Assembly: GCA_964405665.1 (NCBI GenBank) | Contig: CAYOOT010000001.1 | Coordinates: forward strand, 30,046-94,045 | Length of the DNA stretch: 64,000 nt | Source: an uncultured Bdellovibrionales bacterium | GTDB taxonomy: Bacteria; Bdellovibrionota_C; UBA2361; SZUA-149; CAZDWZ01 | Direction: 5' to 3' | Shown: one piece after another, positions 1 through 64,000 of the stretch | Layout: every line of letters begins with the position of its first letter | Numbering within the stretch: position 1 is the stretch's first letter | The notes under the pieces: model-generated | Seen by the model: the letters and a program-made list of their open reading frames with translations, nothing else | The model's database searches: none | Told to the model about the DNA's origin: nothing | Program-made: the position numbers and the translations under genes

Positions 1-389
1 TGAAAAAAACTGGGGAGTAAAAATATCAGCGGCATATATAAGACATAGCCCCTGATTCCAATAGTACCAAGAATAACAGAACCCAATTTTGGATTGAATA
101 TTTGTAAAACAGGAACCAACAATGAAAGAAATAAAACAAATTTCAAAGTCGGTGCTTTTAAAAAATTAGTTCTTTGTTCAGGAGGTTGTAGATAAAACTT
201 GATGTAAGCAATAATTACTATGACGTCTTTTATAAAGTAAACTAAATCTGCGGCTCCCGGAACAACCCATTTTCTAATTGCTCCTTCAAAGACAGTCAAA
301 TAAAAAACCATATGCAAGCAATTTTGCCAGGTCAACGGAATAACTCCGATTAAACCAAACAAAATAAAAAATATTGGCAAAGGTTTCAT
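1..389 (-). CDS. Polytopic membrane protein, N-terminal part; the gene continues beyond the window start. It may be a Wzy/O-antigen-ligase-like protein.
   Basis: A minus-strand ATG at about 389..387 opens a hydrophobic ORF (MKPLPIFFILFGLIGVIPLTWQ...) that runs off the window edge. It is divergent from the kinase gene and sits next to the glycan locus. Confidence 0.35.
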   Translation of the reverse strand, partial: MKPLPIFFILFGLIGVIPLTWQNCLHMVFYLTVFEGAIRKWVVPGAADLVYFIKDVIVIIAYIKFYLQPPEQRTNFLKAPTLKFVLFLSLLVPVLQIFNPKLGSVILGTIGIRGYVLYMPLIFLLPSFF

Positions 390-497
390 GATCGTTATAC
401 TCTAATAGAGATATGTTATTGAAATATAAGAATTAAGATGTTTTCTTAAGGTAAAAAGCTTTATATAATTAACAATTAGTCACTATTTTACTTAAGA

Positions 498-1622
498 ATG
501 TCCAATTACGATTTAAACACATTTGAGAAAGGTCATCTAATTGCCAATCGCTATCAAGTAATTAAGCTGCTTGGAGCAGGAGGAATGGGCAGTGTTTATC
601 TGTGCGATGATCAGTTTCTAGAAGGCACCCAGGTAGCAGTTAAAGTTTTACATAAAGAATTTTGTACCGATCCTAATTTAGAAAAGCGGTTCCTACGGGA
701 AATTCAACTAATGAATTCAGTTAGTAATCCCCATGTTGTTAGAACATTTGATGCCGGTCGGGATAACGCAATTCTTTATTTTACGATGGAATTCGTTGCC
801 GGAATTCCCATGGATGACTACATTAGCCAAAATGGCAAATTAAGCATTAATCAATTTTGCACAATCTCACTTCAAATCTGTGAAGGAATTGATGCAATTC
901 ATAGAGCTTCGATCATACACCGAGATCTTAAACCAAGTAATATTATGCTTTTAAACGATGCCAATATCAAGATTACTGATTTTGGCGTAGCTAAGCCTAA
1001 ATCTTCAAAACTAACGCAACATAATGAAATAATAGGTTCAGTTGATTACATGGCGCCGGAAATTTGGTTAGGAAATGAAACGACTACTGCAATTGATATT
1101 TATAGTTTAGGAATAATTTTTTATCAGATGATTACAAACCAATTACCATTTTCCGATGATGAACCTTCAAAAATGATGATGTATCACGTCAAAAGGCCTC
1201 CTACTCCGCCCGCACAACATAACCCGGAAATTCCTGCTTGGTTAAATCATTTAATCCTAAAAATGTTATCAAAAGCACCTCATGAAAGACCAAAATCTGC
1301 CAATGAAATCTCCAGAATAATTCAAGCAAATTCAAAAAACCTCAAACCCCTTACTCTCAGTGGCAAATTTCCTTCAGTTACCACAACAATGAATTCAGGA
1401 AAACTTAGATCTCTTTCTCAAAGTGGATCACAACTCAACATTAATCCTGCAGATTTTATTCAAAGCCAAGAAGAAACAACTTCTTCTAGAGTTAGAGATT
1501 TAAGGAAAAAGAAAAAAAGAAAAAATATTTTACTTGCTATCTATGCTTTATCTTGCATAAGTTTGATTATCTATTTTTATATTAAGATTGCTTTTGTTTT
1601 TGAAGAATTACTTCTTATATAG
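498..1622 (+). CDS. Hanks-type Ser/Thr protein kinase with a C-terminal transmembrane anchor
   Basis: It has a glycine loop (GAGGMGSVY), a VAVK lysine, the catalytic loop HRDLKPSNIML, a DFG motif and an APE-like motif (DYMAPE). A K-rich stretch is followed by a hydrophobic C-terminus. Confidence 0.85.
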   Translation: MSNYDLNTFEKGHLIANRYQVIKLLGAGGMGSVYLCDDQFLEGTQVAVKVLHKEFCTDPNLEKRFLREIQLMNSVSNPHVVRTFDAGRDNAILYFTMEFVAGIPMDDYISQNGKLSINQFCTISLQICEGIDAIHRASIIHRDLKPSNIMLLNDANIKITDFGVAKPKSSKLTQHNEIIGSVDYMAPEIWLGNETTTAIDIYSLGIIFYQMITNQLPFSDDEPSKMMMYHVKRPPTPPAQHNPEIPAWLNHLILKMLSKAPHERPKSANEISRIIQANSKNLKPLTLSGKFPSVTTTMNSGKLRSLSQSGSQLNINPADFIQSQEETTSSRVRDLRKKKKRKNILLAIYALSCISLIIYFYIKIAFVFEELLLI

Positions 1623-1679
1623 CAAGTTTTTCCAAGAAGCGGATGTTTTGAAACCCAAAATCAAACAATAATTCAGGAA

Positions 1680-3416
1680 TTAATCTTTATCTCTTACGAT
1701 AAAACAATTGCCGAGCGCTAAACAATCCATTTTTGTTCGTAAAAAGCAATTTATTGTTTCATCAGGAGTGCAGACTATTGGTTCATTTTCATTAAGTGAA
1801 GTATTTAAAACAATTGGTATTCCAGTTTTTTCCTCAAACTTTTTTATTAACTTATAATATAAGGGATTAGTTTCTTTCTCCACAGTTTGTAACCTGCCAG
1901 TACCGTCAACATGTGTCACAGCAGGAATAATCGGCCGTTTCTCTTTTTTAATAGGAATAACCTTTTCCATAAAAGGGGAATTTACATCGTCTTCAAAATA
2001 TTCTCCAACTTTTTCTTTTAAAATACTTGGTGCAAAAGGTCGAAATTTTTCACGAAATTTAATTCGCAAATTAATGATATCTCGCATATCTTCTCTTCGG
2101 GGATCGGCAATTAAGGAACGATTACCCAATGCCCGGGCGCCTAATTCCATTCTCCCTTGGTACCAGCCAACTACTTTCCCCTGAATCATCGCTTCTACTG
2201 CTTGTTCAACTAATAAATCCTCTTCCAAAATTTTATATTTTACGCCATGATTATCACAAGCAAGTTTACATTCTTGCACTCCATACTCGGAACCCCAATA
2301 GGCATGTTTTAGTTCAAAACTTCTTTTGTTTCCTAAAATTTGATTCCATAAATAAAATGCCGAACCAAAAGCGGTGCCGTTATCCGCAGCTCCAACCGGA
2401 ACAAAAATATTTTTAAAAGGAGTCTCTTTATGAATTTTTCCATTAGCAACAGAATTCATAGCCACACCGCCGGCAAAACAAAGGTTCTTTGAAGGAAACT
2501 TGCCATACAAGATATTTAATAAATGCATAATAACTTCTTCAGTCACCTTCTGCAAAGAAGCAGCAATATTTTCTTCCCTTTTAGTTGTCTGCTCTCGGGG
2601 TTTTTTTGCTGCTCCCAATCTTTTTTCCAGATATTGAGAATGAAAGGATTCAACCTTGGGCAACCCTCCATCCCAAGCCATTTTTATACCTTTTTTATGA
2701 TGCTCAAAATAATCTAGATTAAGTTTAAATCCCTCTTTAGTTAAAAAAAACATTTTTCTAAATTCATCAACAAACTCTGGTTCGCCGTAAGGAGCTAAAC
2801 CCATAACTTTATATTCGTCTCCATAATTGGGAAATCCTAAATAGATAGTTATTGCATTATAGAGAAATCCCAAAGAATGAGGATGAAATATTTTGCTAAA
2901 ATAATTCGTATTTATTTTAGAACCTTCTCCCGAGGACATAACGCAACTTGTAAAATCTCCCATTCCATCCAAAGAGAGTATCGCCGCAGAGTCATAAGGA
3001 GATAAAAGAAAGGAACTTCCAATATGAGATTCATGATGCCCAATAAAATGAAATTGTGCTTTTAGTTCTTTTTCTTGACAATTAAGCGCTTGCGACAAAT
3101 TTGTTTTAAGATCAAGGGATTTTTTTTGTCTAAGCAGTCTGCTAATTATTGTTCGAAGAGCGGGTCGATGTTTTAAAGTAAAAAGTAACTTTTCCTTGAG
3201 GTGCGCCTTGGGATTAAAAGAAACCGTCACATGATCAATTTCTGCGGCTTGAACATTTCCTTTTTGCAAACAATATCTAATGGAATTAACCGGGAACCCC
3301 GCCCAATGTTTGATTCTAGTAAATCTTTCTTCCTCAACGGCAGCAATCAGCACTCCGTCCTGAATCAGTGCGGCAGAAGAATCTCCGTGATATGCATTAA
3401 TTCCAAGTATATTCAT
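1680..3416 (-). CDS. Carbamoyltransferase, NodU/CmcH family
   Basis: The N-terminus MNILGINAYHGDSSAALIQDGVLIAAVEEERFTRIKH is typical of NodU/CmcH O-carbamoyltransferases. The length is about 578 aa. Confidence 0.8.
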   Translation of the reverse strand: MNILGINAYHGDSSAALIQDGVLIAAVEEERFTRIKHWAGFPVNSIRYCLQKGNVQAAEIDHVTVSFNPKAHLKEKLLFTLKHRPALRTIISRLLRQKKSLDLKTNLSQALNCQEKELKAQFHFIGHHESHIGSSFLLSPYDSAAILSLDGMGDFTSCVMSSGEGSKINTNYFSKIFHPHSLGFLYNAITIYLGFPNYGDEYKVMGLAPYGEPEFVDEFRKMFFLTKEGFKLNLDYFEHHKKGIKMAWDGGLPKVESFHSQYLEKRLGAAKKPREQTTKREENIAASLQKVTEEVIMHLLNILYGKFPSKNLCFAGGVAMNSVANGKIHKETPFKNIFVPVGAADNGTAFGSAFYLWNQILGNKRSFELKHAYWGSEYGVQECKLACDNHGVKYKILEEDLLVEQAVEAMIQGKVVGWYQGRMELGARALGNRSLIADPRREDMRDIINLRIKFREKFRPFAPSILKEKVGEYFEDDVNSPFMEKVIPIKKEKRPIIPAVTHVDGTGRLQTVEKETNPLYYKLIKKFEEKTGIPIVLNTSLNENEPIVCTPDETINCFLRTKMDCLALGNCFIVRDKD

Positions 3417-4550
3417 TTAATTTAAATGTTGTTCCAATATTTTCTTTAAACGGTTATGAAAAACATCCAAGCCATAATACTCTATAACCTTTTGTCTTAA
3501 AAACTCTCTATTGTAAATATTTTTGTTTGGATGCTTGCCATTAAGCACTTGAATCAAAATATTAGCCAACTCTTTAATATTATCAGGATCGACAACGATG
3601 CCCAATTCGCCATTTTTAATGACCTCTTGACCGGCATCTTGATTGCTCACTAATACCGGCCTGCCGCAAGCAAGAGCTTCTAAATAAACGATTCCAAAAC
3701 CCTCTCCTTTACTGGGCATGGCAAAAAGATCACAAAGATTATAATAGTCAACTATTTCTTCATCGGGAATGAAACCTGTCATAATAACTGATTTTTCCAG
3801 TCCTTTGTTCTTGATCAAATCCTCTATGCGGTGACGATCGTTTCCCTTGCCCACTAAAATATAAACTAGATCTTTTATACTTTCTTTTACTAGATCTAAG
3901 GATTCTATTATTTGATCATATCCCTTATAGCTTTCAAAATTATCAAGACGGCAAATTGTAAGAATAACTTTTGTTTCGTTGGTAATTCCGTGTCGATCCA
4001 ATAATTTTTTTGATTTATCGGCAATTTGAAAATTATTTTCTGAGAACTTGCACGGAAGAATATTAAATTTACTTTGATCGACAGTTAAATATTCTTTAAC
4101 TTTACTTATTGTATAATTGCTGATTGAAATAATGGCCGTCGCAGACCGCAATGATTGGATTTTCATCGGACTTTTCCAATTCCAGACTTCGATCCCATAA
4201 ATAACAACAAAATATTTAATTTTTCTAAACTTTGATAAAATAAATATCAGAGGCAAATAATTGGCATGCATCACAAAAATTATTGGATTTTTATTGAATA
4301 ATCCCGAAGATAATAGCTTGATACTAAAAATCAATGTTCTCAAAAATTTAGGATAATGCCCCGAGAAATTATATTCAACCAATGTTTGAAGTTTTTTTCT
4401 TGCGGGCCGATCCTCTTTTAAATAAATTTTTTTCTCCAGATTCGGATAAATATTAAAAAAATCTTGAAAAAAATAATTGCAAAAAACTTGAATTCCTCCT
4501 TTAAAATCAAAAATATTAGGACACCAAAATATAATTTTCTCTTTGGCCAT
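3417..4550 (-). CDS. Glycosyltransferase family 1 (GT4-like)
   Basis: It has the C-terminal GT-B motif EGFGIVYLEALACGRPVL and the size and architecture of GT1 enzymes. Confidence 0.75.
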   Translation of the reverse strand: MAKEKIIFWCPNIFDFKGGIQVFCNYFFQDFFNIYPNLEKKIYLKEDRPARKKLQTLVEYNFSGHYPKFLRTLIFSIKLLSSGLFNKNPIIFVMHANYLPLIFILSKFRKIKYFVVIYGIEVWNWKSPMKIQSLRSATAIISISNYTISKVKEYLTVDQSKFNILPCKFSENNFQIADKSKKLLDRHGITNETKVILTICRLDNFESYKGYDQIIESLDLVKESIKDLVYILVGKGNDRHRIEDLIKNKGLEKSVIMTGFIPDEEIVDYYNLCDLFAMPSKGEGFGIVYLEALACGRPVLVSNQDAGQEVIKNGELGIVVDPDNIKELANILIQVLNGKHPNKNIYNREFLRQKVIEYYGLDVFHNRLKKILEQHLN

Positions 4551-4551
4551 A

Positions 4552-5817
4552 TCAGCTAGGTATATTTTCTTTTAAATATTTAGCTAAATTTAGGCAATAA
4601 GCTTCCCAACTGTAAAGCTTTATTTTATTAAGTATTTCCTGATGATCGATGTTTAAAGAATCAGGATCATCATAATAAAATAATATTGCTTTTTTTAAAT
4701 CTTCAATATTCCTTTTTTCGACAAGTAAGCCGATTTTGGGATCGGATAAAATATCGGGCGCAACTCCAGTAACTGTTGCAATCACCGGTAATCCATGGGA
4801 AAGTGCTTCCAATACTACTAAACCAAAGCCTTCATATAAAGAAGGAAAGATAAAAAGGTCGCTATTGAGATATATTTGCGATAATTGATTATGAGGAACG
4901 CTGCCATAATATTTTATCTTGGTATTATTACTTAAATTTTTTTCCAACCAACCTGAGGGATATTCATTGCCTCCGACCAAATGTAAGGTACTATTTTTTA
5001 GATTCAATTGTCTAAATGCTTCCATTAAGTAATGCACACCTTTTAGAGGATTAAGTCTTCCGACATACAAAATATTAAAAGTTTTTTTATCTTTTCTTTT
5101 AGAAACGACACTAAGATTTTCTACTTTTGTAGCACCATAAGGTATGACAACTATTTTTTCCGGACTAATATTATTTTTAATCAAAGAATTGCGGGTGGCA
5201 TTAGAAGCAACAATAATATTATCGGCCAAATTAAGCTCTTGTTCCTTTCTTTCAATTTTCCATTTTGGTTCTAAAAGTGCCGCACAGGAGTTTTTAAATT
5301 CCGGAAATAAATCTGCTTCCTCCCTTTGAATTTTATAAACTTCCTTATAATGCAGAGTCGGCAAATCATAAAAATTTATTAATCCTAATTGTTTGGATTT
5401 TTGAAAGCTTACGGCAGCAGTATCTTCATAGCTATATATTGCAGAAAGATTATTTGTCCGCTCAATTACCTGAGAAAATTTGCGATCAATATGTACGGAT
5501 AAATAATCAGACAAACTTTTTTCTTCGATTCCTAAAATTCTAGCGATTTTACTGCGAATCAAAAATATTCTTAAAAGTTCAGGGCCGGGAAAACTAAAAA
5601 TCTTTTCCACTTCATCAGGAACCCAATCTCTTCTGGCAAATTCTTTTGATAATTTTTTTGAAACAAAATTCAATATAGAAAAAATTTTTGAATTTTTATT
5701 ATAATAAAATGAGGTCGTCAAAGATGCCAACAAATCGCTTTTTAATAAACTTAAAAGAGCATTCCTGGCATTAGGGTTTCCTGTGGGATGGCAAAAAGCG
5801 ATTTTTTTTAAAGTCAT
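4552..5817 (-). CDS. Glycosyltransferase family 1
   Basis: It carries the motif EGFGLVVLEALSHGLPVIAT and is contiguous with the other glycosyltransferase genes. Confidence 0.75.
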   Translation of the reverse strand: MTLKKIAFCHPTGNPNARNALLSLLKSDLLASLTTSFYYNKNSKIFSILNFVSKKLSKEFARRDWVPDEVEKIFSFPGPELLRIFLIRSKIARILGIEEKSLSDYLSVHIDRKFSQVIERTNNLSAIYSYEDTAAVSFQKSKQLGLINFYDLPTLHYKEVYKIQREEADLFPEFKNSCAALLEPKWKIERKEQELNLADNIIVASNATRNSLIKNNISPEKIVVIPYGATKVENLSVVSKRKDKKTFNILYVGRLNPLKGVHYLMEAFRQLNLKNSTLHLVGGNEYPSGWLEKNLSNNTKIKYYGSVPHNQLSQIYLNSDLFIFPSLYEGFGLVVLEALSHGLPVIATVTGVAPDILSDPKIGLLVEKRNIEDLKKAILFYYDDPDSLNIDHQEILNKIKLYSWEAYCLNLAKYLKENIPS

Positions 5818-6857
5818 TTTCCATTCTTTCTGGAGAGGAAAAAAATACTATCCGAAAAATAAATAAATAAAGGCACTTTATTGGCAATTTTTTTGAGACA
5901 TTCTGATAAATTATATCCTAACCTGATCAGAGGATGCATCATATCAATATCGGAACTTTGGGCACCTAAACCGAAATAAGTATCGATGCTTATTTCGCAA
6001 TGTCCGATAATCGAACTGAATGCTTTTTTTAATTCCTTAATCGACCAGTAGCGCACTTGAAATTCACTGGCAGTAGAAAAGCCTCTCTTCAATTGATGAA
6101 AAAGACTGATTAAGCCGAACTTATTCGCCATTTGCACTAAACATATTCCCCGCTCTTTGAGCACATTGCTGATTTGTTTGGCACTTAACAAAAAATCTTC
6201 TTTACTAAAATGCTGAAAAACACTGTAGCTATATACATTGTCGAATGTTTTTTCTTTAAAAGGCAAATATCTGGAATCAGCCACAACAAAAGAAATATCG
6301 TGACCATAATGTTTAGATAGTCTTTTTGCAGCCAAAACAGCCCCTAGAGAAGGATCTAATCCCACCACTTTATATCCTTTATTTGCAGCGGCAATGCTCC
6401 ATCTGCCCCAATTGCAGCCGATATCAAGCAATAGATTTCCCTGCGCCGAACCTAAAGCGATTTTAGGGATCGGATATCTGCCCAGATTTGATTTTAATGT
6501 TCTGTACAAATTGCCGCAGGTGGCGACAATTAATTCTTGCACGACAGGATCAACTGAATGACTTTTATCTTTGCATTTTTCTTTGACTAATTCTCTGTCT
6601 TTCTCGTCAATTCCAAGTGTGGCGGTAAAATAGGGGTCATTTTTGAAATAAAAATCTGAATTTTCAGCAGCAGTTAGCGAGGCTTTTGCCACCCATAGAG
6701 TTTCCGGAACATCATTTCTTAAAAGAACTGGGATGCCATCGATGATATTGAATGAATGCTTGTTTTCGCAAACAAGCTTGCCTTGATTCATCGATAAATT
6801 CAAACGATCATAAGGGCAAACCAATATTTCTATTAAAGTTTTATCACACATAATCAA
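5814..6857 (-). CDS. Trm112-like zinc-ribbon domain fused to a class I SAM-dependent methyltransferase
   Basis: The N-terminal LIEILVCPYDRLNL...LVCEN segment is Trm112-like. Downstream lies the SAM-binding motif LLDIGCNWGRW. Confidence 0.65.
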   Translation of the reverse strand: MIMCDKTLIEILVCPYDRLNLSMNQGKLVCENKHSFNIIDGIPVLLRNDVPETLWVAKASLTAAENSDFYFKNDPYFTATLGIDEKDRELVKEKCKDKSHSVDPVVQELIVATCGNLYRTLKSNLGRYPIPKIALGSAQGNLLLDIGCNWGRWSIAAANKGYKVVGLDPSLGAVLAAKRLSKHYGHDISFVVADSRYLPFKEKTFDNVYSYSVFQHFSKEDFLLSAKQISNVLKERGICLVQMANKFGLISLFHQLKRGFSTASEFQVRYWSIKELKKAFSSIIGHCEISIDTYFGLGAQSSDIDMMHPLIRLGYNLSECLKKIANKVPLFIYFSDSIFFLSRKNGK

Positions 6858-6875
6858 AAATTAAACCGTTTACAT

Positions 6876-7910
6876 TTACTTTATTTTTATTGAAAAATTA
6901 CTAGGTCTAAGCAGAATTTTCTTATCTTCAAAGATCAGCCTTTTTAGATCATCTTCCTTTACTGAGGAATCAGCATAAGATACGCCTACTTTAAAATTAT
7001 TTAGATTCATATCAAAAAGATTCTGCGGACCGAATCCATTTGTTTTAATTCTTGATTCAATAAATTTAGCTACATACTCTTCTTTGAAATAAAGCTGCAA
7101 AATGAATCCTGTCAAAACTTGAGAGTAAACATCAATTGGAAAATCATTCTTTGTTTTTAAAACATTTTCCAGTTCTCTTGAAAGATAATTTTCCAAATCA
7201 AGCACATAGACACAATCGATATAATCTTTAAAGCTTTTCAAATTACTTTTATCAAATTGCAAGTATTTGATATTGGAAATTAATTTATCAAAATCTACAC
7301 TTAAAGAATAATAGTTCTCATTATCTTTTAATATTTTTATGGGGAAATCATTTTGATCAAACTTTAATTTACCCTCAAAAGTGAAGTTTGATTTTGTACG
7401 GCCCTTTTCTAATAACTCAAATAACTCTTGCAAATTAGTCTCAATGGTTTTTCTAATATTTTGTTGATCATTTTTAAAATTGACTTCAAAATTACTGCCT
7501 TGCAAACCGACAAAAGGATAATTATCATAAATCCAATTGCCTCTGCTGATATTATCCGAATCGAGATATTTAAGACGAACACCACTTGCTTTAATTGTTA
7601 TTTCTTTTGCTGAAAAGTCCGGCCAACTAACAGAAATATTATCAACCTTTAAAGAAAGGTTTAACTTAAAATTATTAGTTGGATAATCAAAGTCAAAATG
7701 AAAATTTCTAATATTAAAAGATTTAAGCGAGTTAATGCTTACTTCTTCAAAATAGGTGTCCCAAACATTAATTCCTTTTTCTTTGAAATTTTTTCGAAGA
7801 TTACCCAAACTCAATGTTACATCATTAGATAATTTAGTGCTTAAAACAAAATAGAGCACAATAATTAAGATAATTAAGCTAATATTTATTAACAGAAAAT
7901 TCTTACGCAT
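6876..7910 (-). CDS. Hypothetical membrane-anchored protein (N-terminal TM helix, Asn/Lys-rich)
   Basis: The ORF sits inside the polysaccharide cluster. I recognise no catalytic motif. Confidence 0.3.
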   Translation of the reverse strand: MRKNFLLINISLIILIIVLYFVLSTKLSNDVTLSLGNLRKNFKEKGINVWDTYFEEVSINSLKSFNIRNFHFDFDYPTNNFKLNLSLKVDNISVSWPDFSAKEITIKASGVRLKYLDSDNISRGNWIYDNYPFVGLQGSNFEVNFKNDQQNIRKTIETNLQELFELLEKGRTKSNFTFEGKLKFDQNDFPIKILKDNENYYSLSVDFDKLISNIKYLQFDKSNLKSFKDYIDCVYVLDLENYLSRELENVLKTKNDFPIDVYSQVLTGFILQLYFKEEYVAKFIESRIKTNGFGPQNLFDMNLNNFKVGVSYADSSVKEDDLKRLIFEDKKILLRPSNFSIKIK

Positions 7911-8001
7911 TTAATTAATTTCCCCTAACTTGAAGAAAAAGATCTTAATATGTTAAACAATTTAGGTTTATATTTTAGGTTCATTCTAACATTTTCTACT
8001 G

Positions 8002-9906
8002 TTACATTTGAGAAATAACACCTGTTAAATGTTGTGCTTCCCAATATGAATGAAATTTACCACGTTGTGCCAATAATTGTCTCGGAGCGCCCATTTCAAC
8101 TACTTTTCCTTTTTCTAAAACTATTATTTTTTCAGCGTGTTGAACAGTAGCCAAACGATGAGCAATGACAATTATTGTTTTATTTCCAAACATTTCATCG
8201 ATAACCACTTGAATTTGTTTTTCGGTATTGGAATCCAAGGCACTCGTCGGTTCGTCAAGAATTAAAATATCAGGTTTTTTTAATATCGCTCTGGCAATTG
8301 AAATTCTTTGTTTTTCTCCGCCGGATAGGCGCATCCCCTTGTCTCCCAAATCGGAATCTAAACCATGGGGCAATTTGCCAAGTAAATCATGAAGTCGGGC
8401 GCTTTTAACAGCCTCGATTAATTCTTCATTGCTAACTTCACGCTCTAAACCATACAGCAAATTTTCTTTAAAAGTTGCATGTAATAAAAATGCCTCTTGG
8501 CTGACCAGGGCAATATTTTTAAGAAGAGAATTAATTTTATAATCTCTTATGTCAATGCCATCAATAAAGATATTTCCTGGTTCACAATCATAAAATCTCA
8601 TCAAGAGATTAATTATTGTCGATTTTCCTGAACCGCTTTGTCCGACAATTGCTGTCATCGTTCCTTTTTCAATCTTAAAACTAACTCCGTTTAAGACCTG
8701 GTTTCCTCCGGGGTAAGTAAAATTTAAATTCCTTAGTTCAATGTGCTCATGCAAACCAAGGTAATTTTTAGTTCCATCGGGGATCATATATTTTAACTCA
8801 TTATCAAAAACCGACATTACCTCTTGAAGCGGCCCGGATAATGAAGCTAAAGAAGCTCTTACCGTATTCAAAGAGCCAAAGAGTCCTGAAGCTCTTTTTA
8901 ACATAGCGATAAACGCAAAATATTTGGCAATGCCGTCAGAATTTTCAACACTCGCAATATAAGAAATAATGCCAATTAATACAAAAATTAAACAAAGCAT
9001 GATAATTTCCTGAACAGGATTAATCATCGCAATATGCTTATCTACACTATATTGAAGATTGCGCACGGCATCGCTTGTTTTATTAAAATCTTTTATTTCT
9101 TTTCCTTCTGTGGAATATGCTTTAATTAAGGGAATGCAGTTGAGAGCATTAGAAATTCTTCTGCCTAAGATATTGTAGGATTCAGCATAACTTTTGGAAG
9201 AATCCCTGAGCTTCTTAATAATGCTGGTTAAGGCATTATGCAAAATTGGAAAGATACAAAGCACTATTACTGTGAGCTTAACTGAGATCATCAACATGAT
9301 AGTTAAATAAACAAAAAGAGTGCTGATCGCATAACCTGCACCTTGTAAATTCCGAAACTCCAAGGCTACAGTATCAACATAAGTGGTAATTAATTGATGT
9401 AAATAACCAAGACTATGCTTTTCAAAATATAATTTACCAAAACTTAAGTATCTTGCATAAATACCTTTCCTTAAGAAATTTGCTACCTTACGAACTTGCT
9501 TGGAAGTACCCCAGGCAGAAAGAAGAAAAAGAACGTTTTTCCCTATTGCACTGACAAAAACTCCACCTATTAGTAATATAAAAAGTGTCTTATCATCATT
9601 TAAAAAGGAAAATGTTTCATGATTGGCAAGCTCCTTAAAAAAATCATATTTTTTAATAGAGCTTAAATCTTTCTTCATCATCCAGTCTAAAACCGGAATC
9701 GATAAGATCACTGTAAATCCTTCACATAAAGAAGCGCCGATAAAAATAAACAGAGGAAGGATAAAGGAGTAATAACTAATATTTGATTTTTTAAGCTGTT
9801 GGTTAAGCTTTTTTAAGTAATAGGAATTCTTTTTTGAAAAAAACGTTATATTTAACACTGATATACAAATATTTGAAATTTTTATGAGTTTAGTTGAATA
9901 TCTCAA
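8002..9906 (-). CDS. ABC transporter, fused permease/ATPase (MsbA-like exporter)
   Basis: An N-terminal TM domain is followed by Walker A (GQSGSGKST), the ABC signature (LSGGEKQRISIARA) and Walker B (ILILDEPTSALD). Confidence 0.85.
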   Translation of the reverse strand: MRYSTKLIKISNICISVLNITFFSKKNSYYLKKLNQQLKKSNISYYSFILPLFIFIGASLCEGFTVILSIPVLDWMMKKDLSSIKKYDFFKELANHETFSFLNDDKTLFILLIGGVFVSAIGKNVLFLLSAWGTSKQVRKVANFLRKGIYARYLSFGKLYFEKHSLGYLHQLITTYVDTVALEFRNLQGAGYAISTLFVYLTIMLMISVKLTVIVLCIFPILHNALTSIIKKLRDSSKSYAESYNILGRRISNALNCIPLIKAYSTEGKEIKDFNKTSDAVRNLQYSVDKHIAMINPVQEIIMLCLIFVLIGIISYIASVENSDGIAKYFAFIAMLKRASGLFGSLNTVRASLASLSGPLQEVMSVFDNELKYMIPDGTKNYLGLHEHIELRNLNFTYPGGNQVLNGVSFKIEKGTMTAIVGQSGSGKSTIINLLMRFYDCEPGNIFIDGIDIRDYKINSLLKNIALVSQEAFLLHATFKENLLYGLEREVSNEELIEAVKSARLHDLLGKLPHGLDSDLGDKGMRLSGGEKQRISIARAILKKPDILILDEPTSALDSNTEKQIQVVIDEMFGNKTIIVIAHRLATVQHAEKIIVLEKGKVVEMGAPRQLLAQRGKFHSYWEAQHLTGVISQM

Positions 9907-9984
9907 CTAATTACTTAAGATGATTTAGGATTTACCATTGACTCAGAAAATGTGGTAGATCAAATATATTTTATAGATTTATTA

Positions 9985-12522
9985 CTATTTTTCTGTATAT
10001 TGTTCTTCAATATAGTAGTACTCAGGCTCTCTGAAGGATGAAATTTTATTAGCGGCATTTAAAATAGTTCCCAAAATAGGCGCATGTACTTGTTTTAAAC
10101 GGGCATATGCATATTCAGCAACAGGCCGAGGTGTTTTATTACTTCTGACAACTAAGGCTACAGCATCTACCAGCTTTGACAATAAAAGAGCATCAGCCAC
10201 ATGGCATACTGGGGGAGTATCAATAATAATTTGATCATATTCCATACTTAATAATTCTATTAATTCCACCATTTGACGGGAACTTAAAAGTTCACCCGGT
10301 GCTCTGGTGTGATGTCCGGATAACAATACATGGAGTGAAGGAACCGGGGATTCCATGATTACATCTGTATAATCGACTTCACCGTTTAAATAATCCACCA
10401 AACCCGGAGTATTACGTCCGCATTCAAAAAATTTATACATTGAAGGAATTCTTAAGTCAGCATCTATTAATAAAGTTTTAATTGATGCTTGAGCAAATGT
10501 TGTCGCCAAATTGACAGCTACGGTGCTTTTACCATCACCTTTTTGTCCACTGGTAACCATTATTTTATGCGGAATTTCAGTCAGCCCTGAGCACTGAATT
10601 GAAGCACGAACACCTCTGAAAGATTCACTTTCCCTAGAGAGGGGAGAACTTAATAAAACTATTTCACTTGTTTTACTTTCTAGTTTTATTTTTGCTTGTT
10701 TACTTTGTTTGTTGACTAAATTTTTAGCAATATCAACTAAAGATCCCTTGCCGTTAACTTTTGTTTCAGAAACTACTTTGGTATGATCTTTGGTCTCAAT
10801 TTTTGTCACACCATTTGTTAAGTCAATGTCCTCTGTTTCAATTATTGTCAATTCATCTAAATCTTTTGGATCATCAATTGCATTTTCCTCTTCAGAAATT
10901 GCACCACCCAAAAATTCATTACTTAATTCCACGCGCGTTTGTTCATTGCCTGAAATTTCTTTATCCAAACGTTCATTCTTACTTTCAGGAATAATTAATG
11001 TATTGCCCTGAAATTCAGAGGAAAAACTTGGGATTACGCCTAATACTGGAGAATCAATACTTCTTTTTAAATCTGCTACTGATTTTATGGAATTATCTCT
11101 AAAATCCAACAAGAAAGCCAAGGATACTCCCAACAAAGTACCCAAAAGTATCCCCGAAATCAAGGTGGCCATTGTATTTAAACTACTTGGAAAAACAGGA
11201 GATAACGCTTTGTCTAATATTTGAACGTTTTTTTGTCCATTCTCGGCGTTAACCGTAGCATCTTCTAGTCTTCGGGCAATCTGATCGTTAATTTCTTTTG
11301 CCGCTTTTAGTTCTTTTTCTAAAACTTTATATTCAATTAATTGTCTTGTATTCTGTGTTTCATTTGATTTTAATTTTTCAAATTCATTTTGGATTAATCT
11401 TTCTTGATAGGCAGCAGCCTTATATTTGATTTCTTGTTCCCTGGTTTGTCTTTCAACGAATTGTTTAATCGTTCCTTTTGCTAGATCAATTTTTTCCTCT
11501 AAAAATTTCAGATAAGGAGTTCTGGCATTAAGTTTCTTGATTGCCTTATATTCATTTTGGATTTGACTAATTTCAAACAATCTTGCTTGAGTATTGGGAT
11601 CGGGATTGAGCACAGTAAGCCTTGAAGAACCGGCACTATTTGATAACTCTTTATAAATTGATTCTTCGGAAGCTCTTTTCAATCTCGCTTGAGATAAGCT
11701 ATCTGCTAAAGTCCGAACCATGGTCCCTTTTTCTGCTAAAGCAGTAGCTTCTTCTGAAAAATTTATGCCGGATTTAATTGATAATTGATAAATCCTTTCT
11801 GAAATATCTTTTACCCTAGCTTCTGAGTCTTTAGATCTGTTTTTCAAGAAATCGACGTTTACTGTGGCAGATTGCAATCGTTGTCCTCTTACCAGAGTGA
11901 CAAAACCTTCTGCATGAGCATTAGCTATTTTTGAAGCAAGTTCCGGCTTATTTGATTGTGCTGTAATTTTAACAAGCGAACTATTGGCCACCTGAGAATA
12001 ACTTGTTGATGCCAAATATGCATCCAGGATCGGTATTGAGATATTTTCTCCACCGGAATTTTCATTGGCGATTTTTTCCGCATTAGAAATATTCTGGTTA
12101 TAATAGTTTCTAATTTCTGCATTTTCTTTTAAAACGTTTATTGCCAAAACATAGCTTTGAAGTAAGGGCAATTGAGAACTGATATAATCAGATTTTGTTG
12201 TTTCACTTCGAAGGATTTCTGCCATCGGACCTTCTAACGGTGGCACATAAGTCCCGATACTGATTATTGCCGAACTCTTATATACTTTCGGTGTTCTCTT
12301 ATTCTTAATTATCGCTCCGGTCATTCCTATTGATGTACATAAAGCAATTAACCACCAATAACGAAGAAATATAGCTGCATATTCTCTAATTGGCTTTTCA
12401 GTTTGATTTAAATTAACACCATAGCCAGCATACGATCCGCCGTACTCACCATAATGGTTTAACATCACACTGCTGTGGCCTGCGGATACTACTTCGTGAT
12501 GGCCAGATTTATCATTTCTCAT
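9985..12522 (-). CDS. Polysaccharide co-polymerase / tyrosine autokinase (Wzc/BY-kinase-like)
   Basis: A Wzz-like periplasmic/coiled-coil region and a second TM helix lead into a CapB-type ATPase with GQKGDGKST (Walker A) and LIDADLR. The C-terminus has a Tyr cluster (YYYIEEQY). An acidic insert of about 150 aa precedes the kinase domain. Confidence 0.75.
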   Translation of the reverse strand: MRNDKSGHHEVVSAGHSSVMLNHYGEYGGSYAGYGVNLNQTEKPIREYAAIFLRYWWLIALCTSIGMTGAIIKNKRTPKVYKSSAIISIGTYVPPLEGPMAEILRSETTKSDYISSQLPLLQSYVLAINVLKENAEIRNYYNQNISNAEKIANENSGGENISIPILDAYLASTSYSQVANSSLVKITAQSNKPELASKIANAHAEGFVTLVRGQRLQSATVNVDFLKNRSKDSEARVKDISERIYQLSIKSGINFSEEATALAEKGTMVRTLADSLSQARLKRASEESIYKELSNSAGSSRLTVLNPDPNTQARLFEISQIQNEYKAIKKLNARTPYLKFLEEKIDLAKGTIKQFVERQTREQEIKYKAAAYQERLIQNEFEKLKSNETQNTRQLIEYKVLEKELKAAKEINDQIARRLEDATVNAENGQKNVQILDKALSPVFPSSLNTMATLISGILLGTLLGVSLAFLLDFRDNSIKSVADLKRSIDSPVLGVIPSFSSEFQGNTLIIPESKNERLDKEISGNEQTRVELSNEFLGGAISEEENAIDDPKDLDELTIIETEDIDLTNGVTKIETKDHTKVVSETKVNGKGSLVDIAKNLVNKQSKQAKIKLESKTSEIVLLSSPLSRESESFRGVRASIQCSGLTEIPHKIMVTSGQKGDGKSTVAVNLATTFAQASIKTLLIDADLRIPSMYKFFECGRNTPGLVDYLNGEVDYTDVIMESPVPSLHVLLSGHHTRAPGELLSSRQMVELIELLSMEYDQIIIDTPPVCHVADALLLSKLVDAVALVVRSNKTPRPVAEYAYARLKQVHAPILGTILNAANKISSFREPEYYYIEEQYTEK

Positions 12523-12685
12523 GACAATACACCTAATAATTTACATATGGTTACTTAAGTTGTCGGGTATCTGTTTTTTTTTCTTGAGCACTAATTTTCA
12601 AGAGGAAATACCTGAGGTTATGCTTAAGAAATGGCCCTAATTTAACGATACTAATATTAGGAAAGAATTTAATAATTTTTAAAGC

Positions 12686-14545
12686 ATGAAAATTATCTTC
12701 GAGATTACCAGTATCACTTTGATTGGATTTTTATCCGCTTTCTTCATCATGCCTTATATTGCAGAATTTTCCATAAAAAATAAAATTATCGACAATCCTT
12801 CAGAACGAAGAATCAATAAAAAAGCTATCCCTCGAGCCGGGGGCTTAGGAATCTGTTTTGGATTTATTGTAACCCTAGTCTTCCTCTTATCATTACCGGA
12901 AGTAATTGATTATAATAAACAAGAATATTCATTAAAACTTTTTTTATTAGCGCTACTGACAATAACTATCGTTGGTTTTATTGATGATTTGCTGGGCACA
13001 AAACCAAAAATCAAACTTGCTGGTCAAATAGTCGCTTCAATCATTTTATATTTAGGGAATGTTCAATTTGGTGACAATTTTGGTTTAAGTCTCCCTTTTT
13101 ATTTAAATATTTCAATAAGTATTTTTTGGCTGATTTTAATAACAAATGCTTTCAATCTAATCGATGGAATCGATGGCTTAGCCACGGGTGTAGCAATTAT
13201 TGCCGCTTTAGGGATAGGGGGAACTCTTTTTCATCAAGGACAATATCTGGAAACATTAATGCTTTGCGGTTTAATCGGCTCAAGCGTCGGTTTTTTAAGA
13301 TACAATTATCATCCGGCAAAAGTTTTTTTAGGAGACTCGGGGAGTCTTTTCTTAGGTTTTACTTTGGCTGCTTTTTCTTTACTAATTGGCAAAGAAGCAA
13401 ATTCTTTGTTTGCTCTTTGGGTACCGGTACTTTCTCTAATAATTCCAATTCTCGATACCGCGCTTGCTGTCTGGAGGAGATTCGCTAAAAAAATTATTAA
13501 ATTTGTCTTTTCGGAAGAAATATCCCATGGCGGTGTGATGTCTGCGGATCTGGAACACCTCCATCATCGTTTATTAAGTACTGGCCGCGATATGAGACAT
13601 GCTACGGCCACTTTAATTTTTACTTCCTGCCTCGTAGTGCTCTTTGCTTTACTGACTTCACATTTTATCAATGAATACAAAATTTTAATCTTTAGTTTTT
13701 CAGCTCTTATTATTTTATACTATATATACAAGACCGCCACTATCGAAATCTGGGACAGCGGAAGAGCTATCGTTTATTTACTGGAACATAAAAAACGACC
13801 CAATGTCGCCCGGGCAACTTTTCTTTTTTTAGACAGTATTACTTTTTTATTTGCCCTCCTGATAGTTTTCCATTTAACCGAACTTAATTTATCCAGCACC
13901 GAAATCAACAAAAAATTCTTCGCTCTGGCACCAAAAATATACTTGAGTTTTGCCTGTTTCATCAGCCTCAGTGAATTTCACAGCAGACACTGGAAAACGA
14001 AAATAAGAAACAGATACCTTTTACTTTCGCTAGCATTATTAACCAGCCTTACCTTAAGCTTTTGTTATCTCAGTAAAGAATTATCAAACAACCCAAAGAT
14101 ACTTTTTACTCAAGGGCTGCTTTTATTTTTTCTCTCATTTAGCGCAATTTATTTTACTAGAATAATTCCAACTTTTCTTAGACATTTAATGATGCAAAGA
14201 GTCTTAAAAGGAAAAGAGCCTTCTCAGAGACAAGAAAATATATTAGTCTTGGGTTCGGGCTTAGAACTCGATAATTTTATAAAAAACAAAGATTTTATTT
14301 TACCAGAAATGGCTTTTAGCAGATTGGCAGGCATTATTAGCGATGATCAGGATATAAAATACCCTTGCCCTATTTTTGCCTTAAATGATAGTTGCGATAC
14401 AATTTCAGAAATAATTGAACAGTTAGCGATTAATAGAATCATTATCGCCTCAGAAATCTCAATTAAAATCCAAAAGGAACTTTTAAATCTCAGCAAAACA
14501 GGAACAAGAAATTTAAAATTAGACAATTTATGCAAGTATCCTTAA
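12686..14545 (+). CDS. Polyprenyl-phosphate N-acetylhexosamine-1-phosphate transferase (WecA/MraY family) with an additional C-terminal domain of about 280 aa
   Basis: The family motif NAFNLIDGIDGLA is present, with a D-rich loop (FIDDLLG) and multiple TM helices. Extra TM segments and a soluble tail (ILVLGSGLELDNF...) lie beyond the usual family length of about 350 aa. Confidence 0.75.
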   Translation: MKIIFEITSITLIGFLSAFFIMPYIAEFSIKNKIIDNPSERRINKKAIPRAGGLGICFGFIVTLVFLLSLPEVIDYNKQEYSLKLFLLALLTITIVGFIDDLLGTKPKIKLAGQIVASIILYLGNVQFGDNFGLSLPFYLNISISIFWLILITNAFNLIDGIDGLATGVAIIAALGIGGTLFHQGQYLETLMLCGLIGSSVGFLRYNYHPAKVFLGDSGSLFLGFTLAAFSLLIGKEANSLFALWVPVLSLIIPILDTALAVWRRFAKKIIKFVFSEEISHGGVMSADLEHLHHRLLSTGRDMRHATATLIFTSCLVVLFALLTSHFINEYKILIFSFSALIILYYIYKTATIEIWDSGRAIVYLLEHKKRPNVARATFLFLDSITFLFALLIVFHLTELNLSSTEINKKFFALAPKIYLSFACFISLSEFHSRHWKTKIRNRYLLLSLALLTSLTLSFCYLSKELSNNPKILFTQGLLLFFLSFSAIYFTRIIPTFLRHLMMQRVLKGKEPSQRQENILVLGSGLELDNFIKNKDFILPEMAFSRLAGIISDDQDIKYPCPIFALNDSCDTISEIIEQLAINRIIIASEISIKIQKELLNLSKTGTRNLKLDNLCKYP

Positions 14546-14583
14546 ACTGCGTTAGCTGCAAATTAAAAAACATACAGGCTTGA

Positions 14584-15684
14584 TTGAACAATATTCCAGA
14601 TCAGATGCAAATAAAAAAAACCTCTCATCTGGCCCTTTTGGGCCGGTTCGGTTCTAATGCCTGCGGAATTCGTGATTATCTGCAATTGCTGGGAACGGCT
14701 TTAGAAGAACAAAATTGCAAAATAAATATCTTTGAATTCAATTGGCAAACGCAGGGCTGGATCAATTCTTTTTTTAAGCTAATAAAAGAAATTAAAAAAT
14801 CAGATTACAAAGCAGTAGTCATTCAATACACTGCGCTTTCTTGGTCTCAAAGAGGGCTTCCTTTTAGCTTGTTCCCCATAATTTTTTTTTTAAAATTAAA
14901 TAAAATTAAAGTGGGAATCTACTTCCATGATCCGGATTGTGCCCCCTATTATAACTCCTTGCAAAAAATCAGATCCGCACTGCAATCAATGATCATGAAA
15001 CTCCTGTATTTCTACTCTGATGCCACTCTCATCGCCATTGAACCAAAGTGTGTTTCTTGGATACCAAATAATAAAAACAAAGCATTCCTTGTGCCGATCG
15101 GACCGAATGTCCCTGAAATGCCAATAAATATTTTACCTCAGGGCAGCAACAGAATCTGCGTATTTTGCGTTACTAAGGGTTTTTTGATGCCCGCGGAAGT
15201 CCAGCAAATCACAGAGATTGTCCTTCCTTTGTCTAAAACACATGATAATTTGGAATTAATAATTTGTGGCAACGGAGCATTGGAATCCAAAAACGAATTT
15301 TTATCGAAATTAGAAAATAGCAAAATAAAGCTTACCGTCATTGGTGAAACTTCCTTAGAAAATATCGCAAAACTTTTAAACTCAGCCAAGGCAATGTTGT
15401 TTGTGCGAGGGCCGCTGACAGGAGCACGAGGCTCAGCCTTAGCGGGGATTGCCGCAAAAATCCCTATTATTGGCTATCAGAGCAAACTAACCAGCGCCCC
15501 CCTTACAGAGGGAGGGATTCTTTTAGCTGAAAAAAATAATTCTTCCCTGCTTTCTTCAAATTTGAATGCTGTTTTAAGTGATGATCTTTTATATCAAGAT
15601 TTAATAAGAAAAAATGAAGATGTATATAAAGAATTTTTTTCTTGGAAAAAAATAGCGAAAAAATATATGTCAGTTTTTTCTTAG
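14584..15684 (+). CDS. Hypothetical protein, possibly a GT-B-fold glycosyltransferase-like protein
   Basis: It sits in the glycan locus. The C-terminal half looks Rossmann-like (LIICGNG...IPIIGY). There is no decisive motif. Confidence 0.3.
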   Translation: MNNIPDQMQIKKTSHLALLGRFGSNACGIRDYLQLLGTALEEQNCKINIFEFNWQTQGWINSFFKLIKEIKKSDYKAVVIQYTALSWSQRGLPFSLFPIIFFLKLNKIKVGIYFHDPDCAPYYNSLQKIRSALQSMIMKLLYFYSDATLIAIEPKCVSWIPNNKNKAFLVPIGPNVPEMPINILPQGSNRICVFCVTKGFLMPAEVQQITEIVLPLSKTHDNLELIICGNGALESKNEFLSKLENSKIKLTVIGETSLENIAKLLNSAKAMLFVRGPLTGARGSALAGIAAKIPIIGYQSKLTSAPLTEGGILLAEKNNSSLLSSNLNAVLSDDLLYQDLIRKNEDVYKEFFSWKKIAKKYMSVFS

Positions 15685-15726
15685 AGCCGTTAAACTTTTT
15701 TTAACAAAAATATCTTCAAGAATTGC

Positions 15727-16743
15727 TTATTTCGGGAATACTGCCTTATTAAAAGAAAAATCATTTTTGGAAAATGTTCTTTCTTTGGTTGAGTTGTCTT
15801 TTGCTGAAATCGCATCTTTATTTTCTAAATACCATTCATATGTTTGACTTAATCCTAGCTCCAAGGGAACCTGCGAAACAAACCCGAATTCTTTTTCCGC
15901 TTTGGAAACATCCAAACATCTTCTTGGTTGCCCATTTGGTTTTGATTGATCCCAGATAATTTCACCAGCAAAACCAACTATATTTTTAATCATTTTCCCC
16001 AGTTCTAACATTCTTATTTCTCTGCCCGATCCCAAATTGATTGGTTCGGATTTGTTATAATTTTCCGCAGCAAGCCTAATGCCTCTGGCTGCATCCTCAA
16101 CATACATGAATTCTCTAGTCGGTGTTCCATCCCCCCAAAATGTAACAGAGTTATCCCCCCTTTCTCTTGCTTCGTAAACTTTACGAATCATTGCCGGAAT
16201 CACATGAGACGATTCCAGATCAAAATTATCTCCCGGGCCATACATATTAACTGGCAAAAGCGTAATGCCATTGAATCCATATTGTTGCCGATATGCCTGA
16301 ATTTGTACCGAGATCATTTTTTTAGCCAAACCATAGGGAGCATTTGTTTCTTCGGGATATCCGACCCAAAAATCTTCTTCTTTAAAGGGCACTGCTGTAA
16401 ATTTTGGATAAGAACAGATTGTCCCTATCGCCACAAATTTTTGAATGCCAAAAAGCCTTGCTTGCTCGATCAGTTCAACCCCCATAATTAAATTGTCATA
16501 AAAAAACTTTCCTGGGTTTTTTAAATTAGCTCCGATTCCACCAACAGACGCAGCCAGGTGAATTATTGTATCAACAGGTTTGTCCTGTAAGAGAGCTTTG
16601 ATCGCTTGCTTATCCCGAAGATCATATTGCGCAGAACGAAAGGTATGGATATTCTTAAGATTGGAACAATTTTTTGCTAACTCCGCTGTTAATCTTTTAC
16701 CTAAGAATCCATTTGCGCCTGTAATTAATACATCTTTCATCAT
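15727..16743 (-). CDS. fcl: GDP-L-fucose synthase (GDP-4-keto-6-deoxymannose 3,5-epimerase/4-reductase)
   Basis: It has the NAD(P)-binding motif VLITGANGFLG, the catalytic YGLAKK (YxxxK) and the Fcl-typical NMYGPGDNFDLESSHVIPAMIRK. Confidence 0.8.
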   Translation of the reverse strand: MMKDVLITGANGFLGKRLTAELAKNCSNLKNIHTFRSAQYDLRDKQAIKALLQDKPVDTIIHLAASVGGIGANLKNPGKFFYDNLIMGVELIEQARLFGIQKFVAIGTICSYPKFTAVPFKEEDFWVGYPEETNAPYGLAKKMISVQIQAYRQQYGFNGITLLPVNMYGPGDNFDLESSHVIPAMIRKVYEARERGDNSVTFWGDGTPTREFMYVEDAARGIRLAAENYNKSEPINLGSGREIRMLELGKMIKNIVGFAGEIIWDQSKPNGQPRRCLDVSKAEKEFGFVSQVPLELGLSQTYEWYLENKDAISAKDNSTKERTFSKNDFSFNKAVFPK

Positions 16744-16859
16744 AACTACCCTTTATTCAGTGTTCTGGTAGTAAATCGACATTGTTGATGAAATTATTGA
16801 GTAAAAATAGTTTTTTTTATTATTTATAACTAGCTGAAATTAAAGAAAGAATTTTTTAA

Positions 16860-18056
16860 TTAATTTAATAGAGCCATGAGTTTAGGCATCAAAAAAGATA
16901 TTTTAAAGTCATTGATTTTTTGAAGATTATCTTTCTTTGTCGATACTTCCGCAGCAGAGAAATTTTGAAGTAATTGGACCAATTTCTTAACTTCACCATG
17001 CTTTAAGGCAAAATATTTCATTTCAGAGGAATACTTATTATTTAATTCTACAATATGGCTCTTTTCCGGTCCGATATATAAAACAGATCCTCCGATATGT
17101 AAGATATTATAAATCTTGCAAGGATGGATTATTCCGACAAATGGTTCGCCCATAATAACAACATGTAAATCTGCTGCAGAAAGCAACCCTGAGAGTTTTT
17201 CAGTCGCTTGATAGGGTAAACACAAAATATTTTTTAAGTTGTGGATTTTTGCAAATTCTTTTACCTTTCGATGTTCGCTGCCTCCACCGACAAATAAAAA
17301 AACTATTTTTTTATTTTCTTTCAAGACCCTTGCCGCTTCAATCACTGTTGTCAGGGGATGACAAGGGCTGTGATTCCCGGCATATAGCACTAAAAATTTA
17401 TTTTCTAAATTATGTTCTTTTCTAAATTGCTCACCTGCCTGATTATCATAGGAAACTTCATCGTCATGTGACCACGGAGGAATAATTTCTATCTTATCCG
17501 AAGAAATTCCCTTGGTAGTAATTCTATTGGCCATAAAGTGATCCAAAGCAATGACTTTTTCTGCAGTCTGGAAACTATATCGGGACAAAAACTCCAAGAA
17601 CCTGCAGATCAAGCTATTTTCTTTTAACCAACCGGCAGCCACTGCTTCATCTGGATTTAAATCCATTACCCAATAATAAAATTTAGCATTAAAAATTCTG
17701 CAATATATTGATGCGATGAAAGAAATCAGTGGCGGTGAAGTTAATGCAACTACAGCTTCAAAACGTTTTAGAAAGAGCATTCGGAAACAGCAGCAAAGTA
17801 TAAAACTAAAAAAATCTAGGGCTCTGCTTATTTTATAATTTTTGCCGAAGCAAGTTGTAGGGATTCTATATATTTTAACCCCATTCCATTTTTCATATTT
17901 CAAATATTTCAAACTAGGATCGGCATATCCTCTTTGGCTACAGATTACTGTGACATCATGTCCTGCTTGAACCAAACCACAGGCAAAATCACTAAGTTGC
18001 AAGGCTGTTGCTGCATAATCTGGATAAAAGGCTTGATTTAAGAGTAAAACTCTCAT
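16860..18056 (-). CDS. Glycosyltransferase family 4 (WcaI-like)
   Basis: The N-terminus MRVLLLNQAFYPDYAATALQLSDFACGLVQAGHDVTVI is typical of WcaI-like GT4 enzymes. Confidence 0.7.
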   Translation of the reverse strand: MRVLLLNQAFYPDYAATALQLSDFACGLVQAGHDVTVICSQRGYADPSLKYLKYEKWNGVKIYRIPTTCFGKNYKISRALDFFSFILCCCFRMLFLKRFEAVVALTSPPLISFIASIYCRIFNAKFYYWVMDLNPDEAVAAGWLKENSLICRFLEFLSRYSFQTAEKVIALDHFMANRITTKGISSDKIEIIPPWSHDDEVSYDNQAGEQFRKEHNLENKFLVLYAGNHSPCHPLTTVIEAARVLKENKKIVFLFVGGGSEHRKVKEFAKIHNLKNILCLPYQATEKLSGLLSAADLHVVIMGEPFVGIIHPCKIYNILHIGGSVLYIGPEKSHIVELNNKYSSEMKYFALKHGEVKKLVQLLQNFSAAEVSTKKDNLQKINDFKISFLMPKLMALLN

Positions 18057-18234
18057 TTCTACAAAACTACGGATAATATTTAATTTTTAGTCTATCGGCT
18101 GAATAATTCTTTTCATTGAGGGCTATTATTTTGCTTGAATTATGACGAAGATAATTACTCTATTGATTCTTTGGTCACTGGATGAAATTTAATAGGAATA
18201 TTTAAAAAACATTTAATATTTATATCAAGATCTT

Positions 18235-18990
18235 ATGTTGAAACATACTTTTGCAGAAATACTTTGTTCTTGGAAATTAGGGAAAACAAAGAAAGACAAA
18301 TTTAAGCTTTTATTGCATATATTTCTCTATAAGCTCAATAATAAATTCAATTTTGTTAAAGTTGATACTAAAATTGAAGCTGTTAATATAGTTTTTGAAG
18401 GACATCCCGTTCAGGTTCATTATCGAAAATTCATCGGAGACATTTTTATTTTATATGAAATTTTCTGTCATGAAGTATATAAAACCACAGAAAAAATAGA
18501 GCCCTCTCTCTTTGTGGATTTAGGAGCAAATGTCGGATATACCTCAATCTACTTTCATCTCAAATATCGATGTCCCGTAATTGCCGTTGAGCCAAGTCCT
18601 GATAATATTAAGTTGTTAAAATTAAATACGTCTTTTTTCCCTTGCGAAATAATTCAAGGAGCAATTGCTTGTGAAGAAAAAATACTTCATTTTAATTTTA
18701 ATGACAGATCTTATAATATCAATTCTCTTTCCAATGGAACATTCCCAGTTAAAGCTGTTGCCCTGTCTTCTTTATTAAAAGGTAAAGAAGAAAAAAATAT
18801 CGCCTTAAAAATAGATATTGAAGGGGGGGAGTTTGATCTTTTTAGCAAAAATTTAGAATGGTTGGATAATATCAATTATCTGGTGATGGAAGAACATTTT
18901 GATTTTAAGCCCCCTGCATTATTATTGCAGAAATTTCATTTGGTAAAAAGCGATCAGATGAAATCTTATATCAAGAAATCTTCCAATTAA
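18235..18990 (+). CDS. FkbM-family methyltransferase
   Basis: It has the motif DLGANVGYTS and the FkbM domain architecture. A paralogue lies at 35324..36202. Confidence 0.65.
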   Translation: MLKHTFAEILCSWKLGKTKKDKFKLLLHIFLYKLNNKFNFVKVDTKIEAVNIVFEGHPVQVHYRKFIGDIFILYEIFCHEVYKTTEKIEPSLFVDLGANVGYTSIYFHLKYRCPVIAVEPSPDNIKLLKLNTSFFPCEIIQGAIACEEKILHFNFNDRSYNINSLSNGTFPVKAVALSSLLKGKEEKNIALKIDIEGGEFDLFSKNLEWLDNINYLVMEEHFDFKPPALLLQKFHLVKSDQMKSYIKKSSN

Positions 18991-18999
18991 AAAAATTAA

Positions 19000-19497
19000 T
19001 TATTCCTTAAACAACAATACAGTCGCATTAGCCATTATACCCTCACCCCTTCCGACAAAACCTAATTTCTCCGCGGTTGTAGCTTTAACTCCCACCTGAT
19101 TATCTTCCGCTCCGAACAAGCAAGCGATGTTTTTTTTAATCGCCCCAGTATGCTCTTTAAATTTAGGGAATTCTGCAAGTAAAACACAATCACAATTAAC
19201 CAAGTTCCATCCTTCTTTTTTTGCTTGATCCCAAACAATAGAGAATAATTTTTTACTGTCTATATCTTTATACTTTTGATCGGAAGGCGGAAACCATTGG
19301 CCGATATCTCCCCAAGCTAAAGCTCCCAAAACAGCATCTGTTATTGCATGCAACAAGACATCGGCATCGGAGTGTCCTTTTAAACCCAGTTCGAAGTCAA
19401 TTTCTATACCTCCAATTATTAACTTCCGATTTTTTTCAAAGGGATGAATATCTATTCCTTGACCAACTCTTAAATTTCTAATTAAATCTTTATTCAT
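19000..19497 (-). CDS. ispF: 2-C-methyl-D-erythritol 2,4-cyclodiphosphate synthase
   Basis: It has the conserved IspF block GHSDADVLLHAITDAVLGA and is about 160 aa long. Confidence 0.9.
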   Translation of the reverse strand: MNKDLIRNLRVGQGIDIHPFEKNRKLIIGGIEIDFELGLKGHSDADVLLHAITDAVLGALAWGDIGQWFPPSDQKYKDIDSKKLFSIVWDQAKKEGWNLVNCDCVLLAEFPKFKEHTGAIKKNIACLFGAEDNQVGVKATTAEKLGFVGRGEGIMANATVLLFKE

Positions 19498-20282
19498 GGC
19501 TCTACAAACCCATATTTTGGTAAATCTCTTGTAATGATCACTAAAGCGGCAATCTTTGCCACAAAATCTCTCGTAATATCACAAACCAATCCGCGCGAAG
19601 TTAATTCAAAGACATCAAGAGTATCCATCGGGATCTCTTGTTTCATAATATCCACGGCTTGAGTGACTCGTTTTGGACCGGAGTTATATGCGGCAGCCAC
19701 TAAATACCAATCGCCAAAAGTATCATATAACGCAGCAAGAAATCTTGCCGCCGCTTCAGTAGATTTTTCCACATCCATTCGTTCATCAATGCCCGTATTT
19801 ATTTTTAACCCATAATTTTTTGCAGTTGGTGCGGAAAGTTGCCACATTCCTGTTGTATAACCATCTCCGCTTCTGGCCTCGGGTTTAAATCTGCTTTCAA
19901 CGAAAGCGATATTAATTAAATCGAGTGGAAGTTTGTATTTAGTAAAAATTTTCTTGAAAATTGGCAAATATTTTTTTCTTCTGCCTAGAGCTTCTTGAAC
20001 AAAATCTCTTTTAACTTTCGTGTAATAACGAACAAAATTATTGACTTCCGGATGATAAACAAAAGGAAAATCAGGATAGACATAATCCTCTGTAATGCTG
20101 GACATTCCCCCTGTAGGACCTAGTCTGCCGGGTTTAAGTTTTTTTTTGCCTTTTTTATTTTTTGATTTCTGCTCATTGGTCTGTACAATCTCTTGCTTAG
20201 ATTTCGATTTATTCAAAAAAACAGAGCAAGCAGTAAAACTCTGTATTAACATCAAAAAACCGAGATAATTTACTAATTTCAT
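19494..20282 (-). CDS. Lytic transglycosylase (SLT domain) lipoprotein
   Basis: The SLT motifs ESRFKPEARS...GMWQL and AAYNSGP are present. The N-terminal signal has a lipobox-like Cys (FTAC). Confidence 0.75.
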   Translation of the reverse strand: MKLVNYLGFLMLIQSFTACSVFLNKSKSKQEIVQTNEQKSKNKKGKKKLKPGRLGPTGGMSSITEDYVYPDFPFVYHPEVNNFVRYYTKVKRDFVQEALGRRKKYLPIFKKIFTKYKLPLDLINIAFVESRFKPEARSGDGYTTGMWQLSAPTAKNYGLKINTGIDERMDVEKSTEAAARFLAALYDTFGDWYLVAAAYNSGPKRVTQAVDIMKQEIPMDTLDVFELTSRGLVCDITRDFVAKIAALVIITRDLPKYGFVEP

Positions 20283-20373
20283 TTAAGTTGAACTAAAATT
20301 CTCATTGTCTAAAAAAGCTCCTAAAGATAGCATAACTTCATGTTTATTAAAAATCATAGTTATTAATGTGCTT

Positions 20374-20988
20374 ATGAAAAAGATATTTTTATCCGTTTTT
20401 TTGGGCTTAGTTAATTTAAGCGTTTTATCAAGTTGTTCTCTATACAAATCGAAAAATGCTGATTTTCTAGAATCAGGGACTATTGTCATTAGTCATCAAG
20501 TTCCTCTTAAAGAATCTGTCGCCGGCTTCAATACTCCTGAAGAAAAACTTTTCGCTCCCTTAATTGGATATTTTCCTCCGACATTATCTTACCTGCCGGC
20601 CGATAATGAAACTTGGTTGGAAATTAATAAAGAAAATTCTAAAATTGCCTTATATAAAGGAAATGCTTTAATCAAAGAAATGAAAGTCGAGGGTATGGCC
20701 AGTTTACCTAATGGAGATTATTTTTTACAAAGAAAACAGAAAGAACCAATTTGGTATGCTCCGGATAATTATTTTACGAGCAGACAATTAAAAGTTCCCT
20801 CCGTAGAAGACAAACTACGTTATCGTAAAGGAGCTTTAGGTAAATTTGCATTGTTCCCTACCACCAGTTTTCCCATTCACTGTGCCCCTCTTTGGTCAGA
20901 AGATGTAGGCGGACTCAAAGTAGCACCAGCAGATTTGGCCTCAATATATTATATGATTCAGGTTGGTGCACCGATTGTTGTAAAATAG
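20374..20988 (+). CDS. Lipoprotein; a possible L,D-transpeptidase-like fold is not confirmed
   Basis: The internal ATG gives MKKIFLSVFLGLVNLSVLSSCS, a lipoprotein signal with the lipobox LSSC. The track ORF starts at 20305. It is adjacent to the transglycosylase gene. Confidence 0.45.
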   Translation: MKKIFLSVFLGLVNLSVLSSCSLYKSKNADFLESGTIVISHQVPLKESVAGFNTPEEKLFAPLIGYFPPTLSYLPADNETWLEINKENSKIALYKGNALIKEMKVEGMASLPNGDYFLQRKQKEPIWYAPDNYFTSRQLKVPSVEDKLRYRKGALGKFALFPTTSFPIHCAPLWSEDVGGLKVAPADLASIYYMIQVGAPIVVK

Positions 20989-20993
20989 GGCAG

Positions 20994-22214
20994 TTATTTA
21001 TTAATAATATTTTCAAAATTATTAATAATCTTCTTAATATCAAAATGATTCAAGGCAGCGTTTCTTGCTTTTTCTCTAAGCAGGTTCCCGTCTTTACTTA
21101 AGACTTCCATCAAATGTTCGATACAATCACAAATTGCCTGAGGAGTATATTCGGTAAAAACAAAACCTCCTTCATCAATAAAGTCTTTTGTTCCGTTTGT
21201 TTTTCCGAGAATTACTGGTACCCCGCTAGCAAGAGCCTCAGCAATCGAGGAGCCAAAATTTTCACCTTCGCTGGTTTGTATTACCAAATCTGTTTGTCGT
21301 AAAAGTTCAGGGACTGAGTTCTTGGCAATATTTGGTGTATATTCAATATATTCTTTGAATTTGTGATTAACTAATAGTTTTTGATATTGCGGAGCATAGG
21401 AAAACCCTCCGATTATTTTCAAGCGAACATTCTTATGTTTTTGACAAAGTAATTCAAAAGCAGAAAGCAGTAGATCAATTCTTTTTCTGGGAACATTTCT
21501 TCCCAACCAAAGAATTTGAAAGGTTTTATTTTCCCTAGGAAGCAATGGTTGATAATTAAAAACATTTAAATCAATAGGATAAGGTAAAAAGTGGACCTTA
21601 CTGCTATTGATTCCTGCACTAATCATTTCTTCTTTAGACCAGGAACTTCCACAAATTAATTGATCCGAGGCTTGATCCAATTTTGTCTCATTCAGTCTTT
21701 TAAATAAATAACCGAATTTTAATTTAAGAAAGCAAAAAAGTCCGCAATGCTTAATGATATTGCCGGCGAGCTTATTAATGAATAATTCTTCGGTATGCGC
21801 AGGACTCTGTAGCCAACTAATAGTTCGGATTTCAGGAATTGAAAATTTCGCCGATAGTCCTAAAAAAATTAAATAATCAAATTTGATCTTAGTATGATAC
21901 TCTAATATTAGTTTTTTATAAGTTTTATTTTGTAAACCAACAGTTAGTGCTTCTACTAAAAAAAGCCAATAATATGATTTTTTCAAAAGAGGCAACCTGG
22001 TTAAAAACTTTTTAAGTTTATTTTCCGGTATCAAAATCGGCTTATAATTTTCCAAGGAAGTAAAACAAGGATTAAAATCTTCTGCTATAGCAAAATTATA
22101 TATCTCATAATTTCGATTAAGTAATTCTTTAACAATAAAATAATTGGCAGAGACAACGCTTCCTCCGTTGGGATCAAAAATTCCTATAATTACTGCTTTG
22201 GGAACACGGGTCAT
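20994..22214 (-). CDS. Glycosyltransferase family 1
   Basis: It has a GT-B C-terminal motif (NFGSSIAEALASGVPVILGKTNG). Confidence 0.7.
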   Translation of the reverse strand: MTRVPKAVIIGIFDPNGGSVVSANYFIVKELLNRNYEIYNFAIAEDFNPCFTSLENYKPILIPENKLKKFLTRLPLLKKSYYWLFLVEALTVGLQNKTYKKLILEYHTKIKFDYLIFLGLSAKFSIPEIRTISWLQSPAHTEELFINKLAGNIIKHCGLFCFLKLKFGYLFKRLNETKLDQASDQLICGSSWSKEEMISAGINSSKVHFLPYPIDLNVFNYQPLLPRENKTFQILWLGRNVPRKRIDLLLSAFELLCQKHKNVRLKIIGGFSYAPQYQKLLVNHKFKEYIEYTPNIAKNSVPELLRQTDLVIQTSEGENFGSSIAEALASGVPVILGKTNGTKDFIDEGGFVFTEYTPQAICDCIEHLMEVLSKDGNLLREKARNAALNHFDIKKIINNFENIINK

Positions 22215-22335
22215 ATTATTAATTCTTGTAAATTTAAAGAAAAGTAAAATAAACGATACTATTCATGTTCTGATCTGGCAATAGATTAATCCTGCTAAGA
22301 TTTGTAGAAGCAAGGAGAAGTATTTTCTTTAATCT

Positions 22336-23976
22336 CTAATATTCTCCAAAAACTTCTCTTAAAGTATCGGAAATCTCACCCAAGGTGACAGAATTCTCCA
22401 CTGCTGCAATCACGGCAGGAACAATATTTTGATTTAAAGAAGCTACTTTTCTTAGATTTTTTAAAGAAGCTTCTACATTTCTCATTTCACGTCTGGCTTT
22501 TAATTGAGCTAAATTTTTCTTCTGCTGTTCTTCTAAAGCCGGATTGATCTTTAAAAGATTAATCTTGGTATCTGCTTCTTCCTTAAATGCGTTCACGCCA
22601 ACAATTTTTTGCTCACCCCGATCGATTAATTGTTGATATTTAAAAGCAGATTCTTCAATTATTTTTTGGGGAAAATCTTGTTCAATTGCTTTAATCATGC
22701 CCCCTAAAGAATCTATCTTTTTAATTAGTTCACAAGATTTTTCTTCTATCTGATCTGTTAAATTTTCAATAACATAACTGCCGGCAAAGGGATCCACAAA
22801 ATCGGCAACTCCACTTTCATAGGCAATCACTTGCTGCGTCCTCAGAGCAAGTTTTGCCGATTCTTCAGTGGGCAAGCACAGCGCTTCGTCATAAGAATTT
22901 GTGTGCAATGATTGCGTTCCTCCGAAAACAGCGGAAAGTGCCTGCAATGTGGTACGCACCGAATTGACAAGCGGCTGCTGGGCGGTCAAAGAAGAGCCGG
23001 CAGTTTGCGTATGAAAACGAAGCTGCAGCGAACGTTCATTTTTCGCCGAAAATCTTTCTTTCATAATTTTAGCCCACATTCTCCGAGCAGCACGGAACTT
23101 GGCCACTTCTTCCAAAAAATTATTATGGCAATTAAAAAAGAAAGCGAGTCTTTGCGCAAAAGAATCAATTTTCAATCCTCGATCGAGGGCCGCTTGCACA
23201 TAGGCAATTCCGTTGGCTAAAGTAAAAGCTACTTCTTCAACAGCAGAAGATCCTGCTTCCCGAATATGATATCCGGAAATACTGATTGTATACCATTCCG
23301 GAACATAATCTTTACAAAATTCAAAAATATCTGTAGCAATTTTCAGTGCCGCTTTTGGTGGATAAACATAAGTTCCCCGAGCGATGTATTCTTTCAAGAC
23401 ATCATTCTGCACAGTTCCTCTTAACTTTGACCAATCAATATTTCTTTTCTTGGCAAGAGCTAAATATAATGCAAGAAGAATATGAGCAGTGGAATTTATC
23501 GTCATGCTGGTTGATATTTTTGATAAATCAATTCCTTTAAAAAGTTGATCAATATCTTCTAAGGAATCAATTGCCACCCCCACCCGCCCAACTTCGCCAG
23601 CGGCTAATTGATGATCGGAATCTCGACCCATCTGAGTTGGCAAGTCAAAGGCCACGCTCAAGCCACTGATGCCTTGGGACAACAAATAATGATACCGTTT
23701 ATTGGTTTCTTCTGCAGTTCCAAAGCCGGAATACTGTCTCATTGTCCACAAACGACCACGGTACATATCTGCTTGTACGCCACGAGTAAAAGGGTATTCA
23801 CCGGGGAAACCTATTTGATCCAAAAAGTATTCTGCTGAAAAATTATGCTTATTGGGTCCATAAAGTTCAGCTATTTCAATTTCGGAACTGGTAAAACGTT
23901 TTACAGCCTTAGATTGCACCTCCGAGTTTTTTTTCTTCCATTTTTGCTCTGCAGCTTGAATCTTTCTCAGTGACAA
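22336..23976 (-). CDS. Methylmalonyl-CoA mutase catalytic (TIM-barrel) subunit without a B12-binding domain
   Basis: Classic mutase blocks are present ([47 protein letters not shown]). The ORF ends before any DxHxxG cobalamin domain. Confidence 0.85.
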
Positions 23977-24053
23977 ATAAGCCTCCTATGTTTATGCTTA
24001 AACCTATACTAGGAATTAGAGGCTTTCAAGATAATAAAATATAAAAAACAAAT

Positions 24054-25601
24054 ATGTCATTAAAACAACTAGCTGAACTAAGAAAAAAGCATGCAGAAGC
24101 AGAATTAGGTGGAGGTAAGGACAGACTTAAACAACAACGAGACAAAGGCAAACTTACCGCCAGGGAACGTATCGCCAAACTTCTAGATCCCGGTACTTTC
24201 GTAGAACTAGACAAGTTTGTAAGCCACCGCTGCATGAATTTTGATTTGGAAAAGCAGATTTATTTGGGTGATGGGGTAATTACCGGATATGGTTTGATTG
24301 AAGAAAGACAGGTTTTTATTTTTTCGCAGGATTTTTCTGTCTTTGGCGGTTCACTTTCAGAAACCTATGCTAAAAAAATCTGCAAAATTATGGATCTTGC
24401 TCTGGAAGTGGGTTGCCCCATAATCGGTTTAAACGATAGCGGAGGTGCAAGAATTCAAGAAGGCGTGCAAAGTCTTGCCGGTTATGCCGATATTTTTTTA
24501 AGAAATGTTTTGTCCTCCGGAGTTGTTCCACAAATTTCTGCAATCTTAGGACCTTGTGCCGGAGGAGCAGTATATTCACCGGCAATCACTGATTTTATTT
24601 TTATGACAGAACAAATCAGTCATATGTTTATTACCGGCCCGGAAGTGATTAAGACTGTAACCAAAGAAGAAGTCTCCAAGGAAGATTTGGGTGGGGCCTG
24701 GACACATAATGAAAAAAGCGGCGTTGCCCATTTTCTAACTTCTTCCGAAGAGGAATGTTTTTTGCAAATTAGAAGACTTCTCAGTTTCATCCCGCAATCC
24801 AACAAAAATAAATCCTTAAAGATAAGTTCAAATGATAGTCCGAATCGGAAAGAGGAAAGCCTTAATAACTTTATTCCAGAACAGTCTAATCAAGCCTATG
24901 ATATGAAAGAATTAATTCTGAAAATAGTTGATTCGGAAGATTTTTTGGAAATACAGCCTCTTTTTGCAAAAAATATTATTGTCGGTTTTGCACGACTAAA
25001 TGGTAATAGTGTAGGAATAATCGGCAATCAACCAATGCACTTAGCGGGATGCTTGGATATTGATGCCAGCACAAAGGCCGCTCGTTTCATCAGATTTTGT
25101 GATGCATTTAATATTCCATTGCTTACCTTTGTCGATGTTCCAGGATTTTTACCCGGGACAAAACAAGAGTATGGAGGAATCATCAGACATGGGGCAAAGT
25201 TACTATATGCTTACGCTGAAGCAACCGTTCCTAAAATAGCTTTAATTACCAGAAAGGCTTATGGCGGCGCTTATGATGTAATGAGTTCAAAACATTTACG
25301 CTCCGATATCAATCTGGCTTATCCCAGTGCCGAAGTTGCCGTAATGGGTCCCGAAGGCGCAGTGAATATTATCTTTAAAAATGAGATAACAGCAGCAAAA
25401 AATCCCAAGGAGAAGCAGGAAGAATTAGTGAAAGAGTATAAAGAACATTTTGCCAATCCTTGGATGGTGGCAGCTCTAGGTTATGTTGATGCTGTAATTG
25501 AGCCTGCCGAGACAAGAATCCATTTAATTCGTTCTCTGGAAATGTTAGAAAATAAATTACAAACTAATCCTAAAAGAAAACACGGCAATATCCCATTATA
25601 A
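24054..25601 (+). CDS. Propionyl-CoA carboxylase beta chain / methylmalonyl-CoA carboxyltransferase (12S-type)
   Basis: It has the carboxyltransferase blocks [40 protein letters not shown] and a PccB-like C-terminus. Confidence 0.85.
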
Positions 25602-25699
25602 AATGAAAGAAAAAACCTCAGAGGAAATAATAATCGCCATTGCCACCGCTCTTTTATTTAATGAGCAGGAAAGTTTAAGTCCCCAAGGAAAAATTATCT

Positions 25700-26173
25700 A
25701 TGCTCCTCGAACTGACCTTTTATCTTTTAATCAAACTTCAGACAGCGCAGAAGATGAGTAACAAAATAAGTGTTCTAGTTAATGGCAGTAAATTTGAAAT
25801 AGAACTAATTTCTCGTTCTCGGGAACAAGTAAAATTTTTCTTTGAAGATCGAGAATATCTTGTTGAATTTGAAAAAGAAGTCCCTCAAAAAAATACTTTA
25901 AAAAAAACTGCCGCAACAACTCATCCCCAAAAAACTACTGCTCTTCAAAAAGATGGAAAATTGTTAATTCTCTCCCCATTGCCGGGATTCATTTCTTCAA
26001 TCAATGTTTCTCGGGGGCAAGAAATTAAAATTGGTGATTTACTTTTACAATTTGAAGCAATGAAAATGCAAAATAGTATTTTTGCTCAGACTGAGGGGAA
26101 AATAAAAAATATTTTTGTTAGTTTAGGAAGTGAAATAAAAGAAGGTGAATTGTTGATGGAGATTGAAACATAA
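25700..26173 (+). CDS. Biotin carboxyl carrier (biotinyl/lipoyl domain) protein
   Basis: The C-terminal biotinyl domain carries EAMKM. The true start is possibly the MSNKIS Met at about 25757. Confidence 0.7.
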   Translation: MLLELTFYLLIKLQTAQKMSNKISVLVNGSKFEIELISRSREQVKFFFEDREYLVEFEKEVPQKNTLKKTAATTHPQKTTALQKDGKLLILSPLPGFISSINVSRGQEIKIGDLLLQFEAMKMQNSIFAQTEGKIKNIFVSLGSEIKEGELLMEIET

Positions 26174-26181
26174 TATCTTAT

Positions 26182-26212
26182 GTAGGGGCGCCCATCGAAT
26201 GGGTGCCCCTAC
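26182..26212 (+). terminator. GC-rich hairpin (13-bp stem) 9 bp after the carrier stop. It is a candidate intrinsic/bidirectional terminator and member 1 of a repeated element.
   Basis: The palindrome is GTAGGGGCGCCCATCGAATGGGTGCCCCTAC, followed by a T-rich run. A convergent tRNA lies just downstream. Confidence 0.6.
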
Positions 26213-26238
26213 GGTATTTCAAACAGTATTTAAATCAA

Positions 26239-26314
<76 letters not shown>

Positions 26315-26375
26315 ATAGTTAAAGTATTAAATTAGATTTGTTCTGAATTGTCAAATTAGGATGCAAAACGATCTC

Positions 26376-27287
26376 TTAAGACTTACGCTGAATTTGTCTT
26401 TGATATTTACTCTTGTCCCCTTCTTTGCTTGCCCAAAACACAATGTTTTCCGAATTAAAATTACCAGCTAATTTTTTAGGGCCGCCTTTAACCATTTTAA
26501 TTAATGCATCCTTGGAAAAATTAAGTTCTTTGGTATTAATTATTAAGAGATCCGAAACTTCACCTTTAAACTCACCATTTTCCATCACTGGAGGCGCAAA
26601 GTCCATATTCGCTATTGTACTTTTATAAGCAACCTCGGGGAAATTATAGCCTCCTAAAAACAAGGGCTCTGCAAGTTCTGGATCTCTTGCTTCAGCGGCA
26701 GCAACCGCACTGTTGTCATTTTTTTCAGTCTCCAATTGAAAGTCAGAGGGATTTGTTATTTCTTCTAAAAATAAGTTCACTGCCTCACTTTTTTTAAAAA
26801 TCATGGTAATTGCATACCAATGTTTCTTTTTAAATTTCACTTTTTCAAAAGTGTACCAGGAATTGTTTTCTTTATCCGTTCCTTGAAAATAGACCTCCGG
26901 ACGAACGGAAGTGCTAAGTCTTTTAATTCCCAAAGCCCAACCAGAATAAGGAGCTTGATCTAAATATTTGCCGATAATTTTTTGTCGTCGGCCCTGCTTG
27001 GGAAGTTCATCAATTTTCAGATAAGAACTTACAATAAAAAAATTATCGGCAGAAGGATCGAGATTATTATCAGAATTAATTGTTAAAAAATCACTTTTCC
27101 CTTCTTGTTCTTCGGTCTGAAATTGAGAGGGGAGTATTTCTTTTATCGCTTCCGTATCTAGTGCCGCTCTTTTATAAATTAAATTCTGTTCAATATTTTT
27201 TGAATTATTGGAAAAATAAACTGCAAAAGATACAGGAAGTAACAAACCTAAAGAAAAAAGTAAGAGATATGTAATGATCCTTCGCAC
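26376..27287 (-). CDS. Secreted LamG/concanavalin-like domain protein (hypothetical)
   Basis: It has an N-terminal signal peptide and a LamG-like block (NFFIVSSYLKIDELP...GWALGI...WYTFEKVKF..HWYAITMIF). Confidence 0.4.
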   Translation of the reverse strand: MRRIITYLLLFSLGLLLPVSFAVYFSNNSKNIEQNLIYKRAALDTEAIKEILPSQFQTEEQEGKSDFLTINSDNNLDPSADNFFIVSSYLKIDELPKQGRRQKIIGKYLDQAPYSGWALGIKRLSTSVRPEVYFQGTDKENNSWYTFEKVKFKKKHWYAITMIFKKSEAVNLFLEEITNPSDFQLETEKNDNSAVAAAEARDPELAEPLFLGGYNFPEVAYKSTIANMDFAPPVMENGEFKGEVSDLLIINTKELNFSKDALIKMVKGGPKKLAGNFNSENIVFWASKEGDKSKYQRQIQRKS

Positions 27288-27329
27288 AAATTGACTATTG
27301 ATAACTTGTCTAACTGCTTAAAGAGGAAA

Positions 27330-27857
27330 TTATTCTTCCCCTTCTTCTTCTGAAATTTCTTCCAGAGCATTTCTGGCCTCAGCAACCGCCTGTTGCTCAT
27401 CTTCTTTAGTTGACTTTCTGGCACTCACCATAACTGAAATTAAACCCTCGACTTCCTGATGAAGTTTTACGGCAACTTTATGTTCTCCCAGTTTTTTAAT
27501 TGGTTCGGTAAGCAGCACTCGTCTGCGATCAACTTCATAGCCAAGTTCCACTAACTTTTGTGCAATATCTCTTGCGCCGATTGAACCATATACTTTGTTG
27601 TGCTCACCAACTCTAAGTTCCAAATCTATTTTTACATTGCTTAAATTTTCTGCTCGATCCAAAGCAGCAACTTTTAATTTCTTTTTCTTGGCTTCAATTT
27701 GCTTCATCCAATGAGCAAGTTGCTTAGCACTTGCTGTGCCTGTTTCCCGAGCCAAACCTCGAGGAATTAAAAAATTTCTGGCATATCCGGCTTTTACTTT
27801 TACAGTTTCGCCAATATCTCCCAGTCCGGCAACATCATCAGTCAGTATTATATGCAT
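27330..27857 (-). CDS. rplI: 50S ribosomal protein L9 with an acidic C-terminal tail
   Basis: The N-terminus MHIILTDDVAGLGDIGETVKVKAGYARNFLIPRGLA matches L9. The C-terminus ends EEISEEEGEE. Confidence 0.9.
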   Translation of the reverse strand: MHIILTDDVAGLGDIGETVKVKAGYARNFLIPRGLARETGTASAKQLAHWMKQIEAKKKKLKVAALDRAENLSNVKIDLELRVGEHNKVYGSIGARDIAQKLVELGYEVDRRRVLLTEPIKKLGEHKVAVKLHQEVEGLISVMVSARKSTKEDEQQAVAEARNALEEISEEEGEE

Positions 27858-27874
27858 AAAATTCTCCTAAAAAT

Positions 27875-28255
27875 TTATACTAGGGCTTCATCCACTTCCA
27901 AGGCAGGCAATATTTCCGGAAGCTCTCTCTTTTCATCATAAGCAGATTTTTGTAGATCCGGAGCATACTGATCTTTATTGACAATCAAAGAACGCAATAC
28001 TGTTTCATTAATTCTCAATTGTCTTCTTAAATCAGCTACGACAGTCGATTGACCATTAAAAACCAAAACTACATAAATTGCTTTGGACTTGCCGGAGATT
28101 TCATAAGCCAGTTCTTTTCTGCCCCAAAAATCATTTTTCTCGATTTCACCTTGATGAGACTTAATAACAGTTGAAATTTTTTCAACTTGTTGAGCTACAT
28201 CTTCATCACTCAAAGCGGGATCAAAAATCACCACTACTTCATATCTTTTGTTCAT
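27875..28255 (-). CDS. rpsF: 30S ribosomal protein S6
   Basis: The N-terminus MNKRYEVVVIFDPALSDEDV...GRKELAYEI matches S6. Confidence 0.9.
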   Translation of the reverse strand: MNKRYEVVVIFDPALSDEDVAQQVEKISTVIKSHQGEIEKNDFWGRKELAYEISGKSKAIYVVLVFNGQSTVVADLRRQLRINETVLRSLIVNKDQYAPDLQKSAYDEKRELPEILPALEVDEALV

Positions 28256-28362
28256 TATTTATACCTACTTAATTTCAAAATTTTAAAGCCGATCTTTAGC
28301 TTTTAGGGAATGGTGCTTCTATAATTTTTTTAAGAAAACTGCAACTAATCAAAGAAATCTGC

Positions 28363-30189
28363 CTAAATCAAATAGGCAAATAACAAACATAGTAATGGCA
28401 GCATTTTGATGAGAAATATTTGGTGGGCGACTAATCCTCTTGATTTTATTGTACATTTATCATTTACCACTATTTCTTTTCTGCTAGAAACAAAAACCAA
28501 AGGAAGACTAGCCAAAAGACAGGATAAAGAAAAAGCACCTAAAGCATCTTTTCCCAGAAGTATTCCAATTAAAAAAGGCAAAACCAAAAGTATCGCAAAA
28601 TTAACAATGATCGCTTTTTCACTAAACTCTTGCAAATCTTCTCTTGAATAATCTTTATTAAGAAAATCCACTATCTTGGAAAGCAATAAGGCACTGGCAA
28701 AGCCAGGGGAACAAAAACCAAGGAGCAAGCCAGCAATTACATAGAGATCAGTTAAAACTAATTCATCAAGTTGTGCTGACTGAGTATAGGCAATAAACAA
28801 ACAGATTGCCGTAATAATACTGGCAAAACGTAAATAAGCTCCTCCTTGACTTGCCGCTTTATTGCCAATTTCCTTAAGTTCCAAAAGACTGTTTTTTGTT
28901 TCGGCATCCAAATCTGAAACTTCTGCAATAGCATTGGCACTGGCCGCGATTTGCCCAAAAGAATGAATACTATAATTTATCGCCAATACAGAGAATAAGG
29001 AAACGCCCCCAATGGCAAACCCATAGGCTCCCGCAAAATAATTCATCAACAACATCACCACTGCCAACAAAACAAGTTGAGAAATCACTTCCAGCGAAGA
29101 ACATTCTTCCAATTTCAACAGTTTGCTTAAAGCACTTTCTATTCTTTGTTGAATTTTAAAATAAAAAACCAGGATTCCGACAATTGCTCCCAGCAAAACC
29201 ACCGCTAAAACTTTGAATTTTACAGGTGAAAAAATTAAAAGAAATGAAAAAATTAAAAATAAAGAAGTGGACATTAGACTTGCCACGCTCAGCGCTCTTT
29301 CTGGGTCTTCGTCTTTATAATTTTTTACCAGTTTTATTCCAATAATCGAACTGATTATTCCCAATAAAGACAAAATTAAGGGAACAGCCATTAGTAAAAA
29401 ATTAAACTTATCTAATTCTTCGGCAGGAAAATCTAAAGAGGCTGTGGTGAGAATAGTTAACAACTCCGGAGTGGCCGAGGCGGCAATAATGATTGCCGCT
29501 GTAAGCAAAGAAAGACAACAGACAAAATAATCAAGGCCGGTATATATCAATAAAAGCTGACTCTCTTTAAAAGAATCTTCCAAGGAATCTTTTTTGGTGG
29601 CAGCAATCGAAGCTTCCAAAATGCAAGCTTTAAACAAGATGATATAAGCAACTAATGCTGCTCCAAAAGTAAAGCAAATAAAATATTGTACCGAATAAGC
29701 AGAATTAAAAAAATAAAATAATAAACCAAAACCAAGAAGGATTGTACTTCCAAAGGATAAACCGGAAATTGCCGAACCACAGAAACAAAGATAAAATGCT
29801 TCATTTCTACCTTTATCTTTTGCTACCGCCACTGCCCGAATATTAGCTTCAGTCACGGCAATTGAGGCAAAATATAAAGGAATTAAAATACAAGCTCCTC
29901 CAAAAACAAAACTTAAAGCACCGAGGAGTCCAAAAGATGAATTGAAAAATAAAATTAAACCGAGTACGGAAATAAAAATTATTAAAGTTTTACTTTGAAA
30001 TTTAAAAAAGTTCCTAATCATCGAAGCAAGAGCATGTTGCGCCTCCTGCATTTTTGCGGTTCCTGTTGATTCGATTAAAAGAGAATTGTAAATTTCAAAA
30101 GCAGTGATTAAACCCACGGCTCCGGCAACCGGAACAAAAATGGTAATTAAGGAATTAAACCAATAAAGTAATTTTGTAAAAAAGCTCAT
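28363..30189 (-). CDS. Polytopic membrane protein, possibly a divergent and catalytically degenerate homologue of membrane pyrophosphatases
   Basis: It has about 14 to 16 TM segments. By eye it is co-linear with M-PPase blocks (ANIRAVAVA...AFY..GSAISGLSFGSTILLGFGLL resembles ANARTT..AFRSGAVMG..GLGLL). It lacks the Asp-rich catalytic motifs GGxYTKAADVGADL and DNVGDNVGD. Confidence 0.3.
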   Translation of the reverse strand: MSFFTKLLYWFNSLITIFVPVAGAVGLITAFEIYNSLLIESTGTAKMQEAQHALASMIRNFFKFQSKTLIIFISVLGLILFFNSSFGLLGALSFVFGGACILIPLYFASIAVTEANIRAVAVAKDKGRNEAFYLCFCGSAISGLSFGSTILLGFGLLFYFFNSAYSVQYFICFTFGAALVAYIILFKACILEASIAATKKDSLEDSFKESQLLLIYTGLDYFVCCLSLLTAAIIIAASATPELLTILTTASLDFPAEELDKFNFLLMAVPLILSLLGIISSIIGIKLVKNYKDEDPERALSVASLMSTSLFLIFSFLLIFSPVKFKVLAVVLLGAIVGILVFYFKIQQRIESALSKLLKLEECSSLEVISQLVLLAVVMLLMNYFAGAYGFAIGGVSLFSVLAINYSIHSFGQIAASANAIAEVSDLDAETKNSLLELKEIGNKAASQGGAYLRFASIITAICLFIAYTQSAQLDELVLTDLYVIAGLLLGFCSPGFASALLLSKIVDFLNKDYSREDLQEFSEKAIIVNFAILLVLPFLIGILLGKDALGAFSLSCLLASLPLVFVSSRKEIVVNDKCTIKSRGLVAHQIFLIKMLPLLCLLFAYLI

Positions 30190-30788
30190 AAGGTTTTTGT
30201 ATGATATTTTTGTTGAACCGCCAACAATCCCTCTTTCAGATACAATTCTAATCCATCTGCGGCCCGCTGTGAAGCTTCTTTTAATACTTGCATTTCTTGG
30301 CCCAAGGGTTTTTGCAAAACCCAGGATTTTACTTCAATTTTAGCAGTTTCTTCACTATCCTTAGGATGCCCGATCCCTATTTTCACTCTTAAAAAATCCT
30401 TTCCCGCTAAATGCAAAATAATATCCTCCACTCCTTTATGTCCGGCGGAAGTTCCCCCTAGACGGAATTTGAGTTCTCCGCATTTTAAATCAAGATCATC
30501 ATGTACTACAATAAGATCCTTGATCGGAATTTTGTAATAAGAAAGAATTGGCTGAATAGCTTGTCCACTTAGATTCATGAATTTTTGCGGAAGAATTAGG
30601 ATCACATCTTTTTCGGCTATTTTTAGATTGAGATAACGACAGCCCGATTGATTTTTCCAAAAAGCCCCTTGTCCAAATTTGGAAGCAAGCAACTCCAGCA
30701 CCCAGAATCCAATATTATGGCGAGTCTGCTCATATTGAGTTCCAGGATTTCCGAGGCCGACTATTGCTAACATTTTACAAGCGTCCAT
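30186..30788 (-). CDS. pth: Peptidyl-tRNA hydrolase
   Basis: It has the motif VGLGNPGTQYEQTRHNIGF. The true start is likely the internal Met MLAIVGLGNPG at about 30767. Confidence 0.9.
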   Translation of the reverse strand: MDACKMLAIVGLGNPGTQYEQTRHNIGFWVLELLASKFGQGAFWKNQSGCRYLNLKIAEKDVILILPQKFMNLSGQAIQPILSYYKIPIKDLIVVHDDLDLKCGELKFRLGGTSAGHKGVEDIILHLAGKDFLRVKIGIGHPKDSEETAKIEVKSWVLQKPLGQEMQVLKEASQRAADGLELYLKEGLLAVQQKYHTKTL

Positions 30789-30796
30789 GACTCATG

Positions 30797-30900
30797 TCAT
30801 TGCGAAGGAGCATCGCGACTGAAGCAATCTAGTCGTGTTGTTCCTTTGATAAACTCAACAGTTAGATTGCTTCGCTTCGCTCGCAATGACAAATCGAATG
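30797..30900. repeat. Imperfect long inverted repeat between pth and ctc
   Basis: GTCATTGCGAAGGAGCATCGCGACTGAAGCAATCT pairs with AGATTGCTTCGCTTCGCTCGCAATGAC. The core CTTCGCTTCG/CTCGCAATGACAAATCG recurs at about 48255-48285. Confidence 0.5.
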
Positions 30901-30932
30901 TTGCATATTTTTCCGAACGAACCGCAGCTCTA

Positions 30933-31703
30933 CTATTTCTTCTTCTCCTGTTTTGCAGGAGCAGCTGCTGTCTTGGCACCTGCTGCAGGAGCCGCGCCCG
31001 CAGCAGCAGGAGTTGCGCCACCAGCAGCAGCCGGAGCAGCAGTTCCTGGAGCAGCAGCCGTTGTCGCCGCAGTAGTTGCTGCTGCCGCCGCTGTAGCAGT
31101 AGTTGCTGCAGCCAAGGCTTTGGCTTGTTCTTCTTCCATCGCTTTTTTGGAAATAGCGCTGACCACTGTCAGAGTCGGTTGACTTCTAAGTTTTACACCT
31201 TGAGGTAGTTCTACAGCGGAAGCAGGAAGAGATCCCCCTTCCTTCAAATTACTAATATTAATTTTTACTGCTTCGGGAATTGCTCGAGGGAGACATTCCA
31301 CTTCAATTTCATAAACTGCTTGAAACAAGAAAGCCCTATTTTCTTTAATCGCCGCACTTTCGCCATAAATTTCTAAAGGCACTGCTAGAGTAAGAGCATG
31401 ATCTTCACTAATCGATACAAAATCGACATGTAAGGGCAAACCTTTAACTGGTTCAATTTGAACAGATTTAATAATTGCCATTAAATCATTAAGCGCGGAA
31501 TTTTTCCCTGCAAATTTATAGATTTGTGTTGGCTTTGCTCCACGAATAGCCATTTGAAACTTATATTTATCCAAGCTTAATGATTTTGCTTCTTTCCCAT
31601 CAGCATACACCACAGCAGGAATTGCACCGGCTCTACGCACTCTTCTTGCATTTGCCGTACCGTTATCTTTTCTATCTTCTATTTCTAATATTCTTGTTTC
31701 CAT
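30933..31703 (-). CDS. ctc: 50S ribosomal protein L25 / general stress protein Ctc with an Ala/Pro/Thr-rich low-complexity C-terminal tail
   Basis: The N-terminus is METRILEIEDRKDNGTANARRVRRAGAIPAVVYADG. The tail of about 70 aa (AAATTATAAAAATTA...APAKQEKKK) is encoded by GCAGCAGC-rich DNA. Confidence 0.85.
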   Translation of the reverse strand: METRILEIEDRKDNGTANARRVRRAGAIPAVVYADGKEAKSLSLDKYKFQMAIRGAKPTQIYKFAGKNSALNDLMAIIKSVQIEPVKGLPLHVDFVSISEDHALTLAVPLEIYGESAAIKENRAFLFQAVYEIEVECLPRAIPEAVKINISNLKEGGSLPASAVELPQGVKLRSQPTLTVVSAISKKAMEEEQAKALAAATTATAAAAATTAATTAAAPGTAAPAAAGGATPAAAGAAPAAGAKTAAAPAKQEKKK

Positions 31704-31732
31704 GATCCATCCTTCCTACTATATAAATAAAT

Positions 31733-32686
31733 CTAATCACTCTCAAATAAAACACTAATCGATTCTTCCCGATTAATTCTTTTAACTGCTTCGCCCACCA
31801 ATTGAGCAACTGATAACTGCACCAACCAACTCTCATGCTTATGTAAGTCTGAGTGATAAATCGTATCACTTACTATCACTTGCGAAATGTTGCTCTGCGG
31901 CAAACGCTCTTTTGCCTGACCGGAGAGCACCGGATGTGTGCAACAGGCAATTACTTTTGTCGCACCTTCCTTAATTAAAGCATCAGCTGCTTTAATTAAG
32001 GTTCCGCCGGTATCAACCATATCATCTACCACAATTGCCAGTTTTCCTTCCACATCACCCACAACGTGCATTTCTGCCACTTCATTAGGCTGCGCTCGCC
32101 TTTTGTCAATAATTGCCAGTCCCGCATTTAAACGTTTAGCAAAAGACCGAGCACGTGAGGTTCCCCCTGCATCAGGAGAAACAATACAAATGTCAGCGTC
32201 TTTATAATGCTCTGTAATATATTTCAAGAGCACAGGCCGGGAATATAAATTATCCACGGGAATATCAAAAAAACCCATTATTTGATCAGCATGTAAATCC
32301 ATAGTTAAAACACGGCTTGCACCGGCTTTAACTATTAGATCTGAAACAAGTTTTGCAGTAATCGGCACCCGCGGTTTAGTCTTACGATCTTGGCGGGCAT
32401 AACCAAAATATGGTAAAACTGCTGTAATTCTTTCGGCACTGGCTCTTTTTAGAGCATCCATGATCATTAATAATTCCATTAAATGATCATTTCCCGGGGT
32501 CGAAGTGCTTTGAATTACAAAAACATCCTGACCGCGAACATTATCACCTATTTCAACCGACAGTTCCCCATCACTATACCTTCTCACATCGCAACTCGTA
32601 AGCTCAACTCCAACTGCCAAAGCAATGCTTGTTGCCAGTTTGGGATTTGATCTTCCAGCTATGATGGAAACTCGTCCACGCATCAC
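31733..32686 (-). CDS. prs: Ribose-phosphate pyrophosphokinase
   Basis: The Prs N-terminus (SIIAGRSNPKLA) is present, with the PRPP-binding motif (VVDDMVDTGGT) and the divalent-cation site (DLHA). Confidence 0.9.
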   Translation of the reverse strand: MMRGRVSIIAGRSNPKLATSIALAVGVELTSCDVRRYSDGELSVEIGDNVRGQDVFVIQSTSTPGNDHLMELLMIMDALKRASAERITAVLPYFGYARQDRKTKPRVPITAKLVSDLIVKAGASRVLTMDLHADQIMGFFDIPVDNLYSRPVLLKYITEHYKDADICIVSPDAGGTSRARSFAKRLNAGLAIIDKRRAQPNEVAEMHVVGDVEGKLAIVVDDMVDTGGTLIKAADALIKEGATKVIACCTHPVLSGQAKERLPQSNISQVIVSDTIYHSDLHKHESWLVQLSVAQLVGEAVKRINREESISVLFESD

Positions 32687-32774
32687 AATAGATATACCTA
32701 ATAAGTTTTTTATTCTCCCCTTTTCCTTGTTAATCCAAAAGCCTTGGTATCAGAAGGAAAAGGGGAGAATGAAG

Positions 32775-32846
32775 CTGGGCGAGGAGGATTCGAACCTCCG
32801 AATGACGGTACCAAAAACCGTTGCCTTACCGCTTGGCGACCGCCCA
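32775..32846 (-). tRNA. tRNA-Gln (anticodon UUG)
   Basis: The reverse complement folds with a U1:A72 acceptor stem as in bacterial tRNA-Gln, the anticodon stem ACGGT/ACCGT, the loop TTTTGGT and the T-arm GGAGGTTCGAATCCTCC. Confidence 0.75.
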
Positions 32847-32900
32847 ACATGATCTCCATAAATTTAAAAAAAAATTTTAAATTTATGCAAATCACGTTAT

Positions 32901-34004
32901 TCAAAGTTCTAAATTAACCTTTTTACAAAATAAACCAGGAGCTTGAAATAATTCTTGTTCCGCTTTCATTCTTCGATCTTCAGAATCAAAAAAAGCAAGC
33001 AAAGCGCTACCACTTCCGGTCAATAAAACCTTTTTTGCACCAAAAGAGACTAGGCGTTCAAAGCAATTTTTAATTTCCTCATCCCTTTGAAAAACAGCTA
33101 ATTGAAAATCATTAAATAAATTTCCTAGCAAATTACTCGAAGTCTCTGAAAAATGCATATCGCAGATACCTTTTTGCTCTAATAAAGTCAATAGATTATT
33201 AGAGTTATCTGAAATTCCTGTTCTCAAAGAAAGGTGTTTCAATAAGCTTTGTCCTTCCACAGAAGATACTCCATGTAAGTCTTCCTCAAAATTTTCTATT
33301 TCTGGCTTAAATCCCAAAAAACTATACGCTTCTTTGGTATTTACAGAGGCTAGTGGTTTAACAATCAATGCGCTAAATGCTTTAAGATTTAAGGCACCGC
33401 TTCCAGTTATTGATTCAATATTTTGCCCTATTCCAGAAACAAAAGACATTCCCTCATTAAAAAAAACTGGAATATCCGTCCCTATTTTTGATAAAATTAC
33501 CCTTAGTTTCTTTTTTTCCATCTCCAGATCTAACAGCTGCATTAGTGCGATCACTGAGCTTGCCGCATTGGAACTTCCACCACCTAAGCCTGCTTCTAAA
33601 GGAATGTGTTTTTCAATTTTTAATTTCAGGCCAAATTTTCTTTTTAAGTTTAGCGCTGGAAGAACATTTTCCAAGGCTCTAATCGCTAAGTTGTCGTTGG
33701 CATTAAGAGTCAAATAGGGCTTAATCAGTTCTGGATCTTTATTTTTTAATGCTGCAAAATGTTTTTCTAAATCCTCACTTAAATTAACTTCACAACAAAT
33801 ATCTCTTCTTTTTTCGTCAATCTCCAAAGTTAAACAATCAGCCAATGAAATGGGACAAATTATTGATTGAATCAAATGATATCCGCTTTTTAGTCTTCCT
33901 AATACTTTTAATGTAAGATTAACCTTTGCTGGAGAAAAAAGTTTTATAGTATGCTGATCCTTAGAGATAATTCTTTTTGATAAATTTTTATTGGCACTCA
34001 ACAT
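32901..34004 (-). CDS. ispE: 4-diphosphocytidyl-2-C-methyl-D-erythritol kinase (longer than typical)
   Basis: It has FSPAKVNLTLKVLGR..GYH, the GHMP motif PLEAGLGGGSSNAASS and the C-terminal GSGSALLAFF. Confidence 0.8.
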   Translation of the reverse strand: MLSANKNLSKRIISKDQHTIKLFSPAKVNLTLKVLGRLKSGYHLIQSIICPISLADCLTLEIDEKRRDICCEVNLSEDLEKHFAALKNKDPELIKPYLTLNANDNLAIRALENVLPALNLKRKFGLKLKIEKHIPLEAGLGGGSSNAASSVIALMQLLDLEMEKKKLRVILSKIGTDIPVFFNEGMSFVSGIGQNIESITGSGALNLKAFSALIVKPLASVNTKEAYSFLGFKPEIENFEEDLHGVSSVEGQSLLKHLSLRTGISDNSNNLLTLLEQKGICDMHFSETSSNLLGNLFNDFQLAVFQRDEEIKNCFERLVSFGAKKVLLTGSGSALLAFFDSEDRRMKAEQELFQAPGLFCKKVNLEL

Positions 34005-34017
34005 AAATTAAAAAATA

Positions 34018-34716
34018 ATGGGAGAAAAAACTCTAAATATTTTTAGAAATATAAAAAAAATTATTAAAAAAATTTTTTATATTCTGAGCCGAATTCACAA
34101 AATTCCGAGAAGGCTTTATCAGCAAAAGCATCAAATGCACTATCTAACAGTTTATTCTTATCATCATATCCTGGCAAGTATTGCCTATAATCTAAAACTC
34201 TCAAATTTACTCTTTCTTCAACCGCTTGAAAAAATAAATTTTAATAAAAATAAAATTAAAATTGCTTTTATCTGCACGGGCAATATTTGTCGCAGCCCCT
34301 ATGCCGAAGCAAAAATGCGCTCACTTCTCAATCAATTAAATCTTAATCGCTTTGAAATTTCCTCTTACGGCACAAGCACTACCGCCGGGAAAAAGGTGGA
34401 TCCCTTCGCTTTGCAAATTGCTCGGTCCAAGGGAATTGATCTTAGTTCTCATCGCACCAAACAAATAACTGCAGAAATAATTAAAGAAATGGATTTGATA
34501 ATTTTTATGGGGACCCCTCATTATTTGGCCTTAAAAAAACTTGATCGCAATAGTCCTCAAAAATCCATTTATCTGGGCTCGATATTACTCAGTAAAACAC
34601 CAGAGTATCTTATTGATGATCCTTATGGGCACGATCCTGGGGTTTTTGCCTTTTGTTATCAAACTATAGATTATGCCTTAAGTCTTTTATTAAATGAAAT
34701 TAGAAAGAAAATTTGA
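34018..34716 (+). CDS. Low-molecular-weight protein-tyrosine phosphatase (Wzb-like)
   Basis: The P-loop CTGNICRSP lies in IAFICTGNICRSPYAEAKMR and the DP motif is near the C-terminus. The functional start is probably downstream of the 34018 ATG. Confidence 0.75.
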   Translation: MGEKTLNIFRNIKKIIKKIFYILSRIHKIPRRLYQQKHQMHYLTVYSYHHILASIAYNLKLSNLLFLQPLEKINFNKNKIKIAFICTGNICRSPYAEAKMRSLLNQLNLNRFEISSYGTSTTAGKKVDPFALQIARSKGIDLSSHRTKQITAEIIKEMDLIIFMGTPHYLALKKLDRNSPQKSIYLGSILLSKTPEYLIDDPYGHDPGVFAFCYQTIDYALSLLLNEIRKKI

Positions 34717-34747
34717 GACTGTAACCTAAACTTTGTAATTTCCAATA

Positions 34748-34849
34748 TACGTACGGAGCGCGGACTTTAGTCCGCTTATTTCCAAATATATTAATATAGC
34801 AGGATAAAAGTTTGGTATTAAGCAGACTAAAGTCCGCGCTCCGTACGTA
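34748..34849. repeat. Long inverted repeat: 28-bp arms with 1 mismatch and a 46-bp spacer, MITE-like
   Basis: TACGTACGGAGCGCGGACTTTAGTCCGC (34748-34775) pairs with GCAGACTAAAGTCCGCGCTCCGTACGTA (34822-34849). Each arm also contains the internal palindrome GCGGACnnnnGTCCGC. Confidence 0.7.
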
Positions 34850-34998
34850 TTATGCTTTTAATTACGTATACGGAAATTCCAATTAATTACACAGTTTAAT
34901 TTACAATCTCAAAAATTTAAGCAAAGCACTGGACTTGACTAATTGTTCATATTTCCATAAAAACTAAATATTTAGAGGTTAATAACCTAAAATTTGGA

Positions 34999-35205
34999 GT
35001 GGATGAGCGTATGGAGAGGAATAAGGATTTTCCCGAATGTTTGAAGTGTAAAGCGGGTGTACTAATTCCGCTTTCCGATTATGGTCAAGATGGCGCTTCT
35101 GTAACCTACAAAGCCTGGGCCTGCACTAATCCCGATTGTGGTTATTCTCTTAGAATCGATAAAGGCGAAGTGAGCTACGGCAGAAAGATTCAGGCAAAAC
35201 AATAA
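34999..35205 (+). CDS. Small zinc-ribbon protein (CxxC...CxxxxC)
   Basis: It contains CLKCKAGV...CTNPDCGYS. The ATG at 35011 with GGAG upstream is the likely start, since the track start at 34999 is GTG. Confidence 0.45.
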   Translation: MDERMERNKDFPECLKCKAGVLIPLSDYGQDGASVTYKAWACTNPDCGYSLRIDKGEVSYGRKIQAKQ

Positions 35206-35323
35206 ATAAATAACAGTTGTCCTATTGATTGGTACTTCGTAAATTAAAAAGATATTTGGAGAATTGTCCGATGTATATAATATCGGACAATTCAATATGT
35301 AATTTTAGAAGATAATCCCCAAT

Positions 35324-36202
35324 ATGCTAAAAAGTATCATTTCAATATATAAAGGAAATAGCAAACATCCTCTGAACCATAATCATCAATTTGCTTTTAT
35401 AAAAAGAGTTTTGCATTGGCAAATAAACCAGCTGATTAATCCCTATCCGGTTGTTTATCCTTTTCTGGGATCGAAATTAATTGTTCAAAAAGGCATGCAC
35501 GGAATTACGGGGAATATTTATAATGGCTTAGCTGATTTTAAAGAAATGTCTTTATTGTTGCATCTGCTAAGAAAAGACGATTTGTTTTTTGATATTGGAG
35601 CAAATTGCGGCACTTATAGTATTTTGGCTTCGGGCTGCAAACGAGCTGTTACCTATGCCTTTGAACCAATAAAAAAAACATTTGAACAAATTTCGCAGAA
35701 TGTCAAAATTAACAATCTTGAAGAATATATCAAGGTTTTCAATTTTGCTTTGGGAGAAAAAGAAGGTTTTGTTTCTTTTACCAACGATCTAGATACTTCA
35801 AATAAAATAATAGATGACACTGACGGGAATTTTTCGGATAAAAAGAACACAGAGCAAGTGATAATTAAGTCTCTTGATGGTTTTCTTAAAGAAGAAAATC
35901 CCCTCTTAATTAAAATAGATGTCGAAGGTCATGAAAAAAGTGTTTTAAACGGTGCGAAAAAATTATTGAATAATAGTTCCTTAAAAGCAATAATTATCGA
36001 ATCCAATGCCAGTATTAGTGATTTCTTAAAAGATTACGGTTTTAATAAATTTGATTATGATCCTTTTAAAAGAAACTTAATTCCCAATAACGATTTAACT
36101 AACGTCCCTTGGGGAAATCTAATCTTCATTAGAGATCCGGAATTTGTTCAAAAAAGACTGAGTGCAGCCGAAAAAATCAACGTATTCGATTTCTCATATT
36201 AA
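35324..36202 (+). CDS. FkbM-family methyltransferase
   Basis: It has the motif DIGANCGTYS and the FkbM domain architecture. It is a paralogue of 18235..18990. Confidence 0.65.
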   Translation: MLKSIISIYKGNSKHPLNHNHQFAFIKRVLHWQINQLINPYPVVYPFLGSKLIVQKGMHGITGNIYNGLADFKEMSLLLHLLRKDDLFFDIGANCGTYSILASGCKRAVTYAFEPIKKTFEQISQNVKINNLEEYIKVFNFALGEKEGFVSFTNDLDTSNKIIDDTDGNFSDKKNTEQVIIKSLDGFLKEENPLLIKIDVEGHEKSVLNGAKKLLNNSSLKAIIIESNASISDFLKDYGFNKFDYDPFKRNLIPNNDLTNVPWGNLIFIRDPEFVQKRLSAAEKINVFDFSY

Positions 36203-36241
36203 GATTTTCGTAATCAACAATAACATTCGAAGTAAATCCTG

Positions 36242-37435
36242 CTATTTGGCGCAAACTTTTTGCATGGCTTCCACTAAGGCCTCCAAATTGTCTTGGGGAG
36301 ACCAATGACTTATTTTTTCTAAACTTCTTTTTTTCAACTGATCAATTTGAGCACCTAATTGACTAACATTTATTAAAATTTCTTTCAGATGTTCGATGTC
36401 TGCGGTTTTGAAAATGAAACCATTTTTCCCATCTTCTACTAGATCAAATCTTGCTCCGATTTGATCGCTAACTATTGGAATAGACCCGCATAACATCGCT
36501 TCATTAACCACCAACCCAAAAGGTTCATATTCCGAAGGAAATATTAAAAAATCACTGATTGTATAAATTTTTGGCAGTTCTGATTGATTAACAAAACCAA
36601 GGAAAATAACTTTTTCCCCCAGTTTCAATCGAGATACTTCATTTTCCAATTCTTTTCTTAAAGGGCCTTCTCCTGCAAAAATCAAATATGAGTTATCCAA
36701 CATTGCTCTACTAAAAGCCGCTAAGGCATCCATCGGTCTTTTCCAAAATTGCAATTTGCCACTGAATAAAAAAACAGTTGCTGTAGCTGAAATATTTAAT
36801 TTCTTTCTTTCTTCAGTTTTGTTTACTTCATGGGAACGAGACATCCAATAATTATTATCCACCACATAAGGTAGAAGCTGGATTTTTTTATCTTTAATAC
36901 CCAATTTTTGAAAAAATCTTTTCGTAGCGGTTGAAGGAGCTAAAACAAGATCGGCTAAATTAAATATCCTCGGCAAAAGGATCTTTTTTAAAGAAATCTT
37001 CCAGTCTTTTTTATCTCTGGAGACAAGTTCATGGGCATCTGTGCCATATAAGAAAGGCACTCCCATAATTTTTGCGACAATCATCGTCATCCAAAATACA
37101 AATTTTGTATAACCGGTATGGATAAAAATTGCATCGAATTTGCCTTTAATTACCAAGGGAAATATTCCGATATTAATTAATCCCCAAAAGCTATCGCTCT
37201 CTTTCTTCCAGGAAAAATTTTTTAGTTGAACCCAATTATATCCATCAAGCAGTGGGATGTCCCATTTAAAAGACTTTTGAAATCCAGGATCAAAACTCTC
37301 AGTCGCCCCTTTCATACTGCAATAAGCAACTAGAATATCTAACCTGGGATCAGTAGCCATTAATCTACATAAAGGGGAAAAATATTGAACCGGATGTGAA
37401 GACACAAACAATATTTTATACTGTTTTTTTTTCAT
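36242..37435 (-). CDS. Glycosyltransferase family 1
   Basis: It has the GT-B motif EYEPFGLVVNEAMLCGSIPIVS. Confidence 0.7.
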   Translation of the reverse strand: MKKKQYKILFVSSHPVQYFSPLCRLMATDPRLDILVAYCSMKGATESFDPGFQKSFKWDIPLLDGYNWVQLKNFSWKKESDSFWGLINIGIFPLVIKGKFDAIFIHTGYTKFVFWMTMIVAKIMGVPFLYGTDAHELVSRDKKDWKISLKKILLPRIFNLADLVLAPSTATKRFFQKLGIKDKKIQLLPYVVDNNYWMSRSHEVNKTEERKKLNISATATVFLFSGKLQFWKRPMDALAAFSRAMLDNSYLIFAGEGPLRKELENEVSRLKLGEKVIFLGFVNQSELPKIYTISDFLIFPSEYEPFGLVVNEAMLCGSIPIVSDQIGARFDLVEDGKNGFIFKTADIEHLKEILINVSQLGAQIDQLKKRSLEKISHWSPQDNLEALVEAMQKVCAK

Positions 37436-37445
37436 TTCTAATTGA

Positions 37446-38945
37446 CTAGATCAACTCCTCATCTTCCTCAGCCTGCAGTCCCTTACCTAAATAATCGTAA
37501 GAAGAAGACGAACTTTCCGGATCTTCATCAAGATTAACAAATAAAGTATGATCCGCTTGGAATCCCAAGCGCACTGTTCCAATCGGCCCATTTCTATGCT
37601 TAGAAATAATTAACTCGGCGACTCCTTTGTCCGGCGTATCGGGATGATAAACTTCGTCACGATAAACAAAGCCGATAATATCCGCATCTTGTTCAATCGC
37701 TCCCGATTCCCGCAGGTCGGCCATAATCGGTCGCTTGTCCTGACGAGTTTCTACTCCACGATTAAGCTGGGATAAGGCAATAATCGGAACGGACAATTCT
37801 TTGGCCAATGCCTTAAGTGAACGGGAAATTTCCGAAATTTCCTGCTCCCTTCTTTCGACTTTTCTACTGGAACCTCGCATTAGCTGCAAATAATCAACCA
37901 TAATTAAGGCTAAAGGATTTTCTCGGTGCAGCCTTCGAGCCTTGGCTCTCATTTCCAAGACAGATATGGCCGGAGTATCATCAATGAAAATATCAGATGC
38001 TGCAAGTTTAGAAGCAGAATCAACCAATCTGGGGAAATCTGATTCCGACAACTTCCCACTGCGCACACGGGAATTACTAACTTTAGAATCAGAGCAAAGC
38101 AGTCTCATCGTAATCTGCTCTTTGGACATTTCTAAAGAAAAAACTGCAACTGGTTTTTGCAAAGTGATACCAACATGCAAACCCATACTCAGAGCCATTG
38201 CAGTTTTCCCCATACTGGGTCGCCCTGCAATAATAATTAAATCTCCCGGCTGAAACCCATAAGTAAAAGCATCAAGATCATAAAAACCAGAAGCAACTCC
38301 GGTCATTCCTCCTTTATTAAAGGCCAGAGTTTCAATTTGTTTGATTGAATCTTTTACAACTTCAGCAACACGAGAAAAACCTTGATTAATTCTGGTATCG
38401 GAAATTTTAAAAATTCTTTGTTCGACAGCATCAATAAAGCCATCGATATCCCCTCTGCCGCTTAATGCTTCTGAAGCAATTTCAGAAACCTCATGAATTA
38501 ATTTTCTGCGGATGGACATTTCTTTTATTATTCGGGCATAGAACTGAGTGTTGGCCGAAGTAGGAACAATGTCCACTAAATGCGAAAGATAATCCACTCC
38601 ACCGACTTGGGCCAATTGATTTACAGCTTTTAATTGTTGAGAAAGCGTAACCAGATCCGTTGGTTCTCTTCTCTCATATAAGGCCAGCATCGCTTCAAAA
38701 ATCAGCTGATGATTTCTTTTATAAAAGTCTTCCGGTTTAATTATTTCTACAACTTGATTGAGAATTTCATTGTCCAACAAAACAGCGCCCAGCACTGACT
38801 GTTCCGAATCCAAAGAATGAGGGGGGATTTTTCCAACTACCTGAGCTTCCTCAGAAGAGCTGTTGCGATCAGTATCTATATCTAGATCTTCATCGTCTCT
38901 TTGATAATTAAAAAATTCTTTTGTTGTAGAACTACTCTCTTTCAT
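37446..38945 (-). CDS. dnaB: Replicative DNA helicase
   Basis: The DnaB N-terminal domain is present, with Walker A GRPSMGKTAMALSM and the typical RecA-like C-terminal blocks. Confidence 0.9.
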   Translation of the reverse strand: MKESSSTTKEFFNYQRDDEDLDIDTDRNSSSEEAQVVGKIPPHSLDSEQSVLGAVLLDNEILNQVVEIIKPEDFYKRNHQLIFEAMLALYERREPTDLVTLSQQLKAVNQLAQVGGVDYLSHLVDIVPTSANTQFYARIIKEMSIRRKLIHEVSEIASEALSGRGDIDGFIDAVEQRIFKISDTRINQGFSRVAEVVKDSIKQIETLAFNKGGMTGVASGFYDLDAFTYGFQPGDLIIIAGRPSMGKTAMALSMGLHVGITLQKPVAVFSLEMSKEQITMRLLCSDSKVSNSRVRSGKLSESDFPRLVDSASKLAASDIFIDDTPAISVLEMRAKARRLHRENPLALIMVDYLQLMRGSSRKVERREQEISEISRSLKALAKELSVPIIALSQLNRGVETRQDKRPIMADLRESGAIEQDADIIGFVYRDEVYHPDTPDKGVAELIISKHRNGPIGTVRLGFQADHTLFVNLDEDPESSSSSYDYLGKGLQAEEDEELI

Positions 38946-39918
38946 TTTTACAAATTTCTTTTATTAGTTGCTGAGTTTCTTTTTCAAACTCAGTAGGTCG
39001 GTAAGCAGGGAGCACTAAAGCACGTTTACATATTTCAGGAGATACTTCAAACAATTCTGCTTTTTTCTCTAATACCTCATTGTTTTTCTGCTCTTTGCGC
39101 AGAAGAAGCAACTGAAATAGATTAAATTGCAGACTATCTACTGTCTTAAAAGAATTGGAAATTTTACATAAATCTAGCTTTTGCTGGGCTCCTTGCAAGT
39201 CATTATTTAAATAAAGAATTATTGCATAATCAAAAAGCAAATCTGCTGGAATATCAGCATTGAGAGCCAATTTTTTATCTAAAAAATTTTTTGCCTGAGC
39301 ACTGCGATCCAAAACACCCAAAAATCTTTCATACTGCAAGATTAAAGATGGATCGCTTGCTAAACTTACTACTTTTTCTGAATTGCAAATTGCTTCATCG
39401 AAATAGCCCGCATTGTAATTGGCTAAACTAATTAAGCCATAAAGCTCTTGATAATCTTTGATTCCCCAATCCTTATTATTAATATTTTTTAAAGTAATCG
39501 GACTAAGCGAAGTCACAATTTGCAAAACTTCCTCAAACTGCTCGAGGCTTTCTTCGAAATTTCCCAAACGAAAATTTATTTTGGCAAGATTTTTTAAAGC
39601 TACAAAATTTCTCTTATCTAAATTAAACGCCTGAAGATAAAGTTTTCTTGCTTCTTCGAGGCGATCTGTTTGCTCATAAACTACGGCGAGATCGTTAATG
39701 ACCATAGTCAGATTGGGATTTACTCGTAGAGCCTTTTTATATTCCAATTCCGCCTGATCTAATTTGCCTCTTTGATAAAAATCTTTGGCTTTATTGATTG
39801 TGCTGATTAAATTAAATTCACCCTGAGGAATGACTTGAGAAGTTTCTATGTTTGCAGGTGTGATGCAAGAAGAAACTAATAAACAAAAAGATAATATGAA
39901 CAAAAAGCGGCAGAGCAT
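38932..39918 (-). CDS. TPR-repeat lipoprotein
   Basis: It has a signal peptide with the lipobox LVSSC and several TPR-like repeats (YKKALRVNPNL, AFNLDKRNF...). Confidence 0.6.
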   Translation of the reverse strand: MLCRFLFILSFCLLVSSCITPANIETSQVIPQGEFNLISTINKAKDFYQRGKLDQAELEYKKALRVNPNLTMVINDLAVVYEQTDRLEEARKLYLQAFNLDKRNFVALKNLAKINFRLGNFEESLEQFEEVLQIVTSLSPITLKNINNKDWGIKDYQELYGLISLANYNAGYFDEAICNSEKVVSLASDPSLILQYERFLGVLDRSAQAKNFLDKKLALNADIPADLLFDYAIILYLNNDLQGAQQKLDLCKISNSFKTVDSLQFNLFQLLLLRKEQKNNEVLEKKAELFEVSPEICKRALVLPAYRPTEFEKETQQLIKEICKNERE

Positions 39919-39967
39919 GCCTGCAGTATACTTATCGTATTATGAAATGCAAGAAGCCTATTTGAAT

Positions 39968-39998
39968 GTAGGGGCACCCATTCGATTGGCGCCCCTAC
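39968..39998 (-). terminator. GC-rich hairpin 12 bp downstream of the 40010..41080 stop; member 2 of the repeated terminator-like element
   Basis: Read on the minus strand it is GTAGGGGCGCCAATCGAATGGGTGCCCCTAC. This matches the 26182-26212 copy at 30 of 31 positions and has the same orientation relative to the upstream gene. Confidence 0.6.
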
Positions 39999-40009
39999 TA
40001 TAAAAATCT

Positions 40010-41080
40010 TTAATTTACTACAGTGTCATCAATTTTAGTATTCTTGGCACTAACAATTTGCTTAATCCCATTGAATCCCAACTCTCCTAAGGTAACTTTT
40101 TCTACCCTATTTCCAATTTGCCCCAGGGCATTGGCACTGGAAAAAGTAAAAAAAGTAAAACCTCCATCAGGCCAACGTTCTTTAAAATATTCCGGACTAT
40201 CCGGATGTGCCAAATCAAAAGATCTTAAGCCATATTTTTCTACCAGTTCAGCAATGGCCAACTGGCGATAGGGAGTTTTATCAACCCGACTAGGAATCGC
40301 TACTGCTCCATGTTTTTCTACGATTTCTAAAATTTTTCCGAATTCCTGTGGTAAGCAATAATCTCTTTTTCCATAAGCAGATTTAGGAACTTCCAGCTCA
40401 TCAAGAAAATTATAAATTTCAGCACTCCTAGCAGTTTCTGGAAAAAGAACAATCAGAAAAACCTCCTTGCAACCGGCAATTTCTGAACAAACAATTACCC
40501 CAGGAAGTATTTTTAAATTTCCACAAGGATTATTACTCACTACCATATCTATAAAAGAGGCATTATAATATTCAGCCAAACCCATCATTTGCAAACCTTT
40601 AACTTCGGCAAGCCGGGCAATGGCCGGTCCCGGTTCAATACCAGCATTGAAAAAATAACCGGCTGTGCCCGGAGAATGCACCCTTAAATCAAGTAAATAT
40701 TTTTTCCCATTCTTAACGGGTTTGGCTAAAAAATTACTAGTCAAATTCTTTTTTTTACGTTGTTCATGAATAATTCTTTTATTATCTTTTGCCGCCTCTC
40801 TAAAAGGTTTAAGTAATTTTACCGAAGGATTAAGAATCATTTCTTTAATTGCATTTTTTGCTTCTTCTGTTTTGACTAAAGCATGTAATTTTTTGGGCTC
40901 TTTTACTTTAATTTTTGTCTTTACTTCTTTTTTAACTGAATTTGTTTCTTTTTTTAAGACCAGTTTTACATCATTTTTAATGGCTTTCTTCTGTAGTATT
41001 TTTATAGGAAGAGTTTTAAGAGAAGATTTTTTTACTACAACTTTCTTTTCAGCCTTTTTATTCTTTGACTTTAGCTTCAT
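40010..41080 (-). CDS. Lysine-rich (histone-H1-like) N-terminal region fused to a PHP-like (polymerase/histidinol-phosphatase) domain
   Basis: The N-terminus is KKAEKKVVVKKSSLK.... The C-terminal region DLRVHSPGTAGYF...AIARLAEVKGLQMMGLAEYYNAS resembles the PHP start DLHxHT. The first His is replaced by Arg. Confidence 0.4.
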   Translation of the reverse strand: MKLKSKNKKAEKKVVVKKSSLKTLPIKILQKKAIKNDVKLVLKKETNSVKKEVKTKIKVKEPKKLHALVKTEEAKNAIKEMILNPSVKLLKPFREAAKDNKRIIHEQRKKKNLTSNFLAKPVKNGKKYLLDLRVHSPGTAGYFFNAGIEPGPAIARLAEVKGLQMMGLAEYYNASFIDMVVSNNPCGNLKILPGVIVCSEIAGCKEVFLIVLFPETARSAEIYNFLDELEVPKSAYGKRDYCLPQEFGKILEIVEKHGAVAIPSRVDKTPYRQLAIAELVEKYGLRSFDLAHPDSPEYFKERWPDGGFTFFTFSSANALGQIGNRVEKVTLGELGFNGIKQIVSAKNTKIDDTVVN

Positions 41081-41159
41081 GACGCCCCTTTTAATAACCT
41101 TTGCTAACCTTTTGCCTGGGGTTATAAACCCCAGGCCTTAAGAGGTTTAGAAGCGCTAT

Positions 41160-42590
41160 TTAAGAAACGGATTCTGCTAAATCATTTTCTTGGCAGGGTT
41201 TTAATCTTACAGACTCAATCCGATGTGATTGAACTTTTTCTACTGTTATTAAAGCCTTAGAACTGGATTGAGTCAAAAAGACCTCATGACCATTTGATTC
41301 TTTCTGCGAATCTTGCTCTACTTCAACTTCATTAAGTATTCGATCAACAACAATACTATCTCCCGGCTTAGGCATTCTTCCTAATGTGGTGAAAATGAAA
41401 CCAGCAATTGTATCATAATCCCCCTCGGGAATATCTAAATAAAACTGGGTATTGATATCGGTTACCAATTGACCACCATCAATCAAAATTTCTCCATTGG
41501 CTTGTACATCTACTGTTTTCTCCGGCACATCGGACTCATCAAAAATGTCTCCCACAATCTCTTCTAATAAATCTTCCAAAGAAACCACTCCGTCAACCCC
41601 ACCATGCTCATCCAAAACTATCGCTAAATGCAATTTCCTTTTTTTGAATTGCGCCAATAACTGATCCACAGGCATCGTTCCAGGAATAAAATAAGATTCC
41701 CGCATAATATTTTTAACATTAAAACCTTTAATTTGTTTTTGGCTGATTAATTCCGGAACGGTAAAATTCAAAATGTCTCTAGCAAGCAAGACTCCTAAAA
41801 TGTCATCGTTATTATCACCATGAACAGGGAACCTGGAAAAACCAGATTCTCTGATAATATGTAAAACATCGTGAAAATCAGCGGCAACAGGAATGGTCAC
41901 CAAATCTGTTCGCGGAGTCATTATTTCTCTGGCAACTGTATTGGAAAGTCCGATTACTCCTTTAACCATTGCCCCACCTTCTTGATCAAGCAAACCTTCT
42001 TCGGCACTTTTAGTTACTAAATTTGTTAATTCAGAAAAAGAACTCACTTCATTGGAATAAGCAATATTGGGCAAATTAATCAATTTAGAAAGAAGACGTG
42101 TTGAAATATTTAATAAAAACAAAAATGGCTTAGTGATCAATTTAAATACACAAATGGTTCCGGCAACCAATCTTAATGTTTGAATGGGATAACTTATCGC
42201 TAAAGATTTTGGTATTAATTCACCAAAAAGTACAGAAATAAACAATGTAAAAACTAGGGTAAAAAATAAAACTATTACTTCCAGCTGCGAGCTACGTTCA
42301 AATCCGAACTTGCCAAAATATGCTAATAAATCAAAATAGAAATACTGGGAGAACCAACCAATCAAAATTACACTAAGGATTAAACCAAAGTGAGAAGCTG
42401 AAAGAGTTAAATTCATATCTTCAATTAAACTAAGTGCTGTCTCAGAACCTAATTTTTTGGTGCTTCCATTTTTAAAATCATAGGCGGTACAACGAACAAT
42501 TGAAAATTCAGCTGCTGTAAAAATCCCACCAATAAAGACTAAAAAGAATAAAAGTAAAATATTGTCGAGCAGACCTATACCGGGATCCAT
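41160..42590 (-). CDS. CNNM/CorC-family (hemolysin-type) transporter with DUF21, a CBS pair and CorC_HlyC domains
   Basis: An N-terminal four-TM DUF21-like region is followed by two CBS-like segments and a C-terminal transporter-associated domain. Confidence 0.7.
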   Translation of the reverse strand: MDPGIGLLDNILLLFFLVFIGGIFTAAEFSIVRCTAYDFKNGSTKKLGSETALSLIEDMNLTLSASHFGLILSVILIGWFSQYFYFDLLAYFGKFGFERSSQLEVIVLFFTLVFTLFISVLFGELIPKSLAISYPIQTLRLVAGTICVFKLITKPFLFLLNISTRLLSKLINLPNIAYSNEVSSFSELTNLVTKSAEEGLLDQEGGAMVKGVIGLSNTVAREIMTPRTDLVTIPVAADFHDVLHIIRESGFSRFPVHGDNNDDILGVLLARDILNFTVPELISQKQIKGFNVKNIMRESYFIPGTMPVDQLLAQFKKRKLHLAIVLDEHGGVDGVVSLEDLLEEIVGDIFDESDVPEKTVDVQANGEILIDGGQLVTDINTQFYLDIPEGDYDTIAGFIFTTLGRMPKPGDSIVVDRILNEVEVEQDSQKESNGHEVFLTQSSSKALITVEKVQSHRIESVRLKPCQENDLAESVS

Positions 42591-42792
42591 TTTTCAATAT
42601 TCTTAATTGGTGATTAAAATAAGGAAGGTTATTTTTTTAGAGCTTTGTAAGACTATTTTCATAAGTTATTTAGATTCTTAATCAGATGTTATAGTTTCAT
42701 ATCGGAAGGCAGATTTCAACTTTTTTCAATAAAATCAAGCTAACCCAATAAAATTACTGGTTATTTGCTTTGGTTTGGATTAAATAGGGACT

Positions 42793-44982
42793 ATGAATGA
42801 AATAAACAATTTTCAAGCTTCACGAGAAATTTTATGGAACATCAACACAACTTTTAATGTTGTTTTAATGTATTGCTTATTTGCCGTTTCGCTACTGCTT
42901 TGTGGTTATGGAATATATCGGAGGATTCTTCTCTGGTCATTGGGAAAACCGGAGAAACGGAAAATTAAAAACCTTCCCTCGGCTCTAGTATTCTTTTTTA
43001 AAAATATTATCGGACAAAAAACTGTCAACAGAGATAAAAAAGTTGCTTTGTTCCATGCGCCAATTTTCTACGGTTTCCTCGTTCTGCTTTTTACTACAAC
43101 CATGGTTTTTTTGGATCACGATCTGGGAATAGAAATCTATCGGGGACATTTTTATTTGGCTGTTACAATTCTTAGTGACTTATTTGGCCTCTTCTTAATT
43201 CTCGGAGTTCTTAAGGCCTATCATCGCCGCTACATTCAAAAGCCCGATCGTTTGCACCGCCAGCAAGGCGACCTGGTGATGCTGGGATTTTTATTAGTCT
43301 TATGTCTCCAAGGATTTTTGCTGGAATCTTTAAGAATCAAGGCGACAGAAGATCCCTGGAGAGAATATTCTTTTATTGGTAATTTACTCTCCCATTTGTT
43401 TTGGGGTTTAAGCGTTGATTCGATAAAACTTCTGCACTATCTTACTTGGTGGTCACACACTCTTACTGTTTTTGCTTTTATTGCTTACATCCCTTATTCC
43501 AAATTTTTTCATATTTTCAGCAGCAGTGTTAATTTATTTTTTAATGACCGCGGTCAACCTAAAGGCGCGCTTCGTTATCCAGGAGATATCGAAGCGATCA
43601 TGGAAAAAGCAGCTGAATCCACAGAGGATGATGCTTTTAAAATCGGTGTTTCCACAATTAAAGATTTAAGCTGGAAACAATTGCTGGACCTAGATGCTTG
43701 CACCTCTTGCGGTCGTTGTCAGGAGGTTTGTCCGGCATATAATTCCGGCAAACCTTTATCTCCCAAATGGTTAATTCTAGATAGTAGAAACCATCTCTTG
43801 AAATTACATGCCGCTGAAAAATTCACTCCTGAAGGAATGATCCCTGCTTTGGACAAAACGGATCAATTTTTGCTTAAAAATTTAATGTTAGATGACAATT
43901 CCGATCTGCAAAAGGCAAATAATCCCTTGGTACAAAATGCTGCTTTGAATATCGGATTAGATCCGGAACATAAGCTTGCTACTGAGGTTTTAGAGGAAAA
44001 TGTTTTTTGGTCCTGCACCAGCTGTCGCGCTTGCATGGAAGTTTGTCCTGTCGGAATCGAGCATGTTGATTATATTATGGATGTTAGAAGATCAATGGCC
44101 TTGATGGAAGGAACTATTCCTCAAGAAGCCCAAAGCAGTCTACGTTCCATTGAAACAAGAGGAAATCCTTTTGGTCCGGCCAATGAAAGAGCAAATTGGA
44201 CCGAAGGTTTAAATGTTAGAATATTAAATGAGGGAGATGAGGCTGATGTTTTATATTGGGTGGGCTGTGTTTCCTCTTTCGATAAACGAAAACAAAAAAT
44301 TGCCAAATCCCTTGCTGCCATTCTCAATGCCGCAGGAATCAAATGGGGGATTTTAGGCAACAAAGAATGCTGCACCGGGGATCCTGCAAGAAGATTAGGA
44401 GAGGAAAACCTTTTCCAAAGTTCAGTTAAAAAAAATATCGATACTCTCAGTAAAATAAAATTTAAAACTCTGCTCACCAATTGCCCCCACTGTTTTAACA
44501 GTCTGAAAAATGAATATTCGCAAATTTCCGATCTCTTTGAAAAAAATTCCGTGCAAATTATGCATCATGCTCACTACATCCAGGAATTAATTAAAAACGA
44601 AAAAATCAAATTCAACAAGGTTCTCGATCAGGATTATACCTTTCATGATCCCTGCTATTTAGGACGTTACAATGATCAATACGATCAGCCTCGGGACGTG
44701 CTAATCAGCATTGGTCGGAAAAAGCCCAAAGAGATGAAAGATTCCAGAGAAAAAGGAATGTGTTGCGGAGCAGGCGGCGGACATTACTGGATGGACTTAA
44801 AAATTGGCGAAAGAGTCAATGTTTTAAGGGCCGATCAAGCCGCTGCAACAAATGCTTCAATAGTAGCGACAGCTTGCCCATTTTGTCTACAAATGCTAGA
44901 AGACGGCGTCAAAACAACCAATAGAGAAGAGCAAATGACGGTAAAAGATATCGCCGAACTCGTCCTAGAATCAATGGAATAA
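42793..44982 (+). CDS. Membrane-anchored Fe-S oxidoreductase: a cytochrome-b-like (NarI/DsrM-like) TM domain fused to an HdrD/DsrK/GlpC-like domain
   Basis: The N-terminus has 5 to 6 TM helices with conserved His. Two 4Fe-4S motifs are present (CTSCGRCQEVCP, CTSCRACMEVCP), plus two Cys-rich CCG-type segments (CCTGDP...CPHC; MCCGAGGG...CPFC). Confidence 0.65.
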   Translation: MNEINNFQASREILWNINTTFNVVLMYCLFAVSLLLCGYGIYRRILLWSLGKPEKRKIKNLPSALVFFFKNIIGQKTVNRDKKVALFHAPIFYGFLVLLFTTTMVFLDHDLGIEIYRGHFYLAVTILSDLFGLFLILGVLKAYHRRYIQKPDRLHRQQGDLVMLGFLLVLCLQGFLLESLRIKATEDPWREYSFIGNLLSHLFWGLSVDSIKLLHYLTWWSHTLTVFAFIAYIPYSKFFHIFSSSVNLFFNDRGQPKGALRYPGDIEAIMEKAAESTEDDAFKIGVSTIKDLSWKQLLDLDACTSCGRCQEVCPAYNSGKPLSPKWLILDSRNHLLKLHAAEKFTPEGMIPALDKTDQFLLKNLMLDDNSDLQKANNPLVQNAALNIGLDPEHKLATEVLEENVFWSCTSCRACMEVCPVGIEHVDYIMDVRRSMALMEGTIPQEAQSSLRSIETRGNPFGPANERANWTEGLNVRILNEGDEADVLYWVGCVSSFDKRKQKIAKSLAAILNAAGIKWGILGNKECCTGDPARRLGEENLFQSSVKKNIDTLSKIKFKTLLTNCPHCFNSLKNEYSQISDLFEKNSVQIMHHAHYIQELIKNEKIKFNKVLDQDYTFHDPCYLGRYNDQYDQPRDVLISIGRKKPKEMKDSREKGMCCGAGGGHYWMDLKIGERVNVLRADQAAATNASIVATACPFCLQMLEDGVKTTNREEQMTVKDIAELVLESME

Positions 44983-44988
44983 GTCATC

Positions 44989-46788
44989 ATGAAAGCCGTA
45001 AATGAAAAGTTAAGAAATATTGCAATTATTGCCCACGTCGATCACGGGAAAACCACGCTAGTTGATCACATGTTTCGCCAAAGCGGAGTATTTCGCTCTA
45101 ACCAAGAAGTAAACGATCGCGTCATGGATAACATGGATTTGGAACGGGAAAGAGGAATTACTATTGCTGCAAAAAACTGTTCTGTAGAATGGAAAGGAAT
45201 AAAAATAAATATTTTAGATACTCCGGGACACGCTGATTTCGGCGGAGAAGTAGAAAGAGCCCTGATGATGGTTGATGGTGCAATCTTGTTGGTAGATTCT
45301 TCCGAAGGACCATTGCCTCAAACTAGATTCGTTCTGAAAAAGGCACTTGATGCTGGGTTAAAAATTATTGTTTGCGTCAACAAAATTGACCGCCAAGATG
45401 CTCGTCCCAAAGAAGTGCTAGATGAAATCTATGATCTTTTTATTGATCTCGATGCAACTGATGAACAAATCAATTTCCCTGTTATTTATGCAATTGGCCG
45501 GGAAGGCATCGCCAAAAATTCTTTGGAAGAAGAAGCAAAAGATCTGAGCGCTCTTTTTGACAAAGTTCTGGAAATTATTCCCGGACCAACTTATTCCCCA
45601 GCAGAACCTTTCCAAATGCTGGTGCTTAATCTTGCCTACTCCGATTATTTAGGAAGATTGGCTGTGGGTAGAGTATTTAATGGCAGCGCTAAGAAAAATG
45701 AGGGTTTAGTTTGCATCGGCGAAGGCAATCATATTGCTCCGCTTAAAATTTCTAAACTTCAGGTTTATCAAGGTGTGCAATTTCAAGAAGTCGACGAAGT
45801 CCTTCCCGGAGAAATAGTAATTCTTGCCGGAATTGAAGATGTAAAAATTGGAGATACAATTTGTACGAAAGATGCACCGAAAGCATTAAAGCGGGTAACT
45901 GTTGACGAACCTACGATCTCGATAAATTTTTATGCTAACAACTCTCCTTTCTCCGGCCAGGAAGGAAAATTCGTTCAATCCAGAAAGATTCTCGAAAGAC
46001 TAAAAAAAGAAGAATTATTGAATGTCGCCATTAAAATTGAAGAAAATCCCGACGGCGAATCTTTTATCGTAAAAGGTCGTGGTGAATTTCAAATGGCGAT
46101 TTTGGTGGAAACAATGCGACGGGAAGGTTTTGAATTGATGATCGGCCGACCGCAAATTATTTTCAAAGAAGTAGATGGCAAACAATTAGAACCGATTGAA
46201 CATATTTTTATTGATTGCGATGAGAAATTCACTGGCATTGTCACTGAAAAAGTCGCTCTGAGAAAAGGTAAAATGTTGAACTTGGTAAATCATGGTTCGG
46301 GGCGGGTTCGTCTGGAGTTTTCCATTCCTTCTCGGGGTATTATTGGTTATCGCAATGAATTCTTAACTGATACCCGTGGAACGGGAATAATGAACTCTTA
46401 TTTGAGCGGTTATGAAGAATTTCGCGGAGAAATCAAATCCCGAACCAATGGCTCTTTGGTTTCCGATAGAATGGGTGAAGCCGTGGCTTACGGGATATTT
46501 CATCTGGAACCAAGAGGAACAATGTTTGTTGTTCCAGGCGACCGGGTCTATGAGGGAATGATTATTGGAGAACATAATCGCGATAATGACCTTGATATCA
46601 ATGTTTGTAAGATGAAAAAATTAAGTAACATGCGTGCTTCCGGCAAAGATGAAAATATTCTTCTTACTCCCGTCATTCCCATGACTTTGGAACGAGCAAT
46701 AGAATTTATCAGAGATGATGAATTAGCGGAAGTTACACCAAAGAGTATTCGTCTTCGAAAAGTTAAACTTCAAGCGAATCAAAGATAA
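44989..46788 (+). CDS. typA: Translational GTPase TypA/BipA
   Basis: It has the G1 motif AHVDHGKTTLVD and G3 DTPGHADF. The length of 599 aa is typical of BipA. Confidence 0.9.
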   Translation: MKAVNEKLRNIAIIAHVDHGKTTLVDHMFRQSGVFRSNQEVNDRVMDNMDLERERGITIAAKNCSVEWKGIKINILDTPGHADFGGEVERALMMVDGAILLVDSSEGPLPQTRFVLKKALDAGLKIIVCVNKIDRQDARPKEVLDEIYDLFIDLDATDEQINFPVIYAIGREGIAKNSLEEEAKDLSALFDKVLEIIPGPTYSPAEPFQMLVLNLAYSDYLGRLAVGRVFNGSAKKNEGLVCIGEGNHIAPLKISKLQVYQGVQFQEVDEVLPGEIVILAGIEDVKIGDTICTKDAPKALKRVTVDEPTISINFYANNSPFSGQEGKFVQSRKILERLKKEELLNVAIKIEENPDGESFIVKGRGEFQMAILVETMRREGFELMIGRPQIIFKEVDGKQLEPIEHIFIDCDEKFTGIVTEKVALRKGKMLNLVNHGSGRVRLEFSIPSRGIIGYRNEFLTDTRGTGIMNSYLSGYEEFRGEIKSRTNGSLVSDRMGEAVAYGIFHLEPRGTMFVVPGDRVYEGMIIGEHNRDNDLDINVCKMKKLSNMRASGKDENILLTPVIPMTLERAIEFIRDDELAEVTPKSIRLRKVKLQANQR

Positions 46789-46791
46789 ATA

Positions 46792-47133
46792 ATGCCAATT
46801 CTTTTTGGATTTTTCAAAATAAGCGGAGCTCCTCAGAGCAACGCTGATATCGCGCCTTCAGCTGCCTTGGCAAAAGTAAAAGAAGGTGCTCTTTTAGTAG
46901 ATTCCAGAACAATAGAAGAATTTAATTCCGGACATATCGAAGGTGCTTTAAATATTCCCCATACTGAAACAAAAGTCCGACTGCTAGAACTTGGCGGTGA
47001 TAAAAACAAAGAAATCATTTTTTATTGTAAATCCGGCGGTCGCTCCGGCATGGCTCAAAAAATTCTTAAAGAAGAAGGATTTCTAAATGTTTTCAATGCC
47101 GGTGCTTACGAAAATTTATTAGCCTGTAAATAA
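46792..47133 (+). CDS. Rhodanese-like domain protein
   Basis: The active-site Cys loop is YCKSGGRSG. Confidence 0.7.
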   Translation: MPILFGFFKISGAPQSNADIAPSAALAKVKEGALLVDSRTIEEFNSGHIEGALNIPHTETKVRLLELGGDKNKEIIFYCKSGGRSGMAQKILKEEGFLNVFNAGAYENLLACK

Positions 47134-47140
47134 ATTCTTT

Positions 47141-47210
47141 ATGGATTTTTCTAAAAGTTATGCCCCTCGTAACTGCCATACCTTTTTAAAAATACTGTAG
47201 CTGATTAAGA
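47141..47210. repeat. Degenerate copy of palindromic repeat family B
   Basis: TTTTCTAAAAGTTATGCCCCTCGTAAC...TTTTTAAAAATACTGTAG matches both halves of the 48301 and 60241 copies. Confidence 0.45.
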
Positions 47211-47283
47211 TCATATCATTCTTTAAATACAAAAATGATATAGTTTTGTATTTCAAATAACTTCCAAAAACAAAATTTAAGCT

Positions 47284-48216
47284 ATGGCAGAACAAGAAAA
47301 GAACAAGGTTTCTAATTCCAAAGAACCAATAAATTTAAGGCGCATTTATCCTATTGCCTATCGTTCAATTTTGCGTCGAAGTTTTGTCTGGATTGTTGGC
47401 TTAATTATCTTGATGATTATCATCCCGATCGTCGATTCTTTTACACCAGGCAACGGGACAATGGTTGATCAGGTATTTTTTTTTCTTGAAACTACAATCC
47501 TGATTTTAGGAATTATTGTAGTATGTACCAAAATTATTTATGAATTTATTTATTTCCGCCTTTATTATTACGGAATTGAATTGGAACACCTGATTATTTC
47601 CCGGGGACTTTTTTTCAAAACACGCACTTCTATACCTTTGGCCTCCCTCTCAGATATCTACATCGATCGAGAACCAATTGATCTGCTGTTTTCTCTTTAT
47701 AATCTTCGTTTTACTACGGCCTCTCCGGCAGAACATGGTCCGGTGGAAGGTTTGTCCCATAAAAATGCTTTTGATTTTCAAAACTATCTTTTGGCATTAG
47801 CAAATACTACCGTTAAGCCAGTTGATAATGAAGCGGCAAAAGAAATACTAAGTTCTTCAAAAGTAACAAAGGAACCAGGGCTTTTTGACAAATGTCCGGC
47901 AAACGTCGATCCTCCTTCTAGCGCTCCTGAAAATTTACCAGAGCAGCATCGCTCAACTACGACGGAAAATACAGAAGCAAAAAAAGTTTTATCTCCTTCC
48001 CCTGTTCCTGCTCCGACTTCTGAAAACATAGCAATGAAGATAGAGAAAGTTCCCTTAAAAGAAGAAATTGCTCCAACCCCTTCCCTTGTTGCCAATAAAA
48101 TCCTTGATGAATTACAGCATACGCAAGAAGAATTAAAAAAAACAAGAGATGAACTAACTCATGCCGAAGAAGTTTTAGAAAAAACAAGAGATAAAATTGA
48201 ACATCAAACTAAATAA
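47284..48216 (+). CDS. Membrane protein with a bacterial PH-like (YdbS/YdbT-type) domain and a coiled-coil C-terminal tail
   Basis: Two TM helices lead into a PH-like block (IYIDREPIDLLFSLYNLRFTTAS). The C-terminal heptad repeats are EELKKTRDELTHAEEVLEKTRDKIEH. Confidence 0.4.
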   Translation: MAEQEKNKVSNSKEPINLRRIYPIAYRSILRRSFVWIVGLIILMIIIPIVDSFTPGNGTMVDQVFFFLETTILILGIIVVCTKIIYEFIYFRLYYYGIELEHLIISRGLFFKTRTSIPLASLSDIYIDREPIDLLFSLYNLRFTTASPAEHGPVEGLSHKNAFDFQNYLLALANTTVKPVDNEAAKEILSSSKVTKEPGLFDKCPANVDPPSSAPENLPEQHRSTTTENTEAKKVLSPSPVPAPTSENIAMKIEKVPLKEEIAPTPSLVANKILDELQHTQEELKKTRDELTHAEEVLEKTRDKIEHQTK

Positions 48217-48300
48217 TTTAGAACAACTCTTTACGCTAGCAAATTGCTCGCATTCACAAATCCGCCTTCGCTTCGACCTTAGCTAAAGCTACGGCAAGAT

Positions 48301-48358
48301 ATAGTATTTTTCAAAAGTTATGTCCGTAGTAACGGACATAACTTTTGAAAAATACTAT
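48301..48358. repeat. Palindromic repeat family B, best copy: a 26-bp perfect stem with a 6-nt loop
   Basis: The sequence is ATAGTATTTTTCAAAAGTTATGTCCG-TAGTAA-CGGACATAACTTTTGAAAAATACTAT. Related copies lie at about 47141-47210, 57495-57548 and 60241-60299. Confidence 0.8.
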
Positions 48359-48532
48359 AAATGGTTGTTTGAGTTTTTAGCCATTGACACAACATCGATC
48401 CTAGAGTTATTTAAAAGCATATTATATTGATTGGTCTTTCTTCTAAAAAACGAATTAAATACTTTTAAAAATTTGTATTAACAGTAAAACTTGAATTAAT
48501 CCATTGATTCAAAGAATTATTTATCAATAATT

Positions 48533-49156
48533 ATGAACAAAATATCTTCGGGTTCAGACTATCGCTTTAATGACAATCCTTGTCATGCAAATCATTATCT
48601 TTTCCCCCCCATTATAAATATTTTGCAAAAGAAGGGGGCAAAGAAAGTGCTTGATCTTGGTTGCGGTAACGGCTTTCTATCAAAAACACTTTCCGAACTG
48701 GGGATGGAAGTTGTTGGAATCGATCCCAGTCAAAGCGGAATTGATAACTGCAAAAAACTTTTACCGAATAATAAATTTTACTGTATGGGGATTTATGACG
48801 ATCCCAGTAAAATAGTAGAAGACAATTTTGATGCAGTAGTTTCCACTGAAGTAATTGAACATTTATTTTATCCCAGAGAACTCCCGCGTTTTGCTTTTAA
48901 AAAATTAGCGGAAAAGGGCTTGTTGATTTTAACAACTCCTTATCACGGATATATAAAAAACTTAACTTTATCTTTACTGAACAAATGGGATTCTCATATC
49001 AGCCCATTTTGGGATGGTGGACATATTAAGTTTTGGTCTGCGGCAACACTTACACAATTAGTGGAAGAAGAAGGATTCAATTTTCTTGATTTTAAAGGTT
49101 GTGGAAGACTCCCTTATTTGTGGAAAAGTATGCTTATTGTCTGTGAAAAAAAATAA
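48533..49156 (+). CDS. Class I SAM-dependent methyltransferase
   Basis: Motif I is VLDLGCGNGFLS. Confidence 0.7.
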   Translation: MNKISSGSDYRFNDNPCHANHYLFPPIINILQKKGAKKVLDLGCGNGFLSKTLSELGMEVVGIDPSQSGIDNCKKLLPNNKFYCMGIYDDPSKIVEDNFDAVVSTEVIEHLFYPRELPRFAFKKLAEKGLLILTTPYHGYIKNLTLSLLNKWDSHISPFWDGGHIKFWSAATLTQLVEEEGFNFLDFKGCGRLPYLWKSMLIVCEKK

Positions 49157-49251
49157 TTTCCAAATCAGATCCTCCTTGACCCCCATAAAGGATCAAGAAA
49201 GATCTGATTTTCTTGATTATAAAATCAAGAAAAAACAAATTAAATTATCAA

Positions 49252-51753
49252 TTAAAGAGCAACCACTTTCTTGCTTGCCGATTCAAAAGTAGTTGTATTT
49301 TGCTGAGAACCGCTGGCTGGCGCTGAAGAAATTCTCATTCCGTAGAAAGAACGATTAACAAAATATAAACCGGCAATAAGCATCACACCACCGACAATAG
49401 AGGTAGTTGTCTTATCGGCATGAACTGCGATTTCCAAGGCCAATAATCCAAACAAAGTTGTAAATTTAATAATCGGATTAAGTGCAACAGAAGAAGTATC
49501 TTTATAAGGATCGCCCACAGTATCTCCGACCACGGTAGCGGCATGTAGTGCTGTTCCTTTTTCTTTCAAATCAACTTCCACAACTTTCTTGGCATTGTCC
49601 CAAGCGCCACCAGCATTGGCCATGAACATTGCTTGGTAAAGTCCAAATACGGCAATTGAGATCAAGTAACTGATAAAAAATATTGGACCAAAGCAGGCAA
49701 ATGATAATGTTAAACAAAAAATTACTCCGAAAATATTTTTCATTCCGGCTTGAGCATATTGCGTGCAGATTTTTACAACTTCTTTTGAATCTTTTACAGA
49801 AGCCTTATCTGAACTCTCTAAGCGGATATTAGCCTTAATATATTCCACTGCTCGATAAGCACCCGTAGCAACAGCTTGCATCGAAGCTCCGGAAAACCAA
49901 TAAATTACCGCACCACCTGTCATTAATCCCAGCAATACATCCGGTTCCAATAAATTTAGTCCTGCTTTTACTTCAGCACCCAAAGACAAGATCATTGAAA
50001 AAATCATTGTTGTGGCACCGATTACGGCAGTGCCGATTAAAACCGGTTTTGCAGTAGCTTTAAAAGTATTTCCACCGGCATCTCCAGCTTCCAAATGTTC
50101 TTTTCCTAAAGTAAAATTTGGTTTAAAGCCGAAAGTTTTTTCAATATCAGCACTGATTCCGGGAAGTGTTTCAATTTGAGAAAGTTCAAATACTGATTGA
50201 GCATTATCAGTTACCGGTCCGTAACTATCTACGGCAATAGTAACCGGTCCCATGCTTAAGAAACCAAAAGCAATCAAACCAAAAGCAAAGACAGATGGAT
50301 AAACCATGATTACATCTAAACCGGTCATCGCGGTTTTATAACCCACTAGCATTAAGGCCACCATTGCCATACCTTTCCAGAAAGCAGAAAAATTACCTGC
50401 CACTAATCCGGAAATAATATTTAATGATGCTCCGCCTTCTTTAGAAGCATTTACTATTTCAGCAACATGCTGCGATTTAGAAGAAGTAAAGATTTTTGTA
50501 AATTCAGGAATGACTGCTCCGGCCAATGTTCCACAACTAAGGATGATCGCTATTTTCATCCAAATATCTCCCGGAAGATCGCCTAGAATCACATTAGTCA
50601 CTAGAAAGCCTGAGGCAATGGAAACAATGCAAGAAATCCAAACCAAAGAAGTTAGGGGAGCTTCAAAATCGAATTTTTCTAATTTACTGTATCTAGCTTT
50701 AGAGATAACGCCATTGATCCAATAAGATACAAATGAATTAATAATCATCATTGAGCTAATTGCAAAAATCCAAATGATTAATTTAGCTTGCAAACTGGCA
50801 GTTTGTGCAGTTGGAACAAGATTACCGTCAGCTCCCATGGTCATTCCCACGGCAGCAGCGATAAAACTAATCAAAGCAACAGCAGTGACACCATATGTTT
50901 CAAAGCCGTCAGCAGTTGGTCCAACCGAATCCCCGGCATTATCACCGGTACAATCGGCAATCACCCCTGGGTTTCTGGCATCGTCTTCTTTGATGTTAAA
51001 AACTATTTTCATTAAGTCAGCGCCGATATCGGCAATTTTTGTAAAAATGCCGCCACAAATTCTTAAAGCTGAAGCTCCTAAAGATTCTCCGATAGCAAAA
51101 CCAATAAAACACGCTCCAGCATTTTCAGGAGAAACAAATAAAAGGATACAAATAAGAAGAATCAACTCAACGCAGATTAAAAGTGTACCGATCGCCATTC
51201 CAGAACGAAGGGGAATTTCCATGACTGGATATGGTTTTCCTTTTAAAGATGCAAATGAAGTTCTGCTGTTAGCATAAGTATTGATTCTGATACCAAACCA
51301 CGAAACACCGAAGGAACCTAAAATTCCAAGAACAGACCACAAAAGAATAGTCATCACTTTTGGAGTTTCAAATCCTCTGAGGATAGAAAAATAATAAAAA
51401 ATACAAGAGCCAACCAGAAGTTCAAGGACAATTAAGAACTTCCCTTGTTGTAATAAATAGGTTTTACAGGTTTCATAAATTAATTCTGAAATTTCCAGCA
51501 TTGATTTATGTACAGGTAAAGCTTTGATTTTAACTGACTCCGAAAGGGCCAGCACTATGCCTATTGCCGCAATAAGCAATCCTGCCTTGAGGATTGTTAT
51601 TCCAGAACAAATCGTCCCGAGAATTGTAAAAGGGATATCTAAACTAGGTAACTGGATACTGCCTTCACTGGCCAAAGCAGGGTTAACAAATGCTAAGGTG
51701 GAAAAAATAAAACTCATTATAATAAAGCTCTTATGATTTTCTACTTGATTCAT
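49252..51753 (-). CDS. hppA: Membrane-bound pyrophosphatase (H+- or Na+-translocating, M-PPase)
   Basis: The catalytic blocks are GGIFTKIADIGADL, DCTGDNAGDSVGP and GGAWDNAKK...VVGDTVGDPYKDT. The protein has about 16 TM helices and is 833 aa long. Confidence 0.85.
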   Translation of the reverse strand: MNQVENHKSFIIMSFIFSTLAFVNPALASEGSIQLPSLDIPFTILGTICSGITILKAGLLIAAIGIVLALSESVKIKALPVHKSMLEISELIYETCKTYLLQQGKFLIVLELLVGSCIFYYFSILRGFETPKVMTILLWSVLGILGSFGVSWFGIRINTYANSRTSFASLKGKPYPVMEIPLRSGMAIGTLLICVELILLICILLFVSPENAGACFIGFAIGESLGASALRICGGIFTKIADIGADLMKIVFNIKEDDARNPGVIADCTGDNAGDSVGPTADGFETYGVTAVALISFIAAAVGMTMGADGNLVPTAQTASLQAKLIIWIFAISSMMIINSFVSYWINGVISKARYSKLEKFDFEAPLTSLVWISCIVSIASGFLVTNVILGDLPGDIWMKIAIILSCGTLAGAVIPEFTKIFTSSKSQHVAEIVNASKEGGASLNIISGLVAGNFSAFWKGMAMVALMLVGYKTAMTGLDVIMVYPSVFAFGLIAFGFLSMGPVTIAVDSYGPVTDNAQSVFELSQIETLPGISADIEKTFGFKPNFTLGKEHLEAGDAGGNTFKATAKPVLIGTAVIGATTMIFSMILSLGAEVKAGLNLLEPDVLLGLMTGGAVIYWFSGASMQAVATGAYRAVEYIKANIRLESSDKASVKDSKEVVKICTQYAQAGMKNIFGVIFCLTLSFACFGPIFFISYLISIAVFGLYQAMFMANAGGAWDNAKKVVEVDLKEKGTALHAATVVGDTVGDPYKDTSSVALNPIIKFTTLFGLLALEIAVHADKTTTSIVGGVMLIAGLYFVNRSFYGMRISSAPASGSQQNTTTFESASKKVVAL

Positions 51754-52027
51754 ATTCTTTGATTCCTAAATTATCTAAACTAAAAATTACTTGGTCTTGA
51801 TATAGAAAAATTTACCTTACGTAAAGGGGCAAATAGCCAAAATAATTAAGCTGAGTTTTTTGTTGCATGGTAAGTGCTCAGAATTAAACATTATTTTCTT
51901 ATATCCAAATCAAATATTTTTATATAATTAAATCTAAATAATATTGTGTTTTTACAATAAGTTAGTGTTAAATTGTTGCTTGTATGGCATGCCAAGCGGC
52001 TTTCCTAATAGTTAAGTACTTGCTATA

Positions 52028-52327
52028 TTGGCCGACATAAAATATACACAATCCATATTGGAGGGTGATCAATCTAAATATTATATGAAAAATTCAACTG
52101 AATTTAAAACATTAGACAAACTAAGCATTGGTCAAAATGCTACAGTATTAGAAGTTAGCTGTAATAATTCTGAATTAAGACAAAAGCTTCTATCTTTGGG
52201 AGTTGTAAAAAACACTGTAATTAAAGTTTTAAAAATATCTCCTTTAGGAGATCCGATTAGTATTTTGATTCGTGGTTTTGAACTTGCCCTAAGAAAATCG
52301 GAAGCGCGGGCAATTAAACTCTCCTAA
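52028..52327 (+). CDS. feoA: Ferrous iron transport protein A
   Basis: It has an SH3-like FeoA domain (LSIGQNATVLEV...GDPISILIRGFELALRKSEA). The track start is TTG, and the ATG at about 52085 is the more likely start. Confidence 0.7.
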   Translation: MADIKYTQSILEGDQSKYYMKNSTEFKTLDKLSIGQNATVLEVSCNNSELRQKLLSLGVVKNTVIKVLKISPLGDPISILIRGFELALRKSEARAIKLS

Positions 52328-52333
52328 AATTCT

Positions 52334-54265
52334 TTGAAAAATCAATCTAGCAATCTAAGCGATCAAAAACAACTCTCCGTTGCTCTTGCCGGAAATCCTA
52401 ACTGCGGGAAAACTACTCTTTTTAATGCTCTTACTGGTCTAAAATATAAAGTTGCAAATTATCCCGGAGTTACCGTTGAGAAAAAAAAGGGGAAGCTCTG
52501 TCTCTTGGAATTCCATGACGTGGTACTGCTCGATCTTCCCGGAATTTATAGTCTAGTCGGAACTTCAATTGATGAAAAAATTGCTACTGCTATTTTGCAA
52601 GGAGAACTAAAAGTTGAAGCAGTTCCCGATTGTATTGTCGCAGTAATCGATTCCTCCAATTTGGAGCGTAATTTATATCTGGCGACACAATTAATTGACC
52701 TGGGATTGCCTTTAATTATTGCCTTAAATATGCTTGATATCGCTGAAAAAAAAGGCTTTGTTATTCATGGCGAAATTCTCTCCAAACTTCTGGATGTCCC
52801 TGTAATTTCCATTATTGCCAATAAAGCAAAAGGTTTGGATCTGTTAAAAGCTGAAATCAGTAAAACTTTAAAACAAAAAAAAATCTCAACAAAAAGTTTT
52901 GAATGGCGAAAATATATTTCTCCCGCAGAAGAAAAAGAAGATCCATATGGCTGCGAAGCCACTGCCCGCTATCAATTAATTAATGAAATAATAAAAAAAT
53001 GCTGTTTCCATAAAAAAATTGAAGGAAAAACTTTTGAAGAAACTTTTGATAAAATTGCCACCCATAAAACTTGGGGAACTCTTTTATTTCTCTGCATTAT
53101 GGGCTTTTTCTTTCAGGCAATTTATCTTTGGGCAGAAATTCCAATGAATATTATTAATGCAGCCATTGATCTGCTTAGCAAAAAAGTAAGCGCTGCAATG
53201 CCTCATGGGCAACTGGAGAGCCTAATAGTTGATGGGATGATTGCCGGGGTAGGAAACGTCATTATTTTCATTCCACAAATTGCAATCCTTTTCTTTTTCT
53301 TGGGGATTTTGGAAGATTCCGGTTATCTGGCTCGTGCGGCATTTTTAATGGACCGCTTAATGAGACCTTTTGGTTTGCAAGGAAGATCTTTTATTCCCCT
53401 TTTAAATTCTTTTGCTTGTGCCATCCCCGGAATTCTTTCTTCTCGGAGTATCCCTTCTAGAACAGATCGCCTGGCAACGATTCTTGTCGCACCTCTAATG
53501 AGTTGCAGCGCCAGACTTCCGGTATACACAGTATTAATAGCAGCTTTTATTCCCAATCAACTACTCTATGGTTTTATTTCTTTGCAAGGTCTGACAATGC
53601 TTTCGATGTATCTCTTAGGAATAATTGGAGCCGCAGTCGTTGCTTGGCTTTTAAAATTAAGTGTCCTTCGAGGAAAACCGGCAATTTTTTTAATGGAACT
53701 GCCCACAATGCACTTTCCTGCTTTTAAAAATATTCTAAGAGAAGTTTTTGATAGTGTAATCACTTTTCTTAAATCCGCAGGAACTGTAATTCTTGCTTGT
53801 TCCGTTGTCCTCTGGGCAATGGCGAGCTATCCCAAAGCTCCGCCCAATTATAATGATAATCCGGTAAAATACAGTATTGCTGGAAGAATTGGGCTGGCGA
53901 TGGAACCGGCAATCAAACCTCTTGGTTATAATTGGGAAATTGGCGTAGGCATTCTCGCCTCTTTTGCCGCCAGAGAAGTTTTTATTTCATCCCTTTCGAC
54001 AGTTTACAACTTAGCTTCCACCGATGATGACAATACAACCTTAATTGAAACATTAAAACAAAAAAATGAAGAAGGAACTTTTAGCACCGCCTCTGCTATT
54101 TCTTTGATGATCTTTTATGTCTTTGCCTGTCAATGTATGTCCACCCTTGCTGTGTGTAAAAAAGAAACCGGCTCTTGGGGTTGGACGGCTTTCATGTTTT
54201 TTTATATGACCGGTTTGGCTTATGTCTGTTCTTTTATTTTCTATCAAACTGCAATAAAGTTATGA
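52334..54265 (+). CDS. feoB: Ferrous iron transport protein B
   Basis: An N-terminal G-domain (GNPNCGKTTLFNALTG, DLPG) precedes the polytopic gate/permease domain. Confidence 0.9.
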   Translation: MKNQSSNLSDQKQLSVALAGNPNCGKTTLFNALTGLKYKVANYPGVTVEKKKGKLCLLEFHDVVLLDLPGIYSLVGTSIDEKIATAILQGELKVEAVPDCIVAVIDSSNLERNLYLATQLIDLGLPLIIALNMLDIAEKKGFVIHGEILSKLLDVPVISIIANKAKGLDLLKAEISKTLKQKKISTKSFEWRKYISPAEEKEDPYGCEATARYQLINEIIKKCCFHKKIEGKTFEETFDKIATHKTWGTLLFLCIMGFFFQAIYLWAEIPMNIINAAIDLLSKKVSAAMPHGQLESLIVDGMIAGVGNVIIFIPQIAILFFFLGILEDSGYLARAAFLMDRLMRPFGLQGRSFIPLLNSFACAIPGILSSRSIPSRTDRLATILVAPLMSCSARLPVYTVLIAAFIPNQLLYGFISLQGLTMLSMYLLGIIGAAVVAWLLKLSVLRGKPAIFLMELPTMHFPAFKNILREVFDSVITFLKSAGTVILACSVVLWAMASYPKAPPNYNDNPVKYSIAGRIGLAMEPAIKPLGYNWEIGVGILASFAAREVFISSLSTVYNLASTDDDNTTLIETLKQKNEEGTFSTASAISLMIFYVFACQCMSTLAVCKKETGSWGWTAFMFFYMTGLAYVCSFIFYQTAIKL

Positions 54266-54396
54266 TTGAAAATTTAATAGTAATATTTTTAGTATTGCTT
54301 GCCTTAATTTTCTTAATCAAGAAGTTTAAAAGTTCTGATTCCAAATCTTGTTCCAAATGTGGCTGCAATAATCAAGCAGATAAAAAAAATAGCTAA
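54262..54396 (+). CDS. Small FeoB-associated Cys-rich membrane peptide (44 aa)
   Basis: Its ATG overlaps the feoB stop as ATGA. It has one TM helix (IVIFLVLLALIFLI) followed by CSKCGC. Confidence 0.5.
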   Translation: MIENLIVIFLVLLALIFLIKKFKSSDSKSCSKCGCNNQADKKNS

Positions 54397-54598
54397 TAAG
54401 CGAACGGACGCTCTAAGATATTATCTTGTTCCCCCGCTACTTGCTTAACGGCAATGGGGGAATTAAAGTAACGATCGACTTCCGGGGTTTGAATATATTG
54501 ATACTTGTCGGTAGCTTTTTCTTCTTTAATTTTATTTCTGAAAATTTCTCCAGGACCTCACTCTGAAAAGCTCGGAATTTTCGTTTACCAATTAAACT

Positions 54599-54973
54599 TT
54601 AATTGGTTCCCAGACGCAAACCGCACCAGACTGCCAGTAGACCAACCACTACACTTATTAGCGCATTCGCAATCGCTAAAGCAAGATGCCCGGAACGGAA
54701 TAAATTTAAAGTCTCTAACCCAAAAGCCGAAAATGTTGTAAACCCACCAAGAAAACCGGTGATTAACAAAAGTCTAATTTCGGCATTGTAAAATGTGATC
54801 CGTTCCAAAAACGCAGCGATAATTCCGATTAACAGACAACCCACAATATTCACAGTAAAAGTAGCCCAAGGAAAGCGGGCATCCGGTAAATTCTGTAAAA
54901 ACATCGTTCCTGTTTTAAATCTCAAGACAGAGCCGATAAAACCGCCTATTCCGACAATTAACATTTCCTTCAT
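54599..54973 (-). CDS. crcB: Fluoride ion channel CrcB/Fluc
   Basis: It has GGFIGSVLRF...GFLGGFTTFSAF and four TM helices, and is 124 aa long. Confidence 0.85.
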   Translation of the reverse strand: MKEMLIVGIGGFIGSVLRFKTGTMFLQNLPDARFPWATFTVNIVGCLLIGIIAAFLERITFYNAEIRLLLITGFLGGFTTFSAFGLETLNLFRSGHLALAIANALISVVVGLLAVWCGLRLGTN

Positions 54974-55101
54974 TGAGCTTCCTGTGAACTGATATGCTTA
55001 ATTGAAATAACCTCAATTCTCTCACCTACTATTTGCTTAATAAAAAGTTTCGCATCATTCTAAGAGTTGATCAACTACAATTTTAAACCACATTTAATCT
55101 T

Positions 55102-56253
55102 CTATTCACTAACTTCAAAACGATCTTCCTTAAAAGTTTTCACTATTACAGGAAATTCGGTGACCCCATTGGAACTAAGAGTAAATTTTCCGGTAATTCC
55201 CTCTAAGTTCTGAGGGCTATGTAAAAAAGTATTAATTTCACCTTTCTTCACCGCGGCAAGTAAAACAGGTATCAGATCATAAGCATAGAGCGCTTCGAAT
55301 GTAGTATCTTCATTAAACCGCAATTGATAATCTCGGAGAAAGCTATCTGCAGATCGAGAATCACCACTGACAGCCCAAGCACCTGTTAAAGCGCCTTGAG
55401 CAGATTTCAATTCAGAAAGATTTGCCACTTGCAGAGTTGTGATTAATTGTCCCCGATAGCCAATACTCCTTAACTGTCGAGCGAAAGTAGATCCTTGTGG
55501 TGGAATCATGGAAATAAATACTGCCTGAGGATTAAGTTTTCGTATTTTTGTGGCAATAGTTCTAAGATCCAATTCCGCGGGAAGCACTTCCTCTTCCAAT
55601 AAAATATTAGTTACTGCCGCATCACGCAAATGCTTTAGCTGCAGTACACAGGCATCTTGTTGAGTAGCGACAACCGCAATACTGGAATAGCCTCGCTTTT
55701 TTATTTCTTCGGCGCTGCGTTTCATTAGAGAAGTAGTAGAGGGCAAAAAGGTTGTGACGTAATCTCGCCTGGCCGCTAATGTTTCGACAACAGAAAGTGA
55801 AATTAAAGGTAGTTGAGCAGCTTTAATAATATCCAGAACAGCATTGCCTTGATTAGCTCCAAAAACAACTAGCAGATCCACCTTTTGAGAAACTATCAAT
55901 TTTTGTACAGCGGAAACAGTATTTTTTGCTTGAAAACCGTCATCCTCAAAAATCAATTCTAAGAGATTTTCTTTGTCGAATTTCTCCTTGGCCAAGAGCA
56001 TCGCATTTTTCATGGAATTACCTTGAAAACCAACGGGGCCGCTCAAAGCCAAGACAATTCCAATTTTTTTTTGAGGTGCTGCTAAACAATATTTACAAAA
56101 AAAGGACTGGAACAAAAGGACAAGTAGAAACGTTACAAATAAGGATTGTAGTTTCATCGTGCAATGCTCACGAATTAGGTTCAACGACAACAGCAGTTCC
56201 ATAACAAAGCACTTCTGCCGCACCGACCATCGGTCCTGTATCATATCGGACAC
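55102..56253 (-). CDS. ABC transporter periplasmic substrate-binding protein (type-I PBP, Liv-like)
   Basis: It has the LivJ/LivK-like fold. The likely true start is the internal Met MKLQSLFVTFLLVLLF (signal peptide) near 56155, which would remove the overlap with the next gene. Confidence 0.6.
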   Translation of the reverse strand: MSDMIQDRWSVRQKCFVMELLLSLNLIREHCTMKLQSLFVTFLLVLLFQSFFCKYCLAAPQKKIGIVLALSGPVGFQGNSMKNAMLLAKEKFDKENLLELIFEDDGFQAKNTVSAVQKLIVSQKVDLLVVFGANQGNAVLDIIKAAQLPLISLSVVETLAARRDYVTTFLPSTTSLMKRSAEEIKKRGYSSIAVVATQQDACVLQLKHLRDAAVTNILLEEEVLPAELDLRTIATKIRKLNPQAVFISMIPPQGSTFARQLRSIGYRGQLITTLQVANLSELKSAQGALTGAWAVSGDSRSADSFLRDYQLRFNEDTTFEALYAYDLIPVLLAAVKKGEINTFLHSPQNLEGITGKFTLSSNGVTEFPVIVKTFKEDRFEVSE

Positions 56254-56521
56254 CGACTATAGCGTTAGCTCCAATCTTCTGAGCATGCTTGATCATTAAT
56301 TGAAAAGCTTCTTCTCTTGTTTGATCACAGAGTTCTGAAAAAATCCCGGCTCGTCCTCCCAACAAAGTCCGCAAACTTCCGACAATTGTCAGCGGCAAAG
56401 ATCTGGTTCTTACGGTAATCCCCCGAACTAATCCCATTGTCTTAACTATTCTATATTGGGCGATATCGAAAGTAGTTGAAATCATCATATAATTATAACC
56501 AATCGGGAAGATCTTTTGCAA
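56168..56521 (-). CDS. YbjQ/UPF0145-family protein
   Basis: The sequence ISTTFDIAQYRIVKTMGLVRGITVRTRS...IVGVRYDT is typical of the DUF74/YbjQ family. It overlaps the hemB 3' end. Confidence 0.6.
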   Translation of the reverse strand: MQKIFPIGYNYMMISTTFDIAQYRIVKTMGLVRGITVRTRSLPLTIVGSLRTLLGGRAGIFSELCDQTREEAFQLMIKHAQKIGANAIVGVRYDTGPMVGAAEVLCYGTAVVVEPNS

Positions 56522-57494
56522 AATAACTGATAATAAAATCTGCTCCTGCTCTTTTTATCGCATAAAGACTTTCCAAAGCCGCTAATTTTAAATCGATAAA
56601 ACCTTTTTCCGCTCCGGCATGAAGTAAACTATACTCACCGCTGACATGATAAGCCCCTACCGGAAGTGTAGTCATTTGAGAAACCTTGCTGATGATATCC
56701 AAATACAAAGTTGCCGGTTTTACCATCAACATATCTGCGCCTTCTTCAATATCCAGAAGTGTTTCGGTTTCCCATTCTTTGGTTCTTCGAAAATCCATTT
56801 GATAAGCTTGGCGATTGCCAAACTGCGGAGCGCCTTCTGCTGCTTCTCGAAATGGTCCATAGAATGAAGAAGCAAATTTTGTGGAATAACTCATGATCGA
56901 AGTATTTTTAAAACCTTCATAATCTAAAGTATGCCTTACTGCCTTAACCATACCATCAAACATACAAGAAGGAGCCACAATATCAGCTCCATTTCTGGCA
57001 AGAACCGCCGCTTGCCTTGCTATTTGTTCGATTGCTTGATCATTATCCACTGTTTCATCGGGATCGGAACTTAAGGGTCCGCAATGGCCGTGATCGGTAT
57101 ATTCACATGAACATAAATCTGTTACCAAAAGAGCTTTTGTTCCCTTTTCTTTTAAAGCTCTTATTGTCGTATTAACCGGATTATGATCATCAAGAGCAAT
57201 ACTGCCGCTAGCATCTTTTGAAGACTTTTCTACAATTCCAAAAAAAAGAAAATTAACTATCCCTCGATCGACAAGAGAGTCGACATAATTTATGGCCAAA
57301 TCCGGAGATAACTGGGAAATTCCCGGCATTGAAGAAATTGCTTTTGTTGCTTTTTCCCCCGTGCGCACAAATACTGGCATTACAAAATCTTTTGGATTTA
57401 AAGAGATATCGGAAACAAAATTTCTAACGAGTTCCCCTTTTCTTAATCTTCGAGGACGAATATTGGGATAAGGAAAATTATTTTTGATATTCAT
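56493..57494 (-). CDS. hemB: Porphobilinogen synthase (delta-aminolevulinic acid dehydratase)
   Basis: It has PRRLRK, the active-site MVKPA and other conserved HemB blocks, and is 333 aa long. Confidence 0.9.
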   Translation of the reverse strand: MNIKNNFPYPNIRPRRLRKGELVRNFVSDISLNPKDFVMPVFVRTGEKATKAISSMPGISQLSPDLAINYVDSLVDRGIVNFLFFGIVEKSSKDASGSIALDDHNPVNTTIRALKEKGTKALLVTDLCSCEYTDHGHCGPLSSDPDETVDNDQAIEQIARQAAVLARNGADIVAPSCMFDGMVKAVRHTLDYEGFKNTSIMSYSTKFASSFYGPFREAAEGAPQFGNRQAYQMDFRRTKEWETETLLDIEEGADMLMVKPATLYLDIISKVSQMTTLPVGAYHVSGEYSLLHAGAEKGFIDLKLAALESLYAIKRAGADFIISYFAKDLPDWL

Positions 57495-57548
57495 ATATTT
57501 TTCTATAAGTTATGTCCGCAGTAACGGACATAACTTATAGAAAAATAC
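57495..57548. repeat. Palindromic repeat family B copy (stem of about 23 bp) in the divergent hemB/apt promoter region
   Basis: ATATTTTTCTATAAGTTATGTCCG-CAGTAA-CGGACATAACTTATAGAAAAATA abuts the hemB start codon. Confidence 0.7.
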
Positions 57549-57639
57549 AATAGCAGCAAGAATAAATCAAATTTATGAAGGTTTAATATTCATAGAGTTA
57601 AATAGTGACTTTTAATGCCTTGTCTGCTAGAGACGAGCT

Positions 57640-58188
57640 ATGAAAAAAGAAGAAAATACGATTATTAATTCCTTTAAAAACTCGATTCGGGATATCCCCG
57701 ATTTTCCAAAGAGCGGAATTATCTTTAAGGACATCACGCCTGTTTTAGCCAATCCCACACTGTGTAAAGAAATCACAAAAATCCTTGTTGCAGAAGCTCT
57801 TAAATTAAAGGTCAATGCTGTAGCAGCAATAGAAAGCCGAGGATTTCTTTTTGGAATGTTAGTTGCTCAACAACTAAATGTTCCATTTGTTCCAGTAAGA
57901 AAAAAAGGCAAGCTCCCCTATAAAACTCACACTCAATCCTATAGTCTGGAATATGGTTCTGCAGAAGTAGAAATTCACATTGATGCCCTTAAACCAAATT
58001 CCAATGTTTTAATTCATGATGATTTGCTTGCTACCGGCGGCACAGCTTCTGCCACAGCTGAATTAATAAAAAAATCAAAGGCGACAATAGCGGGATTTTC
58101 GTTTTTGATTAATTTGGATTTTTTAAAAGGTAAAGAAGCGCTTAAAAAATATTCAAATAACTTTTTTTCTTTGGTTGATTACGTTTAG
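57640..58188 (+). CDS. apt: Adenine phosphoribosyltransferase
   Basis: The PRTase motif is VLIHDDLLATGGTASA, with an Apt-like N-terminus (DFPKSGIIFKDITP). Confidence 0.85.
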   Translation: MKKEENTIINSFKNSIRDIPDFPKSGIIFKDITPVLANPTLCKEITKILVAEALKLKVNAVAAIESRGFLFGMLVAQQLNVPFVPVRKKGKLPYKTHTQSYSLEYGSAEVEIHIDALKPNSNVLIHDDLLATGGTASATAELIKKSKATIAGFSFLINLDFLKGKEALKKYSNNFFSLVDYV

Positions 58189-58204
58189 GCTACTCTTCAT
58201 TATT

Positions 58205-58325
58205 ATTCGAAGAGCAGACATCAGAATTCAGAGGTCGGAATTCTGAAATCGGATATCAGATGTCAGACATCGGAGGTCAGAATTCTGATGTCCGATATCG
58301 GACATCAGAGATCGGAGATCAGAAA
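58205..58325. repeat. Cluster of degenerate 12-14-bp ATCGGAnATCAGA-type repeats with embedded palindromes, between convergent genes
   Basis: Reiterated units include CATCAGAATTC / GAATTCTGATG, ATCGGATATCAGA, CGATATCGGACATCAGA and GATCGGAGATCAGA. Confidence 0.6.
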
Positions 58326-58336
58326 ACAACCCCCCA

Positions 58337-60097
58337 CTAAAGAACATCCCAAGGATACTTCTGTTCTTTAATTAAATGATCGGAAAGCTTTTTGTAATAT
58401 TTATCTTCATCCCGTTCAATTGCTTTAATGTTTTCATTAATTCGAGTACTGGCTAAAGTTGTATAAAGCTTAGCCAAAGTTATTTCCTGAGAGAAATTTG
58501 CTGCCGGATTAGTGCCAATCATCGTTGTCACTCGAGATAAAACTGCAAATCCTACAAAAGTATCAATCGCAATTTCCGCTATCCGTTTTTGAGCAAATTG
58601 CTGATCGACCACATCTTTTCTATACTTCTTGAGCAATGCCCCGGAAGCTTTACTTAGCTGTAAAGTTGTTTTTTCAAAATATTCTGCTTGCTCCTTTAAT
58701 TCTGGATGCACTTGTTCAAACTTATCCATCCCAATAGAAGTTAATTCAGTAAACTTCTTGCCCGCATAATTGGACAAAACTCCAAAACCCTTAATCGGAT
58801 CATTGAGTAACTTCCCAGCGCTTGATCCAATCTCTTTTAAATATTCACCAACGTCTTTGATTCCAGACAAAGCTATATACAAACGAAGAATTTCGTTTGT
58901 CCCTTCAAAAATTAAATTAATTCGAGAATCGCGTACAATTCTTTCATAGGGAAAATCACGCATAAAACCATTTCCACCGGCCACTTGCAGAGCTTCATTA
59001 GCTACTGTCCATAAGGCTTCTGCTGCATAAACTTTACTGATTGCAGCCTCTATTGAATAGTCCTCCACTCCACTATCGATATAGTGACCGACTAAACCCA
59101 CAACACTTTCTGTGGCAAAACAAAGTGTCGCCATCTTAGCTAATTTTTCCTGAACCAAACCGAATTCTGAAATACTTTTTCCAAACTGTTTTCTTTCCGT
59201 TGCTTGTTTTGTGGCAAGGGCAATACATCTTTTCATTGCTCCCACAGAACCGCCACCCAAGCCGGTTCTTCCATTATTTAAAATACTCATTGCTACTTTA
59301 AAGCCCTTACCTTCTTCTCCTAACAAACAATGGGCCGGAACATTGACATTATCAAAGCGAACTGTAGTCGTGGCAGAAGCCCTGATGCCCATTTTATCTT
59401 CTTTTGGTCCGGTCTCTACTCCGGGCCAGGAACGTTCAACAAGGAAAGCGGTTATTTTTCCTGCTTCGGATTCCGTCTTGGCAAATACAGTAAAGAAATC
59501 AGCAAAAGCTCCATTGGTAATCCAAATCTTTTCTCCATTTAAGGTCCAACTACCATCTTTGTTTTTTAAGGCATTTGTTTTAATGGAAGCCGCATCAGAT
59601 CCGGAACCTGCTTCAGTTAAGCAAAATGCAGCAATCATTTCTCCACTGGCAAGTTTGGGAAGATATTTTTTTTTCTGTTCCGCGTTTCCGGAAAGTAAAA
59701 CCCCTTTCATCCCGATAGAACTGTGAGCGGCAATCGTCAGTGTAGTTGCCCCGTCATGATAACTTGCTTGCTCGACCACTCGAGCATAACTGCGATTAGA
59801 AAGACCGAGTCCTTCAAATTCTTCCGGGATAATCAAACCGAATAATCCCAGTTCACGCAGCCCCTGTATGAAATCTTTGGGTTGCTCTCCTTTAACATCA
59901 AATTCTCTAAATTTTTCTGCATAAGGAGTGAGAAATTTATCTACTGAATCTAAGATTAATTTAAGTGTTTCCTTTTCAGCATCAGCAATTTTTGGATAGG
60001 GAAAGATATTGCTCGATAAAATCTGCCCATGAAAAAGCATCTTGGCTGCACTATTTTTTAGGTCCAATTCTTTATTTTTATTGTTATTTAAACTCAC
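58337..60097 (-). CDS. Acyl-CoA dehydrogenase (long-form, with a C-terminal extension)
   Basis: The ACAD N-terminal, middle (CLTEAGSGSDA) and C-terminal domains are present, plus an extra C-terminal tail of about 180 aa. Confidence 0.8.
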   Translation of the reverse strand: MSLNNNKNKELDLKNSAAKMLFHGQILSSNIFPYPKIADAEKETLKLILDSVDKFLTPYAEKFREFDVKGEQPKDFIQGLRELGLFGLIIPEEFEGLGLSNRSYARVVEQASYHDGATTLTIAAHSSIGMKGVLLSGNAEQKKKYLPKLASGEMIAAFCLTEAGSGSDAASIKTNALKNKDGSWTLNGEKIWITNGAFADFFTVFAKTESEAGKITAFLVERSWPGVETGPKEDKMGIRASATTTVRFDNVNVPAHCLLGEEGKGFKVAMSILNNGRTGLGGGSVGAMKRCIALATKQATERKQFGKSISEFGLVQEKLAKMATLCFATESVVGLVGHYIDSGVEDYSIEAAISKVYAAEALWTVANEALQVAGGNGFMRDFPYERIVRDSRINLIFEGTNEILRLYIALSGIKDVGEYLKEIGSSAGKLLNDPIKGFGVLSNYAGKKFTELTSIGMDKFEQVHPELKEQAEYFEKTTLQLSKASGALLKKYRKDVVDQQFAQKRIAEIAIDTFVGFAVLSRVTTMIGTNPAANFSQEITLAKLYTTLASTRINENIKAIERDEDKYYKKLSDHLIKEQKYPWDVL

Positions 60098-60180
60098 GGC
60101 CTACCTCTTTCCTTTCATCGTCTTTTATAGTAAAAAATTAATAGATTAGAGCGGAAGTATTTAATTTATTAATTATACAG

Positions 60181-60299
60181 ATCCCCCCTTCGCTAAACTT
60201 GTCATCCGTAGCTTTAGCGAAGAATGAAGCTTCGGGGGATATAGTTTTTTCTAAAAGTTATGCTCGTAAATAACAAGCATAACTTTTGAAAAATACTAT
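60181..60299. repeat. Composite repeat: an inverted-repeat module (ATCCCCCTTCGCTAAA...CTTCGGGGGAT) followed by a family B palindrome copy
   Basis: ATAGTTTTTTCTAAAAGTTATGC...GCATAACTTTTGAAAAATACTAT lies at 60241-60299. The upstream module shares CTTCGCT/CTAAAGCTACGG cores with 48243-48300. Confidence 0.65.
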
Positions 60300-60313
60300 A
60301 AAATAGCGAGTTT

Positions 60314-61195
60314 ATGGAAATTCAGCAACTAAGAGGTTTTTGCGCAGTAGCAAAATATAAGAATTTTACGGTTGCTGCCCAAAAAACTTTACGAACACAG
60401 CCCACAATCAGCCTTCAGATAAAAGCTTTAGAAGATGAACTAGGGGTGAAGCTCTTTGAACGCCTTGGTCCTAAAAAAGTGAACCTCACTACAGAGGGAC
60501 AAATCCTCCTGGAAATCATTACTCCCTTACTTCACGAAGTGGAAAATATTAAATCCAAATTTAATGAAGCCAGGGGAAATTACACCACCAGTTCGGTTAA
60601 AATAGCAACTCATAGTTCAGTAATGATTTATTTGCTTCCAACAATTATTAAGAAATTTAAATTAACCTATCCCGATTGCCATATTACGATTCTCAATCGG
60701 AATCGTGGAGAAATGATTAATCTTGTAGAAAACGGGGAAGTTGATTTTGGAATAACCTCTTTGGATATGATTCCACAAAATATTGACTATAAGATATTTT
60801 CCAGTTTTAACAGGATATTAATTGCCACAAAAAATCATCCGATCTCCAAGAAAAGTAATATCACTTTAGAGGACATTTCCAAATATCCGCTAATTCTTCC
60901 CACTCAAGATTCCAATACTAGAAAATTAATTGATGAAATGTTTCAGAGACAAAATATTAAATATGAAATTGCCATGGAAGTTGTCGGTAGAACTGCAATA
61001 AAAACTTATGTCGGTATGAATCTTGGTCTTTCCATAATCAATGAGTACTATGTTACCGATGATGATAAATCTAAATTATTTGTAAAAAACTTTTCTCCTT
61101 ATCTTCCTAAAGCAGAAACAGGAATTATCACCAGAAAATCCAAATTGCTTTCTCATCCGGCCAAAGAATTTATTAATTTGATTATCACCTCTTGA
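60314..61195 (+). CDS. LysR-family transcriptional regulator
   Basis: An N-terminal HTH (MEIQQLRGFCAVAKYKNFTVAAQKTLRTQPTISLQIKALEDELGVKLFER) precedes the LysR substrate-binding fold. Confidence 0.85.
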   Translation: MEIQQLRGFCAVAKYKNFTVAAQKTLRTQPTISLQIKALEDELGVKLFERLGPKKVNLTTEGQILLEIITPLLHEVENIKSKFNEARGNYTTSSVKIATHSSVMIYLLPTIIKKFKLTYPDCHITILNRNRGEMINLVENGEVDFGITSLDMIPQNIDYKIFSSFNRILIATKNHPISKKSNITLEDISKYPLILPTQDSNTRKLIDEMFQRQNIKYEIAMEVVGRTAIKTYVGMNLGLSIINEYYVTDDDKSKLFVKNFSPYLPKAETGIITRKSKLLSHPAKEFINLIITS

Positions 61196-61440
61196 TAAAA
61201 ATTTTCTTAAAAAATTTGCTTGGACTTCTTCTTTTTTGAAAAAAAGTGTGATAAATAAAATTGCTTCTGAGGCTAGAATGATCATTCTACTTTTGGCGGC
61301 TGTCATAACTTTTTAGAAAATGCTAGATCAGCCCGCTTTTTCTTAATAGGTATTGGCAAAGTAAAGAGAAAAGCAAGGGGTTGTACAATTTCCATCAACC
61401 TTTTTGAAAAATTCCTTATAATTAATATAGGAGATTAAAA

Positions 61441-61968
61441 ATGCTTAGTTGCTTCGCCAATAAAAATCAAAAAAATATTAGCAAAGTTTTTGCAGTATTT
61501 TCCTGCCTGCTGATTTTTCCATTTTCCAGTTTTGCCGCTGATTTTTGTTGCAGTATTCCCGAAGAAACAACTCTTGAAAAACCACTGAAATATTTAAGCT
61601 CTGCGACTGAAGAAATTTTATTTTATCCTAATAATATTTCAAAACAACTTTCTGAAAAATATAAAAAAGCGATCAGGGATTATAATACTTTTGTAGATAG
61701 AGCCTCTGCTCGCAATAATAAGCGTAGTGATTATGAATTTACTTCTGGCGGCGTAACCATTCCTTCCTATAAATTTACAAGCAGCAAGGAAAGTTTCCAA
61801 AAAACACTTTCTTCAGGCAGCAATTGGTTAAGCAATTTTTATGAAAAGTTTTTAAGTCCAAAGACAGCAGAAGCTTCAGATATCAAGGGTATTTATTCCT
61901 ATCCACAACTAAAATCGATTTTAAATAAAAAATATTCCTTTCAAGACAATGCCCTAGTTGAATTTTAA
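61441..61968 (+). CDS. Secreted hypothetical protein with a signal peptide
   Basis: It has an N-terminal signal (VFAVFSCLLIFPFSSFAADF) and GGAG 10 nt upstream. There is no recognisable domain. Confidence 0.35.
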   Translation: MLSCFANKNQKNISKVFAVFSCLLIFPFSSFAADFCCSIPEETTLEKPLKYLSSATEEILFYPNNISKQLSEKYKKAIRDYNTFVDRASARNNKRSDYEFTSGGVTIPSYKFTSSKESFQKTLSSGSNWLSNFYEKFLSPKTAEASDIKGIYSYPQLKSILNKKYSFQDNALVEF

Positions 61969-62597
61969 TGATTACTCTCTCTCTTTTGGAAAATTCGACA
62001 AAAGGCTTTTCCGATCTTTTTTTAACAAATGCGCTGGTTCAAAACAAAGACTGGTTCAAAAACCCCTTGCCCTTTAAAGTGGAATATTATCTTGCGGCTT
62101 CAACAAAAAAACTCTTTTTTGGAGCAAAAATTTTCAGAAAAGAAATTTGGAAATTCAATTACAAAAAAAAAGCTTTTAAAGAAGGGCTTTTTAAAAGAGA
62201 TGTGGTTGAACTTTTTATTTCGAAAAAAGCCGAACCAAAATATTTGGAAATTAATCTTGATCCCAATGGGGCATATTGGGCAAAAGAATTCACTTCCTAT
62301 CGAAAACGATCTAGAAACAAAGTCGAAAGAGATTCAATTTCTACTTTTGCTTCGCTTAATTCAAAATTTTGGCAAGTAGGATTATCCATCGACTTGGCGG
62401 CAATCCCCTTTAAGATAAAATCCATTAAAAATCTGCAGTTAAATATTTGTGGCATTTTTGGTCGAAATCGGAGATATTACTTATCATACAATATACCCTC
62501 CTCTGAAAAACCAGATTTTCATCAAAGGGTTTTAATCAAAAAAATAAAACTATCTACCCAAAAACATGGCTCAAGATCTAAAAGAAGAAACTCTTAA
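61968..62597 (+). CDS. Hypothetical protein
   Basis: It is an ORF of basic, Lys-rich composition. It is start/stop coupled to the upstream gene and overlaps the downstream gene. Confidence 0.3.
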   Translation: MITLSLLENSTKGFSDLFLTNALVQNKDWFKNPLPFKVEYYLAASTKKLFFGAKIFRKEIWKFNYKKKAFKEGLFKRDVVELFISKKAEPKYLEINLDPNGAYWAKEFTSYRKRSRNKVERDSISTFASLNSKFWQVGLSIDLAAIPFKIKSIKNLQLNICGIFGRNRRYYLSYNIPSSEKPDFHQRVLIKKIKLSTQKHGSRSKRRNS

Positions 62598-64000
62598 TTT
62601 ACTTCAAAATATAGAAACAGCAGATCTGCTAATCAGTTTATATGCTTCCAACGATAAACTAAAACTATTCTTCGAATGTAAGTTAAAAACACCCAATCAA
62701 GCCATTAAAATTTCCAAAACTGACCTATTAAATCTCCTTCCGGAAAATATTTCGCGAGAGCTGATTGATCAAACAATTTTAGAGCAATCAGCAGCTTTTC
62801 TAGAAAAGGGTCAAGACATCAGCAGAAGAAGGATTGCCAAGGGGAAAGAAGTTGTGCCTGGGAAAGATGGCAAATTAGTGCTTCTTGTAAAACCATATGA
62901 CAACAAACACGCAAAACAGGAATTTATAGATCCCTGGTATATCAAGCATTTTGATTTGATTGAAAAAGGATCGATCGTAGCAAGAATCTATCCGATAGTA
63001 GAAGGGAAAAGTGGTCTTGATGTTTTTGGCCAAGCCATTGCAGCCCCCATTCCGATAGAACCAAAAGTTATTATTGATCAAACTCTGGAAATCAAGCCTC
63101 TTCCGGCCAATAATTATAAAAATATTATCGCCAAAGAATCTGGGTACTTAGTCGTCCAAGGACAAAATATGAATATCTCCAATCAACTTAATATTGGCGG
63201 AGACTGCGATCATCAAATCGGAGATTTGGATTTTCTGGGAAATATCAATGTCAAAGGAAATGTCTTAAAAGATTTCGCTCTAAGCGCAAAAGGAAATATC
63301 GAAATTCAGGGAGACGTAATTAACGGTTTTCTTCACAGTTTTGCAGGAGACATAAAAGTCAAAGGTTATATTACTGGAAATCAAAACGAAAATCTTATTT
63401 CATCGGGCAATATTACCAATCAACAAATAGCCAGATTTTCTCGAAAGTTTTTCCCCCAAATTCGCTGTGCTGGAAATTTTAGTGGCAGCACTTTGGACAA
63501 TATCAGTCTCGAAGCAGAAGGAAGTATCGATGTAAGTAAGGAAATTAAATCTTCGCTTGTTCGGACGAAAACTCTTATTAATATTCCTAAAGGAATAATT
63601 ATTGGGGGCGAAATTTTTACTGTATGTGGTTTGGAAGCCCGGATCTTGGGCACTGAAAGCGGAACAAACACCATTATTAATATCACTAGTGATATTGAAT
63701 CTTCAGCTGAATATACAGCCTTGCTTGAAAAATTGAAGTCTCATGAGTCCGCCGAAAATTTACTTCGCCTTTATCTGGGCCCCTATGCTGAAGATATTAA
63801 GAAAGTAAATCTTCTAAAACCAGATTTAAAAGCAAAAATCCAGAATATGTATAATAAATTAAAAGAACTTATTCTTAGTAAAGAAATCATCATCAAGGAA
63901 AAAACTCAGCTTCTTAATAAAGCAAAATATAACCATGTCTATCGAGTTAATTGTTTAGAAAAAATCTATCCTGGAGTAATCATTCAAAGCAGCGATGCGC
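62567..64000 (+). CDS. FapA (DUF342) family protein, partial; it continues past the window end
   Basis: The ORF is open from the ATG at 62567 to the window end. It has a Gly/Asn/Val repetitive beta-solenoid-like region (GDLDFLGNINVKGNVL...GNIEIQGDVINGF...GDIKVKGYITGN) typical of FapA/DUF342. Confidence 0.45.

Follow-up and report, generated by a model that had tools for sequence, protein, structure and literature searches.

REPs, as set out in passages of Nunvar 2010 (PMC2817692), open with a GT(A/G)G head that leads into a GC-rich palindrome; the same passages report that several proteins bind REPs and BIMEs, and that a REP of the AT-rich genome of Haemophilus influenzae, GTAGGGTGGGCTTcAGCCCACC, is present in only 6 to 21 copies. 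By the definition given in passages of Di Nocera et al. 2013 (PMC3733652), the tag of a REP is unpaired and stands at one end, and the TAG within GTAG is often a stop codon. [quoted passage not shown] Furthermore, the G-T pairs in REP stems are there taken as an argument for RNA function, and families dominated by singletons are said to exist, dimers and clusters being common and not obligatory. A translational effect is also on record: in E. coli, terminating ribosomes are stalled when a REP stands no more than 15 nt from the stop codon (Liang, Rudd and Deutscher 2015, as cited in a passage of PMC12306157).

The window (that is, the whole 64-kb stretch of DNA analysed here, from a low-GC uncultured lineage of Bdellovibrionota) harbours two copies of a hairpin that is probably best read as a GTAG-headed palindromic repeat of the REP type:

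26182-26212, plus strand: hairpin copy A, 31 nt, GTAGGGGCGCCCATCGAATGGGTGCCCCTAC
39968-39998, minus strand: hairpin copy B, GTAGGGGCGCCAATCGAATGGGTGCCCCTAC on the minus strand

The exact 31-mer and its one-mismatch copy were both located in the window, 13.8 kb apart, at the coordinates, spacing and orientation, and with the match of 30 out of 31 positions, that the preliminary description had given. The sole mismatch of copy B is C12 to A on the sense strand, and a match to the 31-mer within three mismatches was found in 0 of 100 dinucleotide-preserving shuffles. The hairpins are GC-rich (65-68%) in an AT-rich genome (35.7% GC for the window), again as had been described. Both are oriented identically relative to their upstream genes, an agreement expected by chance in 50% of cases with n=2. 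The repeated unit is exactly the hairpin, as the flanks of copy A and copy B do not align beyond chance; a short 3' flank common to both, TTCAAAYAG, was tried as part of the unit and rejected, being at chance level in AT-rich DNA (estimate ~0.3, with all offsets tried allowed for). Judged by their sequence, the two hairpins must be of common origin, since 30 of 31 positions are identical in unrelated intergenic sites of a 36% GC genome.

A fold-back chimera or another artefact of assembly or sequencing might be considered, and two short metagenome contigs of the same species (L115 and L116) do end inside the hairpin. L116 stops 22 nt into it. Over 1911 nt, L115 (Logan SRR7369911; 1898-1925) differs from the window by a single change, G9 to A in the hairpin; it then ends in a 14-nt divergent tail, AAAGGGCGACGCGC, that matches neither hairpin strand; this substitution and tail could be a strain variant or a low-coverage artefact. 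Such ends are no evidence of repetition either, because a 31-bp palindrome at ~2x coverage can itself break assemblies built on de Bruijn graphs. The samples ERZ3430525, ERZ3430527 and SRR7369911 contain this organism at ~2x. Against the artefact, the hairpin occupies two separate sites within one long contig, and an independent ENA metagenome assembly, L123 (ERZ3430527), reads through copy A, and the 251 nt compared, flanks included, are 100% identical. The element is therefore real, and the artefact reading, refuted by the L123 read-through, can be given practically no credence.

Both copies are extragenic, copy A lying between convergent genes (carrier ORF and tRNA-Pro) and copy B between co-directional ones, with the following features around them:

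25700-26173, plus strand: ORF of a carrier with a biotinyl/lipoyl domain (Pfam PF00364)
26238-26313, minus strand: tRNA-Pro(GGG), convergent with the carrier gene, CCA not encoded
40010-41080, minus strand: ORF of 356 aa with a lysine-rich N terminus, upstream of copy B
39939-39966, minus strand: sigma-70-like match TTCAAA-16 nt-CATAAT, a consensus match only
38932-39918, minus strand: TPR-repeat ORF, on the strand of copy B and the first gene downstream of it

The carrier ORF closes a cluster in which it is preceded by an acyl-CoA carboxylase beta subunit gene and a small ORF. Its TAA (26171-26173) is followed after 8 nt, or 9 by the counting of the preliminary description, by copy A, which ends 25 nt from the 3' end of tRNA-Pro(GGG). 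For a further ORF near this hairpin (26376-27287, minus strand, 303 aa), neither Pfam nor NCBIfam gave a significant match. Copy B starts 11 nt (12 by the earlier counting) after the TAA (40010-40012) of ORF 40010-41080, for which the label 'PHP-like' found no support in Pfam, NCBIfam and PDB sequence searches. The end of copy B lies 49 nt upstream of the ATG (39918) of the TPR ORF, which in turn overlaps the start of a dnaB-like ORF (37446-38945). The sigma-70-like match stands between copy B, which it directly follows, and the TPR ORF, and could, on its consensus, be a candidate promoter of the TPR/dnaB unit.

The likeness to the GTAG-tagged REPs, as far as passages of the two sources describe them (Nunvar 2010, PMC2817692; Di Nocera 2013, PMC3733652), is one of both anatomy and placement. 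GTAG is the 5' start of both copies on both strands and heads a GC-rich imperfect palindrome that falls into the REP range of 20-40 bp with a short central interruption (31 bp, a 14-bp stem and a 3-nt loop). The copies are extragenic and downstream of ORFs, <20 nt behind the upstream stop (gaps of 8 and 11 nt), and represent both the convergent and the co-directional context; the stem holds a G·T pair, and REPs likewise occur in AT-rich genomes at low copy number (Haemophilus, 6-21). To this extent the REP-type assignment of the preliminary description stands. Other features differ. The element is headed on both strands, with GTAG pairing with a 3' CTAC at the foot of the stem, in contrast to the unpaired one-ended tag of the published definition. 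Its 14-bp stem is at the long extreme, as the published stems are mostly 6-9 bp, with 12-13 bp in the GTAG-24 family. REPs are further marked by a cognate RAYT (Y1/HUH transposase) gene that inverted REPs flank, and by frequent dimers, BIMEs or clusters. In the window no RAYT gene, dimers or clusters were seen: none of the 20 window ORFs scanned against Pfam matched a RAYT (Y1 transposase, PF01797-type), a crude motif scan found no HUH...Y..NP in any frame of the 64 kb, and dimers, REPINs, BIMEs and clusters were absent from the window, where both copies are singletons.

The sense RNA of copy A folds into a 14-bp stem that includes one wobble pair (G9·U23) and is closed by a CGA loop, at −29.3 kcal/mol (73-nt context, z = −5.95). 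For copy B, the change of C12 to A breaks a pair near the loop, leaving an 11-bp stem with a 9-nt loop and the same G·U wobble, at −23.8 kcal/mol (76-nt context, z = −3.76). Position 9 is the sole asymmetric position of the stem: in both copies the sense RNA has a G·U wobble there and the antisense RNA a C·A mismatch, and the antisense folds are accordingly weaker (−25.5 kcal/mol for copy A and −19.7 kcal/mol for copy B). The same difference is seen with a covariance model built from the two copies themselves, which scored the sense strands at 52.7 (copy A) and 51.5 bits (copy B) and the antisense strands at 36.4 and 31.0 bits. In both copies, pairing is thus stronger on the sense strand.

This asymmetry bears on whether the hairpin acts as RNA at all, as a near-perfect 31-bp palindrome might instead be a DNA-level binding site for a dimeric protein (an operator, or a site for a nucleoid protein or gyrase). 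That copy B abuts the −35-like hexamer of the TPR/dnaB unit would suit such a site, as would the proteins that bind REPs and BIMEs according to the passages of PMC2817692. However, a single asymmetric position that is G·U on the sense RNA in both copies points to pairing in RNA or single strands, not to recognition of a duplex; moreover, an operator makes little sense where copy A is, between the 3' ends of convergent genes, and no regulator gene adjoins either copy. A DNA binding site is therefore held to be decidedly improbable.

The preliminary description had called the hairpins terminators, a reading that holds only in a loose sense. They resemble intrinsic terminators in being GC-rich stem-loops directly downstream of a gene, with one copy between convergent genes. 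Unlike intrinsic terminators, they have no U-tract directly after the stem, for either copy and on either strand (sense tails GGTATTTCAA for copy A and ATTCAAATAG for copy B; antisense tails ATAAGATATT and TATAAAAATC); their sequence is repeated, while that of terminators is normally unique; and their stem, of 14 bp and about −24 to −29 kcal/mol in context, exceeds the usual length and strength. A terminator-like scan of the region, which was not enriched over shuffles here (20 found versus 16.6 and 16.3 expected), listed neither copy. As the U-tract is absent, the copies are not canonical intrinsic terminators.

Further gene ends in the window also carry unique strong hairpins without U-tracts. 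For example, a unique GC-rich hairpin, GCCTGGGGTTATAAACCCCAGGC, is located at 41114-41136, 23 nt after the stop of a CNNM/CBS/CorC ORF (41160-42590, minus strand), and is likewise not followed by a U-tract. From these unique gene-end hairpins, 3'-end hairpins lacking a U-tract seem to be normal in this genome.

A genuine terminator (bidirectional for copy A) might nevertheless have given rise to a second copy nearby in a single event of local duplication, template switching or gene conversion, with neither a dispersed family nor mobility involved. Just two copies, 13.8 kb apart, are present in the 64 kb; both hairpins are directly behind stop codons with very stable stems, copy A being between convergent genes and copy B just before a promoter-like site, all of which would suit such an event. 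It accounts less well for the missing U-tracts and the failure of both copies in the terminator scan, for the fact that nothing is shared beyond 31 nt (unusual for a segmental copy) and for a GTAG head and an anatomy that match known dispersed families; furthermore, a genome-wide pair with both members within 14 kb would need special explanation. One-off copying of a terminator is considered unlikely.

The reading preferred here, with moderate confidence, is that the hairpin is a REP-type dispersed palindrome whose copies are the 3' tails of the upstream transcripts, where they would form stable RNA stem-loops that define and protect the 3' end. Starting from the observed placement, stability, strand asymmetry and common origin of the copies, we infer that transcription of each upstream gene runs on into the copy, which makes up the 3' untranslated tail, and that the stem-loop in this tail would fix and protect the 3' end of the transcript by blocking 3'-to-5' exonucleases, while any termination activity of the hairpin would be at most weak and independent of a U-tract. 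The gene-end hairpins without U-tracts elsewhere in the window agree with this proposed mode of 3'-end formation. Copy A, between the carrier operon and the convergent tRNA-Pro, could serve the 3' ends of both, and copy B would stand as a boundary between ORF 40010-41080 and the TPR/dnaB unit. Moreover, with stop and stem 8 and 11 nt apart, and hence inside the effective range (<15 nt) of the close-set E. coli REPs described in a passage of PMC12306157, the hairpins could slow terminating ribosomes in a similar manner; organism and sequence differ from those of E. coli, so that stalling is here suggested by analogy. Gene conversion or a single-strand DNA mechanism, of the RAYT type or another, may account for the spread of the copies; none of these was seen in the window.

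With respect to copy number, a covariance model search with filters off found no third or diverged copy in the 64-kb window below E = 1. The 8-mer GTAGGGGC occurs in the window only in the two hairpins and in one chance match inside a gene (56653-56660). REPs typically number tens to hundreds per genome. Two copies per 64 kb extrapolate, by pure inference, to tens per few-megabase genome, with a very wide Poisson range and from a window that was selected because it contains the hairpin pair.

The distribution of the 8-mer also bears on a possible origin of the hairpin as an inverted pair of a DNA-uptake-type or otherwise over-represented 12-14-mer. Pairs of uptake sequences in Neisseria and Haemophilus happen to form terminator-like hairpins, and Kingsford and colleagues are said to have described, in 2007, uptake sequences as inverted pairs in terminators, a precedent that would fit the hairpins found here. 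However, the window contains no unpaired half-sites, and GTAGGGGC with one mismatch is at chance level (14 found versus 15 expected), so that an uptake-type pair is highly improbable.

Comparison with relatives lends the REP reading no support. The best named relatives of the PccB encoded at the locus are labelled 'MAG: Bdellovibrionota bacterium' (79% identity). At the loci of relatives with 76-79% PccB identity (48-56% GC), no GTAGGGGC hairpin was found at the orthologous site or within ~10 kb, and the downstream synteny differs; at this identity the relatives are too distant for an empty-site comparison. Scans of viral sequences returned two 32-nt matches, neither of which fits the 31-nt element, and hence no phage link. 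At the gathering score of its families, Rfam 15 matched only two tRNAs in the window, a permissive Rfam scan around copy B gave matches at chance level only, and searches of the searchable literature with the hairpin sequence strings retrieved no relevant paper.

Other repeats are present in the window. A second, unrelated palindromic family is AT-rich, ~56-60 bp long and present in four copies with the consensus TATAGTATTTTTCTAAAAGTTATGTCCGT-AGTA-ACGGACATAACTTTTGAAAAATACTATA:

47140-47205: AT-rich palindrome
48300-48359: AT-rich palindrome, with perfect 28-bp arms
57478-57565: AT-rich palindrome
60240-60300: AT-rich palindrome

All four are intergenic, two of them between divergent gene starts, and their inner arms vary, with changes that are partly compensatory. 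This genome thus does carry dispersed palindromes. Separately, the segment 58221-58324, between the convergent ORFs 57640-58188 (plus strand) and 58337-60097 (minus strand), consists of degenerate short repeats (TCAGA/TCGGA units) with overlapping palindromes, including one of 45 nt, and folds at −30 kcal/mol.

Genome contigs were searched with the pattern GTAGGGGCNCCN{7,11}GGNGCCCCTAC, and at least 118 matches in at least 114 loci (L001-L114) of other genomes were obtained. Among the matches listed, most represent one hairpin type of 29 nt, GTAGGGGC(A/G)CCC-N5-GGG(T/C)GCCCCTAC, which recurs with identical sequence across many phyla (among the matches listed: Chloroflexota, Desulfobacterota, Planctomycetota, Bacteroidota, Acidobacteriota, Latescibacterota, Firmicutes and Gammaproteobacteria). 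Example hosts are Thermoflexus (L012, L013, L044, L069 and L073), Chloroploca, Desulfobacteraceae (L006 and L057), Fimbriiglobus (L032), Latescibacterota (L028), Saprospiraceae (L100) and Acidobacteriota. The type is multi-copy within genomes, Thermoflexus sp. SMAG_U13315 alone having >20 loci among the matches listed. Of the 90 analysable listed hairpins, 48% are located 6-40 nt after an open frame of at least 150 codons, compared with 8% of positions drawn at random from the same loci. In this type, position 9 pairs with its partner as A-T, G-C or G·T, a compensatory variation precisely where the window copies carry G·T. Rfam returned no family match at ten loci carrying such hairpins, and the 29-nt-type sequence string is absent from the searchable literature.

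The window element has in common with the 29-nt hairpins the outer 12-bp stem (GTAGGGGCRCCC/GGGYGCCCCTAC), the polymorphic position 9 and the placement after open frames. It differs in being 31 nt long, having two A-T pairs more and the loop CGA in place of their 5-nt loop (ACAAG, GCAAG or ACGAG); their hosts, moreover, are mostly GC-rich and their flanks often extend the complementarity. As 20 of the shared bases were fixed by the search pattern, the resemblance falls short of proving homology between the window element and the 29-nt type.

The complementarity of the flanks continues for at least 4 nt (4-15 nt) in 23% of the listed hairpins versus 0.4% of controls (for example L024, L044, L085, L089, L102 and others among L001-L114), and this extension is absent in both window copies. 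Such hairpins look like the tips of longer, locus-specific stems, as might arise if they had inserted into hairpins already present. In some genomes the hairpin, or a half-unit of it, is repeated in tandem with spacers that are short and fixed (L046 at ~7150-7300, L047, L112, and L114 at ~3560-3650); in the array of Chloroploca asiatica, GGCCGGTTCGGT stands between the copies. A metagenome scan with the loop frame fixed gave two matches, both of another family, GTAGGGGCCCCGATAC(T/C)ATCGGGGCCCCTAC, from a GC-rich organism. These are GTAG...CTAC hairpins as well (L117, 1928-1958, and L118, 240-270; JGI Ga0194132), and one of them begins in the codon before the TAG stop of a long open frame, its own TAG being the stop; this copy is also convergent to an rpsT-like gene.

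A wider proposal is that the window hairpin is a member of an undescribed superfamily of REPs that are GTAG-headed on both strands, are built on the stem GTAGGGGCRCCC/GGGYGCCCCTAC and occur in many phyla (Chloroflexota, Desulfobacterota, Planctomycetota, Bacteroidota, Acidobacteriota, Latescibacterota and Bdellovibrionota), with one conserved stem-recognising protein that maintains or moves them and with insertion preferentially behind stops, often into the tips of existing hairpins. This proposal is speculative and is regarded as rather improbable. If it were true, the GC-rich island that the hairpin forms in this genome of 36% GC would be a sign of horizontal import.

For the window itself, the hairpin pair is a routine feature of genome architecture. 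The recurrence of the same 12-bp stem in hairpins of many phyla is the wider-reaching by-product and the lead most worth following, since one may ask whether this stem is selected by some protein or mechanism that these phyla share. Should the family of REP-type dispersed palindromes be confirmed genome-wide, REP-type elements would extend to a low-GC uncultured lineage of Bdellovibrionota, in which none have been described, and the hairpin would constitute a compact and testable 3'-end module: a U-tract-free stem 8-11 nt behind the stop, with a G·U pair marking the sense strand.

What the first reader, a model, noticed from the sequence alone, without database searches (positions are those of the whole stretch)
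34737..34885. MITE-like element: 28-bp terminal inverted repeats around a 46-bp core
Near-perfect 28-bp arms (1 mismatch) each contain the sub-palindrome GCGGACTTTAGTCCGC. They flank an AT-rich spacer. The direct repeats AATTTCCAAT / AAATTCCAATT lie outside the arms. The element sits between a Wzb-like phosphatase and a small zinc-ribbon gene. This is the size and structure of a miniature inverted-repeat element or a protein-binding operator pair.
Basis: seen in the sequence. Interest (0 to 1): 0.5.

Follow-up and report, generated by a model that had tools for sequence, protein, structure and literature searches.

The report
REPIN hairpin inside a 196-bp insertion
The inverted repeat is real: it is a pair of REP sequences (a "REPIN") from a family serviced elsewhere by RAYT tyrosine transposases, and it sits inside a 196-bp mobile-looking insertion that close relatives lack, so it is selfish repeat DNA and not a local operator.

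Summary
The inner arms are 40 nt (34747-34786 and 34811-34850, 93% complementary). They lie inside a second inverted repeat (34715-34740 and 34885-34910).

Each inner arm carries the 21-mer GGAGCGCGGACTTTAGTCCGC. A 19-mer from it hit more than 93 loci in other genomes, mainly Verrucomicrobiota and Chloroflexota. There it occurs singly or as inverted doublets with variable spacers. Its 6-bp hairpin covaries. In five loci it flanks both sides of a small HUH/Y1 gene that matches NCBIfam "REP-associated tyrosine transposase". So the core is a REPIN, with a non-canonical GGAG head instead of GT[AG]G.

Three distinct related lineages (five contigs) keep the same phosphatase / zinc-ribbon gene order but have only 65-100 nt between the genes. 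The window has 196 extra bases (34715-34910). These are bounded by 26-nt terminal inverted repeats and an 8-bp duplication (GAAAATTT / AAAAATTT) of a sequence present once in the empty site. The insert also supplies part of the phosphatase stop codon.

I found no second copy and no RAYT gene in the 64-kb window. The rest of the host genome (Bdellovibrionota-like) could not be searched.

The parts
34715..34910 (.). Whole inserted element: 196 nt, a nested hairpin, absent from the orthologous sites of relatives
   Evidence: Relatives L098/L099, L100 and L101/L102 have 100, 87 and 65 nt between the phosphatase and zinc-ribbon genes; the window has about 294 nt. Junctions were read. DNA fold -47.7 kcal/mol, z = -10.2.
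34707..34714 (.). Left copy of the target duplication, GAAAATTT (AAAATTT 34708-34714 is identical to the right copy)
   Evidence: The empty site in L098/L099 reads GAAGAAAATTTAAGGCAAGG, with a single copy. The window has one copy on each side of the insert.
34911..34918 (.). Right copy of the target duplication, AAAAATTT
   Evidence: After it, the sequence resumes collinear with the relatives (TAAG-CAAAG...ACTTGACTAATT).
34715..34740 (+). Outer left terminal inverted repeat, GAGACTGTAACCTAAACTTTGTAATT
   Evidence: (pair I2). It is unique in the window and matches the right terminus at 22 of 26 positions.
34885..34910 (-). Outer right terminal inverted repeat (reverse complement reads GAGATTGTAAATTAAACTGTGTAATT)
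34747..34786 (+). Inner left arm (40 nt), which contains REP-L
   Evidence: pair I1; confirmed in the whole-window scan (I2).
34811..34850 (-). Inner right arm (40 nt), which contains REP-R
   Evidence: pair I1.
34755..34775 (+). REP-L: GGAGCGCGGACTTTAGTCCGC. It is identical to the family consensus: a 5' GGAGC head plus a 6-bp stem and 4-nt loop.
   Evidence: 0 mismatches. Family consensus and sharp boundaries. ssDNA hairpin -6 kcal/mol.
34822..34842 (-). REP-R: GGAGCGCGGACTTTAGTCTGC (one mismatch to consensus), inverted relative to REP-L. REP-L and REP-R together form the REPIN.
34776..34821 (.). REPIN spacer: 46 nt, AT-rich like the host, partly palindromic (TTATTTCCAAA / TTTGGTATTAA)
   Evidence: It has no similarity to the spacers of other loci.
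34748..34753 (.). TACGTA immediately left of the REPIN (then C34754). It recurs immediately right of the REPIN at 34844-34849 and again at 34863-34868.
   Evidence: Read. This explains why the inner arms extend 8 nt beyond the REP, although no such extension is conserved in the family. The extended arm gave only one unrelated hit in the metagenome scan.
34018..34716 (+). Low-molecular-weight phosphotyrosine phosphatase gene. Its stop codon TGA (34714-34716) straddles the left junction; relatives use TAA or TAG at the same place.
35011..35205 (+). Small protein of 64 aa with two Cys pairs (zinc-ribbon-like). The protein is identical in L098, L099, L101 and L102.
34935..34940 (+). TTGACT block conserved in all relatives, downstream of the insertion. 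It is a likely -35 element of the zinc-ribbon gene promoter (inference).
   Evidence: Alignment invariants; sequences.

Best explanation
The inverted repeat is a REPIN: two inverted copies of a 21-nt REP (GGAGCGCGGACTTTAGTCCGC, a 5' GGAGC head on a 6-bp/4-nt hairpin) separated by a 46-nt spacer.

**What the REP family is.** The family is spread and maintained by REP-associated tyrosine transposases (RAYTs). These are HUH/Y1 enzymes that recognise the hairpin plus its 5' head on single-stranded DNA. In this window the REPIN is the core of a 196-nt non-coding hairpin element (34715-34910) with its own 26-nt terminal inverted repeats.

**How it got here.** The 196-nt unit was inserted after this lineage split from its sampled relatives. 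It landed at the last base of the phosphatase gene's coding sequence and duplicated 7-8 bp of target (AAAATTT).

My preferred mechanism is a single-step insertion of a pre-assembled composite. The outer termini and the staggered-cut duplication are the footprint of a DDE-type transposase acting in trans, as for a MITE. The REPIN was acquired earlier by a master copy of that MITE, when a RAYT placed it at a TACGTA palindrome in the MITE's stem or loop.

**What it does at this site.** The element is a passenger, not a regulator that the locus needs. Its likely side effect is a very stable stem-loop that begins inside the phosphatase stop codon. That stem-loop would block or end read-through into the zinc-ribbon gene, whose own conserved TTGACT block lies just downstream and is intact. 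It might also protect the 3' end of the phosphatase mRNA.

**Shown:**
- the repeat anatomy;
- membership of the REP sequence family;
- the family's association with RAYT genes elsewhere;
- hairpin covariation;
- empty sites in relatives, and the duplication.

**Inferred:**
- which enzyme moved which layer;
- one step versus several steps;
- any effect on transcription or translation.
For: 1. **Family membership.** REP-L matches the consensus at 21/21 positions and REP-R at 20/21. About 4 hits are expected by chance for 596 Gb (my arithmetic). It is multi-copy in single MAGs, for example at least 13 contigs of Verrucomicrobiia SMAG_U6315.
2. **Unit boundaries.** The boundaries are sharp: there is no conservation upstream of the 19-mer, CGC follows it in 82-85 of 91 instances, and nothing is conserved after that. 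50 of 91 copies have an inverted partner within 160 nt, with spacers from about 12 to 124 nt. The rest are solo.
3. **Hairpin under selection.** 93.6% of cells are paired against 84.5% in shuffles. 23 double-change cells are seen against 3.7 +/- 1.7 (0 of 500 shuffles reach this). Slid controls give 26-37% paired.
4. **Cognate enzyme.** An unbiased ORF clustering of the loci found a small HUH/Y1 protein in five of them. Two representatives, one from each subfamily, were scored. They reach 98.8 and 103.7 bits on NCBIfam NF047646 "REP-associated tyrosine transposase" (cutoff 80), plus Pfam Y1_Tnp. All five genes are flanked on both sides by the REP, in a REPtron arrangement.
5. **Insertion.** Three distinct relatives (L098/L099, L100, L101/L102) share the gene order but have intergenic regions of 100, 87 and 65 nt. 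With the insert removed, the window is 82% identical to L098 over 1006 columns. The empty site carries one AAAATTT and the window carries two, flanking the insert.
6. **One unit rather than three events.** In Anaerolineales copies (L033, L056, L073, L092) the sequence outside the REP doublet is also conserved and palindromic. Larger composite units built around this REPIN therefore exist elsewhere.
7. **Residence in AT-rich DNA.** The spacer and outer parts are AT-rich like the host. This argues that the element has lived in AT-rich genomes and is not a fresh fragment from a GC-rich donor.
Against: - No second copy of the REP (up to 7 mismatches) or of the outer termini was found in the 64-kb window, or in the 8 retrieved contigs of close relatives (L095, L096, L098-L103; about 31 kb). 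A more distant 21-kb contig (L109) showed only one weak match at 6 mismatches.
- No RAYT homologue lies in the window. The only weak tblastn hit falls in hemB.
- The outer termini matched nothing in viral contigs, plasmids or phages. No autonomous element with these ends is known to me.
- Y1/HUH transposition as known from IS200/IS605 makes no target duplication. The duplication therefore cannot be credited to a RAYT without a new mechanism. That forces a second, unseen enzyme into the story.
- The canonical 5' GT[AG]G head of REPs is absent.
- The effects on transcription and translation are untested. No U-tract follows the hairpin on the + strand.
Confidence: 0.75

Rival explanations
1. Extended REPIN moved as one unit by a RAYT. 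The whole 196-nt hairpin is simply this lineage's version of the REPIN. It was mobilised through a single-stranded hairpin intermediate by a RAYT encoded elsewhere in the genome. The AAAATTT repeat arose from microhomology-guided repair or from an unknown feature of RAYT-mediated integration.
For: Only one enzyme family is needed, and it is the one shown to accompany this REP. Other lineages have REPIN units with conserved palindromic sequence outside the REPs (L033, L056, L073, L092). The whole 196 nt folds as one hairpin. How REPINs integrate has never been established biochemically (my knowledge).
Against: Across 91 family members nothing outside the 21-22-nt REP is conserved. The extended arm was not found in AT-rich DNA in metagenomes. 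Known Y1 transposases do not duplicate their target (established for IS608/ISDra2; my knowledge). No RAYT lies in the window.
Confidence: 0.25
2. Stepwise nesting in place. First a roughly 98-nt hairpin element (outer arms plus the TTATGCTTTTAAT loop) inserted with the AAAATTT duplication. Later a 92-nt REPIN inserted into its TACGTA palindrome. Both events occurred at this locus in this lineage.
For: TACGTA directly flanks the REPIN on both sides (34748-34753 and 34844-34849), and a third copy at 34863-34868 pairs with the left one. Removing the REPIN and one TACGTA leaves a clean roughly 98-nt hairpin (read).
Against: This needs two rare events within 100 bp since divergence from relatives that are about 82% identical in DNA. 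REPIN duplication is estimated at about once per 10^8 host generations (bioRxiv 10.1101/2021.07.10.451892). No intermediate (outer element without a REPIN) was seen in any of the five related contigs.
Confidence: 0.12
3. Local regulatory palindrome or operator pair. On this view a dimeric DNA-binding protein recognises the two GCGGACTTTAGTCCGC half-sites to control the phosphatase or the zinc-ribbon gene.
For: There are two identical sub-palindromes 62 bp apart, between two genes. The element is single-copy in the window.
Against: It is absent from every relative that keeps both genes and the conserved TTGACT block. The same 21-mer is dispersed in many copies through genomes of other phyla and brackets RAYT genes. 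It lies upstream of, not over, the conserved promoter-like block.
Confidence: 0.03
4. Assembly artefact or chimera: a palindromic mis-join or contaminating GC-rich fragment in a metagenome-assembled contig.
For: The source appears to be an uncultured organism. An independent low-coverage assembly of the same strain (L095) ends about 80 nt before the element, so I have no second assembly that spans it.
Against: Both flanks are collinear with the relatives, and the junctions carry a clean duplication. The arms are imperfect (93% and 85%), and the loop and outer parts have host-like AT content. Neither feature is expected of a fold-back artefact. Only 42 of the 196 nt are GC-rich REP.
Confidence: 0.03

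Closest known systems
REP / REPIN-RAYT systems (E. coli REP/BIME with TnpA_REP; Pseudomonas fluorescens REPINs)
   Same: A short (21-nt) extragenic palindrome with an unpaired 5' head. It occurs singly and as inverted doublets that form long hairpins with variable spacers. It is multi-copy within genomes and flanks a single small HUH/Y1 gene on both sides (REPtron). The hairpin is kept by compensatory changes.
   Different: The head is GGAG(C), not the canonical GT[AG]G (PMC6006769, section 12). The identical 21-mer is shared by RAYT loci of two phyla whose RAYTs are only 31-42% identical, whereas REPs are described as lineage-specific and co-evolving with their RAYT (bioRxiv 10.1101/2021.07.10.451892). 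In this window the doublet is single-copy per 64 kb, has no RAYT nearby, and is embedded in a larger unit with a target duplication.
TIRtrons / TIRYT-associated repeats (Di Nocera et al. 2013, PMC3733652)
   Same: These are tyrosine-transposase genes flanked by inverted repeats that lack GTAG. Some are self-complementary, form moderately abundant families, and are organised as dimers or clusters like REPs.
   Different: The families reported there share GGGGWSAS or are unrelated to each other. Neither GCGGAC nor GTCCGC occurs in that paper's main text. The proteins here pass NCBIfam's RAYT model. I did not test them against the TIRYT groups.
Classical bacterial MITEs (for example the Neisseria Correia element)
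   Same: About 100-200 bp, non-coding, with terminal inverted repeats (26 nt here), flanked by a target-site duplication. Presence or absence varies between related genomes, and the elements fold into a long hairpin that can be transcribed with neighbouring genes.
   Different: No further copies and no parent insertion sequence have been found for the outer termini. The core is a REP doublet of a Y1-transposase system, which is not a feature of described MITEs as far as I know.
IS200/IS605-derived palindrome-associated elements (PATEs)
   Same: Non-autonomous elements that depend on an HUH/Y1 transposase recognising DNA hairpins.
   Different: IS200/IS605 ends are two different subterminal hairpins in direct orientation, and insertion is next to a specific tetra- or pentanucleotide without duplication (my knowledge). 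Here there are two identical hairpins in inverted orientation, and no consistent flanking tetranucleotide.

Membership tests
REP / REPIN (RAYT-dependent) | Short (about 20-40 nt) imperfect palindrome that forms a stem-loop | tested here: met
   21-nt unit with a 6-bp stem and 4-nt loop, ssDNA -6 kcal/mol. Covariation across 47 distinct variants.
REP / REPIN (RAYT-dependent) | Two REPs in inverted orientation that form a hairpin (the REPIN) | tested here: met
   REP-L 34755-34775 (+) and REP-R 34822-34842 (-) with a 46-nt spacer. The 92-nt unit folds at -30.6 kcal/mol as DNA, z = -10.4.
REP / REPIN (RAYT-dependent) | Copies of the same REP flank a RAYT gene (REPtron) | tested here: met
   Met for the sequence family: all five RAYT loci are flanked on both sides (L008, L041, L055, L062, L080). 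Two representatives, one per subfamily, score 98.8 and 103.7 bits on NF047646 against a cutoff of 80. Not met inside the window, where no RAYT is present.
REP / REPIN (RAYT-dependent) | Conserved 5' GT[AG]G tetranucleotide at the foot of the hairpin | tested here: not met
   The head is GGAG, followed by C and then the stem. Variants are GGAA, GGAC and GGAT. The requirement is taken from PMC6006769, section 12. This makes it a non-canonical REP.
REP / REPIN (RAYT-dependent) | Many dispersed, mostly intergenic copies in the host genome | tested here: inconclusive
   Multi-copy in other genomes (at least 13 contigs of one MAG). Only one doublet in this 64-kb window, none in the 8 close-relative contigs (about 31 kb), and only one weak 6-mismatch match in the more distant L109. 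The rest of the source genome could not be searched.
MITE (DDE-transposase-dependent) | Terminal inverted repeats at the exact ends of the inserted unit | tested here: met
   GAGACTGTAACCTAAACTTTGTAATT at 34715-34740 against 34885-34910, 22/26, flush with the junctions.
MITE (DDE-transposase-dependent) | Target-site duplication verified against an empty site | tested here: met
   GAAAATTT / AAAAATTT (7 of 8) flank the insert. There is a single copy in L098/L099, and a related sequence in L100.
MITE (DDE-transposase-dependent) | Small and non-coding | tested here: met
   196 nt. No ORF of 40 aa or more lies within it.
MITE (DDE-transposase-dependent) | Multiple copies in the genome | tested here: inconclusive
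   The outer termini are unique in the window and absent from the fetched loci, viral contigs, plasmids and phages.
MITE (DDE-transposase-dependent) | Termini shared with an autonomous insertion sequence | not tested
   No IS database was available, and no candidate was seen in the window.
Operator / transcription-factor site | Conserved at the orthologous locus in relatives that keep the regulated genes | tested here: not met
   Absent from L098, L099, L100, L101 and L102.
Known RNA families (Rfam 15) | Match at or above a family's gathering score | tested here: not met
   At the gathering threshold the window gave only two tRNAs. In E-value mode the only hits were generic long-hairpin miRNA-precursor models, far below their cutoffs.

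The most novel reading that the evidence does not exclude
A REP "master sequence" (GGAGCGCGGACTTTAGTCCGC) is identical to the base in RAYT loci of Verrucomicrobiota and Chloroflexota, and it turns up intact in a Bdellovibrionota-like genome as a recent insertion with a target duplication. If the host has no matching RAYT, this would be a REPIN that crossed phyla by hitch-hiking inside a MITE moved by a different, DDE-type transposase. That would be a route of horizontal spread and cross-mobilisation that the current view of REPIN-RAYT systems (strictly vertical and lineage-specific) does not allow. Alternatively, if bare REPINs of this family also make 7-8-bp duplications, RAYT-dependent integration would work differently from the IS200/IS605 model.
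Probability: 0.15. Interest if true: 0.7.

Novelty: new variant of a known kind. Interest (0 to 1): 0.4.

Why it matters
REPs and REPINs are among the commonest bacterial repeats, but how they integrate and whether they ever move between lineages remain open questions. This locus offers three things that are rarely seen together.

- It gives a clean filled-versus-empty site comparison for an element that contains a REPIN. The junctions are exact and there is a target duplication.
- It belongs to a non-GTAG REP family whose 21-nt sequence is far more conserved across phyla than the transposases that accompany it.
- It shows a nested architecture that points to interplay between a Y1-type system and a cut-and-paste-type system.

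For annotating this window the message is simpler. The palindrome is selfish repeat DNA inserted at the 3' end of the phosphatase gene. It is not a conserved regulatory site.

Tried and rejected
- **Rfam.** Nothing but two tRNAs at the gathering threshold. In E-value mode the region matched only eukaryotic miRNA-precursor models at 20-40 bits against cutoffs of 53-140, which is a generic long-hairpin effect.
- **Literature search for the motif strings.** No papers. Searches for the sample accessions also returned nothing.
- **Lineage-specific copies.** I searched metagenome contigs with the extended arm ACGTACGGAGCGCGGACTTTAGTC. The single hit was in an unrelated 59-64% GC contig, so the 8-nt extension of the arms is local and not a family feature.
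- **RAYT in the window.** The only tblastn hit (E = 0.004, 56454-56711) lies in hemB and was rejected.
- **Outer termini elsewhere.** Nothing in the window, in the fetched loci, in viral contigs (degenerate pattern), or in plasmids and phages, where only E >= 0.2 chance hits in AT-rich DNA appeared.
- **A preferred flanking tetranucleotide (IS608-style target).** None was found; AAC precedes 20 of 101 copies, and nothing is stronger.
- **Empty sites for a bare REPIN of the family.** An all-against-all flank comparison of the fetched loci gave no pairs. At the L037 site the orthologous loci L107 and L108 (ABC-F protein 90% identical) carry the REPIN too, with a different spacer. Whether bare REPINs make duplications is therefore unanswered.
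- **More genome of the lineage.** Exact-protein look-ups returned only 2-5-kb contigs. A 21-kb contig of a DnaB relative turned out to be 55% GC and had only one weak REP-like match at 6 mismatches.
- **Terminator reading.** The scan flags only the small REP-L hairpin followed by TTATTTCC. No U-tract follows the full hairpin on the + strand, so I do not call it an intrinsic terminator.
Full report

Yes. The repeat finder reports arms at 34747-34786 and 34811-34850: 40 nt, 93% complementary, 24 nt apart. It is the second-longest inverted pair within 400 nt in the whole window.

The 27-mer ACGTACGGAGCGCGGACTTTAGTCCGC occurs at 34749-34775 (+) and, with one mismatch, at 34822-34848 (-). None is expected in shuffles. 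The sub-palindrome GCGGACTTTAGTCCGC occurs only here.

The region is therefore a nested hairpin of about 200 nt.
- RNA fold of 34700-34925: -86.6 kcal/mol (+ strand) and -92.2 kcal/mol (- strand), z = -12.6 and -13.4.
- DNA fold of 34715-34910: -47.7 kcal/mol, z = -10.2.

Upstream is a low-molecular-weight phosphotyrosine phosphatase (Pfam LMWPc, E = 1.2e-28). Downstream is a small protein with two Cys pairs and no Pfam match.

**2. What the arms are**

A 19-mer from the arm (CGGAGCGCGGACTTTAGTC) was searched in one genome per bacterial and archaeal species. I calculate about 4 chance hits for 596 Gb.

The hits are mostly Verrucomicrobiota and Chloroflexota (Anaerolineae and Chloroflexia). There are single hits labelled Planctomycetales, Acidoferrum and others. 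One MAG has hits on at least 13 contigs.

Reading the hits and tabulating their flanks gives a sharply bounded unit, GGAGCGCGGACTTTAGTCCGC.
- Nothing upstream of the 19-mer is conserved.
- CGC follows the 19-mer in 82-85 of 91 copies, and conservation then stops.
- 50 of 91 copies have an inverted partner within 160 nt. The spacer runs from about 12 to about 124 nt and is lineage-specific, often itself palindromic.
- The remaining copies are solo, and one locus (L077) has the minimal perfect palindrome.

The partner copies were not selected by my search pattern, and they show compensatory stem changes: GGAC/GTCC to GGGC/GCCC, AGAC/GTCT, GGAA/TTCC and CGAC/GTCG. Counted on 47 distinct variants:
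- 93.6% of cells pair, against 84.5% in shuffles and 26-37% when partners are slid;
- 23 cells change on both sides, against 3.7 +/- 1.7 in shuffles, and 0 of 500 shuffles reach that number.

The hairpin itself is therefore under selection.

**3. Which enzyme goes with it**

I clustered all ORFs of the fetched loci without any prior expectation. Apart from ubiquitous families (ABC ATPases, short-chain dehydrogenases), one cluster stood out. It is a protein of 174-270 aa with HUH and Y motifs, found in L008, L041, L055, L062 and L080.

Two representatives, one from each subfamily, score 98.8 and 103.7 bits on NCBIfam NF047646 "REP-associated tyrosine transposase" (cutoff 80). They also hit Pfam Y1_Tnp. 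All five genes have the 21-mer on both sides, as single copies or doublets and often within a few bases of the ORF ends. This is the REPtron arrangement that defines REP/RAYT systems (PMC6006769).

The Chloroflexota-type and Verrucomicrobiota-type proteins are only 31-42% identical to each other over about 90-120 aa. Even so, they are flanked by the identical 21-mer.

The inner element of the window is therefore a REPIN:
- REP-L at 34755-34775 (21/21 to the consensus);
- REP-R at 34822-34842 on the other strand (20/21);
- a 46-nt AT-rich spacer between them.

It is non-canonical in one respect. Canonical REPs carry a 5' GT[AG]G foot (PMC6006769, section 12), and this family has GGAG. Di Nocera et al. 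described tyrosine-transposase genes flanked by non-GTAG repeats, some of them self-complementary and dimer-forming ("TIRtrons"). That is the nearest published description, but this sequence does not appear in that paper's main text (PMC3733652).

**4. What was inserted here**

The host is an uncultured Bdellovibrionota/Oligoflexia-like bacterium with 36% GC. Its DnaB finds named relatives at 69-79% identity labelled Proteobacteria bacterium, Bdellovibrionota, Bdellovibrionales and Oligoflexia.

Homologues of the phosphatase and exact matches of the zinc-ribbon protein led to five contigs from related organisms:
- L098 and L099 (phosphatase 86% identical);
- L100 (phosphatase 71% identical);
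- L101 and L102 (zinc-ribbon protein identical).

All five keep the phosphatase followed by the zinc-ribbon gene. Their intergenic distances are 100, 100, 87, 65 and 65 nt, against about 294 nt in the window.

Read by eye, the empty site in L098 is GAAGAAAATTTAAGGCAAGG. The window reads GAAAGAAAATTT | GAGACTGTAACC ... ACAATCTC | AAAAATTTAAGCAAAG.
- The insert is 34715-34910 (196 nt).
- Its ends are 26-nt inverted repeats, 22/26, flush with the junctions.
- It is flanked by GAAAATTT (34707-34714) and AAAAATTT (34911-34918), a sequence present once in the empty site.

With the insert removed, the window aligns to L098 at 82% identity over 1006 columns. Because three separate relatives lack it, insertion in the window's lineage is the parsimonious direction.

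The left junction falls in the phosphatase stop codon. Relatives end in TAA or TAG, whereas the window ends in TGA (34714-34716), with the GA supplied by the insert. The protein's C-terminus is unchanged. A TTGACT block conserved in all relatives (34935-34940) lies just downstream and is untouched.

**5. The layers inside the insert**

From outside to inside:
- the outer terminal repeats;
- a middle layer, AATTTCCAATATACGTA at 34737-34753, which pairs with TACGTATACGGAAATT at 34863-34878;
- the REPIN.

TACGTA directly abuts the REPIN on both sides (34748-34753 and 34844-34849) and recurs at 34863-34868. This explains why the inner arms run 8 nt beyond the REP, although no such extension is conserved in the family or recovered from metagenomes. 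Either the REPIN entered a TACGTA palindrome, or it entered the top of an existing stem.

**6. Mechanism**

Three things are shown: the REP family, its RAYT association, and the insertion with its duplication. The rest is inference.

Nesting by several independent events within 100 bp since the split from 82%-identical relatives is unlikely. REPIN duplication has been estimated at roughly once per 10^8 host generations (bioRxiv 10.1101/2021.07.10.451892), and no intermediate was seen here. In Anaerolineales the repeated unit around this REPIN also extends beyond the REPs (L033, L056, L073, L092).

I therefore favour a one-step insertion of a pre-assembled composite. Terminal inverted repeats plus an 8-bp duplication are the footprint of a staggered-cut (DDE-type) transposase. 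Known Y1 enzymes such as those of IS608 leave no duplication (my knowledge). My best reading is a MITE whose master copy had earlier acquired a REPIN.

The main rival is that the whole hairpin is an extended REPIN moved by a RAYT, with the duplication produced by an integration step nobody has yet characterised. I could not discriminate between the two. The outer termini found nothing in the window, fetched loci, viral contigs, plasmids or phages. The one attempt to find an empty site for a bare REPIN showed the REPIN retained in all orthologous loci, with only the spacer replaced.

**7. Effect at the locus**

The element is absent from relatives that keep both genes, so it is not required regulation and not an operator. 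Its likely side effect (inference) comes from a very stable stem-loop whose base includes the phosphatase stop codon.
- It would act as a barrier to read-through into the zinc-ribbon gene.
- It could act as a 3'-end protector of the phosphatase mRNA.
- REPs close to stop codons have been reported to reduce translation in E. coli (Liang et al. 2015, cited as reference 30 in PMC6006769; I did not read it).

There is no U-tract after the hairpin on the + strand, so I do not call it an intrinsic terminator.

**8. Limits**

- I saw one copy in 64 kb. No REP copy turned up in the 8 close-relative contigs (about 31 kb), and the more distant 21-kb L109 showed only one weak match at 6 mismatches. No RAYT gene lies in the window.
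- Some phylum labels on single hits come from MAG bins and may reflect mis-binning. The two phyla with RAYT loci are secure.
- An independent assembly of the same strain ends about 80 nt short of the element, so the junctions rest on one assembly plus the collinear relatives.

**9. Verdict**

It is a new variant of a known kind. The non-GTAG head, the base-perfect sharing of the REP between phyla, and the clean empty site with a duplication make it more interesting than a routine REP. The single copy and the missing enzymes keep the stronger claims unproven.

Noticed in passing
window 48300-48359, 57478-57565, 60240-60300: A second, unrelated family of roughly 60-nt near-perfect palindromes (TATAGTATTTTTCAAAAGTTATGTCCGT-agta-ACGGACATAACTTTTGAAAAATACTATA). 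Five half-site matches were found against 0.05 expected. They are AT-rich and look like the host's own REP-like or terminator-like repeat.
   Followed up: partly
window 58217-58324: A block of overlapping palindromes and short tandem units of the TCAGAATTCTGA / ATCGGA type (pairs I1, I4 and I9). Its nature was not examined.
   Followed up: no
window 35324-37435 versus L101 586-2350 and L102 262-2026: In L101 and L102 the zinc-ribbon gene is followed directly by dnaB. The window, L098 and L099 carry at least an FkbM-type methyltransferase gene at that position, and in the window a glycosyltransferase gene lies between it and dnaB. This is a gene-content indel next to the element.
   Followed up: no
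L041 663-1475, L080 4334-4951, L052 3862-5778: ORFs end in ...ERGL* because the REP read in frame (G GAG CGC GGA CTT TAG) supplies the last codons and the stop. This parallels the window, where the insert supplies part of the phosphatase stop codon.
   Followed up: partly
L037 4730-4786, L107 1335-~1440, L108 1337-~1440: The same REPIN site is occupied in three Anaerolineales genomes whose ABC-F proteins are about 90% identical. The spacer has been replaced (15 nt against about 70 nt) and the right-hand REP has decayed. This indicates long vertical persistence with spacer turnover.
   Followed up: partly
L073 2469-2660: A tandem array in an Anaerolineales MAG: the REPIN plus a 45-nt palindromic linker is repeated head-to-tail at a 92-nt period, a BIME-like cluster.
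   Followed up: no
L094 11421-11475 (IMG/VR UViG_3300011441_000019): One predicted viral contig carries a REPIN of this family. This could be a vehicle for horizontal movement or a mis-called prophage.
   Followed up: no
window 34722-34735 and 34983-34996: A 14-nt direct repeat (TAACCTAAACTTTG / TAACCTAAAATTTG, 13/14) links the outer left arm of the insert and the native region just upstream of the zinc-ribbon start codon, which relatives also have. It may be chance in AT-rich DNA.
   Followed up: no
window ~35262-35297: A perfect 12-bp hairpin (GAATTGTCCGAT ... ATCGGACAATTC) lies after the zinc-ribbon gene. It shares a GTCCG/CGGAC core with the palindromes at 48300 and 57500.
   Followed up: no
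L095 (ENA ERZ3430527 NODE_20588), end of contig: A low-coverage assembly of what appears to be the same strain (identical IspE) breaks inside the phosphatase gene about 80 nt before the insertion. This may be a repeat- or hairpin-induced break, or simply 2x coverage.
   Followed up: no

Follow-up and report, generated by a model that had tools for sequence, protein, structure and literature searches.

Prokaryotic MITEs are 50-800 bp long, typically <500 bp, with terminal inverted repeats (TIRs) of at least 10-15 bp and target-site duplications (TSDs) of 2-10 bp; they are AT-rich, target AT-rich intergenic DNA, and yield transcripts that fold into stable stem-loops (PMC11602168, PMC10969869). 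The Correia elements of Neisseria (CREE, with short forms of 69-73 bp) are small, non-coding and bounded by inverted repeats of ~26 bp. They insert at TA with duplication and often occur 5' of genes, their first six bases can act as a -10 box (the 'Snyder promoter'), and their symmetric arms give rise to RNase III substrates in transcripts (PMC2649163, PMC10969869).

The DNA analysed here, referred to below as the window, is a stretch of 64 kb that contains one palindrome of ~60 bp in four copies (Table 1). The host is a Bdellovibrionota/Oligoflexia-like MAG, from a lineage that is sparsely sampled. An earlier note had described a palindrome family at four intergenic sites, and the description is borne out: the family pattern, AAGTTATG-N12-16-CATANCTT-N3-4-AAAAATA, matches the window at the four copies only (0.00 matches expected from 100 shuffles), and an nhmmer profile of the family gives E = 1e-14 to 1e-17 at these sites and nothing else in the window better than E = 0.01. 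The consensus, TATAGTATTTTTCAAAAGTTATGTCCGT-AGTA-ACGGACATAACTTTTGAAAAATACTATA, comprises two 24-28-bp TIRs separated by a 4-6-nt spacer. The palindrome is ~25% G+C (15 of the 60 positions in c48301) and has no ORF. The copies differ from each other by 10-25%, a core, AAGTTATG...CATAACTT, varies little or not at all, and TATA-like flanks are found at every copy. All four are grouped within 13 kb of the window (P ~0.04, post hoc). Two right-arm-like sequences are located downstream of LysR, at the two ends of a ~125-nt window-specific stretch that is missing, in alignment, from two related contigs (L020 and L021). Judged by its sequence, the first is probably, though not certainly, a relic of the family, and the second is tentatively assigned to it; full copies and possible relics all fall between 47.1 and 61.4 kb.

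Table 1. Copies and possible relics of the palindrome family, by position in the 64-kb window
Feature	Position	Strand	Description	nhmmer E
c47141	47140..47199	.	degenerate, clearly homologous	4e-15
c48301	48300..48359	.	perfect palindrome	2e-17
c57495	57492..57552	.	23-26-bp perfect arms	
c60241	60240..60299	.	28-nt arms, 86% complementary	
Right-arm-like solo sequence TGTCATAACTTTTTAGAAAATGCTAGA, probable relic	61301..61327	+	weak match	0.013
Second, weaker right-arm-like sequence CATCAACCTTTTTGAAAAATTCCTTATAA, tentative relic	61392..61420	+	found by eye	about 8

For c48301, the earlier note had given a perfect 26-bp stem with a 6-nt loop at 48301-48358; the perfect symmetry stands, but the arms (48300-48327 and 48332-48359) are 28 bp long, 100% complementary, and enclose a 4-nt loop, AGTA. 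The copy has TATA on either flank and lies between a gene encoding a bPH_2-domain protein, whose stop codon (48216) is 84 nt before it, and a methyltransferase gene that starts at 48533. In c60241, which also has TATA on either flank, the arms (60240-60267 and 60273-60300) have two bulges and a loop, AAATA; this copy is found between the divergent ACAD and LysR genes, with its end 14 nt before the LysR ATG (60314) and its start 143 nt from the ACAD start (60097). The third copy, c57495, has 23-26 perfect pairs inside 57496-57547, with the same insertion and the same substitution in both arms, and lies between the divergent hemB and phosphoribosyltransferase (PRTase) genes. On the hemB side, its tip is cut short and runs directly into the hemB ATG (57494-57492, minus strand), the outer left end overlapping the start codon. 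Finally, c47141 begins 7 nt past the stop codon of a rhodanese gene (47133) and ends 84 nt before the start of the next gene (47284). It had correctly been called degenerate, although it is shorter than the 47141-47210 first assigned to it, and there are nine unmirrored differences between its arms. As the earlier note also held, both terminator-like and promoter contexts are occupied, with two copies just downstream of genes and two in divergent promoter regions.

Two samplings of a single species show the palindrome at identical sites, four in all: metagenome contigs of the same species from ENA (L001, L012 and L018, 99.8-99.9% identical) retain all four copies, with c48301 identical in L018, c57495 identical in L001 and c60241 present in L012. 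The comparison of orthologous intergenic regions for which the earlier note had called gives a different picture in related lineages, where the palindrome is missing from both recoverable sites, namely hemB/PRTase (L019, L014 and L013) and ACAD/LysR (L020-L023). This constitutes an insertion polymorphism between related genomes, and the 52,934 bp of relatives' DNA contain 0 copies, compared with four in the 64-kb window. The LysR site is the sole clean empty-site comparison. Here, the relatives L020 (LysR 96% identical at the amino acid level and 86% at the nucleotide level), L021 (92% amino acid identity) and L022 and L023 (87%) carry no palindrome, and a single TA(TA) marks the empty site. 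The junctions read GGG-TATA-AAATAGCG in L020, CAA-TA-AAATAGCG in L021, and GGGGGA-TATA-(52 bp)-TATA-AAATAGCG in the window; TATA on both sides of the 52-bp body fits a duplication of TA or TATA, although the same flanks at every copy could belong to the repeat. At the hemB site, the three relatives (86% nucleotide identity for L019) have an unrelated 46-nt segment, beginning TGCTATAAT, in the palindrome's place. The event is a segment replacement rather than a clean insertion, each junction showing a short stretch of homology (TATxxTATTT and AAATA). Here c57495 stands in place of the native hemB 5' leader, and its distal tip, TATTGT, occupies the position of the relatives' extended -10 box, TATAAT, in place of the native TGCTATAAT.

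Because close relatives lack the palindromes at the same sites, the family looks like an ordinary small, non-coding transposable element and not a new kind of system. The reading that we favour, with a probability of about 0.58, is that the palindromes are copies of a lineage-specific, non-autonomous, MITE-like element composed almost entirely of its two terminal inverted repeats. The 60-bp length is within the range of prokaryotic MITEs, there is no coding sequence, the TIRs are above the minimum, the element is AT-rich and intergenic, with AT-rich targets and a short putative TSD, its transcripts would form stable stem-loops, and intact copies occur beside degenerate and partial ones (PMC10969869, PMC11602168). 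The palindrome is, however, about as small as that range allows and has virtually no internal sequence, just the 4-6-nt spacer between the TIRs. The comparison is with type II MITEs, which are tied to a parent IS through their TIRs only. Decay is evident: the predicted RNA fold of c47141 (-7.8 kcal/mol, z -0.8) is no better than that of shuffled sequence, the window carries a derived T at 47187, where L018 has the family-consensus G, and probable or tentative arm-only relics are present in window-specific DNA.

Several aspects of the data count against the MITE-like reading: the presence of only four copies, all within 13 kb, with none further in pattern scans of genomes, metagenomes and viruses; a TATA flank that is uniform across the copies and may belong to the inverted repeat instead of marking a duplication; the replacement at hemB; and mirrored changes in the arms. 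When the exact pattern was scanned for in 185,579 species genomes, in JGI metagenomes and in IMG/VR, collections that may not include the host genome, no other copy was detected, only chance-like singletons, and BLAST searches with the palindrome against plasmid and phage collections returned no match. If the MAG is in the genome collection, with the window alone masked, there may be no members of the family beyond these, which would be unusual for a MITE. A Pfam scan of 52 window ORFs shows no transposase, RAYT or integrase.

If the palindromes are a MITE-like element, a transposase encoded elsewhere in the genome would have recognised the inverted repeats and placed copies in TA-rich intergenic DNA, including -10 boxes and the ends of genes, with duplication of TA or TATA. 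After the insertion at hemB, the 42-nt native leader next to the element would have been lost, perhaps through a neighbouring deletion mediated by the element or through recombination of one copy with another. The terminal hexamer TATTGT, following a native TG, would now be the hemB -10 box, and the hemB mRNA is predicted to begin within the palindrome, with a 16-bp 5' hairpin followed by an unpaired, A-rich leader before the AUG. Any co-transcribed copy would produce a long hairpin, which can change mRNA stability or processing, but such effects would be by-products of insertion and not the reason that the family exists.

Many of these features recall Correia elements, and the best reading of the comparison is that the palindrome works like a short Correia element without belonging to that family. 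Both are small, non-coding and bounded by inverted repeats, and the terminal TATAG(T) of Correia elements corresponds to the first six bases of the palindrome. The junction sequences at the LysR site make a duplication of TA(TA) plausible, and the TATTGT found in place of the native hemB TATAAT is a putative -10 box. Past the first six bases, however, the arm shares by eye no more than roughly half of its positions with the Correia repeat TATAG[CT]GGATTAACAAAAATCAGGAC. Apart from its first six bases (TATAGT), the Correia consensus TATAG[CT]GGATTAAC(A5/ATTTAAA)... is absent from the ends, and the rest of the arm, ATTTTTCAAAAGTTATGTCCG, mismatches the patterns in PMC2649163, again by eye. The palindrome also lacks a core sequence and an IHF site, it is 60 bp long versus 69-157 bp, four copies are seen versus >100, and the host is a Bdellovibrionota-like MAG and not Neisseria.

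A GTAG or CGTC tag at the 5' end gives some REP families their name, and a REPIN consists of two REP hairpins in inverted orientation. REPs, which are imperfect palindromes, are 14-40 nt long (PMC12306157) and fold into G-C-rich stems (PMC3184786). The label 'REP/MITE-like' in the earlier note is half sustained. The empty orthologous sites support an insertion-derived repeat, and the palindromes are, like REPs and REPINs, extragenic, palindromic and repeated, with some at gene 3' ends (PMC12306157). However, at 60 bp and ~25% G+C, with 28-nt arms that are not themselves hairpins (single arms do not fold alone), they differ from REPs in both stem and length; their ends are TATAG...CTATA, with no GTAG or CGTC end tag (GTAG occurs only in the centre of c48301), and the window contains no RAYT.

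A related model, in which the palindromes move as single-stranded DNA hairpins via an HUH/Y1 transposase, as REP/REPIN-RAYT or IS200/IS605-derived elements do, and not as duplex TIRs via a DDE transposase, is unlikely. The element is essentially one long hairpin, its loop orientation on the + strand is identical in all four copies, and changes in one arm tend to be mirrored in the other (eight pairs are altered on both sides, which 1/500 shuffles reaches), as hairpin recognition predicts. Insertion of such elements nevertheless takes place beside a specific tetra- or pentanucleotide and leaves no target duplication, in contrast to the apparent duplication of TA(TA) at the LysR site; the size, composition and ends are not those of REPs, and no Y1 transposase domain is detected by Pfam scan in any window ORF. 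The mirrored changes are not predicted by transposase recognition of fixed TIRs, and the arm sequences point instead to hairpin-level selection or hairpin-templated correction.

Selection on hairpins is central to another possibility, that the palindromes are functional RNA or DNA structures (acting as terminators or insulators in both directions, as 5' or 3' hairpins that stabilise mRNA, or as sites for RNase III) whose repetition reflects recruitment; its chances appear comparably slim. Of the four copies, three have predicted RNA hairpins of very high stability: -38.6 kcal/mol (z -14.2) for c48301, -30.9 and -35.6 kcal/mol on the + and - strands (z -11.5 and -12.2) for c57495, and -23.4 kcal/mol (z -8.8) for c60241. 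Covariation of both arms preserves pairing, two copies follow genes closely, as in intrinsic terminators and SPRITE-like repeats, and the hemB leader is modelled to keep a 5' hairpin and an unpaired A-rich stretch before the AUG. Against this, the fold of c47141 is lost and its sequence is drifting from the consensus, and the same intergenic regions in relatives have no palindrome, though the flanking genes and promoter motifs are conserved. Unlike terminators, the palindromes also occur in two divergent promoter regions. No T-run follows the stem; c48301 is the only copy flagged in a terminator scan, on the minus strand only and with a poor tail (ACTATATCTT), and that scan gives 11 matches in the window versus 12.0 in shuffles. 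At the copies, no Rfam family reaches its gathering threshold, with only sub-threshold matches to generic or miRNA-precursor-type hairpins; two tRNAs alone pass in the window as a whole. The empty sites, the lack of a G+C-rich stem with a T/U run, and the mirrored arm changes agree with the earlier argument for a mobile or structured repeat over a simple terminator. Integron attC sites, which have the consensus RYYYAAC ... GTTRRRY in that order, along with extrahelical bases and a location at cassette 3' ends, do not match: by eye, the order here is GTTATG ... CATAAC, the reverse, whichever strand is read, c48301 has no bulges, and the neighbours are housekeeping genes.

Local spread without a transposase, whether neighbouring AT-rich sites recombined or underwent gene conversion or templates were switched at quasi-palindromes, would produce a family private to a ~14-kb region, and seems more doubtful still. 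It would account for the tight grouping of the copies and the lack of others in three public collections, although that lack may merely mean that the genome is absent from them. The segment replacement at hemB, with its short homologies, and the homogenised arms within c48301 and c57495 also fit. However, no known recombination route puts a 52-56-bp block at unrelated sites within a duplicated TA(TA), as at the LysR site, and copies that differ by 10-25% do not resemble products of recent conversion. The least probable model is that the palindromes serve a dimeric DNA-binding protein, such as the adjacent LysR-type regulator, as operators in a small local regulon of hemB, PRTase, ACAD, LysR and methyltransferase genes: the grouping, the near-invariant core and the two copies in divergent promoter regions, one beside the LysR gene, are compatible with it, but LysR is 87-96% identical in relatives that lack the palindrome and yet conserve the part of the promoter nearest LysR, ATAAAATAGCGAGTTTATG, the palindrome, at 60 bp and with arms of 28 bp, far exceeds a typical operator, two copies are downstream of genes, one copy has decayed, and mirrored changes in both half-sites are unexpected for one fixed protein.

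Alongside the favoured MITE-like reading, there is a slight chance that the family, with its four copies and two relics, is truly private to a ~14-kb stretch, as a TIR-only mini-element characterised by local hopping, adjacent deletion and promoter rewiring, with arms kept symmetric by hairpin-templated correction rather than through recognition by a transposase. If so, the -10 box and whole 5' leader of hemB would have been replaced by a palindrome, and the family would represent a minimal, self-homogenising palindrome that remodels regulation in one chromosomal neighbourhood.

The palindrome family that the earlier note had described at four intergenic sites is confirmed, with slightly corrected coordinates, by direct reading of the four sites in the window, an inverted-repeat search, a pattern search, an nhmmer profile and RNA folding. 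Among short palindromes of the window, the inverted-repeat search ranks three of the four copies (named here by window position) strongest. A family pattern drawn from the invariant blocks (AAGTTATG-N12-16-CATANCTT-N3-4-AAAAATA) matches the four copies and nothing else in the window, with 0.00 matches expected from shuffles, and the profile recovers all four at E = 1e-14 to 1e-17. Beyond these, nhmmer finds only an arm-like piece at about 61296-61325 (E = 0.013) and weaker fragments, and otherwise noise. Folded as RNA, three copies are stable, with z between -8.8 and -14: c48301 at -38.6 kcal/mol (z about -14), c57495 at -30.9 (plus strand) or -35.6 kcal/mol (minus strand) and c60241 at -23.4 kcal/mol (z -8.8). 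The fourth, c47141, reaches -7.8 kcal/mol (z -0.8), and thus has lost any folding advantage over shuffled sequence. The loop has the same orientation on the plus strand in all four copies (..GTAAC / ..ATAAC).

Coordinates and form of the palindrome copies and of other features in the window
Feature	Coordinates	Setting	Form
c47141	47140-47199	after the rhodanese gene	aligns at full length to the other copies; many arm mismatches
c48301	48300-48327 / 48332-48359	after the bPH_2 gene	arms 28 bp, 100% complementary, 4-nt loop
c57495	57478-57518 / 57525-57565	hemB/phosphoribosyltransferase (PRTase) gap	arms 83% overall; perfect core 23-26 bp
c60241	60240-60267 / 60273-60300	ACAD/LysR gap	arms 28 nt, 86% complementary
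Consensus			TATAGTATTTTTC(T)AAAAGTTATGTCCGT - AGTA - ACGGACATAACTTTT(A)GAAAAATACTATA; 60 bp, G+C about 25%
Element end			GTATTTTTCAAAAGTTATGTCCG
Heptamer array	58217-58324	fills the gap between convergent PRTase (stop 58188) and ACAD (stop 58337)	about 15 tandem TC[ACGT]GA-NN, 14-nt super-period, overlapping palindromes such as GATGTCCGATATCGGACATC
104-bp hairpin	34747-34850	345-bp gap after the low-molecular-weight phosphotyrosine phosphatase gene	40-nt arms, 93% complementary; termini TACGTACGG; TA flanks
~60-nt hairpin	60181-60240	immediately adjoins c60241	G+C-richer; ATCCCCCCTTCGCTAAA...TTTAGCGAAG...GGGGGAT
Shared module	48260-48294 / 60206-60240	first part adjoins c48301	35 nt, 77% complementary; 13-nt exact core (E about 0.03)
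H+-pyrophosphatase-type genes	28363-30189; 49252-51753

The arms vary between copies. Neither arm of c48301 has the extra T after TTTTTC, both arms of c57495 have it together with an A-to-T change on each side, and in c60241 and c47141 it occurs in the left arm only, where it gives a bulge. TCC has become CTC/CTT in both arms of c60241. Across the four-copy alignment 86.6% of cells pair, against only 38-51% in slid registers, and eight pairs have changed on both sides, a count reached by 1 of 500 shuffles. These both-side changes and the register-specific pairing hint that palindromic symmetry has been maintained through change, a signal that is suggestive only, coming from four sequences and in part from one symmetric indel. 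Selection or hairpin-templated correction could possibly account for such upkeep.

All four copies are present in the same-species ENA contigs L001, L012 and L018, at 99.8-99.9% identity to the window. Inside the elements the strains differ only at 47187, where the window has T in place of the family-consensus G of the other strain, which indicates that the degenerate copy c47141 is drifting. Orthologous intergenic regions with and without the element could be compared, as the earlier note had envisaged: the element is absent from relatives at both the hemB and the LysR sites, and 52,934 bp of sequence from ten of their loci hold no copy. Relatives occur in the samples Logan SRR22388221, SRR22388280, SRR22388058, SRR30545106 and SRR30545107 and ENA ERZ3430527. 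Exact scans with the family pattern found no further family copy in one genome from each of 185,579 species (5 matches, chance-like) or in JGI metagenomes (5 matches), and no match in IMG/VR viral contigs; BLAST of the element against plasmid and phage collections gave no match. The five matches from each of the first two scans are singletons in unrelated taxa, without outer arms or the full palindrome, and are therefore taken as chance matches. Either the MAG lies outside these collections, or it is included with the window masked and the rest of its genome has no pattern-matching copy; both would fit the scans. Look-ups by exact protein sequence retrieved nothing but short ENA contigs of the same species, all within the window span, and two sources contain the window proteins: a 97,462-bp NCBI contig and a low-coverage ENA metagenome.

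At the LysR site, relatives L021 and L023 also have ACAD and LysR diverging, and LysR identity to the window is 96% in L020, 92% in L021 and 87% in L022 and L023. The sequence ...AAAATAGCGAGTTTATG upstream of the LysR gene is common to the window and these relatives. L020 reads GGG-TATA-AAATAGCG and L021 reads CAA-TA-AAATAGCG, and the window has GGGGGA-TATA-(52-bp body)-TATA-AAATAGCG, a pattern that looks like the duplication of a TA or TATA target. Downstream of LysR, a window-specific stretch of ~125 nt (61297-61424), absent from L020 and L021, starts and ends with right-arm-like sequences in direct orientation. These two relics may be the remains of older insertions that have lost their left arms.

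At the hemB site, the three relatives recovered, L019 (86% nucleotide identity), L014 (hemB 87% at the amino acid level) and L013 (83%), share with the window an upstream block, ...TTGATTTATTC.TGCTGC, which in all three is followed by TATAAT, an unrelated leader of ~40 nt and the ATG. The element in the window fills exactly this TATAAT-to-ATG interval: the distal tip of c57495, TATTGT, occupies the position of the extended -10 box TGCTATAAT, and the proximal tip has been truncated and joins directly onto the hemB start codon. At 57548-57560 the window reads TGCTATTGT, with its hexamer from the element tip, and L019 and L014 have the perfect extended -10 box. This is a replacement and not a clean insertion. 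Both junctions resemble TA insertions, at points that the native sequence separates by 42 nt, which would be explained by element-mediated adjacent deletion or by recombination between two copies. If this reading is right, element sequence makes up the hemB -10 box and the entire 5' leader, in place of the native promoter and unrelated leader of the relatives. If transcription starts about 7 nt past TATTGT, the mRNA would begin within the element, with a predicted 16-bp 5' hairpin that leaves GAAAAAUAU unpaired ahead of the AUG. The hemB leaders of this clade, those of the relatives included, have no Shine-Dalgarno sequence. A sigma-70 promoter scan found no convincing -35/-10 pair within the element arms, and the terminal hexamer at hemB is the only part of the element that looks relevant to a promoter.

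Several more familiar identities can be set aside. The earlier view that the hairpins are not simple terminators holds, since they have no T-run and the terminator-scan total is not above shuffles. A LysR operator is rejected because relatives without the palindrome have conserved both LysR and its proximal promoter. For integron attC sites the core order is reversed, c48301 is bulge-free and the neighbouring genes are housekeeping. A parS or origin-proximal centromere-like site is excluded by the lack of a parS match and by a GC skew that is negative in nearly all intervals and turns positive only briefly and locally, at 42-48 kb, which places no origin or terminus within the window. Searches of Rfam at gathering and E-value thresholds gave no relevant family, and CRISPR is ruled out on anatomy. 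The label REP, also applied to the family previously, fails on anatomy as well: REPs are 14-40 nt long (PMC12306157) and have G-C-rich stems (PMC3184786), unlike this longer, AT-rich element.

The best reading, to which we assign a probability of about 0.6, is a small lineage-specific MITE-like family: a non-autonomous mini-transposon consisting only of terminal inverted repeats (TIRs). It would be mobilised by an enzyme supplied in trans, and would target TA-rich intergenic DNA, duplicating TA or TATA on insertion. Entry into the lineage would postdate its separation from that of L020, which differs by about 14% at the nucleotide level, with partial decay now under way. Pfam scans across the window find ordinary housekeeping genes (polysaccharide synthesis, ribosomal proteins, DnaB, BipA, H+-pyrophosphatase, FeoAB, CrcB, hemB, PRTase, an ACAD9/VLCAD-type acyl-CoA dehydrogenase and the LysR regulator), and no domain of a transposase, an integrase or a Y1/RAYT protein turns up in the 52 ORFs scanned. 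The four copies lie within 13.1 kb, and length-weighted random placement of four elements among 30 intergenic gaps gives an equally tight span with a post hoc P of about 0.04.

Gene order differs from relatives L013 and L015 over the same region. Only in the window do rhodanese, bPH_2 and methyltransferase genes come after BipA, the FeoB-hemB interval holds a HAD hydrolase gene in the relatives and CrcB with a periplasmic binding protein in the window, and PRTase is followed by an AAA_14 gene in the relatives and by ACAD in the window. The element-bearing stretch at 46.8-60 kb is thus a rearranged, variable neighbourhood. The first of the two H+-pyrophosphatase-type genes matches only profile positions 215-495 of 645 (Pfam), and so may be a paralogue that has diverged or degraded. 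Window G+C is 35.7%, and the best named relatives are Bdellovibrionota / Oligoflexia MAGs (BipA 74-80% identity, LysR 68%).

Other repeats are also present. The heptamer array, found in same-species contig L001 as well, has a core, ATGTCCG...CGGACAT, that the 60-bp palindrome also carries at its centre. The 104-bp hairpin (DNA fold -38 kcal/mol, z -11.7) appears to be another MITE-like element, unrelated to the palindrome family. The ~60-nt hairpin, which includes the second part of the module shared between the flanks of c48301 and c60241, is absent from L021 and L023 and may belong to a second family of repeats or to a composite element. Only the exact core supports the shared module, which is left out of the element.

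In its properties the element agrees with prokaryotic MITEs as described in the literature, which are 50-800 bp long with TIRs of 10-15 bp or more and target-site duplications of 2-10 bp (PMC11602168), are AT-rich, have AT-rich intergenic targets and stem-loop transcripts, and occur as intact and partial copies side by side (PMC10969869). Short Correia elements share the terminal TATAGT and the TA target, and in their 'Snyder promoter' the -10 box comes from the element's first six bases (PMC2649163). By analogy, the element behaves functionally like these, its consequences for expression being putative. That mobile repeats of this small, palindromic kind can supply promoters and RNA hairpins is already well documented, for example for Correia, ERIC, RUP and REP, and no new question is opened here. 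In annotation, such hairpins should not be labelled terminators or sRNAs, and they can also break short-read assemblies. If the reading is right, it would add a MITE-like family of very small size, made of little more than two inverted repeats, from a poorly sampled, uncultured Bdellovibrionota/Oligoflexia-like lineage, and hemB, an essential heme gene, would be a clear natural case of a promoter and leader captured by such an element.
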